Shown here: piece after piece, positions 1 to 64,000 of the stretch
Layout of the letters: the number at the start of each line of letters is the position of its first letter
How positions within the stretch are numbered: the first letter of the stretch is position 1
Position numbers and translations under genes: made by a program
NCBI GenBank assembly: GCA_040954595.2
Contig: CM082597.2
Span: 3,929,924-3,993,923 of the forward strand
Length of the DNA stretch: 64,000 nucleotides
Direction: 5' to 3'
DNA from: Balanoglossus misakiensis
Taxonomy: Eukaryota > Animalia > Hemichordata
Notes under the pieces: model-generated
Told to the model about the DNA's origin: nothing
Seen by the model: the letters and a program-made list of their open reading frames with translations, nothing else
Databases searched by the model: none

Positions 1-2090
1 GATATCATAAAAGCTTTCCTTCGTGTTGGTTTAACGACATTAGCGTTGGCCAGTCCAGTTTCCTGTAGTTCTATAACTTTGTTCAGATACTCTTCTCTGG
101 ACAGACAGACAGGTATCACGCAACTGTAGCACATCATTTGTCCTATAAACGACCCTCTGGCTGCCGTTTTGTTACTGTAAAAATAACTTCCATACTATTT
201 GTGTCATTTTTTGCCGTATGTAGATTTTAGGCGAACAGGAAGAACCGTTTAACATACACTTTAACTGTGATGGCCAATCACTGTACTGATGAATAGGACT
301 TTGCTGTAACATTCATCGAACACAATTTTAAAACACTTTTTTCTCCATTGACTTGGAAAATGGGTTATCGCGTTCTATTTCATAGCTGACGTGACTGAGA
401 CATCGATCTATTTCCGTAGTTACGCTTCATATAATTTTGTCGATTATTTTTTGCAACTCTTAAATGTGTTGATATTAGGTCGTATGGAAGTGTGCCGTTG
501 AATAAAAACGATCGTGAAAGGTAACCATAATTATATCAGGGTGCATAATAAGTGGCAAGCGTGTTCCGGAATTTCAATGCATGTGTCTGTCTGTCAGTCT
601 TTTAACACTTGTTATTAATTTTCAATAAACACTATAATAATTTCCGGTTGTATACTGTAATTGGTCACAACGTGTAACTAAATATTTTGATGAATATATA
701 CGTACATGAAATTAGATAATTATGGCATATACGAACGAGGCTGGCGCTGTATTGTCGTTTGTTCCACCTGTGCGTTCCATGCGACAGTGGGAGTTTCGTG
801 ACGTCACGTCGTTCACCAAAAGAATTCCATTGACACTTGCGGCTTCGAGGAATCCGAATGTGAGCAATCTTGTCTATAAGCCCTCATAATTTGTGATTTC
901 TGTAATCCAAAACTTGGTCTGCAGCCTGACGCATTGCTTGGAAATGCCAGATGGCAACGGTGGAATCGTTGAAGCGTTTGAACAATGAAGGTGTGAGGTA
1001 CGTATGTAAAACAACAGTCAAATATATGTAAATTTGTCCGTGCGTTCACGTGTTTTAGCGCACTTTTTATCAATGGTCGTTTCTGTTATCGGCAGCAGTA
1101 CACTATGTTACTTAGGTATACATGTATACCGTTGTATGGTGGGGCATATAGCCGTTCATCCAATTAACGCATGGGTCTTGTCAGGACGCGACCCAAGACA
1201 AATCATAATACAATAGTAATCGGATAATCCAAAGAAAACATTGTCAGATGCATCGCCAAATTACCCGCATTCAAAATAGCGCAATGCGTCACTGGATCTA
1301 AACAAACATCCAGGTACATAATTATCCTTTCACAAGTTTCTCGTGGTAATTTTGTCGCGTCCAATTTATTTCAAATTGGACAAAACTATGATTCGTGTTA
1401 GCGTTTGAATGGGGAAAAGAAACTGGGCCTTTTAACATCTATGTTTGACTCGTCTGCATACATGTATGGCTATGAATGCTGAAGAAAAAAGTAATGCACA
1501 AGACACTTTAACTCGACTAACAGCTGACAGTATTTCCAGTACAATGCACAAATGATAGACAGCCCCCAGCGTAGGAAAAATAAGCGAACAAATCGTGACG
1601 AACGTCTGTAAAATACAAAACCGAAATCGATTTTTGTTGCAATATTTTTTTCCCGCTTGCATTACTGTTATCGATTATGACTTGGTCAACTCACAGCAAG
1701 CAGCGTTTGAAAAAAAAGTCTGAAGCGGTCCTCAATGAAGGAAACCCGAGGAGTGAGATTGTGGTGAGTGCAATCTCGATTGTGTGCCCGACAAAGACAG
1801 TTTCTTCGCGGTGTTGATTTTACCCCTTCGATTGTCACGACGTTCGGTTCCCCACTTCCCCTATTTCTTTTAATGTAGCTTGTATCGATTTAAGTTAGTG
1901 GGTTTTTGCTCGCTGTTTGGGGCAGTATTAAATATAGGTGTAAGTAATCGTTTAGCTTTTAGTGCAAATATCGATAGAAATTACAGAGTAGCTTTTATAA
2001 GATATCAATGCGACGGAAAAGGGAGAATTGTCGTTTACAGAAGTTTTCATAATGGAGACCTATTATTCACGCTGATCAGGTTATTACCAA

Positions 2091-2125
<35 letters not shown>

Positions 2126-2146
2126 GCCTGGCTGTCTGTCTGTTAG

Positions 2147-2302
2147 ACTCTCTCACAGCCCCTCTCGTCGTCCATGCAGGCTTATGGACTGATTGCATGT
2201 GTGCCCGCTACACAACACCATATGGGGCCGTGCTGAAGGAACTAAACAGTTGAGGGCGCATCAGTGAAGAGCCTTGTAGCGAACCGTGGGCTGTGAGAGA
2301 GT
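2147..2302. mobile_element. MITE-like foldback element
   Basis: 15-bp terminal inverted repeats ACTCTCTCACAGCCC (2147-2161) and GGGCTGTGAGAGAGT (2288-2302), TA just outside each end, embedded in (TCTG)n. Confidence 0.6.
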
Positions 2303-2811
2303 GTATCTGTCTGTCTGTCTGTCTAACTAACTGACTGACTGACTGCCTCTTCCTCTGCCCCACGTAACCTATCAACAGCAAAATTTACAAGTCCAAATGG
2401 AACTAATATAATACAAGTTCAGTTGGACTGTCGATAAAATGTCTCGGCATTAAGTTAGATCACACGCCTTTTTACCACAGTACTGAGATATTATGAAAAG
2501 AGGTGAAGCGAGGTCTGCCGCAATGTAGTTTTTCATATCCGTTGGTTTACAACATTGCTTGACTAATATTAGGATGTAATTGGCCCGTGCCGCAAAGGTA
2601 CGTTTTCTAGTGATGGACATGTCATAATGCGCAGGTATTTCCTGGCATCAACGCGCAGACCACTGGTTGCCGTGCCAACCATTTGATTTCCCTCCGCCGC
2701 GCGTCAAAAGGGTCCAGCCAAACGATCTGTTTGAGGAGAGTGTCAGCGTATTCCTCGCAACGCGCACACTGCGCAGGGGGTCCCTTTCACTTGCTCATGA
2801 GCTCATAAAAC

Positions 2812-5800
2812 ATGATTATTGAACGGTCTGTCGTAATGCCAACCTCGGCGACAAAGAAAGCGGTGAGTTTACACTGAGGACCGTGTCAGGGGTTCCTGGC
2901 AGGCAAACACTATCGTGGCCCTTGACGTGTGTTTGTGTGTGTGATCAGAGACAGCTCGCTCGGACATTTACCACTGAAATAGCTATACCCAGATGCAGTA
3001 TGGTAGCGACGTCCGTTATGAGAGTCGAGTGGAGACCGGGCGGCTGAAACTTCCACCTATTAAGGGGGCAAGACCACGATCACGTTTAAGGTCAGTTCGC
3101 TGTTACAGTCGATAACGGGAAATCGATACGAAGGTCAAATGCGATTGTGGAGAGCTGTCAACTTATGGTCTTGTATTTTTATCGCATACATGCTTTAATT
3201 ATCGTGGTGTCCCGGTCTGATATTTTCAGTGAATTCTCTACCTTGACAAAATATTGTTGTTTTAGCACGCCGACTGTTCTCATCAAGCCTGTACAATTGA
3301 ATTGGTACACGTAATACTATATTGATTTTCACAACAAGTGATTCTACAGCCAAGCACATGTGATGGAATCCGCAACAAATGGGCCTTGGACTCTAAATTG
3401 TGAAAGTCGGTGGCGGTGTTTACAATAACAGTGTCCATTAGGGGCTATCTTTGAGCGGGGCTTATATTTTCAACTTGCATATTTCAGCGCATTTAGTACA
3501 GTTCACATGTGTGTTTCGTTGACTGATTATTTTATTCTCTTCCCTGATATCAACCGACGACGTTTTGCACGCAATCATCCGGGTTAGTTCGAATTCCGCT
3601 GTTCCAAGCGTGGTTTGCTGTTCAATGCGAAGACTGCTGAATTAACTTGCACGTTTGATTTTGTCGTGTTCGTTTGTGTGTATGTGTTTTTCACCATTCT
3701 TGTCGTACTTATGTGTGGTGTGTGAAGGGGTATATGCAAATTTCTTGTTGATAATTAATGGAAGTGACGACTGAGAGACATATTACTTTCAACACCTCCC
3801 CCGTACACAATGGAAGACGAAAACTGTAAAATGACGCAAAGCTTCATAAAATACCCTGGCGAGCATTAGCAGGCCATGAAACGTTTACTGGAGTAGGGCA
3901 GTTTCTTTCAGTCTGTGTACAAACACATCTGGAGCGTGGAATAAACAGATGTAACCTATCAACACCAGGCAGTAGGAACGAGCCGACCTCGTTCCGATTA
4001 AGTTGCATGTACTTTGTAAAAGTTGTTTCAAACACCGAGACTCAGTTCAACGGTGATTAAGTGAGAGACTACACGAAGTGAATTCAACCAGTCTCTCCTT
4101 TTCACGCCACGAAGACTTTTTATCACTTCACTGACAGTATCCATTTAGCGTAATCTCCTTATAATTGATGACACCGTTAATCGGACAATAGCAACGAGTC
4201 GTATTTTATTTAAGCCTTTGTTACAGACGCTTACCTGTCCTCATTATCCTTGCATCCCCCAACAACAGACCAGTGTCTGTGTGTCTCAAAGGGCCAGGCT
4301 TGTCCTTTCAGATCTCGGCACTATTCTATGTGCCAATTAAAAAAATTGCAACCTATACGACTTCGCAAGAAACTGTGTACGTTACCGAATTTATTAGCTG
4401 TTAACTGCCTGCCTGCCAGTAGTAACCTAGTTTGCCGTCACTGTTTCTAGGTCATTGCAACGATTTGAACGCCGGCGAAAAGCATCTTCTCCAAAATGGT
4501 CTTTTAAAATCGCGACCAAAATACTGTCGATTACTTTTCTGAAATCAAAAAGAAAATTGAGTAAGCAGCGCATAACGTTAACTGTTCAAATGTTGGTAAT
4601 AAACAGCGATTGTAAGCACAGCCTTAGACCCTTGGGTCTATGGCAAAGCCAATGTTATACAACTATTGGTCAATGCCATGGGGGGGGGGGGGGTACCAAA
4701 CCAGTGAAAATTCTGTGACTGGTTTTCTACAAAGTAAAGACGTTGAAAATGAGAACCCGACTGTAAAGCTAAATTAAATGCCATTTAGAAATTTATAAGA
4801 AATGCTAATGTAAAACTCATTAAGTGTTGAATTGCGTGACCGTCAAATATAATCGATTATTGAGTGACGTTGTTGTGGGCGGCAATCAATATTCCGCCAT
4901 GTTTGTTGATGATCAAACACTGAATAATAATATAAAATTGTTATAACGGTTGTTGTTTACGTTTGCTCACTGCTATATGTCCTAATATTACCCCCACAGA
5001 CTCTCCCATGGTCACGTGGTTGAATTTGCCACCAGTTACAGCAATGATTACTCGGCGAAGGAGGTGGTTTCTCGTCAACAACGACCTTCGTCAAGGTCAC
5101 GCAAACACAACCCACATCCCAGCCATCTGTACCATCTCAGAAGACTGTATAACGAGGTTAGTTTGTTTGTTTGTTTGTTTGTTTGTTTGTTTGTTTGTTT
5201 GTTTGTTTGTTTGTTTGTTTGTTTGTTTGTGGTGTGTGTCAGAGATTGAGTGGTGGGTACGTATTTTTCGGTGCACACGAGGATGACAACCTAATTACGT
5301 TCGTGAGATTTCGTGCAAGTAGGTAACCGCACGAGGCCCGGAATTTTCCTGTAGCCTGATCACGTGGTTCTATTCCATTAGCACTTTGCGTAATCACAAT
5401 GGCCCTATTTAATTTACACAATTATTGCATTAACTAATTGTTAGCGTTTGTAACAAGTGGCCCTCGGGAACACAGTTACATTTCACAAATTTTGCCATAA
5501 AATAACGAGAGAGACTTTTACACATATAACACAAATTTGGTTCTTAACACAAATTAAATGACAATTGAGTTAATATTCAAACTGAGCAACAGTGGTTCTG
5601 CACTTTTTGCACATTTTGGTGATGTGCGTACATTGCCGCAGTTCCCAACCAAATCTCCATCGCACGTACTTCGAGGCTTACCACATAACTCAACAATATT
5701 TCGATTCCCATGTGCAACTGATATTTGGAAAGAAAACACTATAATACACAACTACCCGGGGAGTCGTTATGTAGAATCACTCGGCCCTCATGTAACACAA

Positions 5801-7557
5801 GCCCGGTTAGCTCAGTCGGTAGAGCGTGGGACTTTTAATCCTAAGGTCAAGGGTTCGACCCCCTTAGCGGGCGATAATTCTTTTATTCCCGTTTCTTGTT
5901 TTCTGCCAACACCAGATTGGGGTTACCATGTGCAGTTCTTACGGCTATCGAGTACCGTTATGTTTTCATATTCAAAATTATGACCGGAAGCGGAAGTGCT
6001 ACGAGCAAAAAAAAACAAATAATAGGAACTAACTTTTGATCCTGGACTGCGTTCACAAAGTACTTAATACTTAAACTAATGCACAGTTTGCAATCTTCCT
6101 TGATATTTTGAATTGGTGAATTTTAATGTGTTTTTATATTGAATATTTTCAGTATAAATGAACATGTTTATAATTTCTGTTCCCAGCCGGTATGTCACGT
6201 CAGAACGCTGTTCAAAGGACAGGAACTCACTGGACGGGATGCCTCAGATGATTGCCTAGCAACGTCAATGCGGGAGCACTATCCCCCAAGGAAGATGCCA
6301 TCGCATAAAAACACAAGATTCGGGTGCAATAAACACAAAAGATATTTCGCCGATGGAATAGGTAGATTGAAATATTTTATATGTTAATATTTACCGCCTG
6401 GTTGTTCGTGTTAATATGTCACTGAATAAACTAAGTGGGGATTTGTCAAACTGCAGCCAGAAATTACTTCCTTGGTCGTCCCTTTTCTCCGCACAGAGAT
6501 TCTAGCTAACCTAGCTAGGGGGACTGGCCGCAGAGTGGCTGCCAGTCAGACCCTCTAGCTAGGTTAGAATTATCCACGTGTTACAATCTCTGTACGGAGA
6601 ATGGGTCGTCCTGCGTAGATAATCACACAGGCTATAAAGATGGTTACTGCCTCCGCTAGAATATGTATCTGCACTTTCGTTTCAGTGCCACATGACTCGA
6701 AGAAGGAGCCGAAAGTGTCACTGACGTCATTTCCGGAACGGATGTTACCAGCGTGTTCGAAGGTACGAAAACCTATGAGACACATTCGACGTTCTGGTGA
6801 TATAATTCGCAATATTTTGCTGTCAGCATCAAATATTACCCTTTCACCCCTAATTCCATCTGTAGAGGTCCAACTTTACCATAGAACATAATAGCTTGGG
6901 CTGAACCATAGCGACGAAAGGGTTAACTTTTACTACCGAGTACACCATGTGTGGCCGGATGTAAAATTATCGTTTGTGTTTTCTCGTTTTGCAGACGACA
7001 ACGATGACGACGGAAAAACCGTACGTGCCCAAGCTTAAAAGGCTGGAACCTCTGCCAAAAGGTAATCAACAACGTGATCGCCAACCCTACACCCACTAAT
7101 ACATACATACGTTTTCCAGAGACCTGTAAGTCCGTCCATCCATTCATCTATCCACCAATCCCTCTTCACACATCCAGCCGTCTGCCCAGTCTCCACACAG
7201 ACTATAGACAAGTTCGGCGTCTACCCAGGCAGGGGCAGTTTGACTCGGATAATAACACATACCTTCCCTTTCCACACCACAGGTGAAAGCTGGGATCTGT
7301 CCGAGCCACTGTCATTCCTCATAGAGGATGACGTAGGCCACAGCATTGGGGTCCGTCGACCAATGAGGAAGCGCCAAATCCCGGGCAGCCGACACACAAC
7401 TCTGCAAGTAGCCTCGTTCAACGGCTCGCTGCCGGCCGACCCGAGCACCAGTATTACCGGTCGGAAACTCTCCAACCGACCGCCGGAGTTCTACGACTAC
7501 TACGATCGAAAGTGGGGTGCCGCTGATAACAAACCGAAATGGGTGGGGCCATACTGA
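2812..7557 (+). CDS. Uncharacterised 215-aa protein, 5 coding exons, possibly ciliary/axonemal
   Basis: Phase-compatible GT/AG exons 2812-2862, 2993-3090, 5000-5156, 6995-7061, 7283-7557 give one ORF (MIIERSVVMPT...LKLPPIKG...ATSYSNDY...RPSSRSRKHNPHP...KWVGPY*). AATAAA near 7694. X-box-like GTTGCCGTGCCAAC at 2666-2679. Confidence 0.65.
5161..5229. repeat. (GTTT)n microsatellite
   Basis: Perfect tetranucleotide run just after a splice donor. Confidence 0.95.
5801..5873 (+). tRNA. tRNA-Lys (anticodon UUU), intronic
   Basis: 73-nt cloverleaf GCCCGGTTAGCTCAGTCGGTAGAGC...; anticodon loop CTTTTAA (TTT at 5834-5836); T arm AAGGG-TTCGACC-CCCTT; TTTT Pol III terminator at 5881. G6:G67 mismatch in the acceptor stem. 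Confidence 0.88.
6506..6567. repeat. Short hairpin or mini foldback
   Basis: CTAACCTAGCTAG...GACTGGC pairs with GCCAGTC...CTAGCTAGGTTAG. Confidence 0.6.
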
Positions 7558-8251
7558 AATATATCCACGTATACGCTGGTGCGTATGCGCCACACAGAAC
7601 TATCTTTATGTTATGCATGGCGATTTGATGTGTACTTACGGCACGAACTCTCAAAATCGCCGACGTGCAATTCGTATTTCAGAGACATGTAAATAATAAA
7701 CAGTTTACAAAGTTCAAGATGAAGTTCTATATTTTATTTGAAAACTGCAGTAAATATTTACAAAGCCAATAATGTGAAGATTTTACAATACTCAGTCGTC
7801 TACTTGAAAATGATCCTGTGTTTCGTTGTGCACGTCACCTTTGACCTTTGGAATGTATACTTGAATCATAGACCCTGCAACTCTACTGAAACTCAAGATC
7901 AGTTGTCACCACAACTGTGCATGCGCGCAACTATATCGGTTTTAACCTCTCGTGTGTGTTCATATTGGGCAAGACAAATTTTTCAAATTCGCCTCATTTT
8001 TAGATATGCTCTTCACACTTTCAAGACCCTTATCATCAATGTGTTTATTGGACGGGTGCTTAGATATACATGTAGCGGTCTTTCAATAAAGCACTGGAAA
8101 CATCAGACAATTTGCAGGGTAAGGACGCCACCTATCGGCTGAGCTTTTTACGATTTTCTGAGTTCGTTTATACGATGAAAATACCATTTACGAATAAAGT
8201 TCACTTATGACGTTGGCGATGTGGAAGAATCAGGGGCGTCGATTTGTTTCT

Positions 8252-8282
<31 letters not shown>

Positions 8283-8853
8283 CAACATCCGGGTAGTGAA
8301 ATCTGACCCCCAACAACTTGAAGTCATGATTGAAAGAGCATAATACTTTGAAGTGGGATTGAAAGAATATACGCTTTTGAGAATTGATTTATAAGACATT
8401 TTTATTTACAAAGGCGAGAAATTGAGAAAAGGCACTGCAGATGTAATTAGTGATAGTTTTCAGTATTTCTATTTCTATTTTTTTCTTCCTGATTGTAGGC
8501 TGTGATGACAATCCGAATACTAGATATGTCCACATGTTGTAGGGTGTAGAACAAGAAACTATAGTGGATACATTGAATACAAGCACTGAATACAAGTACG
8601 GAAAATATAAACAAATGTTAGAGCCGCTCTCCCTTTCAAAATTGGAAAAGAAAAACAAAGTCCGTTCAAAAAGTCAACCGGTTTAAACTTGAAAACATAC
8701 AACGAAAACTTGATACTAATTTATAAAAAATGTGAGAATATCTGCGTATATTTTACATAATAGTGAATTATATAAAACCGCAACAGCCAACAGGCAGCCG
8801 TGACCAATTCAACTTTCATCACTAAAGTGGATTAATCTGCAGAGCGTTGTTAT

Positions 8854-11052
8854 TTATTCAGCAAATATTTTGATGCAGTGGTTCCTAGTGTCGGCAACAA
8901 CTATTCGGGGTATGACGTCATCAGTCAACGCGATGCCAGTTGGGAAGTCAAAGTTGTCATTACCGCTATCGACACGCGAGATGATTTTACCCTGCATGTC
9001 TAGTTTACTGACAGCAAATGTACCATACCCACCATGAGTGACATACAGGAATCTGTCACCGTGAATAGCCACACCTCGAGCACCGATTATCTCTACGGAT
9101 TCCATGACGACTTTACCATGCACATCGCAACCATACACACGGTCTTCGTCATAGTCTGCCACGTACAATGTCCCTGTGCTGCTGATGTCCACAAAGTACG
9201 GCCCTTCGAAGGTCACGTGACCACTACCCTGCTTGCCCAGAGTTCTGACATGTTTTCCCTCTTGTGTGTACACTTCCACCAACCCTTCATTGCACACGTA
9301 GACGTTGCCATCGATTGGGTGAATTGAAATACCGATGGGGTCCTTCAGTTCTCCCTGACCGAAGCATCTGATCAGGTGACCGTCGTCATCACTGACAACT
9401 ACTTGATTATTGCCTCCATCTGTTGTGAAGTACGCATTGTCGGGTGAGATGGCTACATCCTGGGGTTGGAATGGCTTCTTAAATTTGGTGAAAGTTATGC
9501 TTTTCATGAAGTTCCAGTCTTTGTCGAATATTTGTAGGCGGCTGTTGTTTCTGTCCGCGATGACGAAATTTCCGTGTCTGTCTTTTGTGATTCCGCAGGG
9601 AGAAGAAAAGTTGCCGTCTCCGCTTCCCTGTTTACCGATGGTTCTAATCAGACCAGGTGCATGCGTAGAAAATTCAAATGGTGATCCGGGTAAGCTCTGG
9701 TTATCTATCGTCATGGAAACACGGTAGGTACCTTTACTGTGTGCAGTGATGATTGCAGCATGTGTTCCGTCGAAATTGTGATGAAATTCAAGCTGATTCG
9801 TTTCACCGTTCGGTTTCCGTACAGAGCCGACGAGTTTCTGTCTCGGAATGACGTCACAGCCCCTACTGTCTCTAGTCCGTACAATAAATTCAATACGTGC
9901 AGAATCACCGTGCCATATTTGTTTTGATACGTTTTCGATGACGCATTTCTGTACACTTGCATCAGCTTTTATCCATCCGAAGTCGCCAACATTGATGTCT
10001 GATTTTCCCTCGAATTCGAATTCATCTTTCTGCTCTTTATACTCATCTGGCGCGTCCAGAAGTTCACGGGCGCGGCGCGTCGTTTCTGGTCGCGTGGACA
10101 GCAAGTGCGCGGCATTCCCGTGATGCATCACAGTCTCTGCGTAAGTACGCACGCTGGAGACGTTCCCGAAATTGAAATCGAACTCTTGAATGAGAATATC
10201 CATGTGCTTCACTCTCACGTCGCTTTCTCTTTGTATCCCATCCACCAATCTTTGCTGATTGTTTCTTATCCTTTGAATGAGTTCCTCTGCTTTCCTGTTG
10301 ACCTTTTCCTGTTCTTGAAGACAGTGCGCCTGAATCCTGTCACGTGATGTCTTCATCGCTTTCAGGCTGCTTTGAACCTTGACCTCTTTCGCTTTCAGTC
10401 TTTCAATGTCGTCTCCCAGCTGTTCTCGGTATTCCGCGGCAGCTTCTTCCAGGTACCTGTGCGCATGCTCAGGAACGCGATGGTCGACCACTGTGCACTC
10501 TACGCAGACGGGTACCTGGCAAGTATCGCAGTAAAACTTTAACTTGCTGTCTGCGTGGACCGAACAGTTAACCGCGTGTTCTGCCACTGACTGCCGAGTG
10601 GACTTCGGTTCGCTGTGTTCGGCTATTGTCTTCACTTCGTGTGAACTCGTCGCTTTAATTTTTCTATGTCCTTTCGCACAGTTGTCACACAGATACTGGG
10701 CGCAGTTCACGCAAATATGTGACGCTGCGTTATCTTCACAAATTTCACAAATGTCATGTTTTTCTCCAGACACTAACTTTCTTCTCTCGATCACCAAATC
10801 AACCAGAGATTCCATCCAGAAATTTCCCTTCAATCCACTCACCCCGCCTTCAGGAAGTTGACAGAGCGTTTTACAGGTTGGGCAATTCAAGGCGCCATGT
10901 TTCTCCACCCAGGTGCACAAACACTGCTCACAGAACGTGTGTAGACACGGCAGAACTTTCGGGTTCTTGTACCGCTCCAGGCAGATCGAACAGGCGACGT
11001 AATCGTCGTCGATTCTGTTGAGGAAGTCGTCTAAATCAGCGGAGACGGCCAT
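8854..11052 (-). CDS. TRIM2/3-like RING-B-box-B-box-coiled coil-filamin-NHL protein, 732 aa, intronless CDS
   Basis: RING CSIC...LPCLHTFCEQC...CPTC; B-boxes CEIC...CVNC and CSVH...CDTC; filamin repeat ending GSPF; NHL repeats (FSSPCGI, ADRNNSRLQIF, ADTRNHCIKIF). Confidence 0.93.
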   Translation of the reverse strand: MAVSADLDDFLNRIDDDYVACSICLERYKNPKVLPCLHTFCEQCLCTWVEKHGALNCPTCKTLCQLPEGGVSGLKGNFWMESLVDLVIERRKLVSGEKHDICEICEDNAASHICVNCAQYLCDNCAKGHRKIKATSSHEVKTIAEHSEPKSTRQSVAEHAVNCSVHADSKLKFYCDTCQVPVCVECTVVDHRVPEHAHRYLEEAAAEYREQLGDDIERLKAKEVKVQSSLKAMKTSRDRIQAHCLQEQEKVNRKAEELIQRIRNNQQRLVDGIQRESDVRVKHMDILIQEFDFNFGNVSSVRTYAETVMHHGNAAHLLSTRPETTRRARELLDAPDEYKEQKDEFEFEGKSDINVGDFGWIKADASVQKCVIENVSKQIWHGDSARIEFIVRTRDSRGCDVIPRQKLVGSVRKPNGETNQLEFHHNFDGTHAAIITAHSKGTYRVSMTIDNQSLPGSPFEFSTHAPGLIRTIGKQGSGDGNFSSPCGITKDRHGNFVIADRNNSRLQIFDKDWNFMKSITFTKFKKPFQPQDVAISPDNAYFTTDGGNNQVVVSDDDGHLIRCFGQGELKDPIGISIHPIDGNVYVCNEGLVEVYTQEGKHVRTLGKQGSGHVTFEGPYFVDISSTGTLYVADYDEDRVYGCDVHGKVVMESVEIIGARGVAIHGDRFLYVTHGGYGTFAVSKLDMQGKIISRVDSGNDNFDFPTGIALTDDVIPRIVVADTRNHCIKIFAE

Positions 11053-13186
11053 CGTTACTCAAAATCTGTTTGGCAACTGAATGGAACTGTGACCCACTTC
11101 GGGGTTTGTTCGTTTAGAACCTCTCAGTTTTGTGAGAATTATCAATACGTGAGATTTTCGAGATAGCAGGCATCCGCTCATGTGATGATATAAAACAAAA
11201 CTTTCCTCTCTTTTGTCTTTTATTAACTTCTGTAAAAACTTCAAGACATTTTAATGCAATGATAAGAATATAAACTTGCTTTCCAACCATTGTGTAACTT
11301 AATAAGTCAATAGCTGTCATCGACTTAGGTGGTCTTAAGAGCATTGTTAGTCAGCTTAGAAGTTTGCACGTAGAGACGATAACAAGAATGATTTACCACT
11401 CAAAAAATGCTGATGTCGACAGGTAGCGATAACTGTACTTGCCCAGTGCAGCGCAGGTTAATTTTCAAGCGCAAAATATCATTACCGGGACTGGTTGCTT
11501 AGAGACAGGTTCTGAATGACAGGAATATGGATCGATGAACGAGGTGTGTACATGGTCCACTTGCCGCGTATTCAACAGAAGTGGGGACCTATTGTTCAGT
11601 TTGGCGAACTCAAACAGAAAAAAAATCAAGTGACCCAATTTATATGTCAGGATCCTCTGAATTCGCTCTCCAAATTAATTTGATAGCTCTAGCTATAATC
11701 AGAAAGGTAACATATGATATGAAGGGACAACGGCCATATCAGGTATCTGCAAATCAGTTATCTGCAAATCAGTTATCTGCAGAGCAATGAAAAGAAAAGG
11801 AAAGTTGCACATTTGGTGGGCGTTTTTCAACGCCTGGCACAAGTTTCTGTGTAAATATTGATGTCAAAAATTGGCTTCTGAAAATGTCAAAACTGCGACA
11901 CCTTAAGATCAAATTCGATTATTTTTGTCAAGTTATCGGTATCACCTGTCAATCAGCGATTTTTTTTCTTTTTTCACTTTGTTGTGCTGCTACCGAGAAG
12001 TAATGAATACCTCGGAGACCACAATGCAAAATTAGGTCAAAGTTCACAATATGAGGGGACAACTCATTGCAAAATATGGTCTTGTGAAAGTTTTCAGTTA
12101 AGAAGTTGTACACCGGATGTCGTTATGCGATGAATGCATCAACAAAGATACAATGAATACAGAACAATTGGAAACAAATTAAACAGTCAAAATGGATAAC
12201 ACACTTTGGTATGGCTGAAAAATGTGTTTCCTGTAACATGATCTAATCTGGTTTAACCCCACCTCAAGGTTTTATTCTCCGTTTGAAAGAAAATCTCACA
12301 GACTAACGCGAGATTGTGCAAATTTGGTCCCGAAATTCAAAATGATTACTTTCTCATCGCTCTCTCTGTCTCTCTCTCTCTCTGTCTCTCTCTCTCTCGT
12401 CACTCTTCCCCTCCCCCTCCTCCCTCTCAATGTTAAGGCCTCGAAATCATGTTCATTATTGCCAGACATATAAGGAGATATATACCATTGGGTCGACTTC
12501 ACCATGTATCATTTTGATCAAATGGAGTCGAAAAATATATGCACCGTATTCTGCAGCGGGAGTTTTGTATACAATGATCATACAGGTGTGAAGGGCGGGG
12601 TCACTGACCGAACGCCAACATCCGGGTAGTCAAATCTGACCCCCAACAACTTGAAGTCGTGATTGAAAGAGCATAATACTTTGAAGTGGGATTGAAAGAA
12701 TATACGCTTCTGAGAATTGATTTATAAGACATTTTTTTTTACAAAGGCGAGAAATTGAGAAAAGGCACTGCAGATGTAATTAGTGATAGTTTTCAGTATT
12801 TCTATTTCTATTTTTTTCTTCCTGATTGTAGGCTGTGATGACAATCCGAATACGAGATATGTCAATATGTTGTAGGGTGTAGAACAAGAAACTAGTGGAT
12901 ACATTGAATACAAGCACTGAATACAAGTACGGAAAATATAAACAAATGTTCCAGCCGCCCCGTTTCAAAATTGGAAAAGAAAAACAAAGTCTGTTCAAAA
13001 AGTCAACCGGTTTAAACTTGAAAACATTCAACGAAAACTTGACACTAATTTATAAAAAAAGGTGAGAATATCGGCGTATATTTTACATATTAATAGTGAA
13101 TAATATAAAACCGCAACAGCCAACAGGCAGCCGTGACCAATTCAACTTTCATCACTAAAGTGGATTAATCTGCAGAGCGTTGTTAT

Positions 13187-15385
13187 TTATTCAGCAAATA
13201 TTTTGATGCAGTGGTTCCTATTGTCGGCAACAACTATTCGGGGTATGACGTCATCAGTCAACGCGATGCCAATTGGGTATATCAAGTTGTCATTACCGCT
13301 ATCGACACGTGAGATGATTTTACCCTGCATGTCTAGTTTACTAACAGCAGATGTACCATACCCACCATGAGTGACATACATGAATCTGTCACCGTCAATA
13401 GCCACACCTCGAGCACCGGTTATCTCTACTGATTCCATGACGACTTTACCATGCACATCGCAACCATACACACGGTCTTCGTCATAGTCTGCCACGTACA
13501 ATGTCCCTGTGCTGCTGATGTCCACAAAGTACGGCCCTTCGAAGGTCACGTGACCACTACCCTGCTTGCCCAGAGTTCTGACATGTTTTCCCTCTTGTGT
13601 GTACACTTCCATCAACCCACTGTCTACACTGCACACGACGACGTTGCCATCGATTGGGTGAATTGAAATACCGACGGGGTCCTTCAGTTCTCCCTGACCG
13701 AAGCATCTGATCAGGTGACCGTCGTCATCACTGACAACTACTTGATTATTGCCTCCATCTGTTGTGAAGTACACATTGTCGGGTGAGATGGCTACATCCT
13801 GGGGTTCGAATGGCTGCTTAAATTTGGTGAAAGTTATGCTTTTCTTGAAGTTCCAGCCTTTGTCGAATATTTGAAGGCGATTGTTGTTTCTGTCCGCGAT
13901 GACGAAATTTCCGTGTTTGTCTTTTGTGATTCCGAAGGGAATAGAAAAGTTGCCGTCTTCACCTCCCGGCTTACCGATGGTTCTAATCAGACCAGGTGCA
14001 CGCGTAGAAAATTCAAATGGTGATCCGGGTAAGCTCTGGTTATCTAACGTCATGGAAACACGATATGACCCTTTACTGTGTGCAGTGATGACTGTAGTAT
14101 GTGTTCCGTCGAAATTGTTATGAAATTCAAGCTGATCTGTTTCACCGTTCGGTTTCCGTACAGAGCCGACGAGTTTCTGTCTCGGAATGACGTCACAGCC
14201 CCTACTGTCTCTAGTCCGTACAACAACACGTGCAGAATCACCGTGCCACATTTGTTTCGGTACATTTTCAATGACGCATTTCTGTACACATGCATCAGCT
14301 TTTATCCACCCGAAGTCGTCAACATTGTTGTCTGATTTTCCCTCGAATTCGAATTCATCTTTCTGCTCTTTATACTCATCTGGCGCGTCCAGAAGTTCAC
14401 GGGCGCGGCGCGTCGTTTCTGGTCGCGTGGACAGCAAGTGCGCGGCATTCCCGTGATGCATCACAGTCTCTGCGTAAGTACGCACGCTGGAGACGTTCCC
14501 GAAATTGAAATCAAACTCTTGAATGAGAATATCCATGTGCTTCACTCTCACGTCGCTTTCTCTTTGTAACCCATCCACTAATCTTTGCTGATTGTTTCTT
14601 ATCCTTTGAATGAGTTGCTCTGCTTTCCTGTTGACCTTTTCCTGTTCTTGAAGACAGTGCGTCTGAATCCTGTCACGTGATGTCTTCATCGCTTTCAGGC
14701 TACTTTGAACCTTGCCTTCTTTCGCTTTCAGTCTTTCAATGTCATCTCGCAGCTGTTCTCGGTATTCTGCGGCAGCTTCTTCCAGGTATCTGTGCGCATG
14801 CTCCGGGACGCGATGGTCGACCACTGTGCACTCAACGCAGACTGGTGCCTGGCAAGTATCGCAGTAAAACTTTAACTTGCTGTCTGCATGGACTGAACAG
14901 TTAACCGCGTGTTCTGCCACTGACTGCCGAGTGGACTTCTGTTCGCTGTGTTCGGCTATAGTCCTCACTTCGTGTGAACTGGTCCCTTTAATTTTTCTAT
15001 GGGCTTTCGCACAGTTGTCACACAGATACTGGGCGCAGTTCACGCAAATATGTGACGCTGCGTTATCTTCACAAATTTCACAAATGTCATGTTTGTCGCC
15101 AGACGCTAACTTTCTTCTCTCGATCACCAAATCAACCAGAGATTCCATCCAGAAATTTCCCTTCAATCCACTTACCCCGCCTTCAGGAAGTTGACAGAGC
15201 GTTTTACAGGTTGGGCAATTCAAGGCGCCATGTTTCTCCACCCAGGTGCACAAACACTGCTCACAGAACGTGTGCAGACACGGCAGAACTTTCGGGTTCT
15301 TGTACCGATCCAGGCAGATCGAACAGGCGACGTAATCGTCGTCGATTTTGTTGAGGAAATCGTCTAAATCAGCGGAGACGGCCAT
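13187..15385 (-). CDS. TRIM2/3-like TRIM-NHL protein, paralog, 732 aa
   Basis: Same architecture. Start set at MAVSADLDDFL (15385) to match the first copy; the ORF track extends to an upstream ATG at 15514. Confidence 0.93.
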   Translation of the reverse strand: MAVSADLDDFLNKIDDDYVACSICLDRYKNPKVLPCLHTFCEQCLCTWVEKHGALNCPTCKTLCQLPEGGVSGLKGNFWMESLVDLVIERRKLASGDKHDICEICEDNAASHICVNCAQYLCDNCAKAHRKIKGTSSHEVRTIAEHSEQKSTRQSVAEHAVNCSVHADSKLKFYCDTCQAPVCVECTVVDHRVPEHAHRYLEEAAAEYREQLRDDIERLKAKEGKVQSSLKAMKTSRDRIQTHCLQEQEKVNRKAEQLIQRIRNNQQRLVDGLQRESDVRVKHMDILIQEFDFNFGNVSSVRTYAETVMHHGNAAHLLSTRPETTRRARELLDAPDEYKEQKDEFEFEGKSDNNVDDFGWIKADACVQKCVIENVPKQMWHGDSARVVVRTRDSRGCDVIPRQKLVGSVRKPNGETDQLEFHNNFDGTHTTVITAHSKGSYRVSMTLDNQSLPGSPFEFSTRAPGLIRTIGKPGGEDGNFSIPFGITKDKHGNFVIADRNNNRLQIFDKGWNFKKSITFTKFKQPFEPQDVAISPDNVYFTTDGGNNQVVVSDDDGHLIRCFGQGELKDPVGISIHPIDGNVVVCSVDSGLMEVYTQEGKHVRTLGKQGSGHVTFEGPYFVDISSTGTLYVADYDEDRVYGCDVHGKVVMESVEITGARGVAIDGDRFMYVTHGGYGTSAVSKLDMQGKIISRVDSGNDNLIYPIGIALTDDVIPRIVVADNRNHCIKIFAE

Positions 15386-17304
15386 CGTTACACGAAATCT
15401 GATTGGTAACTGAATGGAACTGTGGCCCACTTCGGGGTTTGTTCGTTCAGAACCTCTCAGTTTTGTGAGAATTATCAATATGGGAGATTTTCGAGATAGC
15501 TGGCGTCCGCCCATGTGATAATATAAAACACAACTTTCTTCTCTTTTGTCTCTTTATTAACTTCAGTAAAAACTTCAAGACATTTAATACAATGATAAGA
15601 ATATAAACTTACTTTCCAACCCTTGTGGGACTTAATAAGTCAATAGTTGTCATCGACTTAGGTGGTCTTAAGAGCATTGTTAGTCAGCTTAGAAGTTTGC
15701 ACGTAGAGACGATAACAAGAATGATTTACCACTCAAAAAATGCTGATGTCGACAGGTAGCGATAACTGTACTAGCTCAGTGCGGCGCGGGTTAATTTTCA
15801 AGCGCAAAAGATCATTACCGGGACTGGTTGCTTAGAGACAGGTACTGAATGACAGGAATATGGATCGATGAACGAGGCGTGTACATGGTCCACTTGCTGC
15901 GTATTCATCAGAAGTGGGGACTTATTGTTCAGTTCGGCGAACTTAAACAGAAAGAAAATCAAGTGACCTAAATTTTAAGTCAGTCTTCTCCGAGTTTTCT
16001 CTCCAAAATAATTTGATAGCTCTAGCTATAACAAGAAAGGTATCATATGATATGAAGGGACAACGGCCATATCAGGTATCTGCAGAGTAATGAAAGGAAA
16101 ACAAAGTTGCACATTTGGTGGGCGTTTTTCAACGCCTGGCACATGTTTCTGTGGAAATATTTATGCAAAAATTGTGTCATTGGTAGAAATAGTAACACTT
16201 CCCCTAGTGTTATTTTACAATAAATAAAAAAAATAAGTTCCTGCCAACATATTTTTCTGGTTTGACCATGCTACAGGTAGCACACTTTTTTATTTTGTCC
16301 TAATAACAAATAAAATAACTTTTTTTTTTCTCGAATTTCTTAAATACAATTCACAATTCTCTGACCGTGACATAATTCGTTGTGTCGCATGGAAGCTAAA
16401 TGTTAACCAGTTTGGGAATTTTTCGCCCCAGTCATAACAAATAACGCTTTTGATTTTGTGTCCTGGGAAAGGCGTACTTCAAGCTATATATTAATAATAA
16501 AACAGCAAAGTAATGTCTATGCCATATATAAGCAAATAATAAGTAATTATACTCTGTGTAAAATCGACAATAATCAATCGATAAAGTGTTCAATAATTGA
16601 GGCCTCATATCACGAATTACGTCGTCTCACCAAGAATTGGCAGCTATCAATAATATCACTGATCAGTGGTACGTGCTTCCGTTAGTCTCTATTGTTGTTG
16701 TCTGCCATCAAAATCAACAGAGCACGACCTTTCATCGTTTGGGGTCGAGCCCCCGACGACTTCTGCAATACCAGACCATTGACATGTCTGTCCGTTATCA
16801 CCACTGTTTGCTGCAAAGTCAACAACTCTGTCACGATATCGGCTGGGGTAATGACATGGAATACGTTGAAATATGTGATTCTGGGGTTTAACGTGTTTAC
16901 ACTCAGAGCTACACAGTGACGACACGCCCCGATATAGCACGTAAAGAAATGTCTTTTGTACATACCAAACGCTACCTCAACTAACCAAGGGCGTCCATAT
17001 CAAATTTTAGTATCAGAAAAAAATCTAACTGTACTAGTATATAAAGCATATCAAAGTTAAGAGCAAAACCTGTGTAAATATTGCCCCCTCTTATTGTTAC
17101 AATGCGATTATATTTAAGAAAACCTATATTCTCCCGGGATTTTTAGTTTTTTTCTGTACTTCTGTTAAATATGTTTTTGGTCTGTATATTAAATATGGTT
17201 CACCTATCTACTTCCTCAAACATTGGACCATACTTCCACATTTTTTAAAATTCTCAGGAATGTAATAACTTAGGATAGTCCCTATAATCTTTAACAGTTA
17301 TACG

Positions 17305-19749
17305 CTAATTGTCTTTACTCATTTGACGGGGAGCTGGTACTGGTTTGTGCGTTGGCTTAGGGGGTTTCTTCGGCGGCAGTGTGGCGGGCCGGCCTCGTGA
17401 TGGCGGCGGCGCGTCCGGTTTCTGTGACTGGACAGTGTTCGAAGCGCTCTGGTCAGCTGGTGACTTCTCGGCGCCAGCAGGCTGGTCAGTTTTGGCCTTA
17501 GATGAAAGGCGGGGAGGTGGTTGGTGATCTGGTGGCGCCGCCGGTTTCGGCGAAGGAGGGGGGTCAGCGGGTCGCTCGGGTTTTGCGGGAAGTTGGGTGT
17601 CTGGTGACCTGACGGGTTGTTCAGACGCAGACGCGTCAGAACCATAGGGCGCTGGTAGTGGCGGTGGCGACTTGGTCTTCGCGGCGACTTGTTCGGGTAT
17701 TGACGCTGTACGGGTGTCGGCCAATCGGGGTGGTTTGCGTGGTGCCTGTTTGTCAGCTGCCTCTGCTCCTTGTGATGACGGCGGCGCTGGGGCAACGCCC
17801 TTTTGTTTTCCTGGTGATGGTGATGGCGGTGGTTGGCCACGCCCCGGTGGTGGTGGCGGTGGAGGGGGGCCGGTTTTGGGACGAGCTGGTGAGGGTGGAG
17901 GCGGACCACCCGACGGAGGGGGAGGCGCAGACTGGGCTTTCACTTCTGCGGGAATGTTCTCCGACCGTGGAAGAGAATCACCTCTTTGTATTGGCTGTGG
18001 TGGTACTGGCGGGGGCTGCCCTCCACTGGTGGTACAAGATGGCGGAGGTGGTGGTGGTGGACCACTAGAGCGGCCTGGTGATTGTAAAGGCGGTGGTGGC
18101 GGTGGTTGGTGGCTCACCTTTACCTGACCTTCCGTTCTCGGCAGCGAATTTCCTTTACATTCCGACTGTGAGGACGACGAAGATGGAATATCTTCGAACT
18201 GGCTTTTTTGTCGTGGCAACGAGTTGCTTTTGGAACCGGGCTGGGGCGGTACTGTAGGTGGATGGGTGGCCGCGCCGCGCCCGTGAGATGGCGGTGGTCG
18301 TGGCGGTGGTGGGGAGGTTATCACCGACCGGCTTCCTGGTGGTCGAGCAGGCGGTGCCGACTGGATGAAATAGATGTCAAACGGGGAACCTGGCACTGGT
18401 TGGTCGCTTATTGTGACGTCAACGCGGCATTTGCCACTGGCCAGACCGCCATCTACTTTCACAGCATGCACGCCATCGGCGCAGTATGCAACCTTCAATG
18501 CTACGTCCGACCCACTTAGCTTTGTTACCTTTACGTTAATAGGTTGGCGGGGAATAATGTCTTTGCCGTCACTGTCTCTTGTGGTGATGAAAAATGTCTC
18601 TGTCTGGTCTTTTACGATTCTGTTATGCTCGATTTGAATAGAGCATTTCGGAACACAAACGTCCGACTTCAAGACATCCCATTTCTCGAGGTCAGGAATC
18701 TCAAACGATATATTCTTTTCTTGGGCAATGACAGTTTCTGTTTTCTGGAGATCTTCAATTCTGCCCATCGCGTCTTTAGTGGCTGACATGAGATGAATGG
18801 CGTTTCCTTGCTGTATCAGGGTTTCTAAGTAACTACGCATGCTCACAATGTTGCCGTACTTGAATTCTAGGTCGCTGACCAGAGCTTCCGCCATCTTCAA
18901 CTTCTGCTTGTAGGCACTATCTATCTCATTTTGCAGTTTCTCACCTTCCAGCTTGACCTTTCGAAGTTTCTCCTCCACGATCTCCTGGGCGTTTTTCTTC
19001 TGTTCGTCACACCACTGCTTCAGGTCCTCACACGTCTGCCTGGCCGCGGTCTTACTGCTGCCGGCCTCCTTGGCCTTCACCTGAAACTTTCCGACGATCT
19101 CCGACAGCTTGGCCGTGTACTCGTCGGCCACTTCTTGCAGGTCCCGGTGGGAGTGGTCGGGCACGCGGTGGTTGACGACCGTGCACGCCGTGCAGACTGG
19201 AGCCTGGCACGTATCGCAGAAGAATTCCACCTTGTTCTGCTTGTGTACGCTGCAGAATGTAGCCGGCTGAACAGTGGCGGGGTTTTTGACCTTAGCGTCC
19301 TTGTAGGCGTCCAGCGAGAGGACTTTATGGGTGCTGGTCAGCTTCGTGTTACCGTGGGCTTTGGCGCAGTTGCCGCAGCATTTCTGGTTGCAATCGATGC
19401 AGATACTCGACGCCACGGTTTCTTGACACCACTCGCACGTGTTCGCCTGCGCCGCGTCCTTCTTCGGTCGCTTGTCGACCAGCTCCAACAAGGAATTCAT
19501 GAAGAAATTGTTTTCCAGGGCGGGCACCCCATCGCCCGAGAGCTGACACGGTTTCCGGCAAGTGGGGCAGTCCAGTCGCCCGTGGCCCTGCCCCACCACA
19601 GTTTTCAAGCACGGCTGGCAGAACGTGTGGTGGCAAGGCAGAATCTTCGGCGCCTTGAACTGCTCCAGGCAGATGGAGCAGGTGAGGAAACCCTCACCGA
19701 GCTCGTGTAAGATGCTATCCGACGATTTTTCAGGGCTTGATCCGGCCAT
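17305..19749 (-). CDS. TRIM (RBCC + filamin) protein with ~350-aa proline-rich tail, 814 aa
   Basis: RING, two B-boxes, coiled coil, filamin ending VPGSPF, then poly-Pro/PxxP low-complexity tail; no NHL repeats. Confidence 0.9.
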   Translation of the reverse strand: MAGSSPEKSSDSILHELGEGFLTCSICLEQFKAPKILPCHHTFCQPCLKTVVGQGHGRLDCPTCRKPCQLSGDGVPALENNFFMNSLLELVDKRPKKDAAQANTCEWCQETVASSICIDCNQKCCGNCAKAHGNTKLTSTHKVLSLDAYKDAKVKNPATVQPATFCSVHKQNKVEFFCDTCQAPVCTACTVVNHRVPDHSHRDLQEVADEYTAKLSEIVGKFQVKAKEAGSSKTAARQTCEDLKQWCDEQKKNAQEIVEEKLRKVKLEGEKLQNEIDSAYKQKLKMAEALVSDLEFKYGNIVSMRSYLETLIQQGNAIHLMSATKDAMGRIEDLQKTETVIAQEKNISFEIPDLEKWDVLKSDVCVPKCSIQIEHNRIVKDQTETFFITTRDSDGKDIIPRQPINVKVTKLSGSDVALKVAYCADGVHAVKVDGGLASGKCRVDVTISDQPVPGSPFDIYFIQSAPPARPPGSRSVITSPPPPRPPPSHGRGAATHPPTVPPQPGSKSNSLPRQKSQFEDIPSSSSSQSECKGNSLPRTEGQVKVSHQPPPPPPLQSPGRSSGPPPPPPPSCTTSGGQPPPVPPQPIQRGDSLPRSENIPAEVKAQSAPPPPSGGPPPPSPARPKTGPPPPPPPPGRGQPPPSPSPGKQKGVAPAPPSSQGAEAADKQAPRKPPRLADTRTASIPEQVAAKTKSPPPLPAPYGSDASASEQPVRSPDTQLPAKPERPADPPPSPKPAAPPDHQPPPRLSSKAKTDQPAGAEKSPADQSASNTVQSQKPDAPPPSRGRPATLPPKKPPKPTHKPVPAPRQMSKDN

Positions 19750-20687
19750 TCTTCCTGTACATGTGATGACGAGCTCACAGTGGTGGCCTTGTGATCAGCC
19801 AACATACACATCATGTGACCCCTTAGGTTGTTGAACATCATCAGACTTCCTGGTAGTCGACGTGACCAGAATAACCGGCGGAGGTGTCGCGTGCACTGAT
19901 TTATTAGCGATTAAAATTCAAACACGTGCGCCGTCCGTGATAAGTTATTCTGTAATATTATAAAACAATGAACCATATTATAATATAAAATAAACTTTTG
20001 GTCGTTTGCCAAAAAATTAAATATTTACGTCATTAATTGTGCAAGGATCGTTTACTCCTTCATGTGATCATTTGTGTTATAAATTTTAAGTCGATAATTT
20101 GAATATTTCGCCTTTTTTCATTTTTTAATTAATGCATGCACGCATGCTTAGTAATACGTCGACAGAGCTGCATGGATGGATCGGTATGTGATTTTAAAAA
20201 TGGGGTTAGGCCTACATGAAAGGAAAAAAACGGCGTGTGTTTCTTAGCTATTTGTCATTTCGTACGTCGATGGCCACAGACCAACCGGTCAGTTTTATAA
20301 TAGAAGTCCTGCGCTCTTAAAATTTTACTGGTTTAGGCTTAATTCGACACTTCACTGTTTTTAGTGAACGAAATATGTAACCGCATACCTCAGCCAACAT
20401 TCCGACACGCCATGTGTCACTTCAATGATAAATGCAAGGTGTACAAAGCTTGTACACCTCTCTGCCCCAACCGTGTTGGAATCCACCATTATATTCTTGT
20501 CTTTTTCTTTTTAAATCGCACCAGATATAGGCTACATGGTGAAATGACCAAACCAAAAGCTGGTGCTTGTAAAAAAAATAACCAGTAAAAAGTGTAAAAA
20601 CCAGACCACTGTCTGACCATGGACGTAAAAAAGAGGATTTTACGCCCATGGTCTGACCAGTATGACCTGCTTACGCAGGGAATGTCT

Positions 20688-21219
20688 TAGCTCTGCGTGG
20701 CAGGGCTGTGTTGTTACGGCGAGCCTCCACCCACAGCCCTGCAAAGCTCCATAGACAAAACTGGCGAAACTCAACGGATTTGTATCGGCAGGGTTTCCTT
20801 ACCGAAAACCGCCGATTTCGAACTCAAAACGTGGGTCGATCTTCGTTACTGGCCTCGATTACTCCAGTCGCTAGCAATTTGAGCTCAATTCCACCTGATT
20901 TTCGATGTTTAGGCTCCTGGGTTAACTCGTTGGTCAACGAGATCGAAATGGCTGCGTTCTTAGGGGTCTTCTCGCATTAACATCGAAAATGGGGCTTAAC
21001 GCAAGCAATTAGGTAGAGTTGAGCTCAAATTGCTAGCGACTGGAGTAATCGAGGCCAGTAACGAAGATCGACCCACGTTTTGAGTTCGAAATCGGCGGTT
21101 TTCGGTAAGGAAACCCTGCCGATACAAATCCGTTGAGTTTCGCCAGTTTTGTCTATGGAGCTTTGCAGGGCTGTGGGTGGAGGCTCGCCGTAACAACACA
21201 GCCCTGCCACGCAGAGCTA
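20688..21219. mobile_element. Non-autonomous Mutator/foldback-like DNA transposon, 532 bp
   Basis: ~201-bp near-perfect inverted repeats (20688-20888, 21019-21219) and 9-bp direct repeat GGAATGTCT on both sides (20679-20687, 21220-21228). Confidence 0.85.
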
Positions 21220-21440
21220 GGAATGTCTGTGTGGTGGGGTTATGAATCAAACTCGGTGGTTTTGCAGAAATGAGTACTAGCCTTGTACAACAGTGTGGTC
21301 TCATGCTTTGATTTGTCGTTGGAGTCACAAGTGGCATGCATGTCGGAATGCTGACTGAGGGATATGCAGTTGCGTCCCGCACAAGCTTCGAGCTTAGTGT
21401 CAGATTGGGATCAGCGTAAAGGATAATTTATGCATTATCG

Positions 21441-21509
21441 ACCAATCAGAGAACGTTTCGATCTCACCAATCAGTGACCATGGCGCCAATGTTTGAATGG
21501 TATAAATAG
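21441..21509 (+). promoter_or_regulatory. Histone H3 promoter (CCAAT boxes and TATA)
   Basis: CCAAT near 21442, 21467 and 21486; TATAAATA at 21501. Confidence 0.75.
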
Positions 21510-21549
21510 AGAGAGCAACTGAGTGGAACCATAGGCAGTCTGAATTTGA

Positions 21550-21969
<420 letters not shown>

Positions 21970-21998
21970 ACTGTGTGCCTAGCATACACAAACATAAC

Positions 21999-22035
21999 GG
22001 CCCTTTTCAGGGCCACCACATCCTCCAAAAAGAGA
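21999..22035 (+). promoter_or_regulatory. Histone mRNA 3' stem-loop and downstream element
   Basis: GGCCCTTTTCAGGGCC (21999-22014), then ACCACA, then purine-rich AAAAAGAGA. Confidence 0.93.
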
Positions 22036-22951
22036 ACTACCGTTGTGTCTTCGTCTGTATGTCAAATTGATTTAAAAAAGCGAAAATGTGAACAGAAAAC
22101 AGGGATGAGAAATTTGGGCTAACTACATTTGCATTTGTTGTATGGTTCACAAACCCTGCTTCTATTGTTCGCAACTGAAGCCCTATCACTACACACAATT
22201 CACACATGCACAGTTCTAACAAAAGTCCGCACCACTGATGGTTGCTATGCTTGATTGGGTGATCTGCATAAATCTATCCACACAATCACAAATGCGTAAA
22301 CAATGGTCATTACCCGTACACATACAGGCCATGAAAGCGAAGTAGACCCCGATAAATAACCACTATAGGGCCACCACATCCTCCCAATAGATAACTGCCC
22401 TACGTCTGTATTGTTAATTGTTTTTTAGGGTTACCGCGGCAGTAAATCACGTTTGTAGTTCGCATTTTCAGTTCCCCCTGGTAGCATCTGGACAAGTAAA
22501 CTTGCCAAGTGGTCTACCAGTCGAATGCGCGCCTCGAATCGCTTATAGTTGTTAATCTGCTGATGAAGCAGACTTGCCAAATATAGTCAACACGCAATTG
22601 AACACAAATACTCACCAAAATATTTCAATTTGGCTACGTGCCAGATTTGAACAGGAAGCGAATTGTTACAGATCACGCATTGTCACCCACATTGACCTGA
22701 TTGAGCTAGTGTAGCCTATATAATGATCAACCACTTAATCATTGACAAATGGCCACATAGCTAGCTGTACACCTTATAGTTATATTTAGGTGTTCCGTAA
22801 GAGACGTTATACAACCGAGGATTGATTCACACCAAGAACTGTTAGTACTAAGGCCTAACCAAAACTTTTGGATTTCATATCAAGTACGGGGGAAGCTTGG
22901 GACACTTAGTTTCTTGCTTGTGCAAACCAGCTACACTGCTAGACGAGTAGG

Positions 22952-24898
22952 ATGTCCGACTACTTTGACGAGCTTCTGGACGACCTCGGGGATGACTTCC
23001 TGAAATGTTCAATTTGCCACACCAGGTTTAACAACCCGAAGATTTTACCCTGCTACCACACCTTTTGCGAAACGTGCCTTGTCACTTCTCACAACGCGGC
23101 CAAAGGACGTCTGATCTGCGCAATATGTCGGAAGCTGTGGAAGCTCTCGACAGAAAATGTGGCCAGTTTGGACAACAACACCTTCATGGATTCTGTTCTA
23201 GAAATGGTGAGTGAACTACCGGAGAGAAAACCTGGGATTTGTGAATTGTGCGAGGAAACCAAAGCTACCCACATCTGTGTGGAATGCCAGCAGACGTGCT
23301 GCGGCAACTGTTTCAAAGTGCATAGAAACACAAATATCACCAGTGGCCACAATGTCCAAACGATTGACGTCTACAGGGAATCAAAGGTCAGGAATCCACA
23401 CTACCTACAACCGTCGACACGCTGTGGTGTGCACAGAGCGAATAAAGTGGCGTTGTTCTGTGATACCTGCCAAGTAGCAGTCTGCACAGCCTGCACGGTT
23501 GACAATCACCGCATCCCTGACCACGTGCACAGGAATCTGCTGGAAGTGACGTCAGAATTATCAGTGAGTCTGTCTGGGATGGTTGAGGATATGAAGGCAA
23601 AAGCCGCCGAAGCCTGCGAGAGTAGATTAGCTGCCAAGTCCGCGCGTGACGAGATCCGTCGACAATGCACTGCTCTGAAAGAGAAGGTCTCTCAAGAAGT
23701 GGACGACAAAATTAAAAGGGTAAGAAGGGAAGGGGAGAGACTCGTACTCGAAATTGAAGACTTTTGCGAGCAGAAGGTGAGCGTCGCCGAAGGAGAGGAA
23801 GGACGCATGGAATTCAAGTATGGCAACCTAGCGAGCATGTGCAGTTACTTGGAAACTCTGATTCTCAGAGGACACTTCCCACGGCTACTAGCAGCTAACC
23901 AAGACTCTTCTGGTCACATCGGGGATCTGTTGAAGACGATGACTGCACTAAAGCCACATGAGACCACCACACCATTTAAAATATCACAGACATTGCAAAG
24001 CGAGCTCGATGTCTTGAAATCTGATGCCTGTGTCTCAAAATGCTCAATCGAGAATATCCCCTCCGAGATTAAACATGAAGATTGTGTGATTCTTTACATA
24101 AAGACTAGGGATGGAGATGGGCGGGAGGTCATCCCTCGCCAGAAGGTCACGGTGACCTTGACTGATCCTCATGGCTCGCACTCTATGCTGGAAGTCAATC
24201 ATGGGATTGGGGTTCAATGTGTGTACATTAATGGCGAGGCAGCATCTGGTAGATGTCAAGTGAGTGTCGACATAATGGGACAACCAGTGCCGGGGTCACC
24301 GTTTGAGATACATTTCTTGTCGTCACCTGAACCACCACCACCACCACCACCACCACCATCATCACCATCACTGCAACCACAGTTTGTTGGGCCATCAGTT
24401 GTGCCATTACCAGCATGTGTAAGAGCCCCCTCAACACGGCTGTCAGGTAATGAGAGTAAAGGACAACTGCAAGCTCCATCTCCTCAATTTGCGCCATATC
24501 CAACCAACAGTCGCCCATCACCTCAAACTCCACCACCAAAATTGGCAACAAATACCACTATGAACCAAATGCTACCACAAGCAAAACGAGAACAGATCCC
24601 AAGGATTATTGATTCGAAGTCAAACAGGTACGGCATACTGCTGGAAAACCTACCACCGGAATATGTAGATGCAGTCATTCCACTCCAAACACCACTGGCA
24701 CAAACTCCCAAGGCGGAAGATGCACAGACTCAAAGAAAGAGCAAAAGCAGGCCAACAATCACAACGACACAAAGTAACACCACTGCAGAACCAATGGATG
24801 CAGGAGCAGCACCATCACCGTCACAACCAGCTCGCAGAAAAAAGGGGCCACCACCACCAGTTCCTCCCAGGAAAGGTTTATCAAAACGCAAAAAGTAA
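22952..24898 (+). CDS. TRIM (RBCC + filamin) protein with proline-rich tail, 648 aa
   Basis: RING CSIC...LPCYHTFCETC...CAIC, two B-boxes, coiled coil, filamin (VPGSPF), poly-Pro; ends PPPPVPPRKGLSKRKK. Confidence 0.9.
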   Translation: MSDYFDELLDDLGDDFLKCSICHTRFNNPKILPCYHTFCETCLVTSHNAAKGRLICAICRKLWKLSTENVASLDNNTFMDSVLEMVSELPERKPGICELCEETKATHICVECQQTCCGNCFKVHRNTNITSGHNVQTIDVYRESKVRNPHYLQPSTRCGVHRANKVALFCDTCQVAVCTACTVDNHRIPDHVHRNLLEVTSELSVSLSGMVEDMKAKAAEACESRLAAKSARDEIRRQCTALKEKVSQEVDDKIKRVRREGERLVLEIEDFCEQKVSVAEGEEGRMEFKYGNLASMCSYLETLILRGHFPRLLAANQDSSGHIGDLLKTMTALKPHETTTPFKISQTLQSELDVLKSDACVSKCSIENIPSEIKHEDCVILYIKTRDGDGREVIPRQKVTVTLTDPHGSHSMLEVNHGIGVQCVYINGEAASGRCQVSVDIMGQPVPGSPFEIHFLSSPEPPPPPPPPPSSPSLQPQFVGPSVVPLPACVRAPSTRLSGNESKGQLQAPSPQFAPYPTNSRPSPQTPPPKLATNTTMNQMLPQAKREQIPRIIDSKSNRYGILLENLPPEYVDAVIPLQTPLAQTPKAEDAQTQRKSKSRPTITTTQSNTTAEPMDAGAAPSPSQPARRKKGPPPPVPPRKGLSKRKK

Positions 24899-26064
24899 TT
24901 TGCATAAAAACTGCTAGTTCATTTTTGTGCGGGGAGGGGGTGTATCAACGCTTTCTGGTATAAAACAATGTATAATTTGATTTTGTGCATTATTTTAGCA
25001 TTCTCGATTTATCAGGGAGCACTAGCCTTTATTGTGGAAAAACATTTCTACCATCCTACAATGTATTACTATATGGCTGTTCCTTTTACGTTTTGATATA
25101 AGTGTTCAATTTGGAAATAAACAGCATCTTGTTATCCAATACCGACTGCTTTAAACAAATGAATACGGTCGCATTGCCACACTTCGAACTATTCATGGGT
25201 GCCACCAGCGTCGAGTTCACAAAAACGTCGTCGCCCATCATATGTAGGTCATCTGGTTTGACCACTGAACCTAGTGCATAATGCATTCCAAACATTTCTT
25301 CCGCCACTGGCTGTGTTGTGATATAAGAAAAGGGTCAGGTATAGGTATTGGGCCATTGTAAATGAGGCTCTGATTGGACATTGAAACAAGGACTGTAATT
25401 GGATGAGATTTTATGACATGGCGCTGCCTTTGCAGTTGAAGTAGCCTACATGTGGTAGCCAGATAACGTTGTGAACACTGGAGAAGTAACAAAATACATG
25501 TACTGTATATATAGCCTACCATTGTCTCCGGCATAATGTAACCTTTCACCTAAGCGCAACCTCACACCGGAAGCAATTCCCTCAAGGAGTTCTAGACTAC
25601 AGCACGATATCACTTGGTATCGTTTGTCACCACCAGTAACAGGTCGTTAGTGCTTGATCCCATGGGACGGAATTATTAGCCCGGGCAATAGGTAAATATC
25701 GCTCAGGTGGCGGCGAGCCGTTGCTTCATGTCATATAAAAGCCTATACTGTTGGAAAATGTCACCTGACAGTAACTGTGTACACTGTATTTCTCTATATC
25801 GCGTTCGACCTTCTCTGCTTGTCAAAGGCTCGTGTATGTGTGCACTCACGTCCTGAGTTGAATGTAGTTTTTGAACAATACATCTTTGTGCACTGTGTAT
25901 GCAGCCCAACTCTGATCCAAGGAGTCGAACAAGAAACCATGCAGAATGCTACACAGAATACCCTTTCAACTTCTACTGTCTAAGAACAACCATGTGGTAC
26001 CCCAACCTGACTGTTTCAAACGTTATATACTTATCAACAGGTAAAATCACAGGTTTCAAGAAAT

Positions 26065-27903
26065 ATGGCTGACAAATGTGAACCTGGGTGCCATGGTGAA
26101 GGTGGTAACCAGAGCGATGACCTTCACCACAAAGATGCTGACGCCTGTGGACGCAGAGATGAAGCTGCATCACAAAACAAAACGGAGGGAGAAATTCACA
26201 CACACGATGATTCTGAGGAGGAATTCGAAGATACCTCAGATCCTGAAGAACTCAGGAAAATTTATGATAACCTGAGCAAAACGTACGACGAGGTATAATG
26301 CAGTAGAACACCATTTCCTTTCCTATACTCCTTACATGTATTGCATACATCCTTACCATTGGTCCAGCGCTTTCACGCAGCCATCATGAATTTGAACTCA
26401 AAGCGAGGCCAATGGGAAATAGAGCTGTCAATATGCAAAGGGGTTTCCCCATTGGTCTCGCTTTGGGTTCAAAATTACGAACACATATATTTTGGTAGTA
26501 GTGTCCGAGCTTTGACAAGGAATCTGCATTGACAACAGTTACCCAGTAACCTGTTCCCGCTTTCGTTCATTAAAGGACCTCGCAAAAGAGAATTACAACG
26601 GTCCCAGGAAAGTTGCCGAGGCACTCGCAAAAATGCTGACCGACAAAGAGGCTGAAATTTTAGACATAGGCTGCTGCACCGGACTGGTTGGAGAGGAGGT
26701 GAGTTTATATTTATTTATTTATTGATGGTCACAAATGATGCACAGATGACTAACCGCAATTTGCACGACAACATGCTGCAACATGAAAGTGATTTGTCTG
26801 AAACGATAACTATCCTTAGTCTGGTTAAAAGAAAGCCAAGCATTCTCATTGGCGAATTATACTAAACCATTGCCTAAGTCAAAGCTCATGATTATTACTT
26901 AAAAAAATAAGAGTTTTTCCAACTAAAAATATATTTATAATCTGTAAGTGATTTTTCCTGCCAGCCTATTGTTATTAGTATTGGTAGTAATCGTTGTAGT
27001 AGTAGAATAGTTGTTGTTGTTGTTGTTGCTGTTGTTGTTGCTGTTGTTGTTGTTGTTGTTGTTACTTCTACGTACAACTACTGTAACTAATTCCAATACT
27101 TCAGCAAAGACTCCTACTGTTTTATATACATGATATAGTTACACAAGGTTGGTTTCCGTAACATTGATGGTGTTGATATATCGGATGAATGTATCAAAAT
27201 TGCCCAGGAGAAGAACGTGTACAGGAGAATCGTCAACGAGGTGATTGACCCTGAAAAACAAATGAGTTTCAAATCGCGTAAGTTTTGCACACGTATATAA
27301 TGTGTCAATGTTGTATTGGGACATTGCTTGTTTGATTTTATATTGCAGTCTCAAATTAGAAAACTTTACATAACAAAATATAAATGTATTATATGCATTC
27401 AGGTATGTGTAGCATTGGCATAGATTTTCCTGTCTCCATATGTAAATTACATGTATTTGGATTTAAGTTATCATTATGAAAATAATTTGCTGGTGACCAA
27501 TGTATGTAATGCTATTCTCAGGTTCTTACGATGTAGTTATGTTGGTTGGAGGTGGGATGTTCTTGGATATCAAGATTCTTAAGGAATGGCTTCGTCTGAC
27601 AAAGGAAGGTAAATGCTGTCTTTACATCTGCTATTCACAATACAATAAGTCTTAATTATTTCAGCTTCTTGTGTTCATAATGATATTTAAACAATGAATT
27701 CTTTCTGTTTTATTTCAGATGGCTTAACCGTAATAGGAATAATGCAGAAAGAATATGAAACCGAGAAATATGCCGTTCCTGCTACGATAGACGAGTACGT
27801 AAAGCAGCGCTTGACGGAAAGGGTGAAGACAGAAATCATGGACGATTTCATCATGGGAAAACCCGGAATTGTCGAATACTTGAAACCAGTTCTCACAGCA
27901 TGA
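26065..27903 (+). CDS. METTL27/WBSCR27-like class I SAM methyltransferase, 5 exons
   Basis: Exons 26065-26292, 26576-26698, 27139-27277, 27522-27608, 27719-27903 in phase; motifs YDNLSKTYDEDL, ILDIGCCTGLVG, IDGVDIS, SYDVV, EWLRLTKEDG. Confidence 0.85.
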
Positions 27904-28770
27904 CACTAAGTGTCATTAATACCACTGTTTGATCTTGCATGGGACCAGTTAACGACCATATCATCACAATCAAAACGAAATTAACGCTGTGTCTTCTTTA
28001 CCTATTCGAGGCTAAAATGAAAAGGCGCCTGGAACGCTTTAGTAGCAACATTGTATCACTTAAACAAAACACAACCCAATCATTTCCCTTGTGTCAACAC
28101 GTGTCTTTGTGGGACTTGCAACAATTTATACAGTCACTCTGTTTCTTATCAACTAGACATCTGAAAAAAATCGGTGATCAGTACTTCTGTGCAACTTAAT
28201 CCACTTTGATTATTATAACACGCCTTGCCAAATTATATGAAGCTAATGAACATACTACAACCACCGCATACCATACCTGCCACCTGTGCCACCTAACTGT
28301 ATGTAATATGCTAATAGGAGAGTAGAACTGTCAATTGTCTGATGATCGAATGGCGACAGCTTGAGTGGTGTACAGCCAACAGTTTTATATTACAACAGTA
28401 ATATAAGAAAACAATTTTTGTAGAAACATATTGATGGAACTCGTTTGATTCTTTTAGAAAGGAGATGATAGAGTAGACTACTGCTAAATACATGCAAGTC
28501 TCTCTAAAATCGTTGTCAGTTGAATAGATGTTGGCTTTCTCGACAACAATGACCTTGCACAATTTAATTATGACAAATTAAGTGTACATTTTGCAGTTGT
28601 CAGACAATGTAAGCTTAATTATGCCCCACATGGGATGTACTGTAAATTGGGACAATCTGGTGTTCTGGTGTGACTGGCTGGGCTGATAATCTATTAAAAT
28701 TCGTCTATATAAATGCGGTAGTTTGTGTGATAAGATTATTTCCTGTTGGGAAACCGCCACGCTTGTCAAG

Positions 28771-29510
28771 ATGAAGTTTGTTCTAGTTCTTCTTGCATGC
28801 TTCTTGCAGGTAAGGTGTTTCTCGAGAATTTGGTTTTCGCTGCAGGGTATTTAGGCACATCCGGTCAGCTTTCAAATCAGTCACATCTACAGGAAGTGTC
28901 TCCTGCAAATGTTACAAATTGTCACATTGTATCTGGAAGCGTACAAACTTTTGGAACTGTGACAAATTACATGAATGGTTCCGCTTACAAAGAATTGGGT
29001 CAATAACTGAGTTATGTTATATGCAGTCCAGGGTGTTCTCAAGACACAAACCGATTTTATCAAACGCCCAAATTCCAACAGTCAATAAGTAAGAGTATTC
29101 ATATATAAGTATGGGGAAGTGAGGATATATACAATAGTTTAGGATCACCGCATGGACATCAAACACTAACCTCGCCCCTAACAGATAGTTGGGATTGTTT
29201 GGGTCATAATGTCAATTGATAGATGTTCATATCCATTTATTTGTGAGCTTGACCTTGTCTCCCTTGTTTCAAAATTTCTCTTTTCTTCTCCAGAAAACTG
29301 TTGAATGCACTCGCGATAAACGTTCATATGATGGTAAGTTCTACATATCTTTTTGTTCAGGGGATTCCCTAATACTGAAACCATTTTCCATCAGCAATAT
29401 AGTGTGAATAGTTACTATGAATTCAATTCCCTGAGAAAAGTACGGCTTTTACCTTTTACACTAGGTATGATGAAAAAGGTCATATATTTTTTTAGAGGTG
29501 GTAGCAAGTG

Positions 29511-29607
<97 letters not shown>

Positions 29608-29733
29608 GATGATGATGATGATGATGATGATGGTGATGATTGTGTGTGCGAATGAGTGTGGTTTGTATGATGTGTGTGGTGTGTGTGGTTCGTATGATGT
29701 GTGCGGTGAGTGGGCATGAGTAATGATGATGAT

Positions 29734-29801
<68 letters not shown>

Positions 29802-32506
29802 ACTAGGTGCCTCACTGATTGGTGTGACTGAAGACAAGTCACTGGTGACACGATCTGTGGGTTTCGGTGGCCAATGGAGTGTGGTCCCAAACAGCTGCTG
29901 TGTTACTCGAATCGCCGTTATGAATGACGGCACTCTACTTGGCGTTGGCGAAGATGGCTCCCTGTACACAAAACAAAGCCTGGAAGTTGGCAGGTGGACC
30001 GTCGTGGACAACAGTTGCTGCGTTGACGACGTTAGCGTTATGCCGGATGGTACAATCATAGGTGCGAGTAGGAAGAGATTGGTATACCGATCTGATCTGA
30101 ATGGTGAGTGGGTTATAGCTAAGAAGAGTATGGGCATCGTCCGAGTCGATGCTTTCAGCGACGGAAGATTAGTGGGCGTTACAGCAATGGGAGCTCTGAA
30201 AGTCAGAGATGGTATAAATGGACGGTGGAAGCTGTTGAAGAGTAGACAGTTTAAGGCGGACGACATTGCCATACAGCCAGATGGTGTTATTCTTGGTATA
30301 AAGAAGAGAGCCTGTGGAGTCCACGTTCGCAGTGACGCTGGGAGGTGGGGTTCAGAATTAACAGAAAGCAGATGTGTGATATCGATAGCTGCTCCTGGAA
30401 ACTCTGGTAAGTCACAGTTGAGCCTCAGAAAATTCTATCTGTCTATGATTGAGAGTATAGACAGTTTCATCAAGGTTAAATGAGGCATGCATAAACTAAC
30501 CTTTAAGTTTTACTGACTGACAATTATTGTGACTTTGCTGAGTTTATTTGTTGTTTTATTCACACAGAGAGTCTAGTAGAACCGGAGCCAACCGAGGCAC
30601 CACCACCACCACCCCCACCCCCTCCGACAACTGCAGCGCCACCACCCCCACCCCCTCCGACAACCGCAGCACCACCACCCCCACCCCCTCCGACAACTGC
30701 AGCGCCACCACCCCCACCCCCTCCGACAACAGCACCACCACCACCCCCACCCCCTCCGACAACAGCAGCACCGCCGCCCCCACCCCCTGAAACAACAGCA
30801 CCGCCAGTCGTAACAACAGGTAAGGAACTATGCCCAATGAATACTTATGGTGACGTATTGCATGCCATGGCATTTGCTGGGGGAAAAGAGCACACACACA
30901 TGCACAGAATTGAAAGACCGCGGGTGATTTAACATGGGAGCTACCGAGTGTCTTACCTGCCGTGCTGAACACAACACCACAGTCATGTTATGATGTTATT
31001 CCAACACACATGACAACTTTCTTCAGTAGCCTCTCAGAACAAGTGATGTTATATCCATTAGACGTAAGAAACAATTTAAGCAAGTACAATATTGAAAAAC
31101 ACAGTTAGGGAACCACTATTTATGATTTTACATGGAAGGCCTATGGAATCCTTTTAACAATACATTGTGATATCGCTACGACAGTTGTATTGACGTTAGG
31201 GGTTTATTAAAATCCATGAACCAGCTAATTTCCCCGATGTATCTAATTTATTATACAACATACGATTTATTCTTTTCTTGTGTCTCATTGTATTTTTAAC
31301 GCAATTCGTCTTTTTTTAACTTTATATACAAAGCTAAACCAATACCGCCTGGAAAACCATCAGGTAATTTAGATACAATAACGCTATTATGGATAAATGC
31401 AGTTTAAATTTATTGTCGATAAAACTGTCTTTCGAGTGGGTTTCTTGGTTGTGTTGTGTTGTGTTGTGCGGAGTTCTTTTGATTTCTGTCTTTCTTCTTT
31501 CTCTCTTTTATATTATATCATCGTTCGAGACACGCCTCTCTTCTATTCCATTTATAGGCACCTTGTATGGACTTGGTCTCGGCTATCTGATCTACAAACG
31601 AGATGGCATAAACGCGGGTGTTTGGGAAGGGCCACTTCCTAACAGTTGCTGCGTTATAGATTTTACCACTCTGGCAGACGGAAGACTGGTGGGTGTCGGA
31701 GAAGATAACCAGCTGTACGTGAAGGCTGATGACAGTGCGCCGTGGGTTGGACCGGTGGCAAATAGCGGTGATGTTACTCATATCACCGCGATGCCCGATG
31801 GTACATTGGTCGGCGTGGGTTCGGATAATCAGCTGTACACACGTCCAGGCGTAGAAGGTGTCTGGTCTGGTCCAGTGCCTGGTAGCTATGGTGTAATTAC
31901 GGTTTCAGCCATGCCTGACGGTGGATTGCTCGGTCTGGGCGTGGACGGACCGCTGTACCACCGTCCAGGTATTCAAGGAACATGGACTGGCGTGCATGAC
32001 ACTCGTCTTCTGTATGATGTCACAGTCGGCGCAGATGGCACAGTAGTTGGTGCTGAAACAGACTTCGCCATTTATAGCAAATCATCGTATGATGTACTGA
32101 CTGGTTGGGGAAATCGAATCGACGACAGCCAATTCATCTTTGCCGTATCATTTTCAAAGGTGAGTTATTAAATTTTCTTCATCAGAACTCATAAGTTCTC
32201 CGAGTTTATGACTCAGGATAGATTTACAAAGGTTGACAAGAATATATATTTACATGACTTGTATACTATTAAAAATGACGTTGACACAGATGGTGTTCCC
32301 GGATAGCATGTTTTTAGCTCATTATTGGTCCGTTAGAACACGCCAGCAATATAAGGAAGAAAAAGAAAGCGCTAAAACTGTTACACGGGCTGATTGACAG
32401 GCAATATTCATTGCTTTGAGAACACGTACGTTCTATAGTTTTATGTCTATACACTTTCATCCATTCCCAAATGAAATCTAGTTTCACTGTTTCTTTGCAG
32501 GTGTGA
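28771..32506 (+). CDS. Secreted tectonin/tachylectin-like protein: two 5-repeat beta-propeller modules joined by a Pro/Thr linker
   Basis: Exons 28771-28809, 29294-29333, 29807-30406, 30568-30819, 31558-32159, 32501-32506 in phase. Signal peptide MKFVLVLLACFLQ; ~40-aa repeats such as DGTLLGVGEDGSLYTK...W...NSCCV. Confidence 0.8.
29511..29800. repeat. Compound (GCT)n/(GAT)n microsatellites in a lectin-gene intron
   Basis: Visible trinucleotide runs at about 29511-29640 and 29723-29800. Confidence 0.95.
30598..30790 (+). repeat. 33-bp coding minisatellite encoding (PPPPPPPTTAA)n
   Basis: About 6 copies of CCACCACCCCCACCCCCTCCGACAAC.GCAGC. Confidence 0.9.
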
Positions 32507-33507
32507 GGAAAGAAAATGAACCACCGAAAAGATATATTGATGCTGATATTTGTGGCGTACAAGAAGACGACTGTTATAATGAAATTACAAACATGTGCGT
32601 TTTTACACTTGTAGGCTATGTAGCCATGAAAATAAAAGTACAGAGATATGCCTATTAATAAAAGTTAAGTTGTTCCTTTATGGTTTATGAAGTTGGTGGT
32701 GCTCGTTGCAAATCGCCTCTACAACCTTGAGGCATTTCCAGAAAGGGAGTTTCATGCAGGTGTGCATTTGAGAAACAATGGGTGTTGATGAAAGGCACAT
32801 CACTTCAAGGACCTTTGCAATGCACACATGTGCAGGAAGTCTATTTTGAATAGACTGAATAAAGTCATTTGTACTTGTTGTCAATTAAGTACGGAAGCAG
32901 CTGGTCTATCGGTTCCAGTGCAGTGCCCTAGCTGGGCGGGGTGTTTGGTGAGACCGGGGCAGGTAGAGCAGTCGCTGGTAACGCAGCTGTATGTTGAGGC
33001 AATATGCTAATTTCTTTATGCTAATTTAGAATTAGCATTACTAAATAACGAAATTAGCATATCGCCCCACCATGCCTACAGGAGCGTTTCCACAGCTGGG
33101 GGAGCAGTTGCCCATGAAATTCATAAGAAAATTTTTTGATTCAACGTTTCGGATACTTTTCTTTGCTGCTTAGATTAATTTCACCCATTAGCCCTACATC
33201 GTGTATCTTGGCTCGTGGTGGATGCTTTGCTAAACATGATTGTCAATTTAAAGGGTGATTTCCGGTATTTAGCCTACCAACGGGCCTACCATCATCATTG
33301 TCATCATCGACAAATCATGCCCCGCGATCCAAGCCCTGAGAAACCGGAAAGAAGGACGCCCCCAGTGACAACGTTTATTTGTGCGGTCAAAGGTCACGCC
33401 ATTGAATTATTTTTCTCTCCGTCTGCCTTTGTGCGTTCTGGGCTTTGGTGTTAATTATTTATCAAAGTAAACAGTTAGTTTGGTACATCGCTTCATCGAA
33501 TGCAACT

Positions 33508-33809
33508 ATGTCATTGAACGAAGGTTGGGAGTTGAGCGGGGTTTGCGTCGAACAGAACGAAGCAAGCTATTCGGCACAGCCAGAGTATGAACCGAACCAT
33601 AAACACACAGACGGAAGTTGCCACAATGACCTCGGTGAGTAAATATACCGTCTGTTCTGACGAGAGTCTCTTCTAAGAGGAGAAATAGTTTAAGGAGATA
33701 ACTCTCAATGACTGGTTAAATACATATTCCGTTACACATATTCTGAATGGTGGGTACAGAAAATAAATATTTACGATCATGGCGATCGATGCACTTGAGC
33801 CCAGCCACT

Positions 33810-33847
<38 letters not shown>

Positions 33848-36536
33848 GTATGCAAGGGACTGGCCATGGGTGACTGCAGGAGCTAGCTTCAGGACCGTAG
33901 CTCGAGGTTTGATTTGCCTTCCACACATAATAGACTCCGAGCTATGGCGCTGCAGCTAGCCATGGCCAATCCAAGTCAAATCTGTTCTGACCATTTAAAT
34001 CCTGCGTCTGTACATGTGTCGTGTAGTCGCTCCCCTGTCGTCGTCCCCTGTCCGAAGCGTGTCTTTCAATAGTTCTGTACATAATGTCCCTTGACATAAT
34101 GACCTTCATATTATACGCATTTCAGAAACATCAGACAATCTCGATGATGCGACCATTCCTGATCACCAGTACGGTTTCAGTGAACTCCCTGAAACGACAC
34201 ATGAAAAACCAAGCAATGTGTTTGAGTATGAAGATTTTTCATCCAAAGGTAGGCTGTAGTACATGTCATATGATCTTTTCTAATCGCTAACCCTAAGAAC
34301 TGTACTTTGGTTGTACAAGCATTGACTGTCCTGTACTAAGCTCTTCTTAAAACTTAATATTTCAGAGTGTCATGAAATGATGGTAGAAATCAGAAAGTAT
34401 GACGGACAGCACGAGTTTGGTCTTATGTTTGAAACAGCATGTAAGAAATTAGCACGTCTGTTTGAAGATAATTCATTGGCTGCAGCTGGTAAGTAATGCT
34501 TAAGGACTGTAAGTCCATTCTTAAGATCCGAGTGGCACTTACAAATATTTAAACTATTTTTTTTATATTATACAAATGAAAATTAAACTCTCATGAAAAG
34601 AATCAGACAAGAAGCCTTTAACAACAAAAGTGAATACATGTACATAATGTGGTACTACGCAGTGATATTTCTTGCCACAGGTATAGTGCATGAATGATTA
34701 AATTTTCTTGTATTTTGTTTGTCAACAGATGTGTCAGTTATTGTCCAGAGCCTTGCACAGCGCGATCACTTATCTGTGGAATTTCAGCCCACAGAAGGTG
34801 ATTTGCAGACAACGTTTGCTGATATCTACGCAAACCACTATGATTTGGACAGTGTGACAGTTGAATCGAGGCCGCTACTATTCGATTACTTTACCATATT
34901 CTTAAACCAGAATGAAACACAAGAAGCAAACAATGACTCAGATTTAAATAAACAACTGGCGGCAAACTCAGACGGAAAGTATGCCTGCGAGGTGTGTGGA
35001 AAGATTTTCTCAATGAGGGAAAATCTGAGGAGACACCTGAAAACGCACTTGAATTTTCGACCGTACACGTGCCTTGAGTGTGGCAATACGTTCACCGAGA
35101 ACCACTCCCTCAAAAGGCACCTCAAACTGCACGCCAACGACCGACCGCACTCGTGCAAAGAGTGCGGCAAGTCGTTCACCGAGGCCTTTTACCTGAAAAC
35201 GCACATGAAGACCCATTCGGACGACCGGCCGTACGCCTGCTCCGAGTGCGGCAAGATGTTCAAATTGCGCGGCAGTCTGCAGGTGCACCAGCGGATCCAC
35301 TCGGACGAGAGACCCTTCGCCTGCAAACTGTGCGGGAAAACGTTCCGCGAGAACGGCAGCCTGACGAAGCACACGCGGTCGCACACCAACGAAAAACCGT
35401 ACCTGTGCACGGAGTGCGGCAAGGCGTTCTCGCAGTCTAGCCACCTCAAAGTGCACCAGATGATACACGCCAACGAACGACTGTACGTGTGCAAAGAGTG
35501 CGGCAAGAGCTTCAACGAGAGCGGCACCCTGAAGAACCACGTCAGGATCCACACCAACGAAAGGCCCTTCGTCTGCAAGGAGTGCGGGAAGACGTTCTCG
35601 CGGTACAGCTGCCTGCAGAAGCACATCCCCATCCACTCGGACAGCAAGCCCTTCAAGTGCGAGGCGTGCGGCAAACTGTTCCGCGAACGGTGGATCTTGA
35701 TACAGCACGAGAGGACGCACACGAAAGTGAAACCCTACGTTTGCACGGAATGCGGAAAGGGTTACACGGTGAGCGCCAGTCTGAAAAGACACGTGCGGTG
35801 CCACTTTGACGAAAAGCCCTTCGAATGCGAGGAGTGCGGCAAGAGCTTCACGGAGAAGTGGATCCTGAGCCAGCACCTGAGGACGCACACAAACGAACGG
35901 CCGTACGTCTGCAAGGAATGCGGCCGGAGCTACACGGTCAAGGGCAGCCTGATCAAACACATGGAGAGCCACGCAAACGAGAGACTGCCAGCGCATGTGT
36001 GGAAAGAGTGCGGCGAAACTCTCATTCTGAATGACAGTTTAGTTGATCCATCAGTCATCAACACAGAAAGCGATTCATCGAGGAACCGGGTTAGTGAGGA
36101 TACCCGCACACAAAGTGACCAGAGTGATGACAGTTTACCAACGGACCAGGTTGTGTACACAGATGATTTTTCGTCGCAACAAGAGTCAGCCAATGCTGAG
36201 TGCAGTTCAACAATTAGCATTGACGAAGACAGTTTCCCAAAACAACAGCCTATTGGCATGGATGGTACTATTCCCGGGCACACAGACAACTGTTCGTCGG
36301 AGATGCAGACGGCCCTCAGAGAAGGCATGTTTCCAGAACACCAGCGGCCTGAAATCATGGACTGTAATTTACAACAACAGGACACTGATGCAGAGGACAG
36401 TAACTCCAATCATTATCAGCCGATCAGCATCGGGAATAGTTTTCTGGAGCAAGAATCAATTGGTGTTGTCGGAATGGACTGCAGTTCACAACAACAGCAA
36501 CAGGATGAACCAATAGATTATAGCTTAAAGAGTTAA
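33508..36536 (+). CDS. C2H2 zinc-finger protein (12 fingers), 4 exons
   Basis: Exons 33508-33634, 34126-34248, 34366-34488, 34729-36536; 12 CxxC...HxxxH fingers with TNERPY-type linkers plus one degenerate finger; C-terminal PIDYS. Confidence 0.88.
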
Positions 36537-37975
36537 AGAGATGTCCAGTAATTCGGATGGAAGACAGCTATACGATCCATGTGACGTAAAAAATGGAAGA
36601 TAGAGGATGATGTTAACATACAGTTTGTGGCAGAACTTTGATTCCATCCAGGTGTTCTTTTGCCCAGTTACAAATCATTATGCCCATCATATCACTGATC
36701 AAGTTTTGACTGGAAATGATCATGTCTATTCATCAAATGAAAATAATAGTTTTCGTATGAAGAGGATACCGAAACCTTAATAAGAAGTGCAATTGATAGA
36801 TTGTATGTATTTTCCCCAAAATAACGAAAATACTAAATTGCGATTTAAAAATTGTAACAGGAATTGTAAGTGGCATTTTGGATTTATACTTATACCAATA
36901 AATATAATCACTTAAATACAGTATGTCCTTAGGCTTTTTATGCCCTAATTTATGTAAATTATGATAAATTATTGACATGAATTTTCCTTAGTAATATTAA
37001 ATTATCATTTTTATGAAGTGACTCAACTATACAAAAAAAATATTCCTGAAGTTTCCATGTGATGTAAAAATATTTATGATACATGTACGCATTGCAAGAC
37101 AGAGTTTAGAAAATTTAGTATCTCAATGTTACTTCTTATTAGCATTCATATACTATCACTGACTATATCAAACTATAATTGGATAATGTACAAATTTGTC
37201 TTTTATTTAAATCTATGCATGTGCAATATTGTACCATTTAACTAAGTTAAATGGAGCAACGTCTGCCAAATTTTATGTGTATTTATAATAATGCAACATC
37301 TCTTCGCAATTTTCATGACATTGTATTACGGTATGCTTTATACTGTATTGTAAAACAAACTTCAAAGTGCTATCATTGTAAAATATTTTTAAAATAGTAA
37401 AAGTATGTCAAGTGCTTAATGTACACGCAAATGTAAAATAGAACATGTATTAAATGTTTTAGAAGCAACAATTGACCTCTGTGTGTGTTTGTTGTTTACA
37501 CTCCCATTTCAAAGTATGGAAACGTGATTTATGTCTACCAATACGGACAACTGTCTAGTAAAATTAGTAACAACATGTATGCAGTAGCAAAAAGATGCAA
37601 TAAAAAAAATTATGAATACAGAAAAGTAGTTTCAAGTTTGACAAGTTTGTCCAGTGCGCAAAATAACCAAATAAGTTCAAAAGTGGCATTGTTCCTTTTA
37701 TAATGTATACTGAATTTGCTTCTTTTGAACTTTGCACTTAGACTGAATGACATATAAGTGCTGTTAAATTATTTACTGGTTGCAGGGTATATTTTGTTCG
37801 TGTGATTTGTAACTTGGCACCAGAATGGAACAGCTTATTAAACACACGGAAATTAACACAAACGTTGAATGCTACCATTAACTAACCCCAAAGTAAATAA
37901 TTATGTCCCTGCAAATTAAAGCCATTTGCTTCATCTCCGAGCCTGAAGACTAGTGTAGCACCAAGGATCGCCACA

Positions 37976-40180
37976 ATGACCCCTTTGATCAAGCTTTTTG
38001 TTATTTTTGCATTGGCAGTGCACACTGAGAGTACAGTAAGTATCGACAAATTCATATCTCTTTGTGGTGTAAACATCCAACGTACAATAACTGGGAGAAG
38101 TTACATATGTGCAGTTCTATCCAACCCTACCAACGCACATATACATACACATAAGCGCAAGAATTTAAAATATAGATAACAAAGATATTTTTTTAAGGGT
38201 TTGGTGGAACTTAGTGAGGCTGATGTTATCGAAATCGCAGAGACAATCTTCGGCGTAGCAGATACCAACGGTGAGATTAACGGCTAGTTATATTTTTCGA
38301 AACAGCCAAACGACGAAACATGGACATTTTAAACATACCATGCATGGTTAGTTTCTACATATTTGCAGCGAGACTTGCAAGAGTGATGTACAGAGTATTA
38401 TTGATAATACATGGATTATTTTGTAGTTTTTTTACGAAACATACAATTTTGTTATTAAATAACCCTGGTAGTTTCCATTGTGTACTGTAAGATACTCTAA
38501 TAATGCAAAAATTGAAAAAGAGAAAAACATTATTTTCAGGCTGCGAAGCACCAGACGAAATGCGATGTGTATCAGACTGTGGAATTGAATGTCGGAAATT
38601 CCTCGACTGTCGCGACCAACTCTGCTCCGTTTGTTTCACTCCTTACGAAAGAGCCAAGTGTGTGCATGCCGATAAATTAGTGGACAGTATGGAAACAGGT
38701 AGGATATATGATGTTCTGAGCAAAGTATATAAATCTATGTAGTTCCAGAAGGTAGTCAAATTATAAAATGGTTAAAATGGGCGACCAATTGCACAAGGAG
38801 TCATAGTGCTAAACCATATCCAGGAAGACCGACGGGAATACAGATTGTGTATTTATACACATAAAAGTAGCACATGTGCAGTTCAGGCGAACTTTCAGTT
38901 TCTTGTAAAGTTATCTTCAACGCTGGAAGTCCGACAAGCAGTTTCAATCTTACCATGTATAAGGCTAATTGTTTTATATATTCGTTTACTTACACTGTAA
39001 CATACAGCGTATATGATGTCTGTTCTTTTATAGGAGTGATTGACTTTGAAGGAGCTTCGGTTGTTACAAAGTTTATGGCTTCTATGCCATTTTCCCAAGC
39101 CAGCTGTAAGTATCATGGTTTGCAGCCAGCCTGGATTTGTTCCATATCTTGCTCGGGCATTGGCTAAGGCTACGTTTTTACGAACAGTGGAGCCTCGCAA
39201 TAACGATGACGCACGAGTCTGGTCATCAAATCACATATACCCCGACCACTATCATCATAAGCATCGTCATCGATGCTTTCCTTTAGTTACAAAGCAAGCA
39301 AGGGTACCCTGAAGTCTGAAACGATGCAAATAATGCCCATGACACATGTATCTTGATTTGTTATGTCACTAGTTTGTGCAGATGGAAGATTTGTCTGCGA
39401 TGAAGTTGAAGATGGGTGTGTGGCGTTTGAGAACATCTGTGATGATCACAATCCAATGGACTGTGTGTGTGATCTTGGGACAGCTCACCGAATTGCCAGT
39501 TTCATTCTACGCTCACGTAAGTATTACAACTACGATCTATCACATGCCACAGTAGGCCTATAGGTAGAAGCTTTTCAAAGTAAAGCCAAACAGTTAATAT
39601 TTATTAGGAGTAAAAACCTTTTATCCAGTGATTTTGTTTTATCTAATTCCCGAATAAAACTAATAAACAGCCTGTAATTTACATATACATTACCACACTG
39701 CCGGCATTTAAGTGTTCCCGCTGTTCAGGAGACTCTGCCAATCAATGCATTCATGTCATCAAAGTAAACTGGTAAAGATGATAAAAAGTAACGATACCTC
39801 GTTCAACACGATCTAATACAAAGTAACAACCACGTTGTTTGCAATGATGTACATTGTAGCAGTTACACTACAGTGCAATACAAAGTAACAACCACATTGT
39901 TTTCAATGATGTACATTGTAGCAGTTACACTACAGTGTAACACAAAGTAACAACCACATTGTTTGCAATGATGTACATTGTAGCAGTTATACTACAGTGT
40001 AATACAAAGTAACAACCACATTGTTTGCAATGATGTACATTGTACCAAAAATTACCTTCTGTGTCTACTGTGACTTAGTAGCAACTTCTATAGTATGGGA
40101 ACCATACAGACAGATGGCACAACACTCATCTTTGCATTCTTTTTATTTGATTTTTTATAGACAAGTTATTCAGAGAGTAG
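37976..40180 (+). CDS. Small secreted cysteine-rich protein, 175 aa, 6 exons
   Basis: Exons 37976-38035, 38198-38270, 38540-38698, 39034-39105, 39373-39516, 40161-40180 in phase; signal peptide MTPLIKLFVIFALAVHTES. Confidence 0.72.
39815..40044. repeat. 62-bp tandem repeat, about 3.7 copies
   Basis: Units start at 39815, 39877, 39939, 40001 (AATACAAAGTAACAACCACATTGTTTGCAATGATGTACATTGTAGC...). Confidence 0.92.
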
Positions 40181-40954
40181 CAGGCTGTTGAAGTTGTCAT
40201 TCAAGAAGTCCACAATGACAACTATACCCACCATTGTGGTTTCATCAGCTGCTCATGTCTGCATGATGAAAGACATAATTATAGAAAAGCATTTGTTTCG
40301 TTTCACTTTTTTATTCACTAAATGCATGATGATAATGTCAAGATTATTTCCTTGACTTTTTCCAACAATATACATTCATCATACCATGTATTATTACCAG
40401 CTTAATGTATACTCTCACAAATGATAATGTGTTTGATTTCAACTATTAGACTAACAACACTTGCCTTATATATGAGCATAGACAGTAGAGACTGACTATT
40501 GCCTATATAAGGAACATAACTTGACGTTGTTGTCATTTAGTCTATAGTTTCTCCATAGGTATACAACATAATACTGTACATGAATTTTCTTTTATGGATT
40601 GTCTGTACATTTCGTCGAATTCTATTGTAGTACAATCGAAATAAATCATACATATTAAAGCCCCATAAGAAGGATTAATGTATTGTGTTTACAATGCCTT
40701 GAAATCAAAAACCAACTTAAGTTATCATGACATTTTAAAGTATCACACTACAGACCAGCAACTCCAACATGAATCAACTTGTTCAATAGAGATTCAGACT
40801 CCATAGTTTCTGCTTGCAATATGTGTACAACACCTTGTTAAAACCCATTTTAACCATATCCTATCTATCAAAAAAAAAACGTAAACTGCAAAAAGTTTCC
40901 AGAATCAAATGTTTCAGTCCACATCATCATACACTGCTTATATTTAAAGACACG

Positions 40955-43900
40955 TCATATACTGCTTATACATAAGGATGCATTTGTCCCTCCAAAACCA
41001 AAGCTGTTAGTTAGAGCAACTTTTCTTCCACATTGGGGCACTGTCCATGGTTGAGATTCACAAGGAACATAGTTGAGGTCAAAATCATCCGTTGTTTCTG
41101 TAAGGTTTAGTGTCGGTGGTAATATGCCCTGTAGATGAGACATATGAACGAAATTATTACATGCACAACCTCACAAATGCTAGTTCATATTCAAACCAAT
41201 TTTCCAAGAGGCATTGCTGATAAGTAAACATTTCCTTGGGATTTTCATACGACACTTTAGGAATGTACTGGCCATGCTGCAACATATCTTTACAACATTC
41301 GTGGCAGTTGAACCCATTCCAAATATCAGTGCATTGCTTGCTCAAAAATTTATGCTGGTTCCCTAGCCATCAACTCACCGTGTGGCAAGCCATCATAGTG
41401 AATGCAGCTTCCAGGGCCCCAGCAGCACCAAGTAAATGTCCAGTAGCACCTTTGGTAGAGGAGACTGCTAGATTCTGGCTGTGTTCACCAAATACTGTCT
41501 TAACTGCTCTGTTTTCTATTGCGTCTCCTGGAATTATAATAGTTTGCAATGAATGGGATGGGATGTACGAGAGGTTTAATCACACGTCAAATTTCAGTAT
41601 TTTCTCTAATACATTCATGTTAAGTTACTGACTCTCTCTCTCCCTCTCTTTCCCTCTTACACACACACACACACACACAGCTCTACATGATGAAAAAGCT
41701 AGCTGCGTCTAACTACAAACGGACAACAATCAACAAGAAGACAATAACTGTACATTACTAGTTGTGCATTACAAAATTCTGCTATTTACAGGAAATCTAA
41801 TTTTAATGCTGAGCGATGTTCTGGACGAGCACAACATACAATGCTCTCTGCTACAAGTGCACATGCCCGCATCACCTGTATTTGTACTACAGGTAACGCC
41901 AGTTGCTGTATAATAATACATTGTTACCCAGTGGAGTTGATGTGGCATGTGCATTGACATATGTTATGTCTTCTCTGTTCACACCACTATCTCTCATGGC
42001 TTGCTGCATACATCTTATTGCCCCATTCCCATCCTCACTTGGGGCAGTCATGTGACTTGCATCACCTGTTGTCATGGAAACAAAGCCAGAAATGTAAATC
42101 TTTGGCCAATCTAATTTAGACGAAAAAATGTGAACATTAATGCAATACTTGAGATGTTGGCTTTGGATCTGTTCTGAAGTGCAATATGTATACACAAAAG
42201 AATTTTTTTTCTTATCCTAGTACCAACCTGACAGGCCATATCCCAAGATTTCTGCATACATACTGGCTCCCCTGCTGATTGCATGGTTGTATTCCTGTGG
42301 AAAAAAAAAGTTATCTGAGCTCCATAGTTGTTAGACATTGCTTGAATTCAGATAACAACTAATAACTACTATACTATTCTTAGCCCATATTAAGTTAAAA
42401 ATAATTTATTTCACGAAATATCTATTTACAATTATCTTTTCAATTTCCTGTAATTTGAGACTTCGATTTACATCTCTGTCGCATTAGCTTATTTAATACT
42501 CTCCCTATGATATTCTTTCTTGATGATATTTATTAACCTGTTAATCACCATGGTTCGCCCCAACTCCATTGTTTCAATGGACCTTTATACTGGCAAATGG
42601 GGGTAAAAGGGTTAAATGTATGTTAAGTTTTTCTCGGTATATTAAATTCAATCAATGTATAAAATAATAAACCATGAATAATTCGAACGCCATTTTCCTG
42701 TTGGAATATGGCCAAGAATGCATATTAATTTTACACATATCATATTTTCATATGTTTGTACACGCTCACCTCCAGTACAACTACGACAGCGCCCTCACCC
42801 ATCACAAATCCATCTCTATCCGGATGGAATGGTCTTGACGCTTTCTCTGGACATTCATTGAACTGTGTACTCAATGCTCTTGCTCTAAAAAGCAACAACA
42901 AATTTGATGATGCAAAATTATTATATATTTTTCGCTTGGGATAAATCAATTACATGTACTTTCTTTGACCCTACAGAAATGCTCTAGGCAATATACTTGC
43001 CCCTGTAAGCACAGAACATTTATCAAATACTTCAAACATTAGCATACCTCCCATTTCAGATTTTTTATGGGATCAAAAATCAAAAACAGGATTCACCTGC
43101 AAAATCCTGCCATGGCTAGGGGGTTAATGGAGGCTTCAGTTCCCCCGGCAACCATGACATCGGCATCTCCATTCCTTACAAATCTCATGGCGTCTCCCAA
43201 CGCATGGCATCCAGTGGTGCATGCGGTGGATACAGCATGGTTTGGCCCCTGTAGACACAGAAAAAAATAAATCCTAGAAATTGACATCAATACTTTGGGT
43301 TGCCATGTGAACAGACCGAGATCTATGGTGCTGCCTAAATCTCTCATAGAGGAGCGAGTATGTGCAGCTATACAGACCCAACATTTACATTACAATAAGT
43401 ATAACATTTTCAAAAGAAAATGAGTTTCTTACCATCAGTTTGTGTTTGATACTGATGTGGCCAGCTGCCATGTTCACAAGAATTCTTGGCACAAAGTATG
43501 GACTGACTTTGTTGTAACCCTGTTGATATAAAATATATTTCATAAAAAGTATGGTTGGCAGAATTACCTCACAAGAGGTGGTTTCACATGACTTGTGTTT
43601 CTATACTTTTTTCAACAAACTAATGTTGTAAAATTTGAAAATTCAATCGAGGTAGGAAGACTGACAAAACAGGATTGAAAATATCTTTTACCATTTTACC
43701 TTAGTCCTCAGCGCAATCCCGGAATCCACTATTTCATTCAGTCCAACCATTCCCATGCCAACTGCTACACCCTGAGAATGGAGCAACTCCAATAAACATG
43801 GGTATCAGGACAGCTGCCCCCTGGGTATTTAACATCCACATGTTCCCAAACTTACCAATGGGGGAGGTGTGTGGTGGATGAATGTCCAGGGGGTGTATGT

Positions 43901-44682
43901 CCTAGAACCAATAAAAGTGGCACAGAGCAAAAATACCATACTTGGCAACTTACTGTTCTGTGTTGATCCTCTTCATTGTCTGGTGCCCACTTTGCTTGAG
44001 CGAGGGACTCCTCTGTGGCTGCCAGAGCGAATACAGTGGCTTCTGACATGCTACGTTGTTGCTGTGAAATGAGAAAGCCTTGAGTAAGACACACAGCCAT
44101 ATACATGCACAGACGCATGAATATAATTCAAGGGTACACTCTAAGGAGGACTCAATACTTATGGCTTATTATACAGATATCCAGGGGGGTCACTATCTTG
44201 ACACCATTCTATGACACACGTACCGATTTTGAGACATACTTCTCAGCTATGAACTCCCCCTCACTGTCTCCACGTGGAACATGTCCAGCTGTTTGGAAAC
44301 AGAAATGAAACACACAGTAATTGACAGTGTAATTCCTTCAATACTATTCCAAAGATGAAACAATGCCGAAAATGTTGACTTCAAGATTCACAATTGAAGC
44401 TGAAAAGAAACTGAATTTTCCATTCTGGTGTAACTTACCAACTTTAGAAGGTATTGAGTCATATCCTTCACCTTTGATTCTGGTAATTCCACTGTGACCC
44501 TGAATCAATCTGTTCCATGCGTGTTGTGTTCCCACTCCAAGTGGACATACAATACCTAAGTGTTAGGAACAATACATAAGGCCGAAGTTGAAAATTGGTG
44601 AAAGATGATTTTTTGTAAGTTTATGTGTCTATCTATCAGGAAAATTAAAATCAAATCATCATCATCATCATCATCATCATCG

Positions 44683-44735
<53 letters not shown>

Positions 44736-45211
44736 AATCTGATCATCATCATCGTCATCTCGAACTGTGGCCCAGCAGTGGAGACACATATTCGAAATAC
44801 TGATGTGTCGTGTGTAATGCATTAAGTGGTCAATTAGTTGTCAATGACCAACACACACCATATCAAAGCTGGGCGGGGTCGAGGCCCAGGCCAGGAAAGT
44901 GGGCGTGGCACGTCATGTTAGTGTTGGACAGCAAACGTCGCCCGCTCATTAGCTGCAGTACGGTAACTCCAGCTTTTGCCCGGAGTTGGGGATCCGTCGT
45001 CTACCCCTAACACCAGGCTACTGTCACCGTGATCAAGCAAAGCCTCGACCTTGGCCGTCGGTACGGAGCTGGGGACATGTGTACATAATGTGTAGTATGT
45101 ACTGTACATGGACTTACCTATGCCCGTAACTACAACACGTCGTCGACTACTCTCCGAATAGAGTCTTCGAATGATTTTTGTATGAAGACGTATCCGGCTA
45201 AATATTTTCAT
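40955..45211 (-). CDS. OXSM: Mitochondrial 3-oxoacyl-ACP synthase (FabF-type), multi-exon
   Basis: Basic presequence [19 protein letters not shown] then RRVVVTGIG; motifs STACTTG (catalytic Cys), [52 protein letters not shown] across about 12 exons. Confidence 0.95.
44655..44758. repeat. (CAT)n microsatellite
   Basis: Visible run in the first OXSM intron. Confidence 0.9.
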
Positions 45212-48200
45212 GTTTCTCAACGAGTTAGGAAGACTATTAGCGATTAATAGCGTCACGATCGCGGCGTTTTCAAAACCTTCCTTTCATCATTCATGTACGC
45301 CGCCATGTTGGGACTGCAATGTTGTGTTGTACCCTTTTACGGCTCCTGTGTGCGACGAGAATATTATGATACATCAGAATGATCAGATGCATTTATTTTT
45401 ATAACAACCATTTAGTTACTACTCACAGCTGCTAGGAAACAATAAAACTCGACTAGGTGGGATTTTTGATGGTGAAATATAAGTTGCTTGCAAATTCGTC
45501 GTAATATGCTGATTGCCGTAATGTAATGCTTATTCTAACCGAGTTAAGTGGTCTAAGAATGACCAGTCAGGAGTGTTATATTTCAACACCTTCATCACTA
45601 AGGATGCTGGACTGATGAAGACAACCAGTTCATCTCCATCTCTCTTCGACATTTCCCATTCCGACTGACAGATTATTTGACCAGAGAAGGTAAGATGCAT
45701 TGAACAATGTGTTGTGACATCTTGCAATTCTCAGCATTCTGTAAATATTATGTTGACAAACTGCAAGAGAACACATCTCTCTTTTCTTTCTCTTTTCTTA
45801 AAAAATTCCATACCATACAATATTAAGCTTGCAAGCAAGTTTTTTTGCAAATGATAAAATCTATAATGTTCTGTTACAATAAAAAGATGCAGCTAAATTC
45901 TCTCAAACTTCATCATTTCATCTTTTAATAAATATTTCTTGGGAATATAAAATATGTATATTTTATTCAAGAACGTAAGTTTTATATATTCCAAGAAATT
46001 TCCTTTATTAAATAATATCTGAATTTACCAAAAAGGCAACCACTTAGAGTTATTATAATCACACGCAGTCTGCCAAAGGCAATATATCATTAATGTAACA
46101 CTTAAAGCCGGATGCCTTAATCGTCTTGTGATCAGCAAATGGTCACAGTCATATTTGATTTATGTACACGCATTGATCTGTGACATTTACTGAGAGACAC
46201 CGGTGATAATCGTGAATCGTGTTCTGCTGCTGGGCTTAAATTGTTTGCCTGTGACTCATTCAATAATGAGGAAAAATTACTGAAATGTGCCAAATTGATG
46301 TGTATCTAATATATCAAGATATACATGTATATACATACAATATGTATATATGTATATGCATTTATACATATACACACACTATCACACACACACATACAGC
46401 TACCCCCCCCCCCAGAAACTATGAATTACACATATAGTAAACTTTATATATATTTATATAAAATACATATATAAAGTTTACTATATATGGACATATATTA
46501 TATACGAATATATAAAGATATATACACATACATGTATATATAATATATGTATATATGTATATGCATTTATATATATATAGACACACACTCACACACAACT
46601 ATCCCTCCAGCCCCCACCCCCAGAAACTATGTTGAATTACACATGTATTCACTATATGGTTTTCAGTTTTATATACAGTACTTCCCAAACCACTCAGAGT
46701 ACACAGTTACCCAGGCAATTTTAAAAAGTCTGACTTTGATAAAAGAAGTAAAAAGATATATTAATCATATATTGGTCACATTACTGCAAAGTTGACTATG
46801 TAATTACCTGGTATTACCTGGATATGTTCCCAAAATTTAGTTGCTAGGAATCAAATTAGATTCAAATGGTTACCAGGGAACAAATGTGTACATGCATTAA
46901 CATTACTGTTTGCCTAGGCTACAAAATCCATCAATATATATATTTAATTATTTGTGAAATATGAAACAGTTGCCATTTTCTCAGCAGCAGAAAACGTGAT
47001 CAAAGATCACAGGTACGTGTGACAGAGCACAACATTTCCAGACAGCACTTAAAGGTTACCCAGCAGCTGAAAGTATTTTCCCTTTAGGAGAATAATCCAC
47101 TGCCCTGTTGCCTTCCTGTTTCTGAACAAAACGCAAGGATCTGTTGAACTCTCGGGCACAGAACAGTTGTATTTATCAGTGGATTTCTGAATAGATCTCA
47201 GTATGCATATTATATAGGGTTAGATTTCTATTCAATATGCTGAATACTATATTATTCACATTTTTTCATTCCTGAGTTCCTGACAACATATTAAATATAA
47301 AACCAAATTTACTCATAAATATACCCATAGCTATAGGTGATCATGCTTGAATGAACTTAGGTATTAGGGGTGGCAATCAGGTAAAATTTACTGCATGCCC
47401 AGATTAACTGTAGATTAGTATGAACCTTTGACATTTCCAGAGCATTTATACTTCTCAGTGGATGGTAATTTTCATGAACCGTTAGTAAGGAATTAAATCT
47501 GTGTAGTGTGTGTGTGCTTTGCTGTTTTATCAAGATATCACTCTAGACTACAGATTTTTATTTTTACTGGGGGATTATGCACATATCAATATGAGTTATA
47601 TGAATCCCACAAAAATGCAATTGCTTCATAGAAACAGGCGTGTGCAATGCATAGTGTGTTAAACTAGTGTACATCAGGCAATTTCTAGAACCAGCTCTTT
47701 TATTGATGCAGATGTTATTACCAGATTTTCTGTCAATTAGCCTGATTAGGTAATTAGCTCCACTCAATATAACATTATTGACAGTTTGAATGTAGGTGAC
47801 ACCTTTTTCAACAAGGCATGTTTTCACACATTTGTGTTAATTCACAATGTGTGAAAAGAAAATTGCTCCAGTCTGATATGCATGTACACATAACCTACAG
47901 AGTAATATTCAAATATTTATTCGTCCCTTGATGACAATAAATAGGGCAAAATATCAGTATTCAGTACCACCTTTACTCACTCCAGCAATATTATATGCCA
48001 ATTCCTTTACGGTTATTGGGTGGATTATTGATGCCTGCAAATATTAAAGTTGGCAAAATTTATGAAATCATGGTTGAAAATGTTCAAATGTTACAGCACA
48101 TTACGACAGAAAAAATGTGATGTTCAAAGTATTAAGCACAATCATTCACAATACAGTTCAAACTATGTATGTGTGTGTGTGTGCAGTATCTGTGCTTTTG

Positions 48201-49009
48201 TAATCATGAGTGCTCCCAAAGAGTTGATCCTTCATCCTGCTTGATGGCCATTTGTACACTCTGATTGATGTGCTGTACGTATCTAAATTGAAGAGGAACC
48301 CAGGCCTTGTCAGTGGATCGATTAAGATACAAAGCTTGAAAAATGCATTAGTGGCTGATAGCCAGGTGCTAATCCTGACATGTCCGTGCGAATGTATCGA
48401 CTGGGAATTACCTGATTCTGTTTTTCACGAGAACTTGACTTTGTCCATTTCTCATGAATTCAAAACGTGTCTGAAATGTCACAGAACGCCTCCCCCTTCC
48501 CAAATGTAGACTTGAGATAAAATTTACTTTTGAGGAAATACTGTGCATTTCCGTGCCATCTGTTTCATTCCCAAGCCAATGGTATTTTAGTAAACAGCTG
48601 TGTCCACTACTACACATAAGATATTGTGCATTTCATGGTTGTTTCCAGGAAACCAGTTAGAAGTAAATTTGCATTTCATGATTGATCACCGACTTGCTTC
48701 CACAATCCACCCTCTTTAAGATCATGCCATAAAACTCGTAGGAGTGAATTTTTCATTTGTTTGTATTTCATTGTATGTCTGAAAAATATTGACAGCGAGG
48801 TTGTTTGGTTGAGAAAAAATGCATAAGTAGAAAGAAAGATTGAGACAATCCTATTCTCTGCTTGTCAATGTAAAACTAACCTACTTGTACTACATGTACA
48901 TGTATGACCATTACAAGGTTTAGAATCCTTTAGCAGTGATAGATGTGCTACAATGAAAATGGTTTGAGCTGCACAGAAGAAATGTACTGACTATTGATAA
49001 GGAAAAAAT

Positions 49010-49118
49010 AATTGTATAAATTGTTGCTAGTTTTCAGTTGAAAAGAAACAATTATTGTATAAATTGTTGCTAGTCTTCAGTTGAAAAGAAACAATTATTG
49101 TATAAATTGTTGCAAGTC
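49010..49118. repeat. 43-bp tandem repeat, about 2.5 copies
   Basis: Repeats of ATTGTATAAATTGTTGCTAGT.TTCAGTTGAAAAGAAACAATT. Confidence 0.85.
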
Positions 49119-49951
49119 TAACAAAGGGTGATACATTCTTATCACTAAAGTATTCATTACGGTCTAGACCACAGGTGGCTTTTCATTTTCATTCTAGTGA
49201 AGGTGGTAAGAATTCCAGACTCAGCAACAGAGCAAGATTTGAAAGGCTTAGAAATATTTACTGTTCTCATATTCATTCTGTTTTGCAGGTTGTGCGTGGA
49301 TAGATCAGACCTCCACTAATATGAACAGGACATGAATGTGTGCTGCACCGACCGGCCTTCCTGAAGAAATATAATCACATTTTGAGTGGGTGAAGCTTGA
49401 CTGAGTCTTACAATATACTCACCGAGTTTTTATCCCATCATCACAGAACAAGTATTGCGTACTTTGAAATGCTTTATATGAATAATACAGTCCTTCTGAT
49501 GTTATCGGATATTTTGCTGCATTTAATATTTATTGATATTTGAATAGCTTGGATCATTCCCGGACACCTGGCAGTGTGTGCTTTACTGCAAAACTGAAGG
49601 TCAACATTACAACGAATAAGTGTGCCTGTCTGGTCAGCCATTGACTCATTGATCTGCTGTACAGAAAACTTGACGCAGTGAGTAATTGATTGTTCCTGCA
49701 GTTGAAGCTGGACGGAATCAGAGAAGTTAATCGATAATCGGAAATACAACACTGCTTTCTATGCCTTATTTGCTTTATGTTAGTTTTAACAAAGAAGAGG
49801 TCGACTGCCCGAGCTGTTATTTCTTTTAAAAAGCCAAACAGGCAACAAACTGACAAAGTGACACACATAATCTTCAAGTTTACTTGTAGCATTCTTTGGA
49901 TATGCTTTGATGACATCGCCATCGTCAATACATTCATTGGTTCGTGACAGG

Positions 49952-52900
49952 ATGTCAGCCTTATACACAGCCGTGGTTAAAACAGAAGAAGAAGTCTGCA
50001 CAGACGAAGAGGGAGAAGAAGAAGATGATGATGAACTGTTCTCCACCCCGCAGGCAACGGTTATCAAACCGCTCATGTCACCAAGGAAACGGATCAAGTT
50101 GCCTGACGTGCCTTACGGGAAGAGGAGATATCATTTACATCGACAGGCCGTTGTCAAAAGTGTCGTTTATCTTGTTCTCCTGATTTCCTTGCTCGTCGGA
50201 ATGGCTTTTCTCAGCCTCCAGATCATCAAAGCGCTTGTGAAAGACCCCGGAGGCAGTCGCCATGGCAGCAGGCCCGTGGAGGAAGAGAAGATCGTCAGCT
50301 GCTCTAAATTCAAAGTAGAAGAGGTGTGGACTCAGACACTCCATCAGTTGCTGACGGAAGCAGCTTTCAGATTGAATGACGTGAATAGAGACGGAACACC
50401 TGACGTGGTGATTGGATTTGCAACAGGTGAGTTTGTTTCCATGACAACCAATGATGTGTGTTGGGATTTGTCACTTTCTTCAAGTCGCAAGGGTCATAAA
50501 ATCATCCCAAGGCACCCACACTATGCCTCACACAACCATCATGCATGTTTTTGTTCTAATTATTTTCTCCTTAAGGTATTTTGAAACTATAGTGCTTCCA
50601 GGCTGCATGACTCCCCTTACAAAAAATGTTTTATATATTTCTATCGCATTCTATAGACTTTGATTCTTCTATAATACATGTACATGTATTTAAAAGAAAA
50701 CAAGTCAAAAACTATCTATAGATGTCCACAGAAATGTTATAAATCATAGAAATTCAATAGGCTATAGAATTCTATAGATGTCTATAAAAATATTTTTTTG
50801 TATTTAGGGAAGAAAATATGATTAAGACAGAATATTTATAAGGTTGTAAAACTGATCCAAATAAGTCTCTGTGGCCCACAGGTGATTTGCTGAATCAGTA
50901 ACTGAGCATACATGTATAACACACCTGGGAATTGAAAGTGTAATTATAGCTGACAGTCTGTCTGCATTCAACGTTTCTACACACTAGGGTCAATATTCAC
51001 ACATATACAGTGTTCAGGGAGTTTGGACTCGACCTTTGAAATTTTGGATTTGCGTCGATTGAATGTTTACCCTATTTACTGCATGGCCTCTCTGACTGTT
51101 GACATTTGATATTTTCATAGTGGCATTAATCTTCACGTGTGCGTAGTTGTAAAGGTATAGACTTGCTCCAAGTCTATGAGCTGTAATTATGTCGGAATAA
51201 AATAAAATACATTTCAGCGATGTTTGTTAATAAGCCTAAGTACGCAGTAATGCCCTGAGAATTAAGGTTTGTGTGATTCATAGTTACAGCCCATAGCAAG
51301 CAGCCATAGCAAACATTCAGAAGTAGCAAAAGGTACAAATGGTTACATTGTAAGACTAAATTTATAGTTAATGTTTAAGACACTGTGGTCACATAAAAGT
51401 GACATAAAATACACACACACAATGACAAAACAGAAGCCATTAGTCAAGCAACAAGTTGGGTAGTCTACTGTGAATGTTAATCTTGTAAACTGAGTTGAAC
51501 AATATGACCTTACATGGTTAAAAGGGTGTGGCTAAGTCCTTCAGTGACCATGTGGTGGTGCCCTTTTACCACATGTTCACCCAAGTGAAAACCAGTGATT
51601 TTCTTAAGAGATAATGTGTAGACGTAGAATGTTTCTATTAGGGAGAATTATAAGGAGTTTGAATTGCACAATTGCAACTTAGTGACGAGAGCTTGGATTG
51701 GCATGTCTGTATCTACCATTCACATTTACTCCATTCATAGGTGCTGACCGTTACTTCGCAGAGCCGATACTTTGCGATCTCTACTTCAACGGCTTCCATC
51801 CCTGCCTTGGGGGGCTTCTTGCACTGGACGGGAAAACCGGTAAAGAATTATGGAGGCATTATTCTGAACATGAAATATTCGGTGTCAATTGCAACGTCGA
51901 TATTGACAGCGATGGAGTCAGAGACTGTTTGGGTGCGGGAAGGGGTGGGGTAAGTTGTCTGCTGAAGTTTTCTCTAAAGCACTGCAGTCGTTGTTTAAAA
52001 CAAAAAATGATTTGTACGATTTGCAAATTAAGTGACTTTATGATGCTATTTTAAAAGAGTCACATTGCAACGTCGACACTATTAAAAACTTAGTTCTGGC
52101 CAGTTCTGTAGCCAAGCAAAGAGCATGAATATGAGCTACCATTTTAACTTGCCTTTTATTGTCAGCCTCTTTTTTCCCAATAATGTCCAACTACTCCTGA
52201 GCCATAGGTACAATTTACTATCATTTGTGGACAAAAATGCAATCACCTATAATTCTTCTTTATATATATGAATAATAAAATAGTACTTTCATGTATAGTC
52301 ACAAACATGATATGGTATGATGCATTAGATTTTCATTTTCCCAGGCAACTGTGGGTTCATTGGCATTGGATTAAATTCTCACTTTCCATGGTGTGTGATC
52401 ATAGGTGACCCATATTGGATGTTTGACTCCCCAGGTATTCCATGCAGTAAGTGGGGCTACAGGAAAGTTGCTATGGCGATTCGACGAACACGAAGCCAAG
52501 GTGGACATCAGTAATTTGTACACGCCTCAGTTTATCCGCGATATGAACGGTGACGGGATACAAGACGTGCTGGCTATGCATGGAGGGGATCCCCTCAGAC
52601 AACCTGGTAAGTGTGTAGTCACTAAAGTACTGTCTACAGTACAGATCTAAGTGTTGTTTTCCAGTTTTCTAACAGTGTACTGTCTTGAAATTTTGTTGTG
52701 ATAATTTTTTTTAAGAATATTAAATATTAGTTTAATTTTTAATTTTTTCAGATGATTTTGACAAATAATCTCAGCATCCATGTTCACTTCCAGGTCACAT
52801 TTTGTTCAAATTGTCAACGTCTTAATTTTAAGTAGGCAGTACTTATCTATCGTAGCATTATATAGCCACAACATACTTGTACATGTATACACTAGCTTGT

Positions 52901-55900
52901 TGTTGACACATTGTCATTCATGAATACAAAGAGCACCCTCTGTGGTGATTTAAGCATTTGTCATGTATGATAGCGCCCCAACGGTGATTTAAGCATTTGG
53001 CATATCTTTCGTTTGTAAGGTAAACCCGTGGAGAAGATAGGCAGACTTATATTTTTCAGTGGCTCAACTGGGGAAATATTGAAGTGGGTACAGGTTCCTG
53101 ATAAACAGGAGTCTTACTATTCTCCACAGGTACATAATGTGCATTTATAGCCGTTAAAGTTATTCACCAATAATCCATTATATTGTCACTGTTGTAAATA
53201 TTACTGGTAGTTAATTCTTGTTGGTTTGTACATGTTGTGCAGTTTTATTGTTAGTAATAAGTATTGTTACTTTGTAACTTGTTGACTGTTTGTGGTAGTG
53301 GTTGTATATCTCGATGCTGGTTATTGCCGTCTGTAATTTGTGATCGGTTGAGTGTCGTTGCACTGCTAAGGTTAATGTTTACTTCAATTTGTCCAGAGTG
53401 TCTTGACTTCAAATGCAGAAGTAAGATTTGCTTGATTGTCTTGAGTTTAGATTATATTTTTTATTGAAATCTACTTATTAAATGATATGAGTAGGAACAA
53501 ATATATGCAAAATGTGATATATACTGTGAGAACAGAGGGTGGACTATACTTTGATCATAGTTCGAAACATCAAGAATGTAATAAAATACATAACATGTAA
53601 TCTGAAGAAGATAAAAAAACTGCAAATTGTATAATCATATTTATATGTCAGTACTAAAAAAATATATAATGGTTTTCATGTGCGCTATTAAAGCAAGTTC
53701 ATCTCAAAATACATTTATATTCAAATACTAAATTTAATTTCATATGCAGTATTTCATGAAAATGTAGTAGATCTGCATGTTTATCCTGTAAACCCTGCGT
53801 GTATTAAACTTCAAAGTGTACATCAACTCACTGAAACTATAATGTTATTAGTTATATAATACATCTATAATATTACTATATACTTTCCAAAAATTAGCTT
53901 ATCTTTTATAATTCTGTGCAGTACATCCCTTGATAGAGTGAAACAAGAAAATAGCATCTCAACATGAGATACATCAGACAAAAACACACTGTGTTTACAA
54001 GGAGCTGTAAGCAATGATTGCCTACACGGTTGCATTCGCATTAATTTTGTTTTTCTGGCATGACATGGTAGCATGTAAGTGACGTTCAAGTCAACATAAA
54101 ACACCCAAGGAGGGGAAGTAATTGTAATGCCCAGAATAGAAGCCAATTCAAATCTATTTTCTTCCCACTTCCCCACTACAGTCAAATATGTTTTAATTAG
54201 CACCTCTATATTGTGGAGACTTCTCTATAGTGGCAACTCCAACCCACATCCCAAACTCTAAAAGAGGAAGTTAGCTGGATGAAATGAACTCAATAAGGCT
54301 GACTTCCTTTGATAGGAAAATTATGTACTTTACCCTGTCTTGAAAACAAAAAAGCTGGGTTTTTTTAACAACCCTTCTAGTTGTATGGCCTGACCTGAAA
54401 AAGAAAATCATCTGTGAATATCTTGGAAGTTTTCTTCTTGACTGACAAGGTGTTTCCGTTCATGGTGAGAAAATAACCCCTGTGCTTAGTGCTTTCGTAG
54501 ACCACCTTGCCGGAGTCCCCAATCTGTGTCTTGTAAAATAGCCGTGGGTCATCAGTGGTCTTGTCCCTTGAAGGACTGGACATTCTGTCTGTGACGTAAA
54601 CTCTGAATTGGGATCTTTGCCGGATGTAGTACACCACAATGCAGCCATCGGTGTCTGCAAACTGTAGCAGGGTTGGCCGTTTCTGTCCCGTGCTTCTGGT
54701 TTGGTAGTAGTGTTCTTTGATGTGATCTGAATTAAAAAGTAAAATAAAATTGAGCACACCTACTGCAGGGATTCTTGTGTCAAACTTCCATCGAAACCTC
54801 TCCACCAATTTAGATTTTGTCCACCCCATTTAAAAAAGCAATGAAGTTCATCTGATTTAATTATTGCCATGAGGAAGTGGACATAAATCTAAATGAAAAT
54901 CTTAAATTTCCATACCCAATATACTTAGAAGTTCCTATCTTACTTCCCCATATTTCTGCCAAGGTGCATGAAATTAATTCAATTGTACTTCCCAAAGAAC
55001 TTCTTGTTCCTGGTAGAATGAATTTTACTGACAAAGAAGGGGCAAGTCTAAAATATACCACTGATTTATTTTTAACCCCAGGTATTAACCTAAGACATTC
55101 GACCTACTTATCATGTTACCATATATGGTAACTTATAACGTTTGAATGTTTCTTCATAATGTTTTTTTTTATTTTCAAGTAAAATTTCTAATTCTAACCC
55201 AAATGTCAACCTAGGTATAATGTGACTTTTTTGACGTTTTTGTGATTATTTATTTTTAATGATTAAATCTGCTCAAATATGCTCAATCACTAGTAAAAAC
55301 TAAATTCACGACTTAAATGGGCAAAATATTTGGTATCTTGACTAAAATTTAAATGATGGAAGTCATATCCATGTGTTACATAAATGATCATGACAAACTG
55401 TGATTTGGCATATTTTTGTATGTTGAACATCAAACATTATCAAAAGAAACTTAATTATCAAAAATAATGTCAAAAGTGAGCAAGTTTGTCTTATTAATAA
55501 TATTGCAATTGTTGATAAGTGAATTGCTTCAAAAAATACGTGAAAGGTAAACATAACAATGATAAATTACAGTATCTAAAATTACTGTCATAGTTTCTTT
55601 ACAACAAGCTACCTTTCCACTGTCAAAATTTGGTCACTGAGCCTGCTAATGGTTAAATGAACATGTTGACTAAGTAAAAGAAGATGGAAGGTTGAACGTA
55701 CACATGCAGGTTTATACTCACAATTTGATGCTGATGCTCTGGGAGTATAGGGCACTCCCATCACCATTCCTGAGTTACTTTTCAGCAAGCAGCACATAGT
55801 ATGTCTTTGTAGTGACAAAGCCACACTCTGCACAACCACATCTCCGACATCACTACAGTGCCGCAGTGGTATCCTGGTTGCAGAGCCCTCGCAGATGGCT

Positions 55901-58900
55901 TCATGCTTTTTCCGGATGACCACAGTTTCAGCTGCGACCACATATATGTATTTGCTGGCAGCGGCCGGGCACACCTTGGCACTGATGTCGCTGACTTGTC
56001 TCACTAGCTTCTTGGTCGACTTGGAAAACATCTTGGTCTGTTGCAAGCAAGCCAGAATAAAAAATAAACAATATAGTATATGAATCATGTACTCTAGAAA
56101 TAATACTTCAACACTGTTTTATATTATATAGATCAAGCAACACCATTAGAGTCCACAGGATTAGCCAAAAAATTGGCGACGAGTGGGTAAATAGGTCACC
56201 AGAACATTTATGACAAATAATACAAATTACTAGCAAATGTCACAATTGTTGTAATTATTTTTTTACTAAACTACACAGTCTGCTTGTTCATACCAGGAAT
56301 CAGTTTAGCCAATTTAACAGTGTATAGACATACAAATTTCAAATGTAAGCTGCATGGTTCATAGTACAGCAAAACACTGGAGAAAATACAATAGTTAAGG
56401 CCAAGAGATCTTCAAAAATTCAAAATGAAATTAAGTTTTTCTATAGCTAGTCTCTTCTAGTCTTTTCCTGTAGTTGTGTGTGATTGTCATACTCACTAGT
56501 GTGTTACTTCCAATGTCTGATTGAATAGACAAAGATATCTATTAGTTGACTACGTCTTTCGGTGTGTACTCCTGTGAATCCCTGTAGACTATGAATGTGT
56601 GCGTGCTGGGGAAAAGACCTTAAGTCTTTATATAGCTACCGTCTGGAAACCACAGATAATATTAGATTTCTTGAAGGGTATCATATCTGTGGATTAAAGT
56701 CCGTAGGGGATTTCCCAAATATTTTGGACACCACCACATCGTGTACACTCTGCACTTTGAAACGAGATAGTCAAATTGTACATTAACTTCCTGATTTTTG
56801 TAACAATAGGCGGGGGTGGAATTCGAAGGGCACCGTGACCCTTCACTGGAATGGCACCTAAAGACAGGTTTATTGGCCAAATGATAAAATACCGGTATAC
56901 CAAATGGAAAGCATAAGAATGTGAATATCAATGTTGACTCAGTTACACTGATAATTTTTTTATCCTTTTGCAAACAATGATTGTGTACTACTTCCCTATG
57001 TACTTTGCAATGTTCTTCTGCAAATTACTGGCTACATATATAATTATGTAGTGTTGTACCATGAACTTTGGGATTGTTTGTTTTTATAAAAGCAGAACGT
57101 CTTTGTATTAAGCAGGGAAATTATTATCCAGGGAATTTTCACCTAAAAAGTTTTAACTATAATACTGGTGTTGAAGGGTAGAAGATATAGTCAGTTGTCT
57201 TGATCAGATAGCCGATAATGGCTCCAAAACATTCTAGGTTAGAAACTCACATAAAAAAAAACATATGTGAACTTGATGATTCACTATGAGTTGGACTGCC
57301 TACATTTGTGATATCATTACCCCTCCCAGCTTTGGTGGTATGGGGATTAACTTATGTCCGCTACAACTGAACTGGAATCACCATGGGATTATACTCTAAA
57401 TGATTCACCTCGTATGATAGCCATGTAAGCCAGTTTCTGAGCGACTCCAGCTCGTGGACTGTATAATTATCCAACCCCAACTTACACCAGACTTTTTCCC
57501 ATTACACAGAGATGTGATTTAATTGAAAAAAATGCAAATTAAGGTCACAACCTGCACAATGAGCTTTCAAAATACATGGTACATACAGTATATTCCATTA
57601 GCACCGTGTTTTCATCATTAATAATTTTAACTTTTTTGGTATTAAACAGATTTATTATGACAGAAATGGCAGAGAGGTTGTACTGTTTGGCACAGGCGGT
57701 GAAACGCATGGTGGTTCTTTGTGGGCGATTGGCTTACAGGAACTATTTCAGGGACATATACATCAGGTGAGGATTATAGATTTCGATTAGATTCCAATGT
57801 TCATGGGAAGTAATGCATCAGCTGTTCCGCCAATGTGCATTTCAAATTTTTAAGTTCACATAAAGGTTTCACAATAATTCAGCAAAGACAAGCATATGAT
57901 GACAAAATATAATAAAGTTAACAAAAATAAATTACTGGTTTCTACACAGGCAAAGGAACTTTACAGGGACAACTTCAAAGGAGTGATGACCCCTCCTGTT
58001 CTGGTTGACATAACTAGCGATGGTGTCACAGATATCATCATGGCCATGTACAATTCATCAGTGCTTGCTATTAATGGAGACACGTTTGACTACATATGGA
58101 ATTTTACCATGCCGTTGTCAGAGTCATACAGGTATGGTAATTACAGATTGAGTGTTGAAGAATGTTTTCATTCAACAAAGGAGTGCAGAAAAAAATCTCT
58201 ATGGTGGTGCCGCAAAATAAAACATAATACAACAGGATTTTCATGTATTCATGAAAAATGAAACAATCTCAGCAAACAGTACATTTCAGTCATATTCTGG
58301 TTTCTTGAATTATGATATGGTACCCTATGTAACTTATATAAGTTGTCAGTAAAACAGTAATAATAGTTTATAGTTAATAACTTGTTCTTAAAATTCATCA
58401 TGTTTCTATATTACATGTAGTACCCCAGCCCCTGGCTATTATAACACTGACAATATACCAGACTTCATGGTTAAGTATGCACATGGACCAGGATTTCCTA
58501 TTTACTACTATTCACAGGTAATGTGAACTGTGTATCAGTCAATATCTCATTTAATTTACATCCCTATTTAACACTCACCAACTTAAATATGTTTTTTTTT
58601 TCTCTACAAACCTGTCTAAACCTGAAAACTAAAAGACTAAGAAATTGTTGAGTTTACAGAAGTAACATGGTGTCCTATCTGAAAGGGACTGGAAAAGCTG
58701 TTCAGATTAAACAGGTTTCTTCATTAAATAGTGTTTGGATTAGACAGGTTTGACTATATGATTTTGATTGAATTCTCGTCAAATTCAAATATCACTAATG
58801 GCACAATATCCACTTGCTTTATTTTGGATAAGCTGTTTCATAGTACACTGACATTTGTTTGTTTGTTTGTTTGTTTGTTTGTTTGTTTGTTTATAGAGCA

Positions 58901-61900
58901 CCATTCTAGATGGCAAAACAGGCAAAGCATTACTGAAACCGTACATAAAAGACACAATAGGTTCTCAGAACTCACCCCTGACTGTGAGTATGGAAGGGCA
59001 TGGCAATGACATCTTCCTCTACTGGATAAGTGACTGTGAGAAACATGAAGGTGAACATGACAAAGAATTCACATTTGTGGAAGGTTTGTAAAGATTTCAA
59101 AATTTATGTTATTCTATTCAGATGTTGGCAGACTGAAATTCTCAATACACATTGTACAGTAAAATGTGTCTTAATTACAAAATTAACCTATAGCTAATTC
59201 AGTTAAGTGTGTAAATTCGCTAATTTGATATGCCTCTAATTAAAACTTTTCTCTATATTGTAACCATGGTGAAAGTGTTGTTATAGCTAAATTACCAGTA
59301 CATGTTATTGGCTATCAGGTAATTGCAGAAATATATGATTCTGTGGCCAACAAAAGTTCATTTGCATAAAGAAGTGTGCCGCAACCATGATCTACTTAGA
59401 CAAATCCTGTTAATCACAGACTAGTTTGGCTGCCTTTTAGTGTTTCTGTACACAGGAATAAGTGCTGTTTTTATGTCTTTGATACAATGTATGTCGTTTT
59501 TTATATCACATCATAGGTACCAATGTACATGAACAAAGTCGGTCAGATTTGTGTAAACTACGATTCAATTCCAAAGAATATACCAGACTGTACATGATGA
59601 ATAGACAATCTGGAGCCCTAGGAACTGTTTTGTATGATTCTGGTAAGTCGTCAAATTTTGTGCTCGACGAAAGTCATGATGGTCAAACTATACCCCAAAA
59701 TGACAACCAGAATATATTTAAAGGGAAGTAAAAATGCAAAAGTCCCCTACCACAACTTTAAATTAATTTTAATCAGATATGGTCTTCACATATTATTTAA
59801 CAGAGGAAAGATGGGAGCTTGAACATCGGAATGTGGTAAATACATCAGCTATGGCTTGGCAGTATGTCCAAAAACATCCACAGTTCAAGAAAACTTACCT
59901 GAAGCACCTTGAAAGACAGAAACAGCTCGAAAAAGAAGCAGAGAGTGGGCAGAAAGTTGACAGAACAGAGAATAAAGATTTTTCTGTTGAAGCAGAAACG
60001 TCAACGCCAAAGCAGACACACAATTTAATGGGCAAGAAAGCTAGGAAGGAGTATTCACAGACAGCTGGGCAGGAATCAGGTCCTACCAGAAACAAGAATT
60101 TCGGAGCTGATAGGGATAATGACAACAGGAATGATTTGGAAAATTTGTATCGTCGCTTTGGTTATCGTTATCCCCTGGGAAACCCACCAAATGCAGGCTA
60201 CTGGGAGGGGCAAAGACCAGGGAGATATCCGTATCCAGGTGTTTCAGGTACAGCTTGGCCGATGGATCCTGAAATAAACTCAAGACAACTTGAAGATAGA
60301 GTAGACGGGAGAGGAGGCACTGATCACAGATATGGCAGTAACGCGAACTCAGGTTATCAAAATAGTTTGCGAGACCGTGATCGACCTATCCCCGGAGGCC
60401 AGACAGGAATTAATGGACAGCACCAATATTCCACAAATCCGTATCAGACATATCATACACAAGTACCCATGGCTCCCACGGATGAGCAATCTGAATCGTT
60501 AGACTATCCCAGTGAGTTCTGGAAGTATTTCTTTGGTGAGCCTGAGGAAGGGGAGTATCTGAGACCTGCAGTGAATGAGGGCTATTCAAGTGGACACAGA
60601 CCAGGCAAACAGGAAGAAAAAAGATCAAAAGCTGTGAAAACACAAAATAGCCACATTGCGGCACAAACTAACTCTCAAACTCTAAACAAGAAATCTCGAA
60701 ATTTAGGGAGACTGGACAAACGTTCGACAAGTTTTTCTGATGTTGACGTTAACCATAACCTCAAGAGATTCCAGAAAAGAAATATAGCATACAATGGCGG
60801 CGGCCAGTTTCAAAATTTAAGGCATAGGTTTGATAAAATTTTTGTGGCAGAAGATGATCTCAGTGGCGTACATAGCCCATATATTGACAATCATAATGTA
60901 AATCATGAAGATGAACCAACACAAAGTTCAAAGGACGGACAAAAAATTGAGGTGCGAGAGGATACTACTGTTGAGAGAAAGGAAATAAACCCAAAACTGT
61001 CAGACCACTACAAACAAGTGGATCAAAGTGAAAAATTTATTAAAGAAATCCAACCAAACATTCGCAAGAGGAAGAAACGGCATGTTGGTTCACATGATGA
61101 TGGAGGTCTTCAGAGACTTTTGTCGACAGGGACGTTAGCTCCTACACTGAACTCTTCCAGCAGGGATGCCGGGCATAGCATCGATGTAATCTTTGCAACC
61201 TACTGGTTTTACCCTGCTAAGACTAGAGTTGTGTTTCCAGATCAACAGAAGTGTATTGATGATATGATGAACGATGAAGTTCAGAGATTTGATCCAAATA
61301 GTAAGTATATAGCCAGTAAATAAAACACTGCTTGTGTACAATAGATCCTATTGATCAAACAGTATAAATTTAACATACCGTTATGTCAGGAATTTATGAT
61401 TCACTATTTGTGTATTAGTCCTTGGTTTATTGCAAGACATGGCATTTGACTACTGCATACTGTTTTGAATACATGTACACTATTTGAACAACTCTACTTC
61501 AGCAACATAGCCCAAATACCTTCAGACTTACTTATTATTTTCTGATTCAGATGAATTTTATGGTGATGATCATGATGCATATGAAGACAAAGTGAGAGGA
61601 AAATGTCTTGGAGAAGGTGAGTAAGGCATGATCCATCTGTACACACACCAGTTGCAACACGATAAAATTAACACATATTATAAACACACAAAAATACCTA
61701 CCAATAGCACAATACATGCAAATCTGTATGAATTAATGTGATTAATGATACTATCTAAACCATTTTCTCCTTTATTTTATTTTTTACTCAATAACAGCTG
61801 TGTCTGTAGTTATTTTATTAGTTATTTTTTCCTCATAGTCTTTTTTATCAGTGGATTTCGCATGTACAACTTCAGTTGATCTTTTTACAAATTATGGTTT

Positions 61901-62253
61901 TATTTTGTCAGATTTTTATTCTGTGCAAATTTGGAGCTATGTAGATATGGCCTTCTTACACTGATGCAATGTTATGTCTATCACTTCTACCAGATGATGA
62001 TGATGAACACGAAGACCATGATGTCCACGAGTCTCAGACCAACTACAACCCATTCAACATCCACATGGGACAGATGACAGTTTACAGACTGACTCTGAAA
62101 TGTACGTGTGAAGGCGATCCCAGACTTGAAGACACCAGCAACCACTGCAGTAAAATATTACCGTTTGATCAACAAGAATGGGCGGCATACATGGGGACAC
62201 ATGGAAACAGTCTGTTCAACTCCAGAGAAAATCACCAAAAAAGGTCTCATTGA
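49952..62253 (+). CDS. FAM234/ITFG3-like type II membrane protein with FG-GAP-type repeats, about 12 coding exons
   Basis: Acidic N-terminus, one TM (VVYLVLLISLLVGMAFLSL), DVNRDGTPDVVIG, DIDSDGVRDC, DMNGDGIQDVL, DITSDGVTDII. Approximate exons 49952-50427, 51741-51949, 52435-52606, 53020-53129, 57650-57766, 57950-58131, 58421-58517, 58898-59083, 59517-59642, 59804-61300, 61551-61617, 61994-62253. Confidence 0.82.
50612..50810. mobile_element. AT-rich MITE-like element
   Basis: Imperfect terminal inverted repeats TCCCCTTACAAAAAATGTTTTATA and TATAAAAATATTTTTTTGTATTTAGGGA, with internal CTATAG palindromes. Confidence 0.5.
54377..56031 (-). CDS. Nested leaderless beta-trefoil protein, IL-1/IL-18-like, 219 aa
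   Basis: Coding exons 56031-55722 (donor GTGAGT) and 54726-54377 (pyrimidine tract + CAG) join in phase 1. C-terminus RLFYKTQIGDSGKVVYESTKHRGYFLTM...LSVKKK...DDFLFQV resembles the last strands of IL-1-family proteins. Confidence 0.7.
56627..56941 (-). promoter_or_regulatory. Putative promoter of the nested gene: TATA, NF-kB and AP-1 motifs
   Basis: TATATAAA (minus strand, 56634-56627); GGGGATTTCCC at 56706-56716; TGACTCA at 56935-56941; probable non-coding exon 1 ending at a GTGAGT donor at 56496. Confidence 0.65.
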
Positions 62254-62336
62254 TGCAGTTGGCAGTAATTTGCTAATGAAAAAACCCTTATGTATGTATT
62301 GGATGTTTGTCAAAATTTCCAACTCAAGTGGTACGT

Positions 62337-62504
62337 ACATACATACATACATACATACATACATACATACATACATACATACATACATACATACATACAT
62401 ACATACATACATACATACATACATACATACATACATACATACATACATACATACATACATACATACATACATACATACATACATACATACATACATACAT
62501 ACAT
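62337..62504. repeat. (TACA)n microsatellite in the 3' region of the FAM234-like gene
   Basis: Roughly 40 perfect units. Confidence 0.97.
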
Positions 62505-63737
62505 AAATACACACACATGCATGCACATTTATAGTATGTGTACCGGTATGATTGATGTATGTGTGATGGATATACACTGTTTTATGTGAACAAATATATG
62601 TATAATATATATACATAAAGGTGTGCATTATAGGCTGGAAGTCTCCTGTAGACTATATAGTGGAATACAATTGAGTAGCTGAACGAGAAACTATTCTGGC
62701 ACTATATATAGCTGTATAGTCTAGATTTATGCGCATGTACATTTAATACGTTGTATCCTATATGTAGAACATATTGTTATATGATATTATCTATACAGAT
62801 CTATATATACATTATATACATTAAATAGACATACAGCTTTAAGTAATAGCTAATGAGATTGATTGAATATACATAAGATTATATATTCATATAACAAATC
62901 AAGATTTTATTATTTTTCTGACAATATGCCTGTTTCCTGCTACATGATTGTTACAAAGGTGCATTCAACAGGTTATCAAGTCTTTCAGTGTTTTGTCATT
63001 TATACAAAACAAAACCATATGTCCATGCATGTATTTACTATTCGTTATCTATGCGGAAAAGACACTCAATATCCAGTGTTTCCAATACAAGGGCAAGGTT
63101 CTGTGCACACACACAGCGTCCATGGTTTATATGTATGAAATATAGGCTTTCAAAATATCCACCAGCTCTTAGTACCTGGAACATAATACACAAATTTAGT
63201 ACAGTTTTATAATACATGTACAAACATGCATAGTTAATGCAAACAACACATTTCTTGGAATAGCTATTGTCGTACATGTTTTGAATACAAATGTGAATAT
63301 GTCAACATATTAACCTAGAGTTACACGTCGATAATAAAGAGAGCTTCATGTTTTATGCAGAAATGTGTGAGCGTTTTTATTTTATGTCCCTTATAGCCAG
63401 ATAAACATTTCGCTCGCTTCATCTGGACGTCTAGACGTTAACCATCTAAGCATGGATATATTGACGCTTTAGCAGGACAATTTTGTGATAATATAACTTA
63501 TAAGGTATCGTATAAAGCTTATGAGAAACTGAATTGGCATCCTTTGCACATTGTTTTCCAGTAACAAATGTTGAACAGAGAAATTGAAGCCAGTTCATGC
63601 TATTCTAGATGTCATCATTACAAAGTTCTATAATATGTAATTCCTATCGTGTTGTGTATATTGTTAATCATTCTCACAAAGTGCCCAGACAACTAAGTGG
63701 TATCTTCTGAACTGGGTGTGGCCGTGTTGTCATAATG

Positions 63738-63926
63738 AATGATTTATATGTCAACCATTAGAATGTGCATTAAGACAAATACATGCCGAAATAGCTTTGG
63801 AGGTTTCTGTTGTTTAGTGCACATTAATTTCAGCTCTTCTGAATTGGTTGTTATAATGATTTATATGTCAACCATTAGGATGTGCATTAAGACAAATACA
63901 TGCCGAAATAGCTTTGGGGTTTCTGT
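63738..63926. repeat. Local direct duplication (~118-bp period)
   Basis: ATGATTTATATGTCAACCATTAG.ATGTGCATTAAGACAAATACATGCCGAAATAGCTTTGG occurs twice. Confidence 0.85.
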
Positions 63927-64000
63927 CATGTTTAGCACACGTTATTGTTGTGTTTACAGGACTAATGGATTTTCAATAATCATTCCACTTACCCTAAGTG

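Follow-up and report, generated by a model that had tools for sequence, protein, structure and literature searches.

An intron of a FAM234A/B gene in the acorn worm Balanoglossus misakiensis harbours, on the opposite strand, a conserved gene with two coding exons that probably encodes an infection-induced, leaderless cytokine, a PDZ-less β-trefoil of the IL-1 superfamily. It lies in a 64,000-nt stretch of contig CM082597.2 (the window, Table 1). Invertebrate members of the IL-1 family, termed IL-1anc, have been described (Fontenla-Iglesias et al., Nat Ecol Evol 2026, PMC13736523; preprint PMC12338702). Because invertebrate IL-1s were published in 2025–2026, the gene overturns nothing and is less of a surprise than the original prediction assumed. 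What is likely added to this known family is an unlisted, compact member without a PDZ domain, unnamed in RefSeq and hidden antisense in an intron. The gene is not among the entries in the accessible part of the IL-1anc table, relative to which it would be the first PDZ-less hemichordate entry.

Table 1. Positions of the nested gene, its host intron, protein motifs and putative promoter elements in the window.
Feature	Position	Strand	Remarks
Host intron of FAM234A/B β-propeller gene	53130..57649	+	Matched host exons run from about 50051 to 62226
Predicted non-coding first exon	56497..56605	-	GTGAGT donor at 56496; without ATG; in-frame stops upstream of start; 5′ end inferred from TATA box
First coding exon	55722..56037	-	ATG at 56031; acceptor AG 56039-56038; six bases of 5′ UTR; codes for residues 1-103 and 1 further nt
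Intron between coding exons	54727..55721	-	Phase 1, GT-AG, 995 nt
Second coding exon	54377..54726	-	Residues 104-219 plus TAG; trefoil strands 4-12 predicted
DVGD, residues 61-64	55840..55851	-	Each orthologue's sole DxxD; possible caspase site, or else a conserved residue of the linker
PTLLQF, residues 121-126	54659..54676	-	PVLLEF in P. flava; resembles, by eye, PVVLNF strand of jawed-fish IL-1anc
YES..RG.F.L-type stretch, residues 180-190	54467..54499	-	Counterpart of (F/L)ES motif
TATA-like box	56628..56634	-	Such boxes are common (54 on the window's minus strand)
NF-κB consensus site	56706..56716		About 70 nt upstream of TATA box; one of four such loci in 64 kb
AP-1 consensus site	56935..56941		One of seven in the window

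The coordinates of the gene model that had been proposed, in which two minus-strand fragments would splice in phase into a 219-residue protein, proved exact. Segments of 310 nt (56031–55722) and 350 nt (54726–54377) yield 219 codons followed by TAG, with no stop and no frameshift across the joined coding exons. The intron between them (55721–54727) begins with the donor GTGAGT and ends in a pyrimidine-rich acceptor (...TTCAG), and the exons have GC contents of 0.50 and 0.46 versus 0.30–0.35 in the intron and flanks. On the plus strand, exons 53021–53129 and 57650–57766 match consecutive residues of two FAM234A/B β-propeller proteins, which places the gene antisense within a FAM234-like intron, as had been claimed.

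A protein from Ptychodera flava that we call P0001 (RefSeq XP_070549042.1/XP_070549059.1, ‘uncharacterized protein’, 222 amino acids) is the probable orthologue, judged from sequence. It is identical to the window protein in 143 of 214 alignment columns (67%), matching coding exon 1 at 59 of 93 positions (E 3e-38) and coding exon 2 at 83 of 114 (E 6e-62), and the alignment runs colinear and in frame across the 55722/54726 junction. This level of identity to a RefSeq-modelled protein, together with an undisrupted frame, canonical splice sites and exon-like GC, makes it extremely improbable that the two reading frames are a chance or dead pair within intron DNA. The expectation that annotation could easily miss such a gene fails for the orthologue, which RefSeq has modelled without giving it a name. 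Homologue searches returned no further orthologue beyond P. flava, and this single instance counts against the cytokine reading.

Several lines of comparison, each weak but in agreement, lead us to predict with fairly high confidence both a trefoil fold over approximately residues 60–217 and membership of the IL-1 family. By ESM Atlas features, the top matches of P0001 are IL-18, IL-18 and IL-37, all at 0.94, with 203, 199 and 193 of 256 features in common. Window exon 2 matches IL-18/IL-1 at 0.92–0.91 with 167–174 features in common (recognition 2515), versus 0.85–0.86 and about 100 features for fascin and fungal trefoils. A bacterial cluster ranks eighth for P0001 (0.93), which counts against the assignment. 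Clusters of invertebrate IL-1anc proteins may lack the size needed to show up in the Atlas, and vertebrate IL-18 would then be favoured in the ranking. The model that the Atlas gives for P0001 (pTM 0.61, pLDDT 0.60) retrieves trefoils in all ten rows listed, five of them from the IL-1 family, and aligns 147 residues (within 62–216) with an IL-18 fragment at a TM score of 0.79 by target. Two AlphaFold models were too poor (pLDDT 31 and 35) to show the 12 strands expected of an IL-1 trefoil, and fold searches with both were uninformative.

Sequence searches point in the same direction at lower significance. For P0001, Pfam lists a single family, IL1 (PF00340), with an E value of 0.026 and 14.6 bits against a gathering cut-off of 25; it is not listed for the window exon pieces, and window exon 2 instead matches another trefoil family, AbfB (E 0.011). 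HMMER likewise failed to detect invertebrate IL-1anc members (PMC13736523), and thus the Pfam cut-off does not define this branch. In a PDB sequence search with exon 2, all 15 matches at E ≤ 10 are IL-18, with E values of only 0.16–1.1, and these weak matches span the C-terminal stretch for which a parallel with IL-18 had been claimed. A profile search of the PDB gave IL-18 or IL-37 in four of six matches, and P0001 alone gave no PDB sequence match. Every sequence match to IL-1 is therefore sub-significant or under a curated cut-off, which counts against the assignment.

A β-trefoil of another family (a ricin-B or AbfB-like lectin, fascin-like or FGF-like), resembling IL-1 only through the common fold, would account for the AbfB match and for the five ricin-type rows among the ten Atlas structure rows, whose TM scores over the query (0.55–0.60) tie with those of the IL-1 rows (0.60–0.62). 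We nevertheless consider this very unlikely. Ricin-B requires QxW repeats in three subdomains, whereas both orthologues lack the QxW motif and tryptophan altogether, and their internal threefold repeat is slight (one of three pairs at p 0.02). Feature scores and counts clearly favour IL-1 over fascin and fungal trefoils, and FGF is absent among the matches listed in the Atlas and PDB searches. With the exception of AbfB on exon 2, the Atlas feature comparisons for both species, the Pfam search with P0001 and the PDB sequence searches all speak for IL-1 rather than another trefoil family. The IL-1/IL-18-like assignment of the original prediction is supported by Atlas feature and structure searches, the sub-threshold Pfam match, the weak PDB matches and likeness to IL-1anc by eye.

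Motifs give a similar picture. The partial IL-1 signature that had been noted is present in both proteins in a relaxed form (aromatic-x-S...aromatic-L), whereas the strict PROSITE-type pattern, as quoted in PMC7144542, is absent from both; the strict signature is that of vertebrate IL-1, and that of IL-18 is termed only IL-1-like (PMC7144542). The YES at residues 180–182 has the expected context and aligns with the FES of IL-18, although the (F/L)ES form itself is absent; YES and DVGD are both retained in P0001. Both proteins contain four motifs of the IL-1anc table in order, an arrangement that none of 20,000 shuffles reproduces; the motifs were picked after seeing the sequence.

No hydrophobic leader was found by hydropathy scan (the top Kyte-Doolittle 9-residue mean within the first 30 residues is 1.14), in keeping with the claim that the protein lacks a signal peptide. 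Nor did Pfam return a PDZ match for the window exon pieces or P0001, and no PDZ-like motif is present on the minus strand in 54727–55721 or 56040–64000. A search for PDZ domains was the starting point of the IL-1anc catalogue, whose authors warn that divergent members may escape it, as the window gene appears to have done. An N-terminal PDZ domain is typical of IL-1anc, but the authors count PDZ-less proteins within the family (crinoid AjapIL-1.1, crayfish PclaIL-1.2/1.3 and shrimp PvanIL-1.2; PMC13736523), and on that ground we group the window gene with these.

Its resemblance to IL-1anc, as far as the accessible entries go, comprises the missing leader, a predicted C-terminal IL-1 trefoil, an ES motif followed by RG-x-F/Y-L with D-x-R-L/I-F ahead, and an invertebrate deuterostome origin. 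By eye, Saccoglossus SkowIL-1.1 and P0001 have ES-x-KYRG-x-x-L-x-x-SGK in common. However, all three hemichordate entries seen in Table S2 carry a PDZ domain, and (F/L)ES in strand 9 is YES here, although several listed members also vary (for example, YRS and LQS). In IL-1anc, the trefoil is described as occupying three to five exons, and two of its central introns as conserved, whereas here two coding exons flank one phase-1 intron, which appears to fall between trefoil strands 3 and 4. The last three IL-1β introns have phases 1, 1 and 0. Judging by the gene structures of IL-1β and IL-18, the intron here would occupy the conserved position ahead of strand 4. We read the missing trefoil introns as intron loss in an IL-1anc descendant rather than as exclusion from the family, even though the exon count departs from the described range. 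The gene is probably derived from a PDZ-type IL-1anc gene through duplication, with the PDZ exons and trefoil introns being lost.

The gene is nested in FAM234; for IL-1anc, linkage of one paralogue per species to GCC2, ESD, EIF2A or IL-1R is reported (PMC13736523). No such neighbour was recognized among the 61 of 228 open reading frames of at least 70 amino acids that were scanned; small exons could be missed, and the window ends 8 kb from the gene.

Similarities extend to the jawed-fish IL-1anc/nIL-1F proteins of shark, sturgeon, bichir and fugu (Table S2 entries as accessible). By eye rather than by computation, these share a P-V-V-L-N-F strand after an aromatic Y-Y strand, FES-x-x-H/Y-RG-W-F, a terminal F-x-F-x-L/I and D-V/I-V-V/I-x-S before the trefoil, but they have their own PDZ domain and a longer Cys-rich linker. 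Vertebrate pro-IL-18 (as well as IL-37 and IL-1β) is alike in giving the top feature and sequence matches and in having an Asp just ahead of the predicted trefoil; its pro-piece is similarly short, and the predicted mature domain of 155 residues compares with 157 in mature IL-18 chains. This likeness is one of sequence and features, with PDB E values as weak as those above. It is doubtful, and we give it little weight, that the gene represents a separate PDZ-less deuterostome lineage corresponding to pro-IL-18, with a short pro-piece, a caspase cut at the conserved DVGD immediately ahead of the trefoil and its own NF-κB promoter. If true, IL-18-type cytokines would be older than chordates rather than a vertebrate offshoot, which would bear on the claim (PMC5861070) that IL-18 and the IL-1β cluster have no common ancestry.

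By analogy with IL-1anc and mammalian IL-1 biology, we infer an immune function for the acorn worm gene. Transcription on challenge from its own κB/AP-1/TATA promoter is somewhat favoured; the κB and TATA arrangement arises in 1.4% of 2,000 simulated sequences, a post hoc estimate. The precursor would be synthesized in the cytosol and, after unconventional release, the cytokine would act on an Ig-TIR IL-1 receptor. Caspase cleavage after Asp64 of DVGD, releasing the 155-residue domain, is a tentative step. A DEPD motif is the cleavage site in one sea urchin IL-1anc, and most IL-1anc proteins tested are uncut by caspase-1. Compared by eye, the DVVVQS sequence is similar to the linker that joins PDZ and trefoil in the IL-1anc proteins of sturgeon and bichir, and therefore Asp64 may be structural.

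The protein could instead be an IL-1-family trefoil that is not an induced agonist but, left uncut, antagonizes or dampens the receptor in the manner of IL-1Ra or IL-37, or else serves as an intracellular or nuclear alarmin-type precursor. We regard this as unlikely, even with IL-37 and IL-33 among the top Atlas matches, IL-37 again in the PDB profile search and a strongly basic protein in both species (pI of about 9.7). An N-terminal RQ-x-S also resembles, by eye, annotated nuclear localization signals of several ambulacrarian IL-1anc entries in the accessible table, and IL-1.3 and IL-1.4 were uninduced in a sea urchin coelomocyte experiment. Unlike IL-1Ra or lamprey IL-1.1, however, the protein is without a conventional signal peptide, and the κB/TATA arrangement suggests inducibility; antagonists too can be NF-κB targets. 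Under the preferred reading as an induced cytokine, the 64-residue pro-piece, single conserved DxxD and nearby κB site would offer a simple system in which to ask whether a two-signal scheme (NF-κB induction, then a caspase cut) works in invertebrate deuterostomes.

The predicted minus-strand gene comprises two coding pieces separated by a phase-1 intron with a GTGAGT donor, presumably the intron preceding trefoil strand 4. As the original prediction had it, both in coordinates and in the 219-aa product, the pieces join in phase, and the combined 310 and 350 nt give 219 codons followed by TAG. GC content is 0.50 and 0.46 in the exons compared with 0.30–0.35 in the intron and flanks. When exon 2 was used as a query, a single protein out of 59 candidates was recovered, an uncharacterised 222-aa protein from Ptychodera flava (XP_070549042.1 and XP_070549059.1) that is probably orthologous. 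Identities amount to 59 of 93 positions for exon 1, 83 of 114 for exon 2 and 143 of 214 columns for the whole ORF, and the alignment runs colinearly through the exon junction. Because this protein matches both exons in this manner, the sequence comparison makes a chance origin of the ORF pair very unlikely. The two P. flava accessions carry identical sequences and represent either isoforms or a duplicated gene. This single match suggests that the window is acorn-worm DNA, although a search with the host gene recovered no protein from an acorn worm.

Plus-strand exons between roughly 50051 and 62226 correspond to a pair of FAM234A/B beta-propeller proteins. Host exons 53021-53129 and 57650-57766 align to consecutive residues of these proteins, and thus 53130-57649 constitutes a single host intron. 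The entire predicted unit is contained within it, which bears out the proposed location inside a FAM234-like gene.

Most lines of evidence on protein identity point to the IL-1 family, as had been proposed, although none is decisive singly. ESM Atlas features of the P. flava protein rank IL-18, IL-18 and IL-37 as the top three (0.94; 203, 199 and 193 of 256 features); IL-33 and IL-1 appear lower in the list, and rank 8 is taken by a bacterial cluster. For exon 2 of the window, IL-18/IL-1 clusters are on top (0.92-0.91, recognition 2515), and fascin and fungal trefoils score 0.85-0.86. A PDB sequence search with exon 2 (E<=10) returned only IL-18 (15 of 15 matches, E 0.16-1.1), and a profile search gave IL-18 or IL-37 in four of six; the P. 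flava protein alone gave no PDB match. In Pfam, IL1 is the only family listed for the P. flava protein (E 0.026, under the cut-off), and exon 2 yields AbfB, another trefoil (E 0.011). The Atlas model of the P. flava protein (pTM 0.61) matches trefoils in all ten rows, five of the IL-1 family and five ricin-type, the two groups having comparable TM when scored on the query; scored on the target, an IL-18 fragment fits best (0.79, residues 62-216). A ricin-type lectin is disfavoured because the protein contains neither QxW nor any Trp. AlphaFold2 models were of low confidence (pLDDT 31.1 and 34.6), the alignment depth being too shallow, and fold searches with the second gave no significant match. 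The strict IL-1 family signature, as quoted in PMC7144542, is absent.

The published IL-1anc family, which includes invertebrate IL-1 proteins, occurs throughout Eumetazoa, mostly as PDZ plus trefoil and sometimes without PDZ (Fontenla-Iglesias et al., PMC13736523). For hemichordates, its Table S2 lists XP_070538561.1 from P. flava and two Saccoglossus proteins; each of the three has a PDZ domain. Since the prefix XP_0705 occurs there once, the P. flava protein described here is not in that table. The peer-review file places more than 80 additional ambulacrarian members in a tree figure, so the authors may already know the gene. Searches of the literature found nothing on IL-1anc beyond that paper and its preprint and, judged by title, no paper on a hemichordate or acorn worm IL-1 or interleukin-18 gene. 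By eye, Table S2 sequences and the 219-aa protein share four elements in order: a P-V/T-x-L-x-F strand, D-x-R-L/I-F, ES then RG-x-F/Y-L, and a terminal F-x-F-x-L/V. Both orthologues carry all four in order and 0 of 20000 shuffles do, a figure inflated by the motifs having been picked afterwards. Unlike most IL-1anc proteins, the protein lacks a PDZ domain; it has YES in place of (F/L)ES, and its gene has one coding intron compared with the three to five trefoil exons reported. The last three IL-1beta introns are of phase 1, 1 and 0 (PMC4880838). None of the reported IL-1anc neighbour genes is among the 61 of 228 window ORFs scanned. The IL-1anc family is already known, and the gene is probably a new, PDZ-less, intron-poor member. 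Judged by eye, the sequence in one Table S2 row, LreiIL-1.2 (partial), resembles a hydrophobic membrane protein and differs in this from the remaining IL-1anc rows; it is possibly a table error.

An acceptor AG lies six bases 5′ of the ATG in exon 1. The upstream donor and TATA-like box suggest a non-coding first exon of roughly 110 nt, which is without ATG and has in-frame stops. In 2000 simulated sequences, a kB site fell 20-300 nt ahead of a TATA box in 1.4% and anywhere in 7.6%, in a simulation designed after the sites had been seen.

Coordinates of the predicted gene, its candidate signals and other genes in the window
Feature	Position	Strand	Details
Coding piece 1	56031-55722	-	310 nt
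Phase-1 intron between coding pieces	55721-54727	-	995 nt, GTGAGT donor, pyrimidine-rich acceptor
Coding piece 2	54726-54377	-	350 nt, ends TAG
GTGAGT donor of predicted non-coding first exon	56496	-	sequence motif
TATA-like box	56634	-	sequence motif
NF-kB consensus site	56706-56716		~70 nt upstream of TATA-like box; one of four such loci in 64 kb
AP-1 consensus site	56935		one of seven in the window
Candidate poly(A) signals	54197, 53738, 53465, 53249		sequence motif
RING/B-box/filamin ORFs	8857-11058, 13190-15553, 17308-19794	-	domain matches
RING/B-box/filamin ORF	22943-24895	+	domain matches
Histone H3 ORF	21550-21966	+	single ORF
Tectonin-domain and proline-rich ORFs	29800-32168	+	
C2H2 zinc-finger array gene	34698-36533	+	
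Beta-ketoacyl synthase gene exons	41890-43389	-	

By hydropathy, the protein has no signal peptide, as was originally noted. IL-1anc is induced in lamprey, sea urchin and anemone (PMC13736523). By analogy with this induction and with mammalian IL-1 biology, NF-kB would drive synthesis of a precursor that would leave the cell by an unconventional route, and the released protein would bind an Ig-TIR receptor. An antagonist or intracellular role is an unlikely alternative to such signalling. DVGD (residues 61-64) is the sole DxxD in both species' proteins, and a cut after it would leave 155 residues, near the length of mature IL-18 chains (157). In one sea urchin IL-1anc a cut follows DEPD; against cleavage here, the majority of IL-1anc proteins tested are uncut (PMC13736523). 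By eye, the DVVVQS stretch looks like the linker that precedes the trefoil in IL-1anc of sturgeon and bichir, and Asp64 may therefore be structural. Cleavage at this candidate site is possible but doubtful. That the gene is the invertebrate counterpart of pro-IL-18 is improbable; if true, this would bear on the argument for a separate origin of IL-18 (PMC5861070).

An L/I-x-R-x-x-S motif (residues 9-14, 55987-56007 on the minus strand) is conserved in both species. It would suit MK2/PKD/CaMKII kinases, and to the eye it is similar to the RQ-x-S found near the N-terminus of several IL-1anc proteins from ambulacrarians.

Elsewhere in the window, the four long single ORFs encoding RING, B-box and filamin domains, in two cases together with NHL repeats, apparently form an intronless TRIM2/3-like cluster in which two of the genes flank the histone H3 ORF. 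The pair of tectonin-domain ORFs and the proline-rich repeat ORF that separates them are possibly one lectin-like gene. The beta-ketoacyl synthase exons are on the strand opposite to FAM234 and lie upstream of it.

Follow-up and report, generated by a model that had tools for sequence, protein, structure and literature searches.

An IL-1/IL-18-like protein of an acorn worm and a candidate caspase site, DVGD64, at its predicted trefoil boundary

Within the window, i.e., the whole 64-kb stretch of Balanoglossus misakiensis DNA analysed here, a gene for an IL-1-like protein raises the question of whether the first ~64 residues of its product are a pro-piece removed by a caspase after D64, as the initial annotation proposed, or remain part of the protein. 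The general idea is already in print, as invertebrate IL-1 proteins and caspase cleavage among them were published in 2026 (Fontenla-Iglesias et al., PMC13736523); a caspase cut of the acorn-worm protein is a conjecture. Whether caspases already matured IL-1 before vertebrates arose has to be judged from one urchin protein, in which cleavage is inefficient and lies a long way from the trefoil. Maturation at DVGD64, if true, would give the first invertebrate example of an IL-1 protein cleaved at precisely the position used in vertebrate IL-1beta and IL-18, although a DxxD caspase would do the cutting. Our leading answer, which we hold tentatively, is that the front piece of this PDZ-less protein stays attached and that D64 is not the site of an activating cut.

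Gene model, ortholog and genomic setting

The minus-strand gene, once spliced, encodes a predicted protein of 219 aa (25 kDa) on two exons, the coding region being interrupted by a single intron. Coding segments 56031-55722 and 54726-54377 are joined through the donor GTGAGT at 55721 and an acceptor that follows a T-rich tract. The ends of the gene are predicted, and the features of the locus are as follows.

56706..56716, sequence on plus, no strand assigned: candidate NF-kB-type promoter site GGGGATTTCCC, function inferred
56627..56634, minus strand: TATA box candidate TATATAAA, one of three TATA-like matches in 56100-57600
56497..56600, minus strand: predicted candidate non-coding first exon, donor GTGAGT at 56496, 5' end approximate
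55722..56037, minus strand: first coding exon, acceptor CAG 56040-56038, ATG 56031, residues 1-103 plus 1 base
54727..55721, minus strand: phase-1 intron between predicted strands 3 and 4, junction as in the Ptychodera ortholog
54377..54726, minus strand: second coding exon, residues 104-219, predicted strands 4-12
~53019-53147 and ~57602-57787 (span 53019..57787), plus strand: two exons of a FAM234-like beta-propeller host gene (open segments, limits approximate)

The one homolog found, a 222-aa protein of Ptychodera flava annotated as uncharacterized (XP_070549042.1 / XP_070549059.1; hereafter P0001), is likely an ortholog, judging by identities of 59/93 aligned residues (63%) with the first coding exon and 83/114 (73%) with the second. 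It stood alone among 1.84 billion representatives, and other homolog searches each led to the acceptance of a single candidate (1/59, 1/86 and 1/180). A metagenome match (L001, the one of 116 pattern matches to pass) reads as an antisense frame of a transporter gene of bacterial type; we discarded it as a chance hit. The second coding exon has an open frame from eight acceptors, but the junction of P0001 is reproduced solely by the acceptor at 54726, and the other seven were dropped. By comparison with IL-1beta, the phase-1 intron may correspond to a conserved trefoil intron of the IL-1anc proteins.

The candidate non-coding exon carries no ATG and two in-frame stops, and its donor is one of three consensus donors within 56100-57600. 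The NF-kB-type site is ~75 bp further upstream than the TATA box candidate; it is one of four distinct GGGRNNYYCC loci in the 64 kb, where the total of nine matches is no excess over shuffled sequence (14 of 100 shuffles contain at least nine). Three ATTTA elements occur in 1230 AT-rich bases, for which no enrichment is claimed.

The gene is nested antisense in an intron of the FAM234-like gene, whose PF23727 matches on the neighbouring exons are weak and below cut-off (E 0.004 and 0.094). This position sets it apart from the IL-1anc genes, as does a trefoil on two coding exons rather than on three to five with two conserved central introns (PMC13736523). No linkage to ESD, GCC2, EIF2A, TRAF3 or IL-1R was seen in the 139 of 226 open segments of at least 62 aa, plus some others, that were scanned, a scan that covered segments of this length from position 22,300 onward. 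IL-1anc paralogs also occur away from such loci (PMC13736523).

A predicted IL-1/IL-18-type trefoil

Structural modelling suggests that the protein is an IL-1/IL-18-type beta-trefoil that likely has the 12-stranded fold. In the Atlas model of P0001 (pLDDT 0.60), 147 residues superpose on a fragment of IL-18 (TM 0.79), beginning at P0001 residue 62, the counterpart of H58, and the Atlas features of P0001 match IL-18, IL-37, IL-33 and IL-1 at 0.91-0.94, the nearest being human IL-18 (0.94, 203/256); ricin-type trefoils reach similar TM values. All 16 PDB sequence matches of the second exon at E<=10 were IL-18 or IL-37 (best E 0.11), and a full-length profile retrieved four IL-18/IL-37 entries and two unrelated PTS entries from the PDB, where phmmer with P0001 found no match. 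On P0001 the Pfam IL1 family (PF00340) scored 14.6 bits, below its curated cut-off of 25 (E 0.026), and the C-terminal part of P0001 gave E 0.0062; on the window exon the sole Pfam match was AbfB (E 0.011), and NCBIfam returned nothing relevant. Invertebrate IL-1 members are missed by sequence searches (PMC13736523). AlphaFold2 models were unusable both for P0001 alone (pLDDT 31) and when the two window exons were added to the alignment (pLDDT 35), and the absence of Foldseek matches to the latter at E<=0.001 was disregarded.

The strand-9 [F/L]ES motif of the IL-1 superfamily is represented in both orthologs by a YES variant, which aligns with FES in IL-18 and with LES in IL-37.

54491..54499, minus strand: Y180-E-S182, variant strand-9 motif
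55810..55839, minus strand: predicted first trefoil strand, residues 65-74, with two possible registers

The first register follows from residues 63-70, which within the protein match the strand-9 block best (score 17; mean -6.9, sd 5.5), and places D64 within strand 1; internal-repeat alignments with gaps were not above shuffles in four of four tests (59/500 for this match). The second assigns L72 to the aliphatic place of the A-X-D position, with a spacing of 10 from L72 to L82 (9 and 10 in the other two foils), and leaves D61 and D64 outside the strand core; it was favoured in a gapless comparison of 14-mers starting at residues 58-76. A third register, in which residues 80-85 would form strand 1 on the strength of an L-K-S resemblance to fish IL-1anc, was rejected because too few residues would remain for strand 3 before strand 4 and because residues 97-103 are poorly conserved (1/7 kept in P0001).

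The candidate caspase site and its published relatives

The sequence to which attention had been drawn, H58-C-S-D61-V-G-D64-V-V-V-Q-S-V70, is present in the spliced model, and a cut after D64 would indeed leave 155 aa (residues 65-219).

55840..55851, minus strand: D61-V-G-D64, candidate caspase site with V65 at P1', the same in P0001 (D65-D68)
55840..56031, minus strand: N-terminal segment, residues 1-64, basic, with predicted beta-rich stretches at ~8-21 and ~26-42 (Chou-Fasman)

Unremarked before, D61-V-G-D64 is the sole DxxD in either ortholog. In shuffles (40,000), any Asp would fall in the 9-residue window by chance in 40% of cases and a DxxD in 2.4%; a DxxD falls within residues 40-70 in 7.9%. 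The motif is of the caspase-3/7 type and not the WEHD type preferred by caspase-1; neither HCSD↓V nor DVGD↓V has the caspase-1-type aromatic or Leu P4 with a small P1'. The initial annotation had called Val at P1' suboptimal, and we concur: it is tolerated, with Gly, Ser and Ala preferred. An Asp at P1 lies just upstream of the predicted trefoil, as in caspase-matured pro-cytokines. That the two Asp lie just before the first strand holds to within about five residues. In one of the two registers D64 falls within strand 1, and a strand is predicted for V65-Q68, so that it begins at P1'.

P0001 keeps DVGD, VVVQSV and the junction position, and differs in having an extra Asp where S60 lies and Ser in place of C59. 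For the proposed conservation check, both Asp are kept in the one ortholog available (1/1), which is uninformative: 7 of 12 Asp overall and 15 of the 19 residues at 55-73 (79%) are kept, so that conservation of the whole block accounts for that of D61 and D64.

Caspase cleavage was seen in one of eight IL-1anc proteins tested, the negative results coming from 293T cells, in which human caspase-1 and a single caspase of lamprey were used (PMC13736523). In the urchin SpurIL-1.3, the one mapped invertebrate case, the cut lies at D184 (DEPD), ~60 residues upstream of the trefoil, and leaves the linker on; D212, D226, D227 and D229, which are closer to the trefoil, are dispensable. A second invertebrate caspase site, DVVD, is likewise of the DxxD type. 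IL-1R-family signalling is not known for the published IL-1anc proteins (PMC13736523).

The present gene is absent from the published IL-1anc table (PMC13736523), and the hemichordate PflaIL-1, SkowIL-1.1 and SkowIL-1.2 are different proteins with a PDZ domain. It represents a PDZ-less hemichordate IL-1-like lineage that a PDZ-guided search would overlook. With the IL-1anc proteins, which include PDZ-less members such as SpurIL-1.3, AjapIL-1.1 and PclaIL-1.2/1.3, it shares a predicted IL-1-type trefoil, the strand-9 ES motif and no evident leader, and with SpurIL-1.3 a DxxD upstream of the trefoil; unlike DEPD184, however, the present DxxD abuts the trefoil, and unlike IL-1anc the protein has no acidic tract. 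In SpurIL-1.3 the FES motif begins at F346, 162 residues past D184 (hand count), and here 180 residues lead from Met1 to YES. In length and layout the whole protein matches the SpurIL-1.3 product remaining after its caspase cut.

Retention or removal of the N-terminal segment

We lean, with some reservation, towards retention of residues 1-64, which would be a folded remnant of the IL-1anc linker kept on the trefoil. The segment is basic, as had been described (11 K+R vs 6 D+E, pI 9.4), falls on the folded side of a charge-hydropathy plot, is predicted to contain its two beta-rich stretches in both species, and is as conserved as the core (66% identity to P0001, 41/62, vs 68%, 104/152, for residues 65-219), with 79% at residues 4-27. 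In Table S2 of PMC13736523, a beta-hairpin-like stretch is visible by eye between PDZ and trefoil of the IL-1anc proteins compared; the spacing P55..C59..G63-D64 equals that of P..C..G-D ahead of strand 1 in SkowIL-1.1, and V-G-D-V-V-V-Q-S is similar to sequences in the IL-1anc linkers of sturgeon (L-H-D-V-V-V-L-S) and bichir (I-H-D-I-V-I-Q-S). An Asp before a Val-rich strand therefore appears to recur in the family. These likenesses were judged by eye, are unscored and imply two incompatible mappings; no fold matched residues 1-70 in an Atlas search (best TM 0.45), where all feature matches stayed below 0.9, and the conservation concerns one ortholog. Retention also agrees with the non-preferred Val at P1', with the strand-9 register and with the distant cut of SpurIL-1.3. 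If the front piece is retained, D64 is likely to be where a strand starts and not the place of an activating cut. The gene would then be induced through its candidate kB/TATA promoter, its leaderless product would build up inside the cell, and the whole protein might be released on lysis or damage, or trimmed by other proteases, by analogy with IL-1alpha or IL-33, and signal. Those two are active without a caspase cut; the IL-33 N-terminus is also basic, but the N-terminal domains of both are longer, and no homology to them is shown.

Part of what weighs against retention is also what makes an activating cut possible, if doubtful: a pro-IL-18-like precursor from which a DxxD-preferring caspase, cutting after D64 (or D61), would release a cytokine of 155-158 aa by removing a folded front piece that inhibits it. 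The sole conserved DxxD ends at the predicted boundary, the L72 register keeps both Asp outside the strand core, DEPD and DVVD are precedents, and the product matches mature IL-18 within 1-2 residues in size and in distance to the ES motif (Tyr of YES at residue 116 from V65, F115 in IL-18). A folded, beta-rich front piece is compatible with cleavage, as in pro-IL-18, whose pro-domain strands are built into the trefoil; structure predictors place that pro-domain wrongly (PMC12570158). The site there is LESD↓Y rather than DVGD↓V, and the front piece is 36 aa and acidic, here 64 aa and basic. Against such a cut stand Val at P1' and Gly at P2, the strand starting at P1', the local conservation that accounts for that of the Asp, and the single IL-1anc cut away from the trefoil edge; moreover, no Asp occupies the X-D of the A-X-D motif by which cleavage positions in the IL-1 family are assigned, D64 being 7 residues from L72, not 9. 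One survey reports hemichordates with PJVK but no GSDME, which leaves a release pore for the cut product in doubt; our literature search found no paper joining gasdermin, caspase-3 and hemichordates. The proposal of a caspase-removed pro-piece thus keeps its fold, domain-edge Asp pair, size and one-ortholog conservation, but removal itself appears slightly less likely than retention. The fuller proposition, that acorn worms possess a compact, NF-kB-inducible, PDZ-less pro-IL-18-like cytokine matured at DVGD64 on the trefoil edge by a caspase-3/7-type enzyme, strikes us as more doubtful still.

It is unlikely that the gene model is incomplete, with a longer N-terminus, PDZ domain or signal peptide, or that the protein is a non-cytokine trefoil with an intracellular role that involves no IL-1 receptor. 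Upstream exons do exist, given the acceptor 6 bases ahead of the ATG, and a start at the in-frame ATG at 56088 would extend the protein by 19 hydrophobic residues; the sub-cut-off Pfam score, the ricin-type trefoils and the lack of IL-1R, ESD, GCC2 or EIF2A domains in the scanned segments point the same way. However, the RefSeq ortholog begins at the matching Met with the same length, the nearest upstream exon has in-frame stops, no PDZ domain was found in the protein or the scanned upstream open segments, and sequence and feature matches indicate the IL-1 family.

Least probable is an inactivating cut within strand 1 by executioner caspases of dying cells, as caspase-3/7 inactivates IL-33 at DGVD in the middle of its IL-1-like domain: the DxxD motif fits, and the strand-9 match and SkowIL-1.1 spacing put D64 ~seven residues into the mature-equivalent domain, but a barrel-strand site would be poorly accessible, the register requires a 5-residue insertion before strand 2, and the P1' penalty is the same.

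As the DxxD is single and at the domain edge, one point-mutant experiment would separate an activating cut, an inactivating cut and a born-ready alarmin.

A further conserved motif lies near the N-terminus.

55987..56001, minus strand: R11-Q-V-S-D15, conserved RQxS motif with a second conserved Asp (QVSD↓I, in the ortholog QISD↓I)

Judged by eye, RQxS-type motifs also occur close to the N-terminus in several IL-1anc proteins of ambulacrarians, a likeness that the present protein shares along with its linker-like segment before the trefoil.

Gene model and probable fold of the IL-1-like protein

The IL-1-like gene lies on the minus strand and is predicted to encode 219 aa from two joined coding exons:

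56031 (ATG) to a GTGAGT donor at 55721, minus strand: first coding exon, holding the D61/D64 site
54726 to the stop at 54377, minus strand: second coding exon, joined to the first

Eight acceptors would give an open frame for the second exon, and we selected 54726 because it agrees with the single homolog that the searches yielded, P0001 (XP_070549042.1/XP_070549059.1), an uncharacterized Ptychodera flava protein of 222 aa. Identity to P0001 was 63% in exon one and 73% in exon two, which makes an acorn-worm origin of the window likely. ATG 56031 has an acceptor 6 bases ahead of it; farther upstream come a consensus donor at 56496, a stretch that lacks ATG and contains two in-frame stops, and the candidate TATA box and kB-type site described below. 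Because of this upstream layout and the matching start in P0001, Met1 is the likely start, and the front piece (residues 1 to 64) is therefore really ~64 residues long; together with its charge, this upholds the ~64-aa basic N-terminus of the initial annotation. A scan of upstream segments found no PDZ domain. Starting instead at the in-frame ATG at 56088 would extend the protein by 19 residues, mostly hydrophobic and signal-peptide-like (56032-56088, minus strand); these are likely an artefact, as they represent the translated pyrimidine tract of the acceptor and are missing in P0001; a secreted isoform from this ATG via intron retention is conceivable.

The protein likely adopts an IL-1-type trefoil, as judged from profile and model comparisons. 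The Pfam IL1 match was below cut-off (E 0.026). Searching PDB sequences with a profile built from two second-exon sequences gave 16 matches at E<=10, every one of them IL-18 or IL-37 (best E just 0.11), in which FES/LES of strand 9 aligned with Y180-E-S182 (YES). ESM Atlas features pointed to IL-18, IL-37, IL-33, and IL-1 clusters (0.94, 203/256), and all of the 10 best named matches shared family or clan. In the ESM Atlas model, P0001 residues 62-216 could be laid over a fragment of IL-18 with a TM of 0.79 as listed for that match, and ricin-type trefoils reached similar TM by query.

The Asp pair and the trefoil edge

D61 and D64 lie where they had been described, and computation confirmed that a cut after D64 would leave 155 aa (residues 65-219; 17.9 kDa). 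With V65 taken as residue 1, YES starts at position 116; FES starts at 115 in mature IL-18 (read from the profile alignment); since loop lengths differ across the family, this count fixes the domain boundary only to a few residues. D61-V-G-D64 is the sole DxxD in both the IL-1-like protein and P0001. DxxD is the caspase-3/7 motif, of the same type as DEPD in urchin SpurIL-1.3 (PMC13736523) and DVVD in amphioxus GSDME, and the candidate site at D64 differs from the caspase-1 preference. An Asp fell within a 9-residue span in 40% of shuffles; a DxxD ended there in 2.4% (7.9% for residues 40-70), the DxxD figure being weakened because the motif was picked after being seen. Val at P1' is tolerated by caspases but outside the preferred G/S/A, so its description as non-optimal stands. 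As to conservation in orthologs, DVGD is kept in P0001, but this adds little, because 7 of 12 Asp and 15 of 19 of residues 55-73 are kept anyway.

Strand 1 could have either L72 or V67 as its first core residue. With L72, the spacing to L82 is 10, in line with the 9 and 10 of the two remaining foils, and the variable stretch 74-79 (1/6 identical to P0001) forms a loop. D64 would then fall near position 2 of the mature chain by equivalence with IL-1beta numbering. A cut after D64 leaves 7 residues ahead of L72, and a cut after D61 leaves 10; the cut-to-motif distance reported for IL-36 and relatives is 9 residues. V67 is backed by the top-scoring ungapped match to the strand-9 block (score 17, mean -6.9, sd 5.5) and, by eye, by a P..C..G-D spacing in common with the hemichordate SkowIL-1.1; D64 would then lie some seven residues inside the domain, where a cut would disrupt strand 1. 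A gapped internal-repeat test was not significant (59/500 shuffles).

Retention or removal of the front piece

The initial annotation proposed that a caspase removes the front piece; we tentatively favor, at somewhat under even odds, that it would stay attached to the trefoil. Basic in charge, the front piece equals the core in conservation (41/62 versus 104/152 identical to P0001), plots as folded by charge-hydropathy, and carries two beta-rich stretches in both species; an ESM Atlas search with it returned no fold match, all leads being <0.9. By eye, without a score and with two mappings possible, it is similar to the hairpin-like linker joining PDZ and trefoil in IL-1anc proteins, the published invertebrate/fish IL-1 family, and the D-V-V-V-x-S pattern is likewise seen by eye in fish IL-1anc linkers. 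According to PMC13736523, caspase cut one of eight IL-1anc proteins tested, and the mapped cut of SpurIL-1.3 (D184) lies upstream of the linker, with four Asp closer to the trefoil dispensable; by hand count, its product keeps ~60 residues ahead of the trefoil, as many as the uncut IL-1-like protein has here. Counting against retention, the beta-rich pro-piece of pro-IL-18 is folded into the trefoil yet removed, and predictors are reported to get such precursors wrong (PMC12570158).

An activating caspase cut at the trefoil edge is rather unlikely, although its odds are close to those of retention. Our estimated prior for such activation in any IL-1-family protein is ~1 in 5; DxxD raises the odds, and they fall with Val at P1', Gly at P2, and a strand adjoining the site. 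A wrong gene model or a non-cytokine role appears improbable, and an inactivating cut, as in IL-33, still more so.

Within the front piece, L/I-V-R-Q-V/I-S14 presumably resembles a basophilic kinase site. D15, conserved in P0001, directly follows S14. The motif is itself conserved (55987-56001, minus strand) and is like the K-R-Q-x-S that several IL-1anc proteins of ambulacrarians carry close to the N-terminus (PMC13736523).

Classification and genomic setting

PMC13736523 has already reported IL-1 proteins in invertebrates, members lacking PDZ, and caspase cleavage in one case, and among papers listed in a literature search on hemichordate interleukin-1, it alone treats invertebrate IL-1 ligands, by title. 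Both P0001 accessions are absent from seven of its supplements; its table lists one P. flava protein, different from P0001 and PDZ-bearing. The IL-1-like gene may be among the >80 further ambulacrarian members mentioned in its review file, which also speaks of two hemichordate clades. The product probably works like an IL-1-family protein, and the gene fits best among PDZ-less IL-1-like genes of invertebrates; it misses two IL-1anc features (PDZ and exon structure), so it may or may not belong to IL-1anc proper. Background on fish nIL-1F was taken from PMC7144542, and PMC12550167, PMC4840362, PMC12052993, PMC8473687, PMC10155998, and PMC11508797 were also drawn on.

Two candidate elements lie upstream of the gene:

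56634, minus strand: candidate TATA box
56706-56716, strand unassigned: candidate kB-type site

The candidate promoter is compact (56497-56716, minus strand), comprising the kB-type site, the TATA box ~75 bp downstream, and a short exon that lacks ATG and has a consensus donor. These motifs, which we take to be of NF-kB and TATA type, form a layout that would fit an inducible cytokine gene. A looser kB-like match occurs at 57131.

The IL-1-like gene is antisense within a 4.5-kb intron of a multi-exon FAM234-like beta-propeller gene (about 51700-64000, plus strand; PF23727 and FG-GAP matches weak), whose 514-codon low-complexity exon (59779-61323) had no Pfam match. Elsewhere, four long single-ORF TRIM genes cluster at 8854-24898 (three on the minus strand, one on the plus), with RING, B-box, and filamin domains, and NHL repeats in 2/4. 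Two tectonin-domain (beta-propeller lectin) segments lie at 29800-32171 (plus strand), the first preceded by a kB-type site at 29360. Exons of a beta-ketoacyl synthase gene at 41373-43389 (minus strand) may represent either a mitochondrial OXSM-like enzyme or a portion of a fatty-acid/polyketide synthase, and a single-ORF multi-C2H2 zinc-finger gene occupies 35013-36536 (plus strand).

Follow-up and report, generated by a model that had tools for sequence, protein, structure and literature searches.

The window analysed here, 64 kb of DNA from the acorn worm Balanoglossus misakiensis, contains a minus-strand gene lodged within an intron of a plus-strand FAM234-like gene, and the question raised by this locus is whether the DNA immediately upstream of the nested gene could place it under immune control. 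Exon 1 of vertebrate IL1B is non-coding. The NF-kB dependence of human IL1B induction, to which an earlier note on this DNA had appealed, is confirmed in the literature (PMC3731334). That note had described an inflammatory-type promoter for the nested gene, and all five of its motifs (the donor, the TATA box, the kB site, the AP-1 site and the weaker kB-like site) lie where it had placed them. We consider in turn the gene model, the identity of the product, the promoter elements and the explanations that compete for them.

The nested gene has a predicted product of 219 aa with a pI of 9.7, encoded by two coding exons, and the whole gene together with its promoter fits within a single host intron, antisense to the host. 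The model comprises the following features.

53130-57649, plus strand: host intron of the FAM234-like gene, 4520 nt, phase 0, with the frame open across the junction
56497-56600, minus strand: predicted non-coding exon 1, 104 nt, ATG-free, with the initiator A at 56600 (the start may lie at 56600-56604)
56038-56496, minus strand: predicted intron 1, 459 nt, GTGAGTAT...CAG
55722-56037, minus strand: exon 2, with the start codon at 56031 and codons 1-103; 63% identity over 93 aa to a Ptychodera flava protein (P0001)
54727-55721, minus strand: intron 2, 995 nt, phase 1, the sole coding intron, across which frame and homology carry on
54377-54726, minus strand: coding part of exon 3, the C-terminal half of what is likely a beta-trefoil; YES at residue 180, stop at 54377
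53460-53465, minus strand: candidate poly(A) signal AATAAA, predicted, ~0.9 kb past the stop

Alternative poly(A) signals of the form ATTAAA occur at 54197 and 53738. The host owes its FAM234-like label to weak Pfam FAM234/FG-GAP matches of its exons, all of which fall under the cut-off. The sole close relative of the nested gene that was found is P0001, an uncharacterised P. flava protein of 222 aa, which shows 73% identity over 114 aa to exon 3 and starts at a Met matching the nested gene's start; since identity extends over both exons, the gene appears to be a conserved coding gene. This protein is listed identically under two accessions from the same contig (XP_070549042.1 and XP_070549059.1), representing either UTR variants or a duplicate gene. 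Word-based protein searches, in which P0001 accounted for 1 of 1 candidates and 1 of 86 while 0 of 3308 longer proteins matched, carry little weight as evidence. The 64-kb window holds one copy of the nested gene. Its predicted 5' UTR contains two in-frame stops ahead of the start codon, so that no coding or PDZ exon is added by way of exon 1. No clear marks of a retrocopy were seen in the host intron, which has just two A/T runs, and the predicted 3' UTR showed no excess of AU-rich elements (2 ATTTA in ~0.9 kb versus a background of 2.3 per kb). An Rfam search over 53000-57700 gave no match. A metagenome match (L001) was dropped as due to chance, since it lies antisense to an ORF that looks bacterial.

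The product is probably an IL-1-type protein. IL1 was the sole Pfam family matched by the full-length P. flava orthologue (E=0.026; 14.6 bits, under the curated cut-off of 25), whereas exon 3 of the nested gene taken alone matched the AbfB trefoil (E=0.011). At E<=10, IL-18 or IL-37 entries made up 4 of 6 and 2 of 3 of the PDB profile matches of the two proteins searched, with E values of 0.27-1.9, none of them significant; phmmer of P0001 against PDB returned 0 matches. A profile search of 1.84 billion protein representatives recovered P0001 and one AbfB protein (E=6e-4), and the latter itself cross-matches the IL1 and IL33 profiles, indicating that the AbfB match marks a shared fold motif. 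The two AlphaFold models reached pLDDT values of only 31 and 33, the second with 8 C-terminal strands, and for this reason we do not count as support the Foldseek comparison of a low-pLDDT model, in which there was no significant match, PliC proteins came top and IL-1 entries took ranks 5, 6, 12, 17 and some later ones. The vertebrate IL-1 PROSITE signature was not found in the nested-gene protein, and neither this protein nor P0001 matched a PDZ domain in Pfam. An (F/L)ES-type motif is present as a YES variant at residue 180, aligned with the FES of IL-18, and the phase-1 coding intron sits 76 codons before it. The N-terminus is basic, and the most hydrophobic 11-mer begins only at residue 29. 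Both Asp61 and Asp64 are shared with the P. flava protein, and a cut at one or the other would leave 158 or 155 aa, IL-18/IL-37 chains in PDB being 154-166 aa long.

Invertebrate IL-1 homologues were first described in 2025-2026, including the IL-1anc family, found in invertebrates and fish, of Fontenla-Iglesias et al. 2026 (PMC13736523), and the nested gene both resembles and departs from this family. By eye, with no score or tree, the ~40 residues around YES closely resemble those of SkowIL-1.1, PflaIL-1 and BfloIL-1 (Table S2, PMC13736523). IL-1anc proteins share with the nested gene an (F/L)ES-type motif with similar flanks and a C-terminal region of trefoil size, ~155 aa, and probably also the lack of an evident signal peptide (PMC13736523). 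All three hemichordate entries of Table S2 (the P. flava PflaIL-1, XP_070538561.1, and the Saccoglossus SkowIL-1.1 and SkowIL-1.2) carry a PDZ domain (PMC13736523), which the nested gene lacks. The nested gene also has one coding intron, whereas IL-1anc trefoils are spread over 3-5 exons and have two central introns that are conserved (PMC13736523), and it has 3 exons in total, in contrast to the ~8 of a typical IL-1anc gene, in which PDZ lies in exons 2-3 (PMC13736523 peer-review file). Its position in a FAM234-like intron and its basic pI are likewise unlike IL-1anc, and none of the genes linked to IL-1anc (GCC2, ESD, EIF2A and IL-1R) was recognised by eye among the ORFs of the 64 kb.

With no PDZ and one coding intron, the nested gene falls outside the strict IL-1anc definition. 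PDZ-less members are described within that family (the crinoid AjapIL-1.1 and the crustacean PclaIL-1.2 and 1.3 and PvanIL-1.2), where they are counted as secondary losses (PMC13736523). The IL-1anc screen began from PDZ domains, its authors state that divergent members may be missed, and HMMER is reported generally to fail on invertebrate IL-1 members (PMC13736523). Neither XP_070549042.1 nor XP_070549059.1 occurs in the seven supplements of that paper (PMC13736523); a reviewer figure mentions >80 further ambulacrarian IL-1 members (PMC13736523 peer-review file), and the nested-gene lineage may be among them. In the literature searched, which takes in few subscription papers, we found none that deals with the nested gene and none on the promoter of an IL-1 gene in hemichordates. 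The nested gene is likely an uncatalogued PDZ-less, intron-poor IL-1-like gene of hemichordates.

Upstream of exon 2, the elements relevant to transcription are arranged as follows, with distances given from the predicted start.

56627-56634, minus strand: TATA box TATATAAA, -34 to -27
56706-56716, unstranded: strict kB site GGGGATTTCCC, comprising two overlapping consensus matches, -116 to -106
56786-56793, minus strand: ETS-type site CAGGAAGT, about -190, weak, with 11 in the window
56935-56941, unstranded: AP-1 site TGACTCA, -341 to -335, at chance level
57131-57140 (element 57115-57140), plus strand: weak kB-like site GGGAATTTTC, with a GGGAAA half-site 16 nt off, in a short tandem duplication

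The patterns used for ETS, RUNX, GC-box, CCAAT, C/EBP, AP-1, TATA and initiator elements are those that we take to be their consensus. Among the 91 matches to TATAWAWR in the window, TATATAAA has the GC-richest flank, and it belongs to the 14 that are followed, 28-36 nt downstream, by a BBCABW initiator; here the A of the initiator lies at 56600. The probable non-coding first exon proposed in the earlier note holds up: no ATG occurs in 56604-56497, and the donor GTGAGT that ends it (56496-56491, minus strand) ranks first among the 105 minus-strand GTs in 56060-57640, both by U1-consensus match and by duplex energy. The donor 8-mer GTGAGTAT, which occurs 5 times in the window, is common to intron 1 and the homology-supported intron 2. 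No CpG island was seen at the promoter, where the CpG o/e of 0.51-0.59 is mildly above that of its neighbours and below the 0.9 found near 49.8 kb. Between the TATA box and the kB site lies an imperfect 23-nt inverted repeat (56636-56706), which contains a RUNX-like TGTGGT; we rejected it as a structural element, as its folding was not significant (z of -1.5 and -2.0), and hairpins with comparable 9-mer stems number 19 in the window.

The strict kB site lies 72 nt beyond the TATA box, in agreement with the ~70 bp claimed previously. A kB consensus is given as GGGRNWYYCC, and GGGGATTTCC is in use as a kB reporter site (PMC6868378). The 11-mer GGGGATTTCCC is unique in the window, and the strict consensus is found at only 4 loci in the 64 kb, one of them within a host coding exon. 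Outside the promoter, 12 of the 1267 real windows of 200 nt (~1%) contained it; for windows of 500 nt the count was 30 of 1255, the windows overlapping in both cases. The other upstream motifs are of a different kind. The AP-1 sequence is present 7 times in the window versus 6.3 expected and so offers no evidence for a promoter, contrary to the earlier proposal; the case is better made without it. The more distant kB-like site fares little better, as the relaxed kB pattern gives 13 strand-hits in the window versus 9.0 expected, so that the site at 57131 by itself carries little weight. ETS, RUNX, GC-box, CCAAT and C/EBP-like motifs occur upstream at about the expected frequency.

The combination of proximal elements was compared with dinucleotide shuffles of the 1583 nt from the exon-2 acceptor to the next host exon, and with 76 real tiles of the window. 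Single motifs arose readily in the 5000 shuffles (strict kB in 294, AP-1 in 1142 and TATA in 2498), a TATA box followed by an ATG-free exon and a donor arose in 103, and a kB site <=150 nt from a TATA box in 20. The full module, with a strict kB site <=150 nt from the TATA box of an ATG-free exon with its donor, appeared in none of the 5000 shuffles and none of the 76 real tiles, although the shuffle figures overstate significance because the tested patterns were picked after the sequence had been seen. With relaxed motifs, the module was recovered in 7, 22 and 39 of 2000 shuffles at limits of 150, 500 and 1000 nt, respectively, and again in 0 of 76 tiles. The donor rank, the flank and initiator of the TATA box and the rarity of the kB site depend less on that choice, and these checks agree with the module. 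The analysis thus supports the view that the TATA box, initiator, ATG-free exon, top-ranking donor and proximal strict kB site jointly exceed chance, and the TATA/kB/exon-1 module is probably real. The earlier description of an inflammatory-type promoter consequently survives for the proximal module and loses its AP-1 and distal kB-like components. The further claim that this evidence is independent of the protein similarity stands only in part, as the region was examined owing to the gene and the pattern was chosen post hoc.

The likeness of this promoter to that of IL1B, on which the earlier description also drew, is probably one of analogy rather than homology. Human IL1B likewise has a TATA box and a kB site, the latter essential, together with ETS-family and C/EBP inputs (PMC3731334), for which the nested-gene promoter offers weak ETS and C/EBP-like motifs. 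However, the key kB site of IL1B lies near -300, is accompanied by PU.1 and C/EBP-beta and is supplemented by an enhancer near -3000 (PMC3731334), unlike the nested gene, whose kB site is far closer to the start and has just ~1 kb of host intron upstream. Because a typical IL-1anc gene has ~8 exons, the nested gene with its 3 exons is likely a derived form, and convergence likely accounts for its IL1B-like layout. An invertebrate parallel is the Nematostella TRAF3 gene, whose proximal promoter has three validated kB sites, compared with the one strict predicted site here; in cnidarians, NF-kB recognises conserved kB sites and activates a reporter that depends on kB (PMC10329013). A kB site <=500 bp away was found for 20% of the top genes of the Nematostella NF-kB module versus 8% of random genes (PMC10329013), which raises the odds only ~2.5-fold and makes a kB site a weak predictor of regulation. 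Gene nesting is common, and in host/nested pairs, where a whole gene lies in one intron of another, transcriptional interference is possible (PMC11694760); antisense transcription of the nested gene could disturb the FAM234-like host.

The reading that we favour on balance is that the nested antisense gene, which encodes a likely IL-1-type cytokine, has its core and proximal promoter in this region and would be switched on by NF-kB after immune signalling. In this scheme, Pol II would probably start ~30 nt past the TATA box, near 56600, and the 104-nt exon would be spliced to exon 2. TLR- or IL-1R-type signalling would free a Rel/NF-kB dimer, which, possibly in company with ETS, RUNX or C/EBP partners, would bind the kB site and bring in TBP and Pol II, a step to which we give somewhat more credence than doubt. 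The product would probably be a leaderless, basic IL-1-like beta-trefoil of 219 aa. More tentatively, cleavage at Asp61 or Asp64 might yield a 158- or 155-aa fragment of IL-18/IL-37 chain length, and release of the pro-cytokine would be unconventional, possibly after cleavage. The gene itself likely originated from an IL-1anc gene, as a copy without PDZ and with few introns. This mechanism draws on the presence of TLR, IRF and NF-kB in hemichordates (PMC10210618), on the kB promoter of Nematostella, on the induction of several IL-1anc genes by challenge in sea urchin, lamprey and anemone (PMC13736523) and on the precedent of IL1B.

We hold NF-kB inducibility to be only modestly favoured. The promoter and exon 1 could be real and the gene constitutive or tissue-specific, with the kB site incidental or minor, which we consider fairly unlikely. 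Such behaviour is known in the family, since SpurIL-1.3 and SpurIL-1.4 are not induced in adults and SpurIL-1.1 is gut-specific (PMC13736523), and trout IL-18 is constitutive (PMC7144542). The predicted kB sites in 8% of random anemone promoters (PMC10329013), the chance-level AP-1 site, the absent AU-rich enrichment and the fact that the best weak PDB matches are IL-18 and IL-37, not IL-1beta, also fit a constitutive gene. Against it stand the ~1% frequency of strict kB sites in 200-nt windows and the character of this one: its 11 nt match the consensus twice, occur nowhere else in the window and lie 72 nt from the TATA box with the best flank. It is improbable that the 56496 donor instead ends an internal or longer first exon, with the true start further upstream, for example past the second TATA-like box TATAAAAA at 57088-57081, or outside the host intron. 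That box and the weak kB site are 43 nt apart, a pyrimidine-rich AG at 56606 adjoins the predicted start, another AG at 56687 scores 6.5 bits, in the range of true acceptors, and the two P. flava accessions might be UTR variants or two copies. The box at 57088, however, has no initiator at the right distance, no upstream donor outranks that at 56496, and the AG at 56606 scores 0.3 bits versus a leave-one-out median of ~8 (range -4.6 to 9.8) on a rough acceptor matrix built from 15 hand-picked junctions of the window, none of which was dropped and one of which scores -4.6 when left out. With 56606 at 0.3 bits but 56687 at 6.5, the internal-exon reading is weakened.

The identity of the product has its own alternative, namely that the protein is another beta-trefoil (lectin-like, AbfB/CBM42-like or FGF-like) and not a cytokine, maybe still an NF-kB-induced effector. 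The AbfB matches of exon 3 and of the profile search are compatible with it, as are the pI of 9.7 and the lack of a PDZ domain, of a second trefoil intron and of the IL-1 signature. We nevertheless regard it as quite improbable, given that the full-length orthologue matches Pfam IL1 alone, that the PDB profiles favour IL-18/IL-37, that the AbfB protein cross-matches IL1 and IL33, and that the similarity to hemichordate IL-1anc by eye is high near the ES motif (PMC13736523). Returning to the preferred NF-kB-switched IL-1-type gene, a broader possibility, which we put forward with more doubt than confidence, is that it represents a second, uncatalogued line of IL-1 in acorn worms. This line would have shed PDZ and the majority of its introns, become inserted antisense in an intron of a FAM234-like gene and gained independently an IL1B-like design, with a compact TATA/kB promoter, a non-coding exon 1 and a short pro-piece removable at a conserved Asp.

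Other features of the window were noted alongside this locus. Four long single-ORF RING/B-box/coiled-coil genes, named by eye, occupy 8854-24898 (frames of 734, 788, 829 and 651 aa); two are near-duplicates ending in NHL-like repeats and two have proline-rich tails. A histone H3 ORF, also recognised by eye, lies at 21550-21969. The ORFs at 29800-32171 carry tandem short repeats similar to those of tachylectin/tectonin-type beta-propellers, with a proline/threonine-rich linker, and may be further immune genes. Strict kB sites are found at 26440-26449 and 29360-29369, of which the latter lies 252 nt upstream of a TATA on the minus strand. A C2H2 zinc-finger ORF of 612 aa spans 34698-36536, and at 41000-45283 a multi-exon gene on the minus strand, apparently head-to-head with the FAM234-like host, shows motifs like those of beta-ketoacyl synthases and looks OXSM-like by eye. 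Within the host, a 516-aa single-exon low-complexity frame (59773-61323) has dibasic and RKRKKR sites and no Pfam match; unusually long for one exon, it is possibly a cleaved insert. Over 1-21 kb, CpG o/e is ~1.0, and over 40-64 kb it lies mostly between 0.2 and 0.6, which suggests a boundary between unmethylated and gene-body-methylated domains.

The promoter type is ordinary and nesting is common; the added value of this locus lies in the gene itself. The IL-1anc paper shows induction without promoter analysis in its text or supplements, the word 'promoter' occurring 0 times in the main text and seven supplements and 'FAM234' 0 times in the main text (PMC13736523). The present locus pairs a PDZ-less hemichordate candidate with a compact promoter, in which one 11-bp site bears on direct NF-kB control of an invertebrate IL-1-type gene. 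If the broader possibility of a second IL-1 lineage is true, the sister group of the chordates would possess a convergent IL-1beta-like cytokine, and NF-kB would be linked directly to IL-1 in an invertebrate within ~120 bp. The locus thereby bears on the question of whether the NF-kB/IL-1 loop is older than vertebrates or was rebuilt repeatedly.
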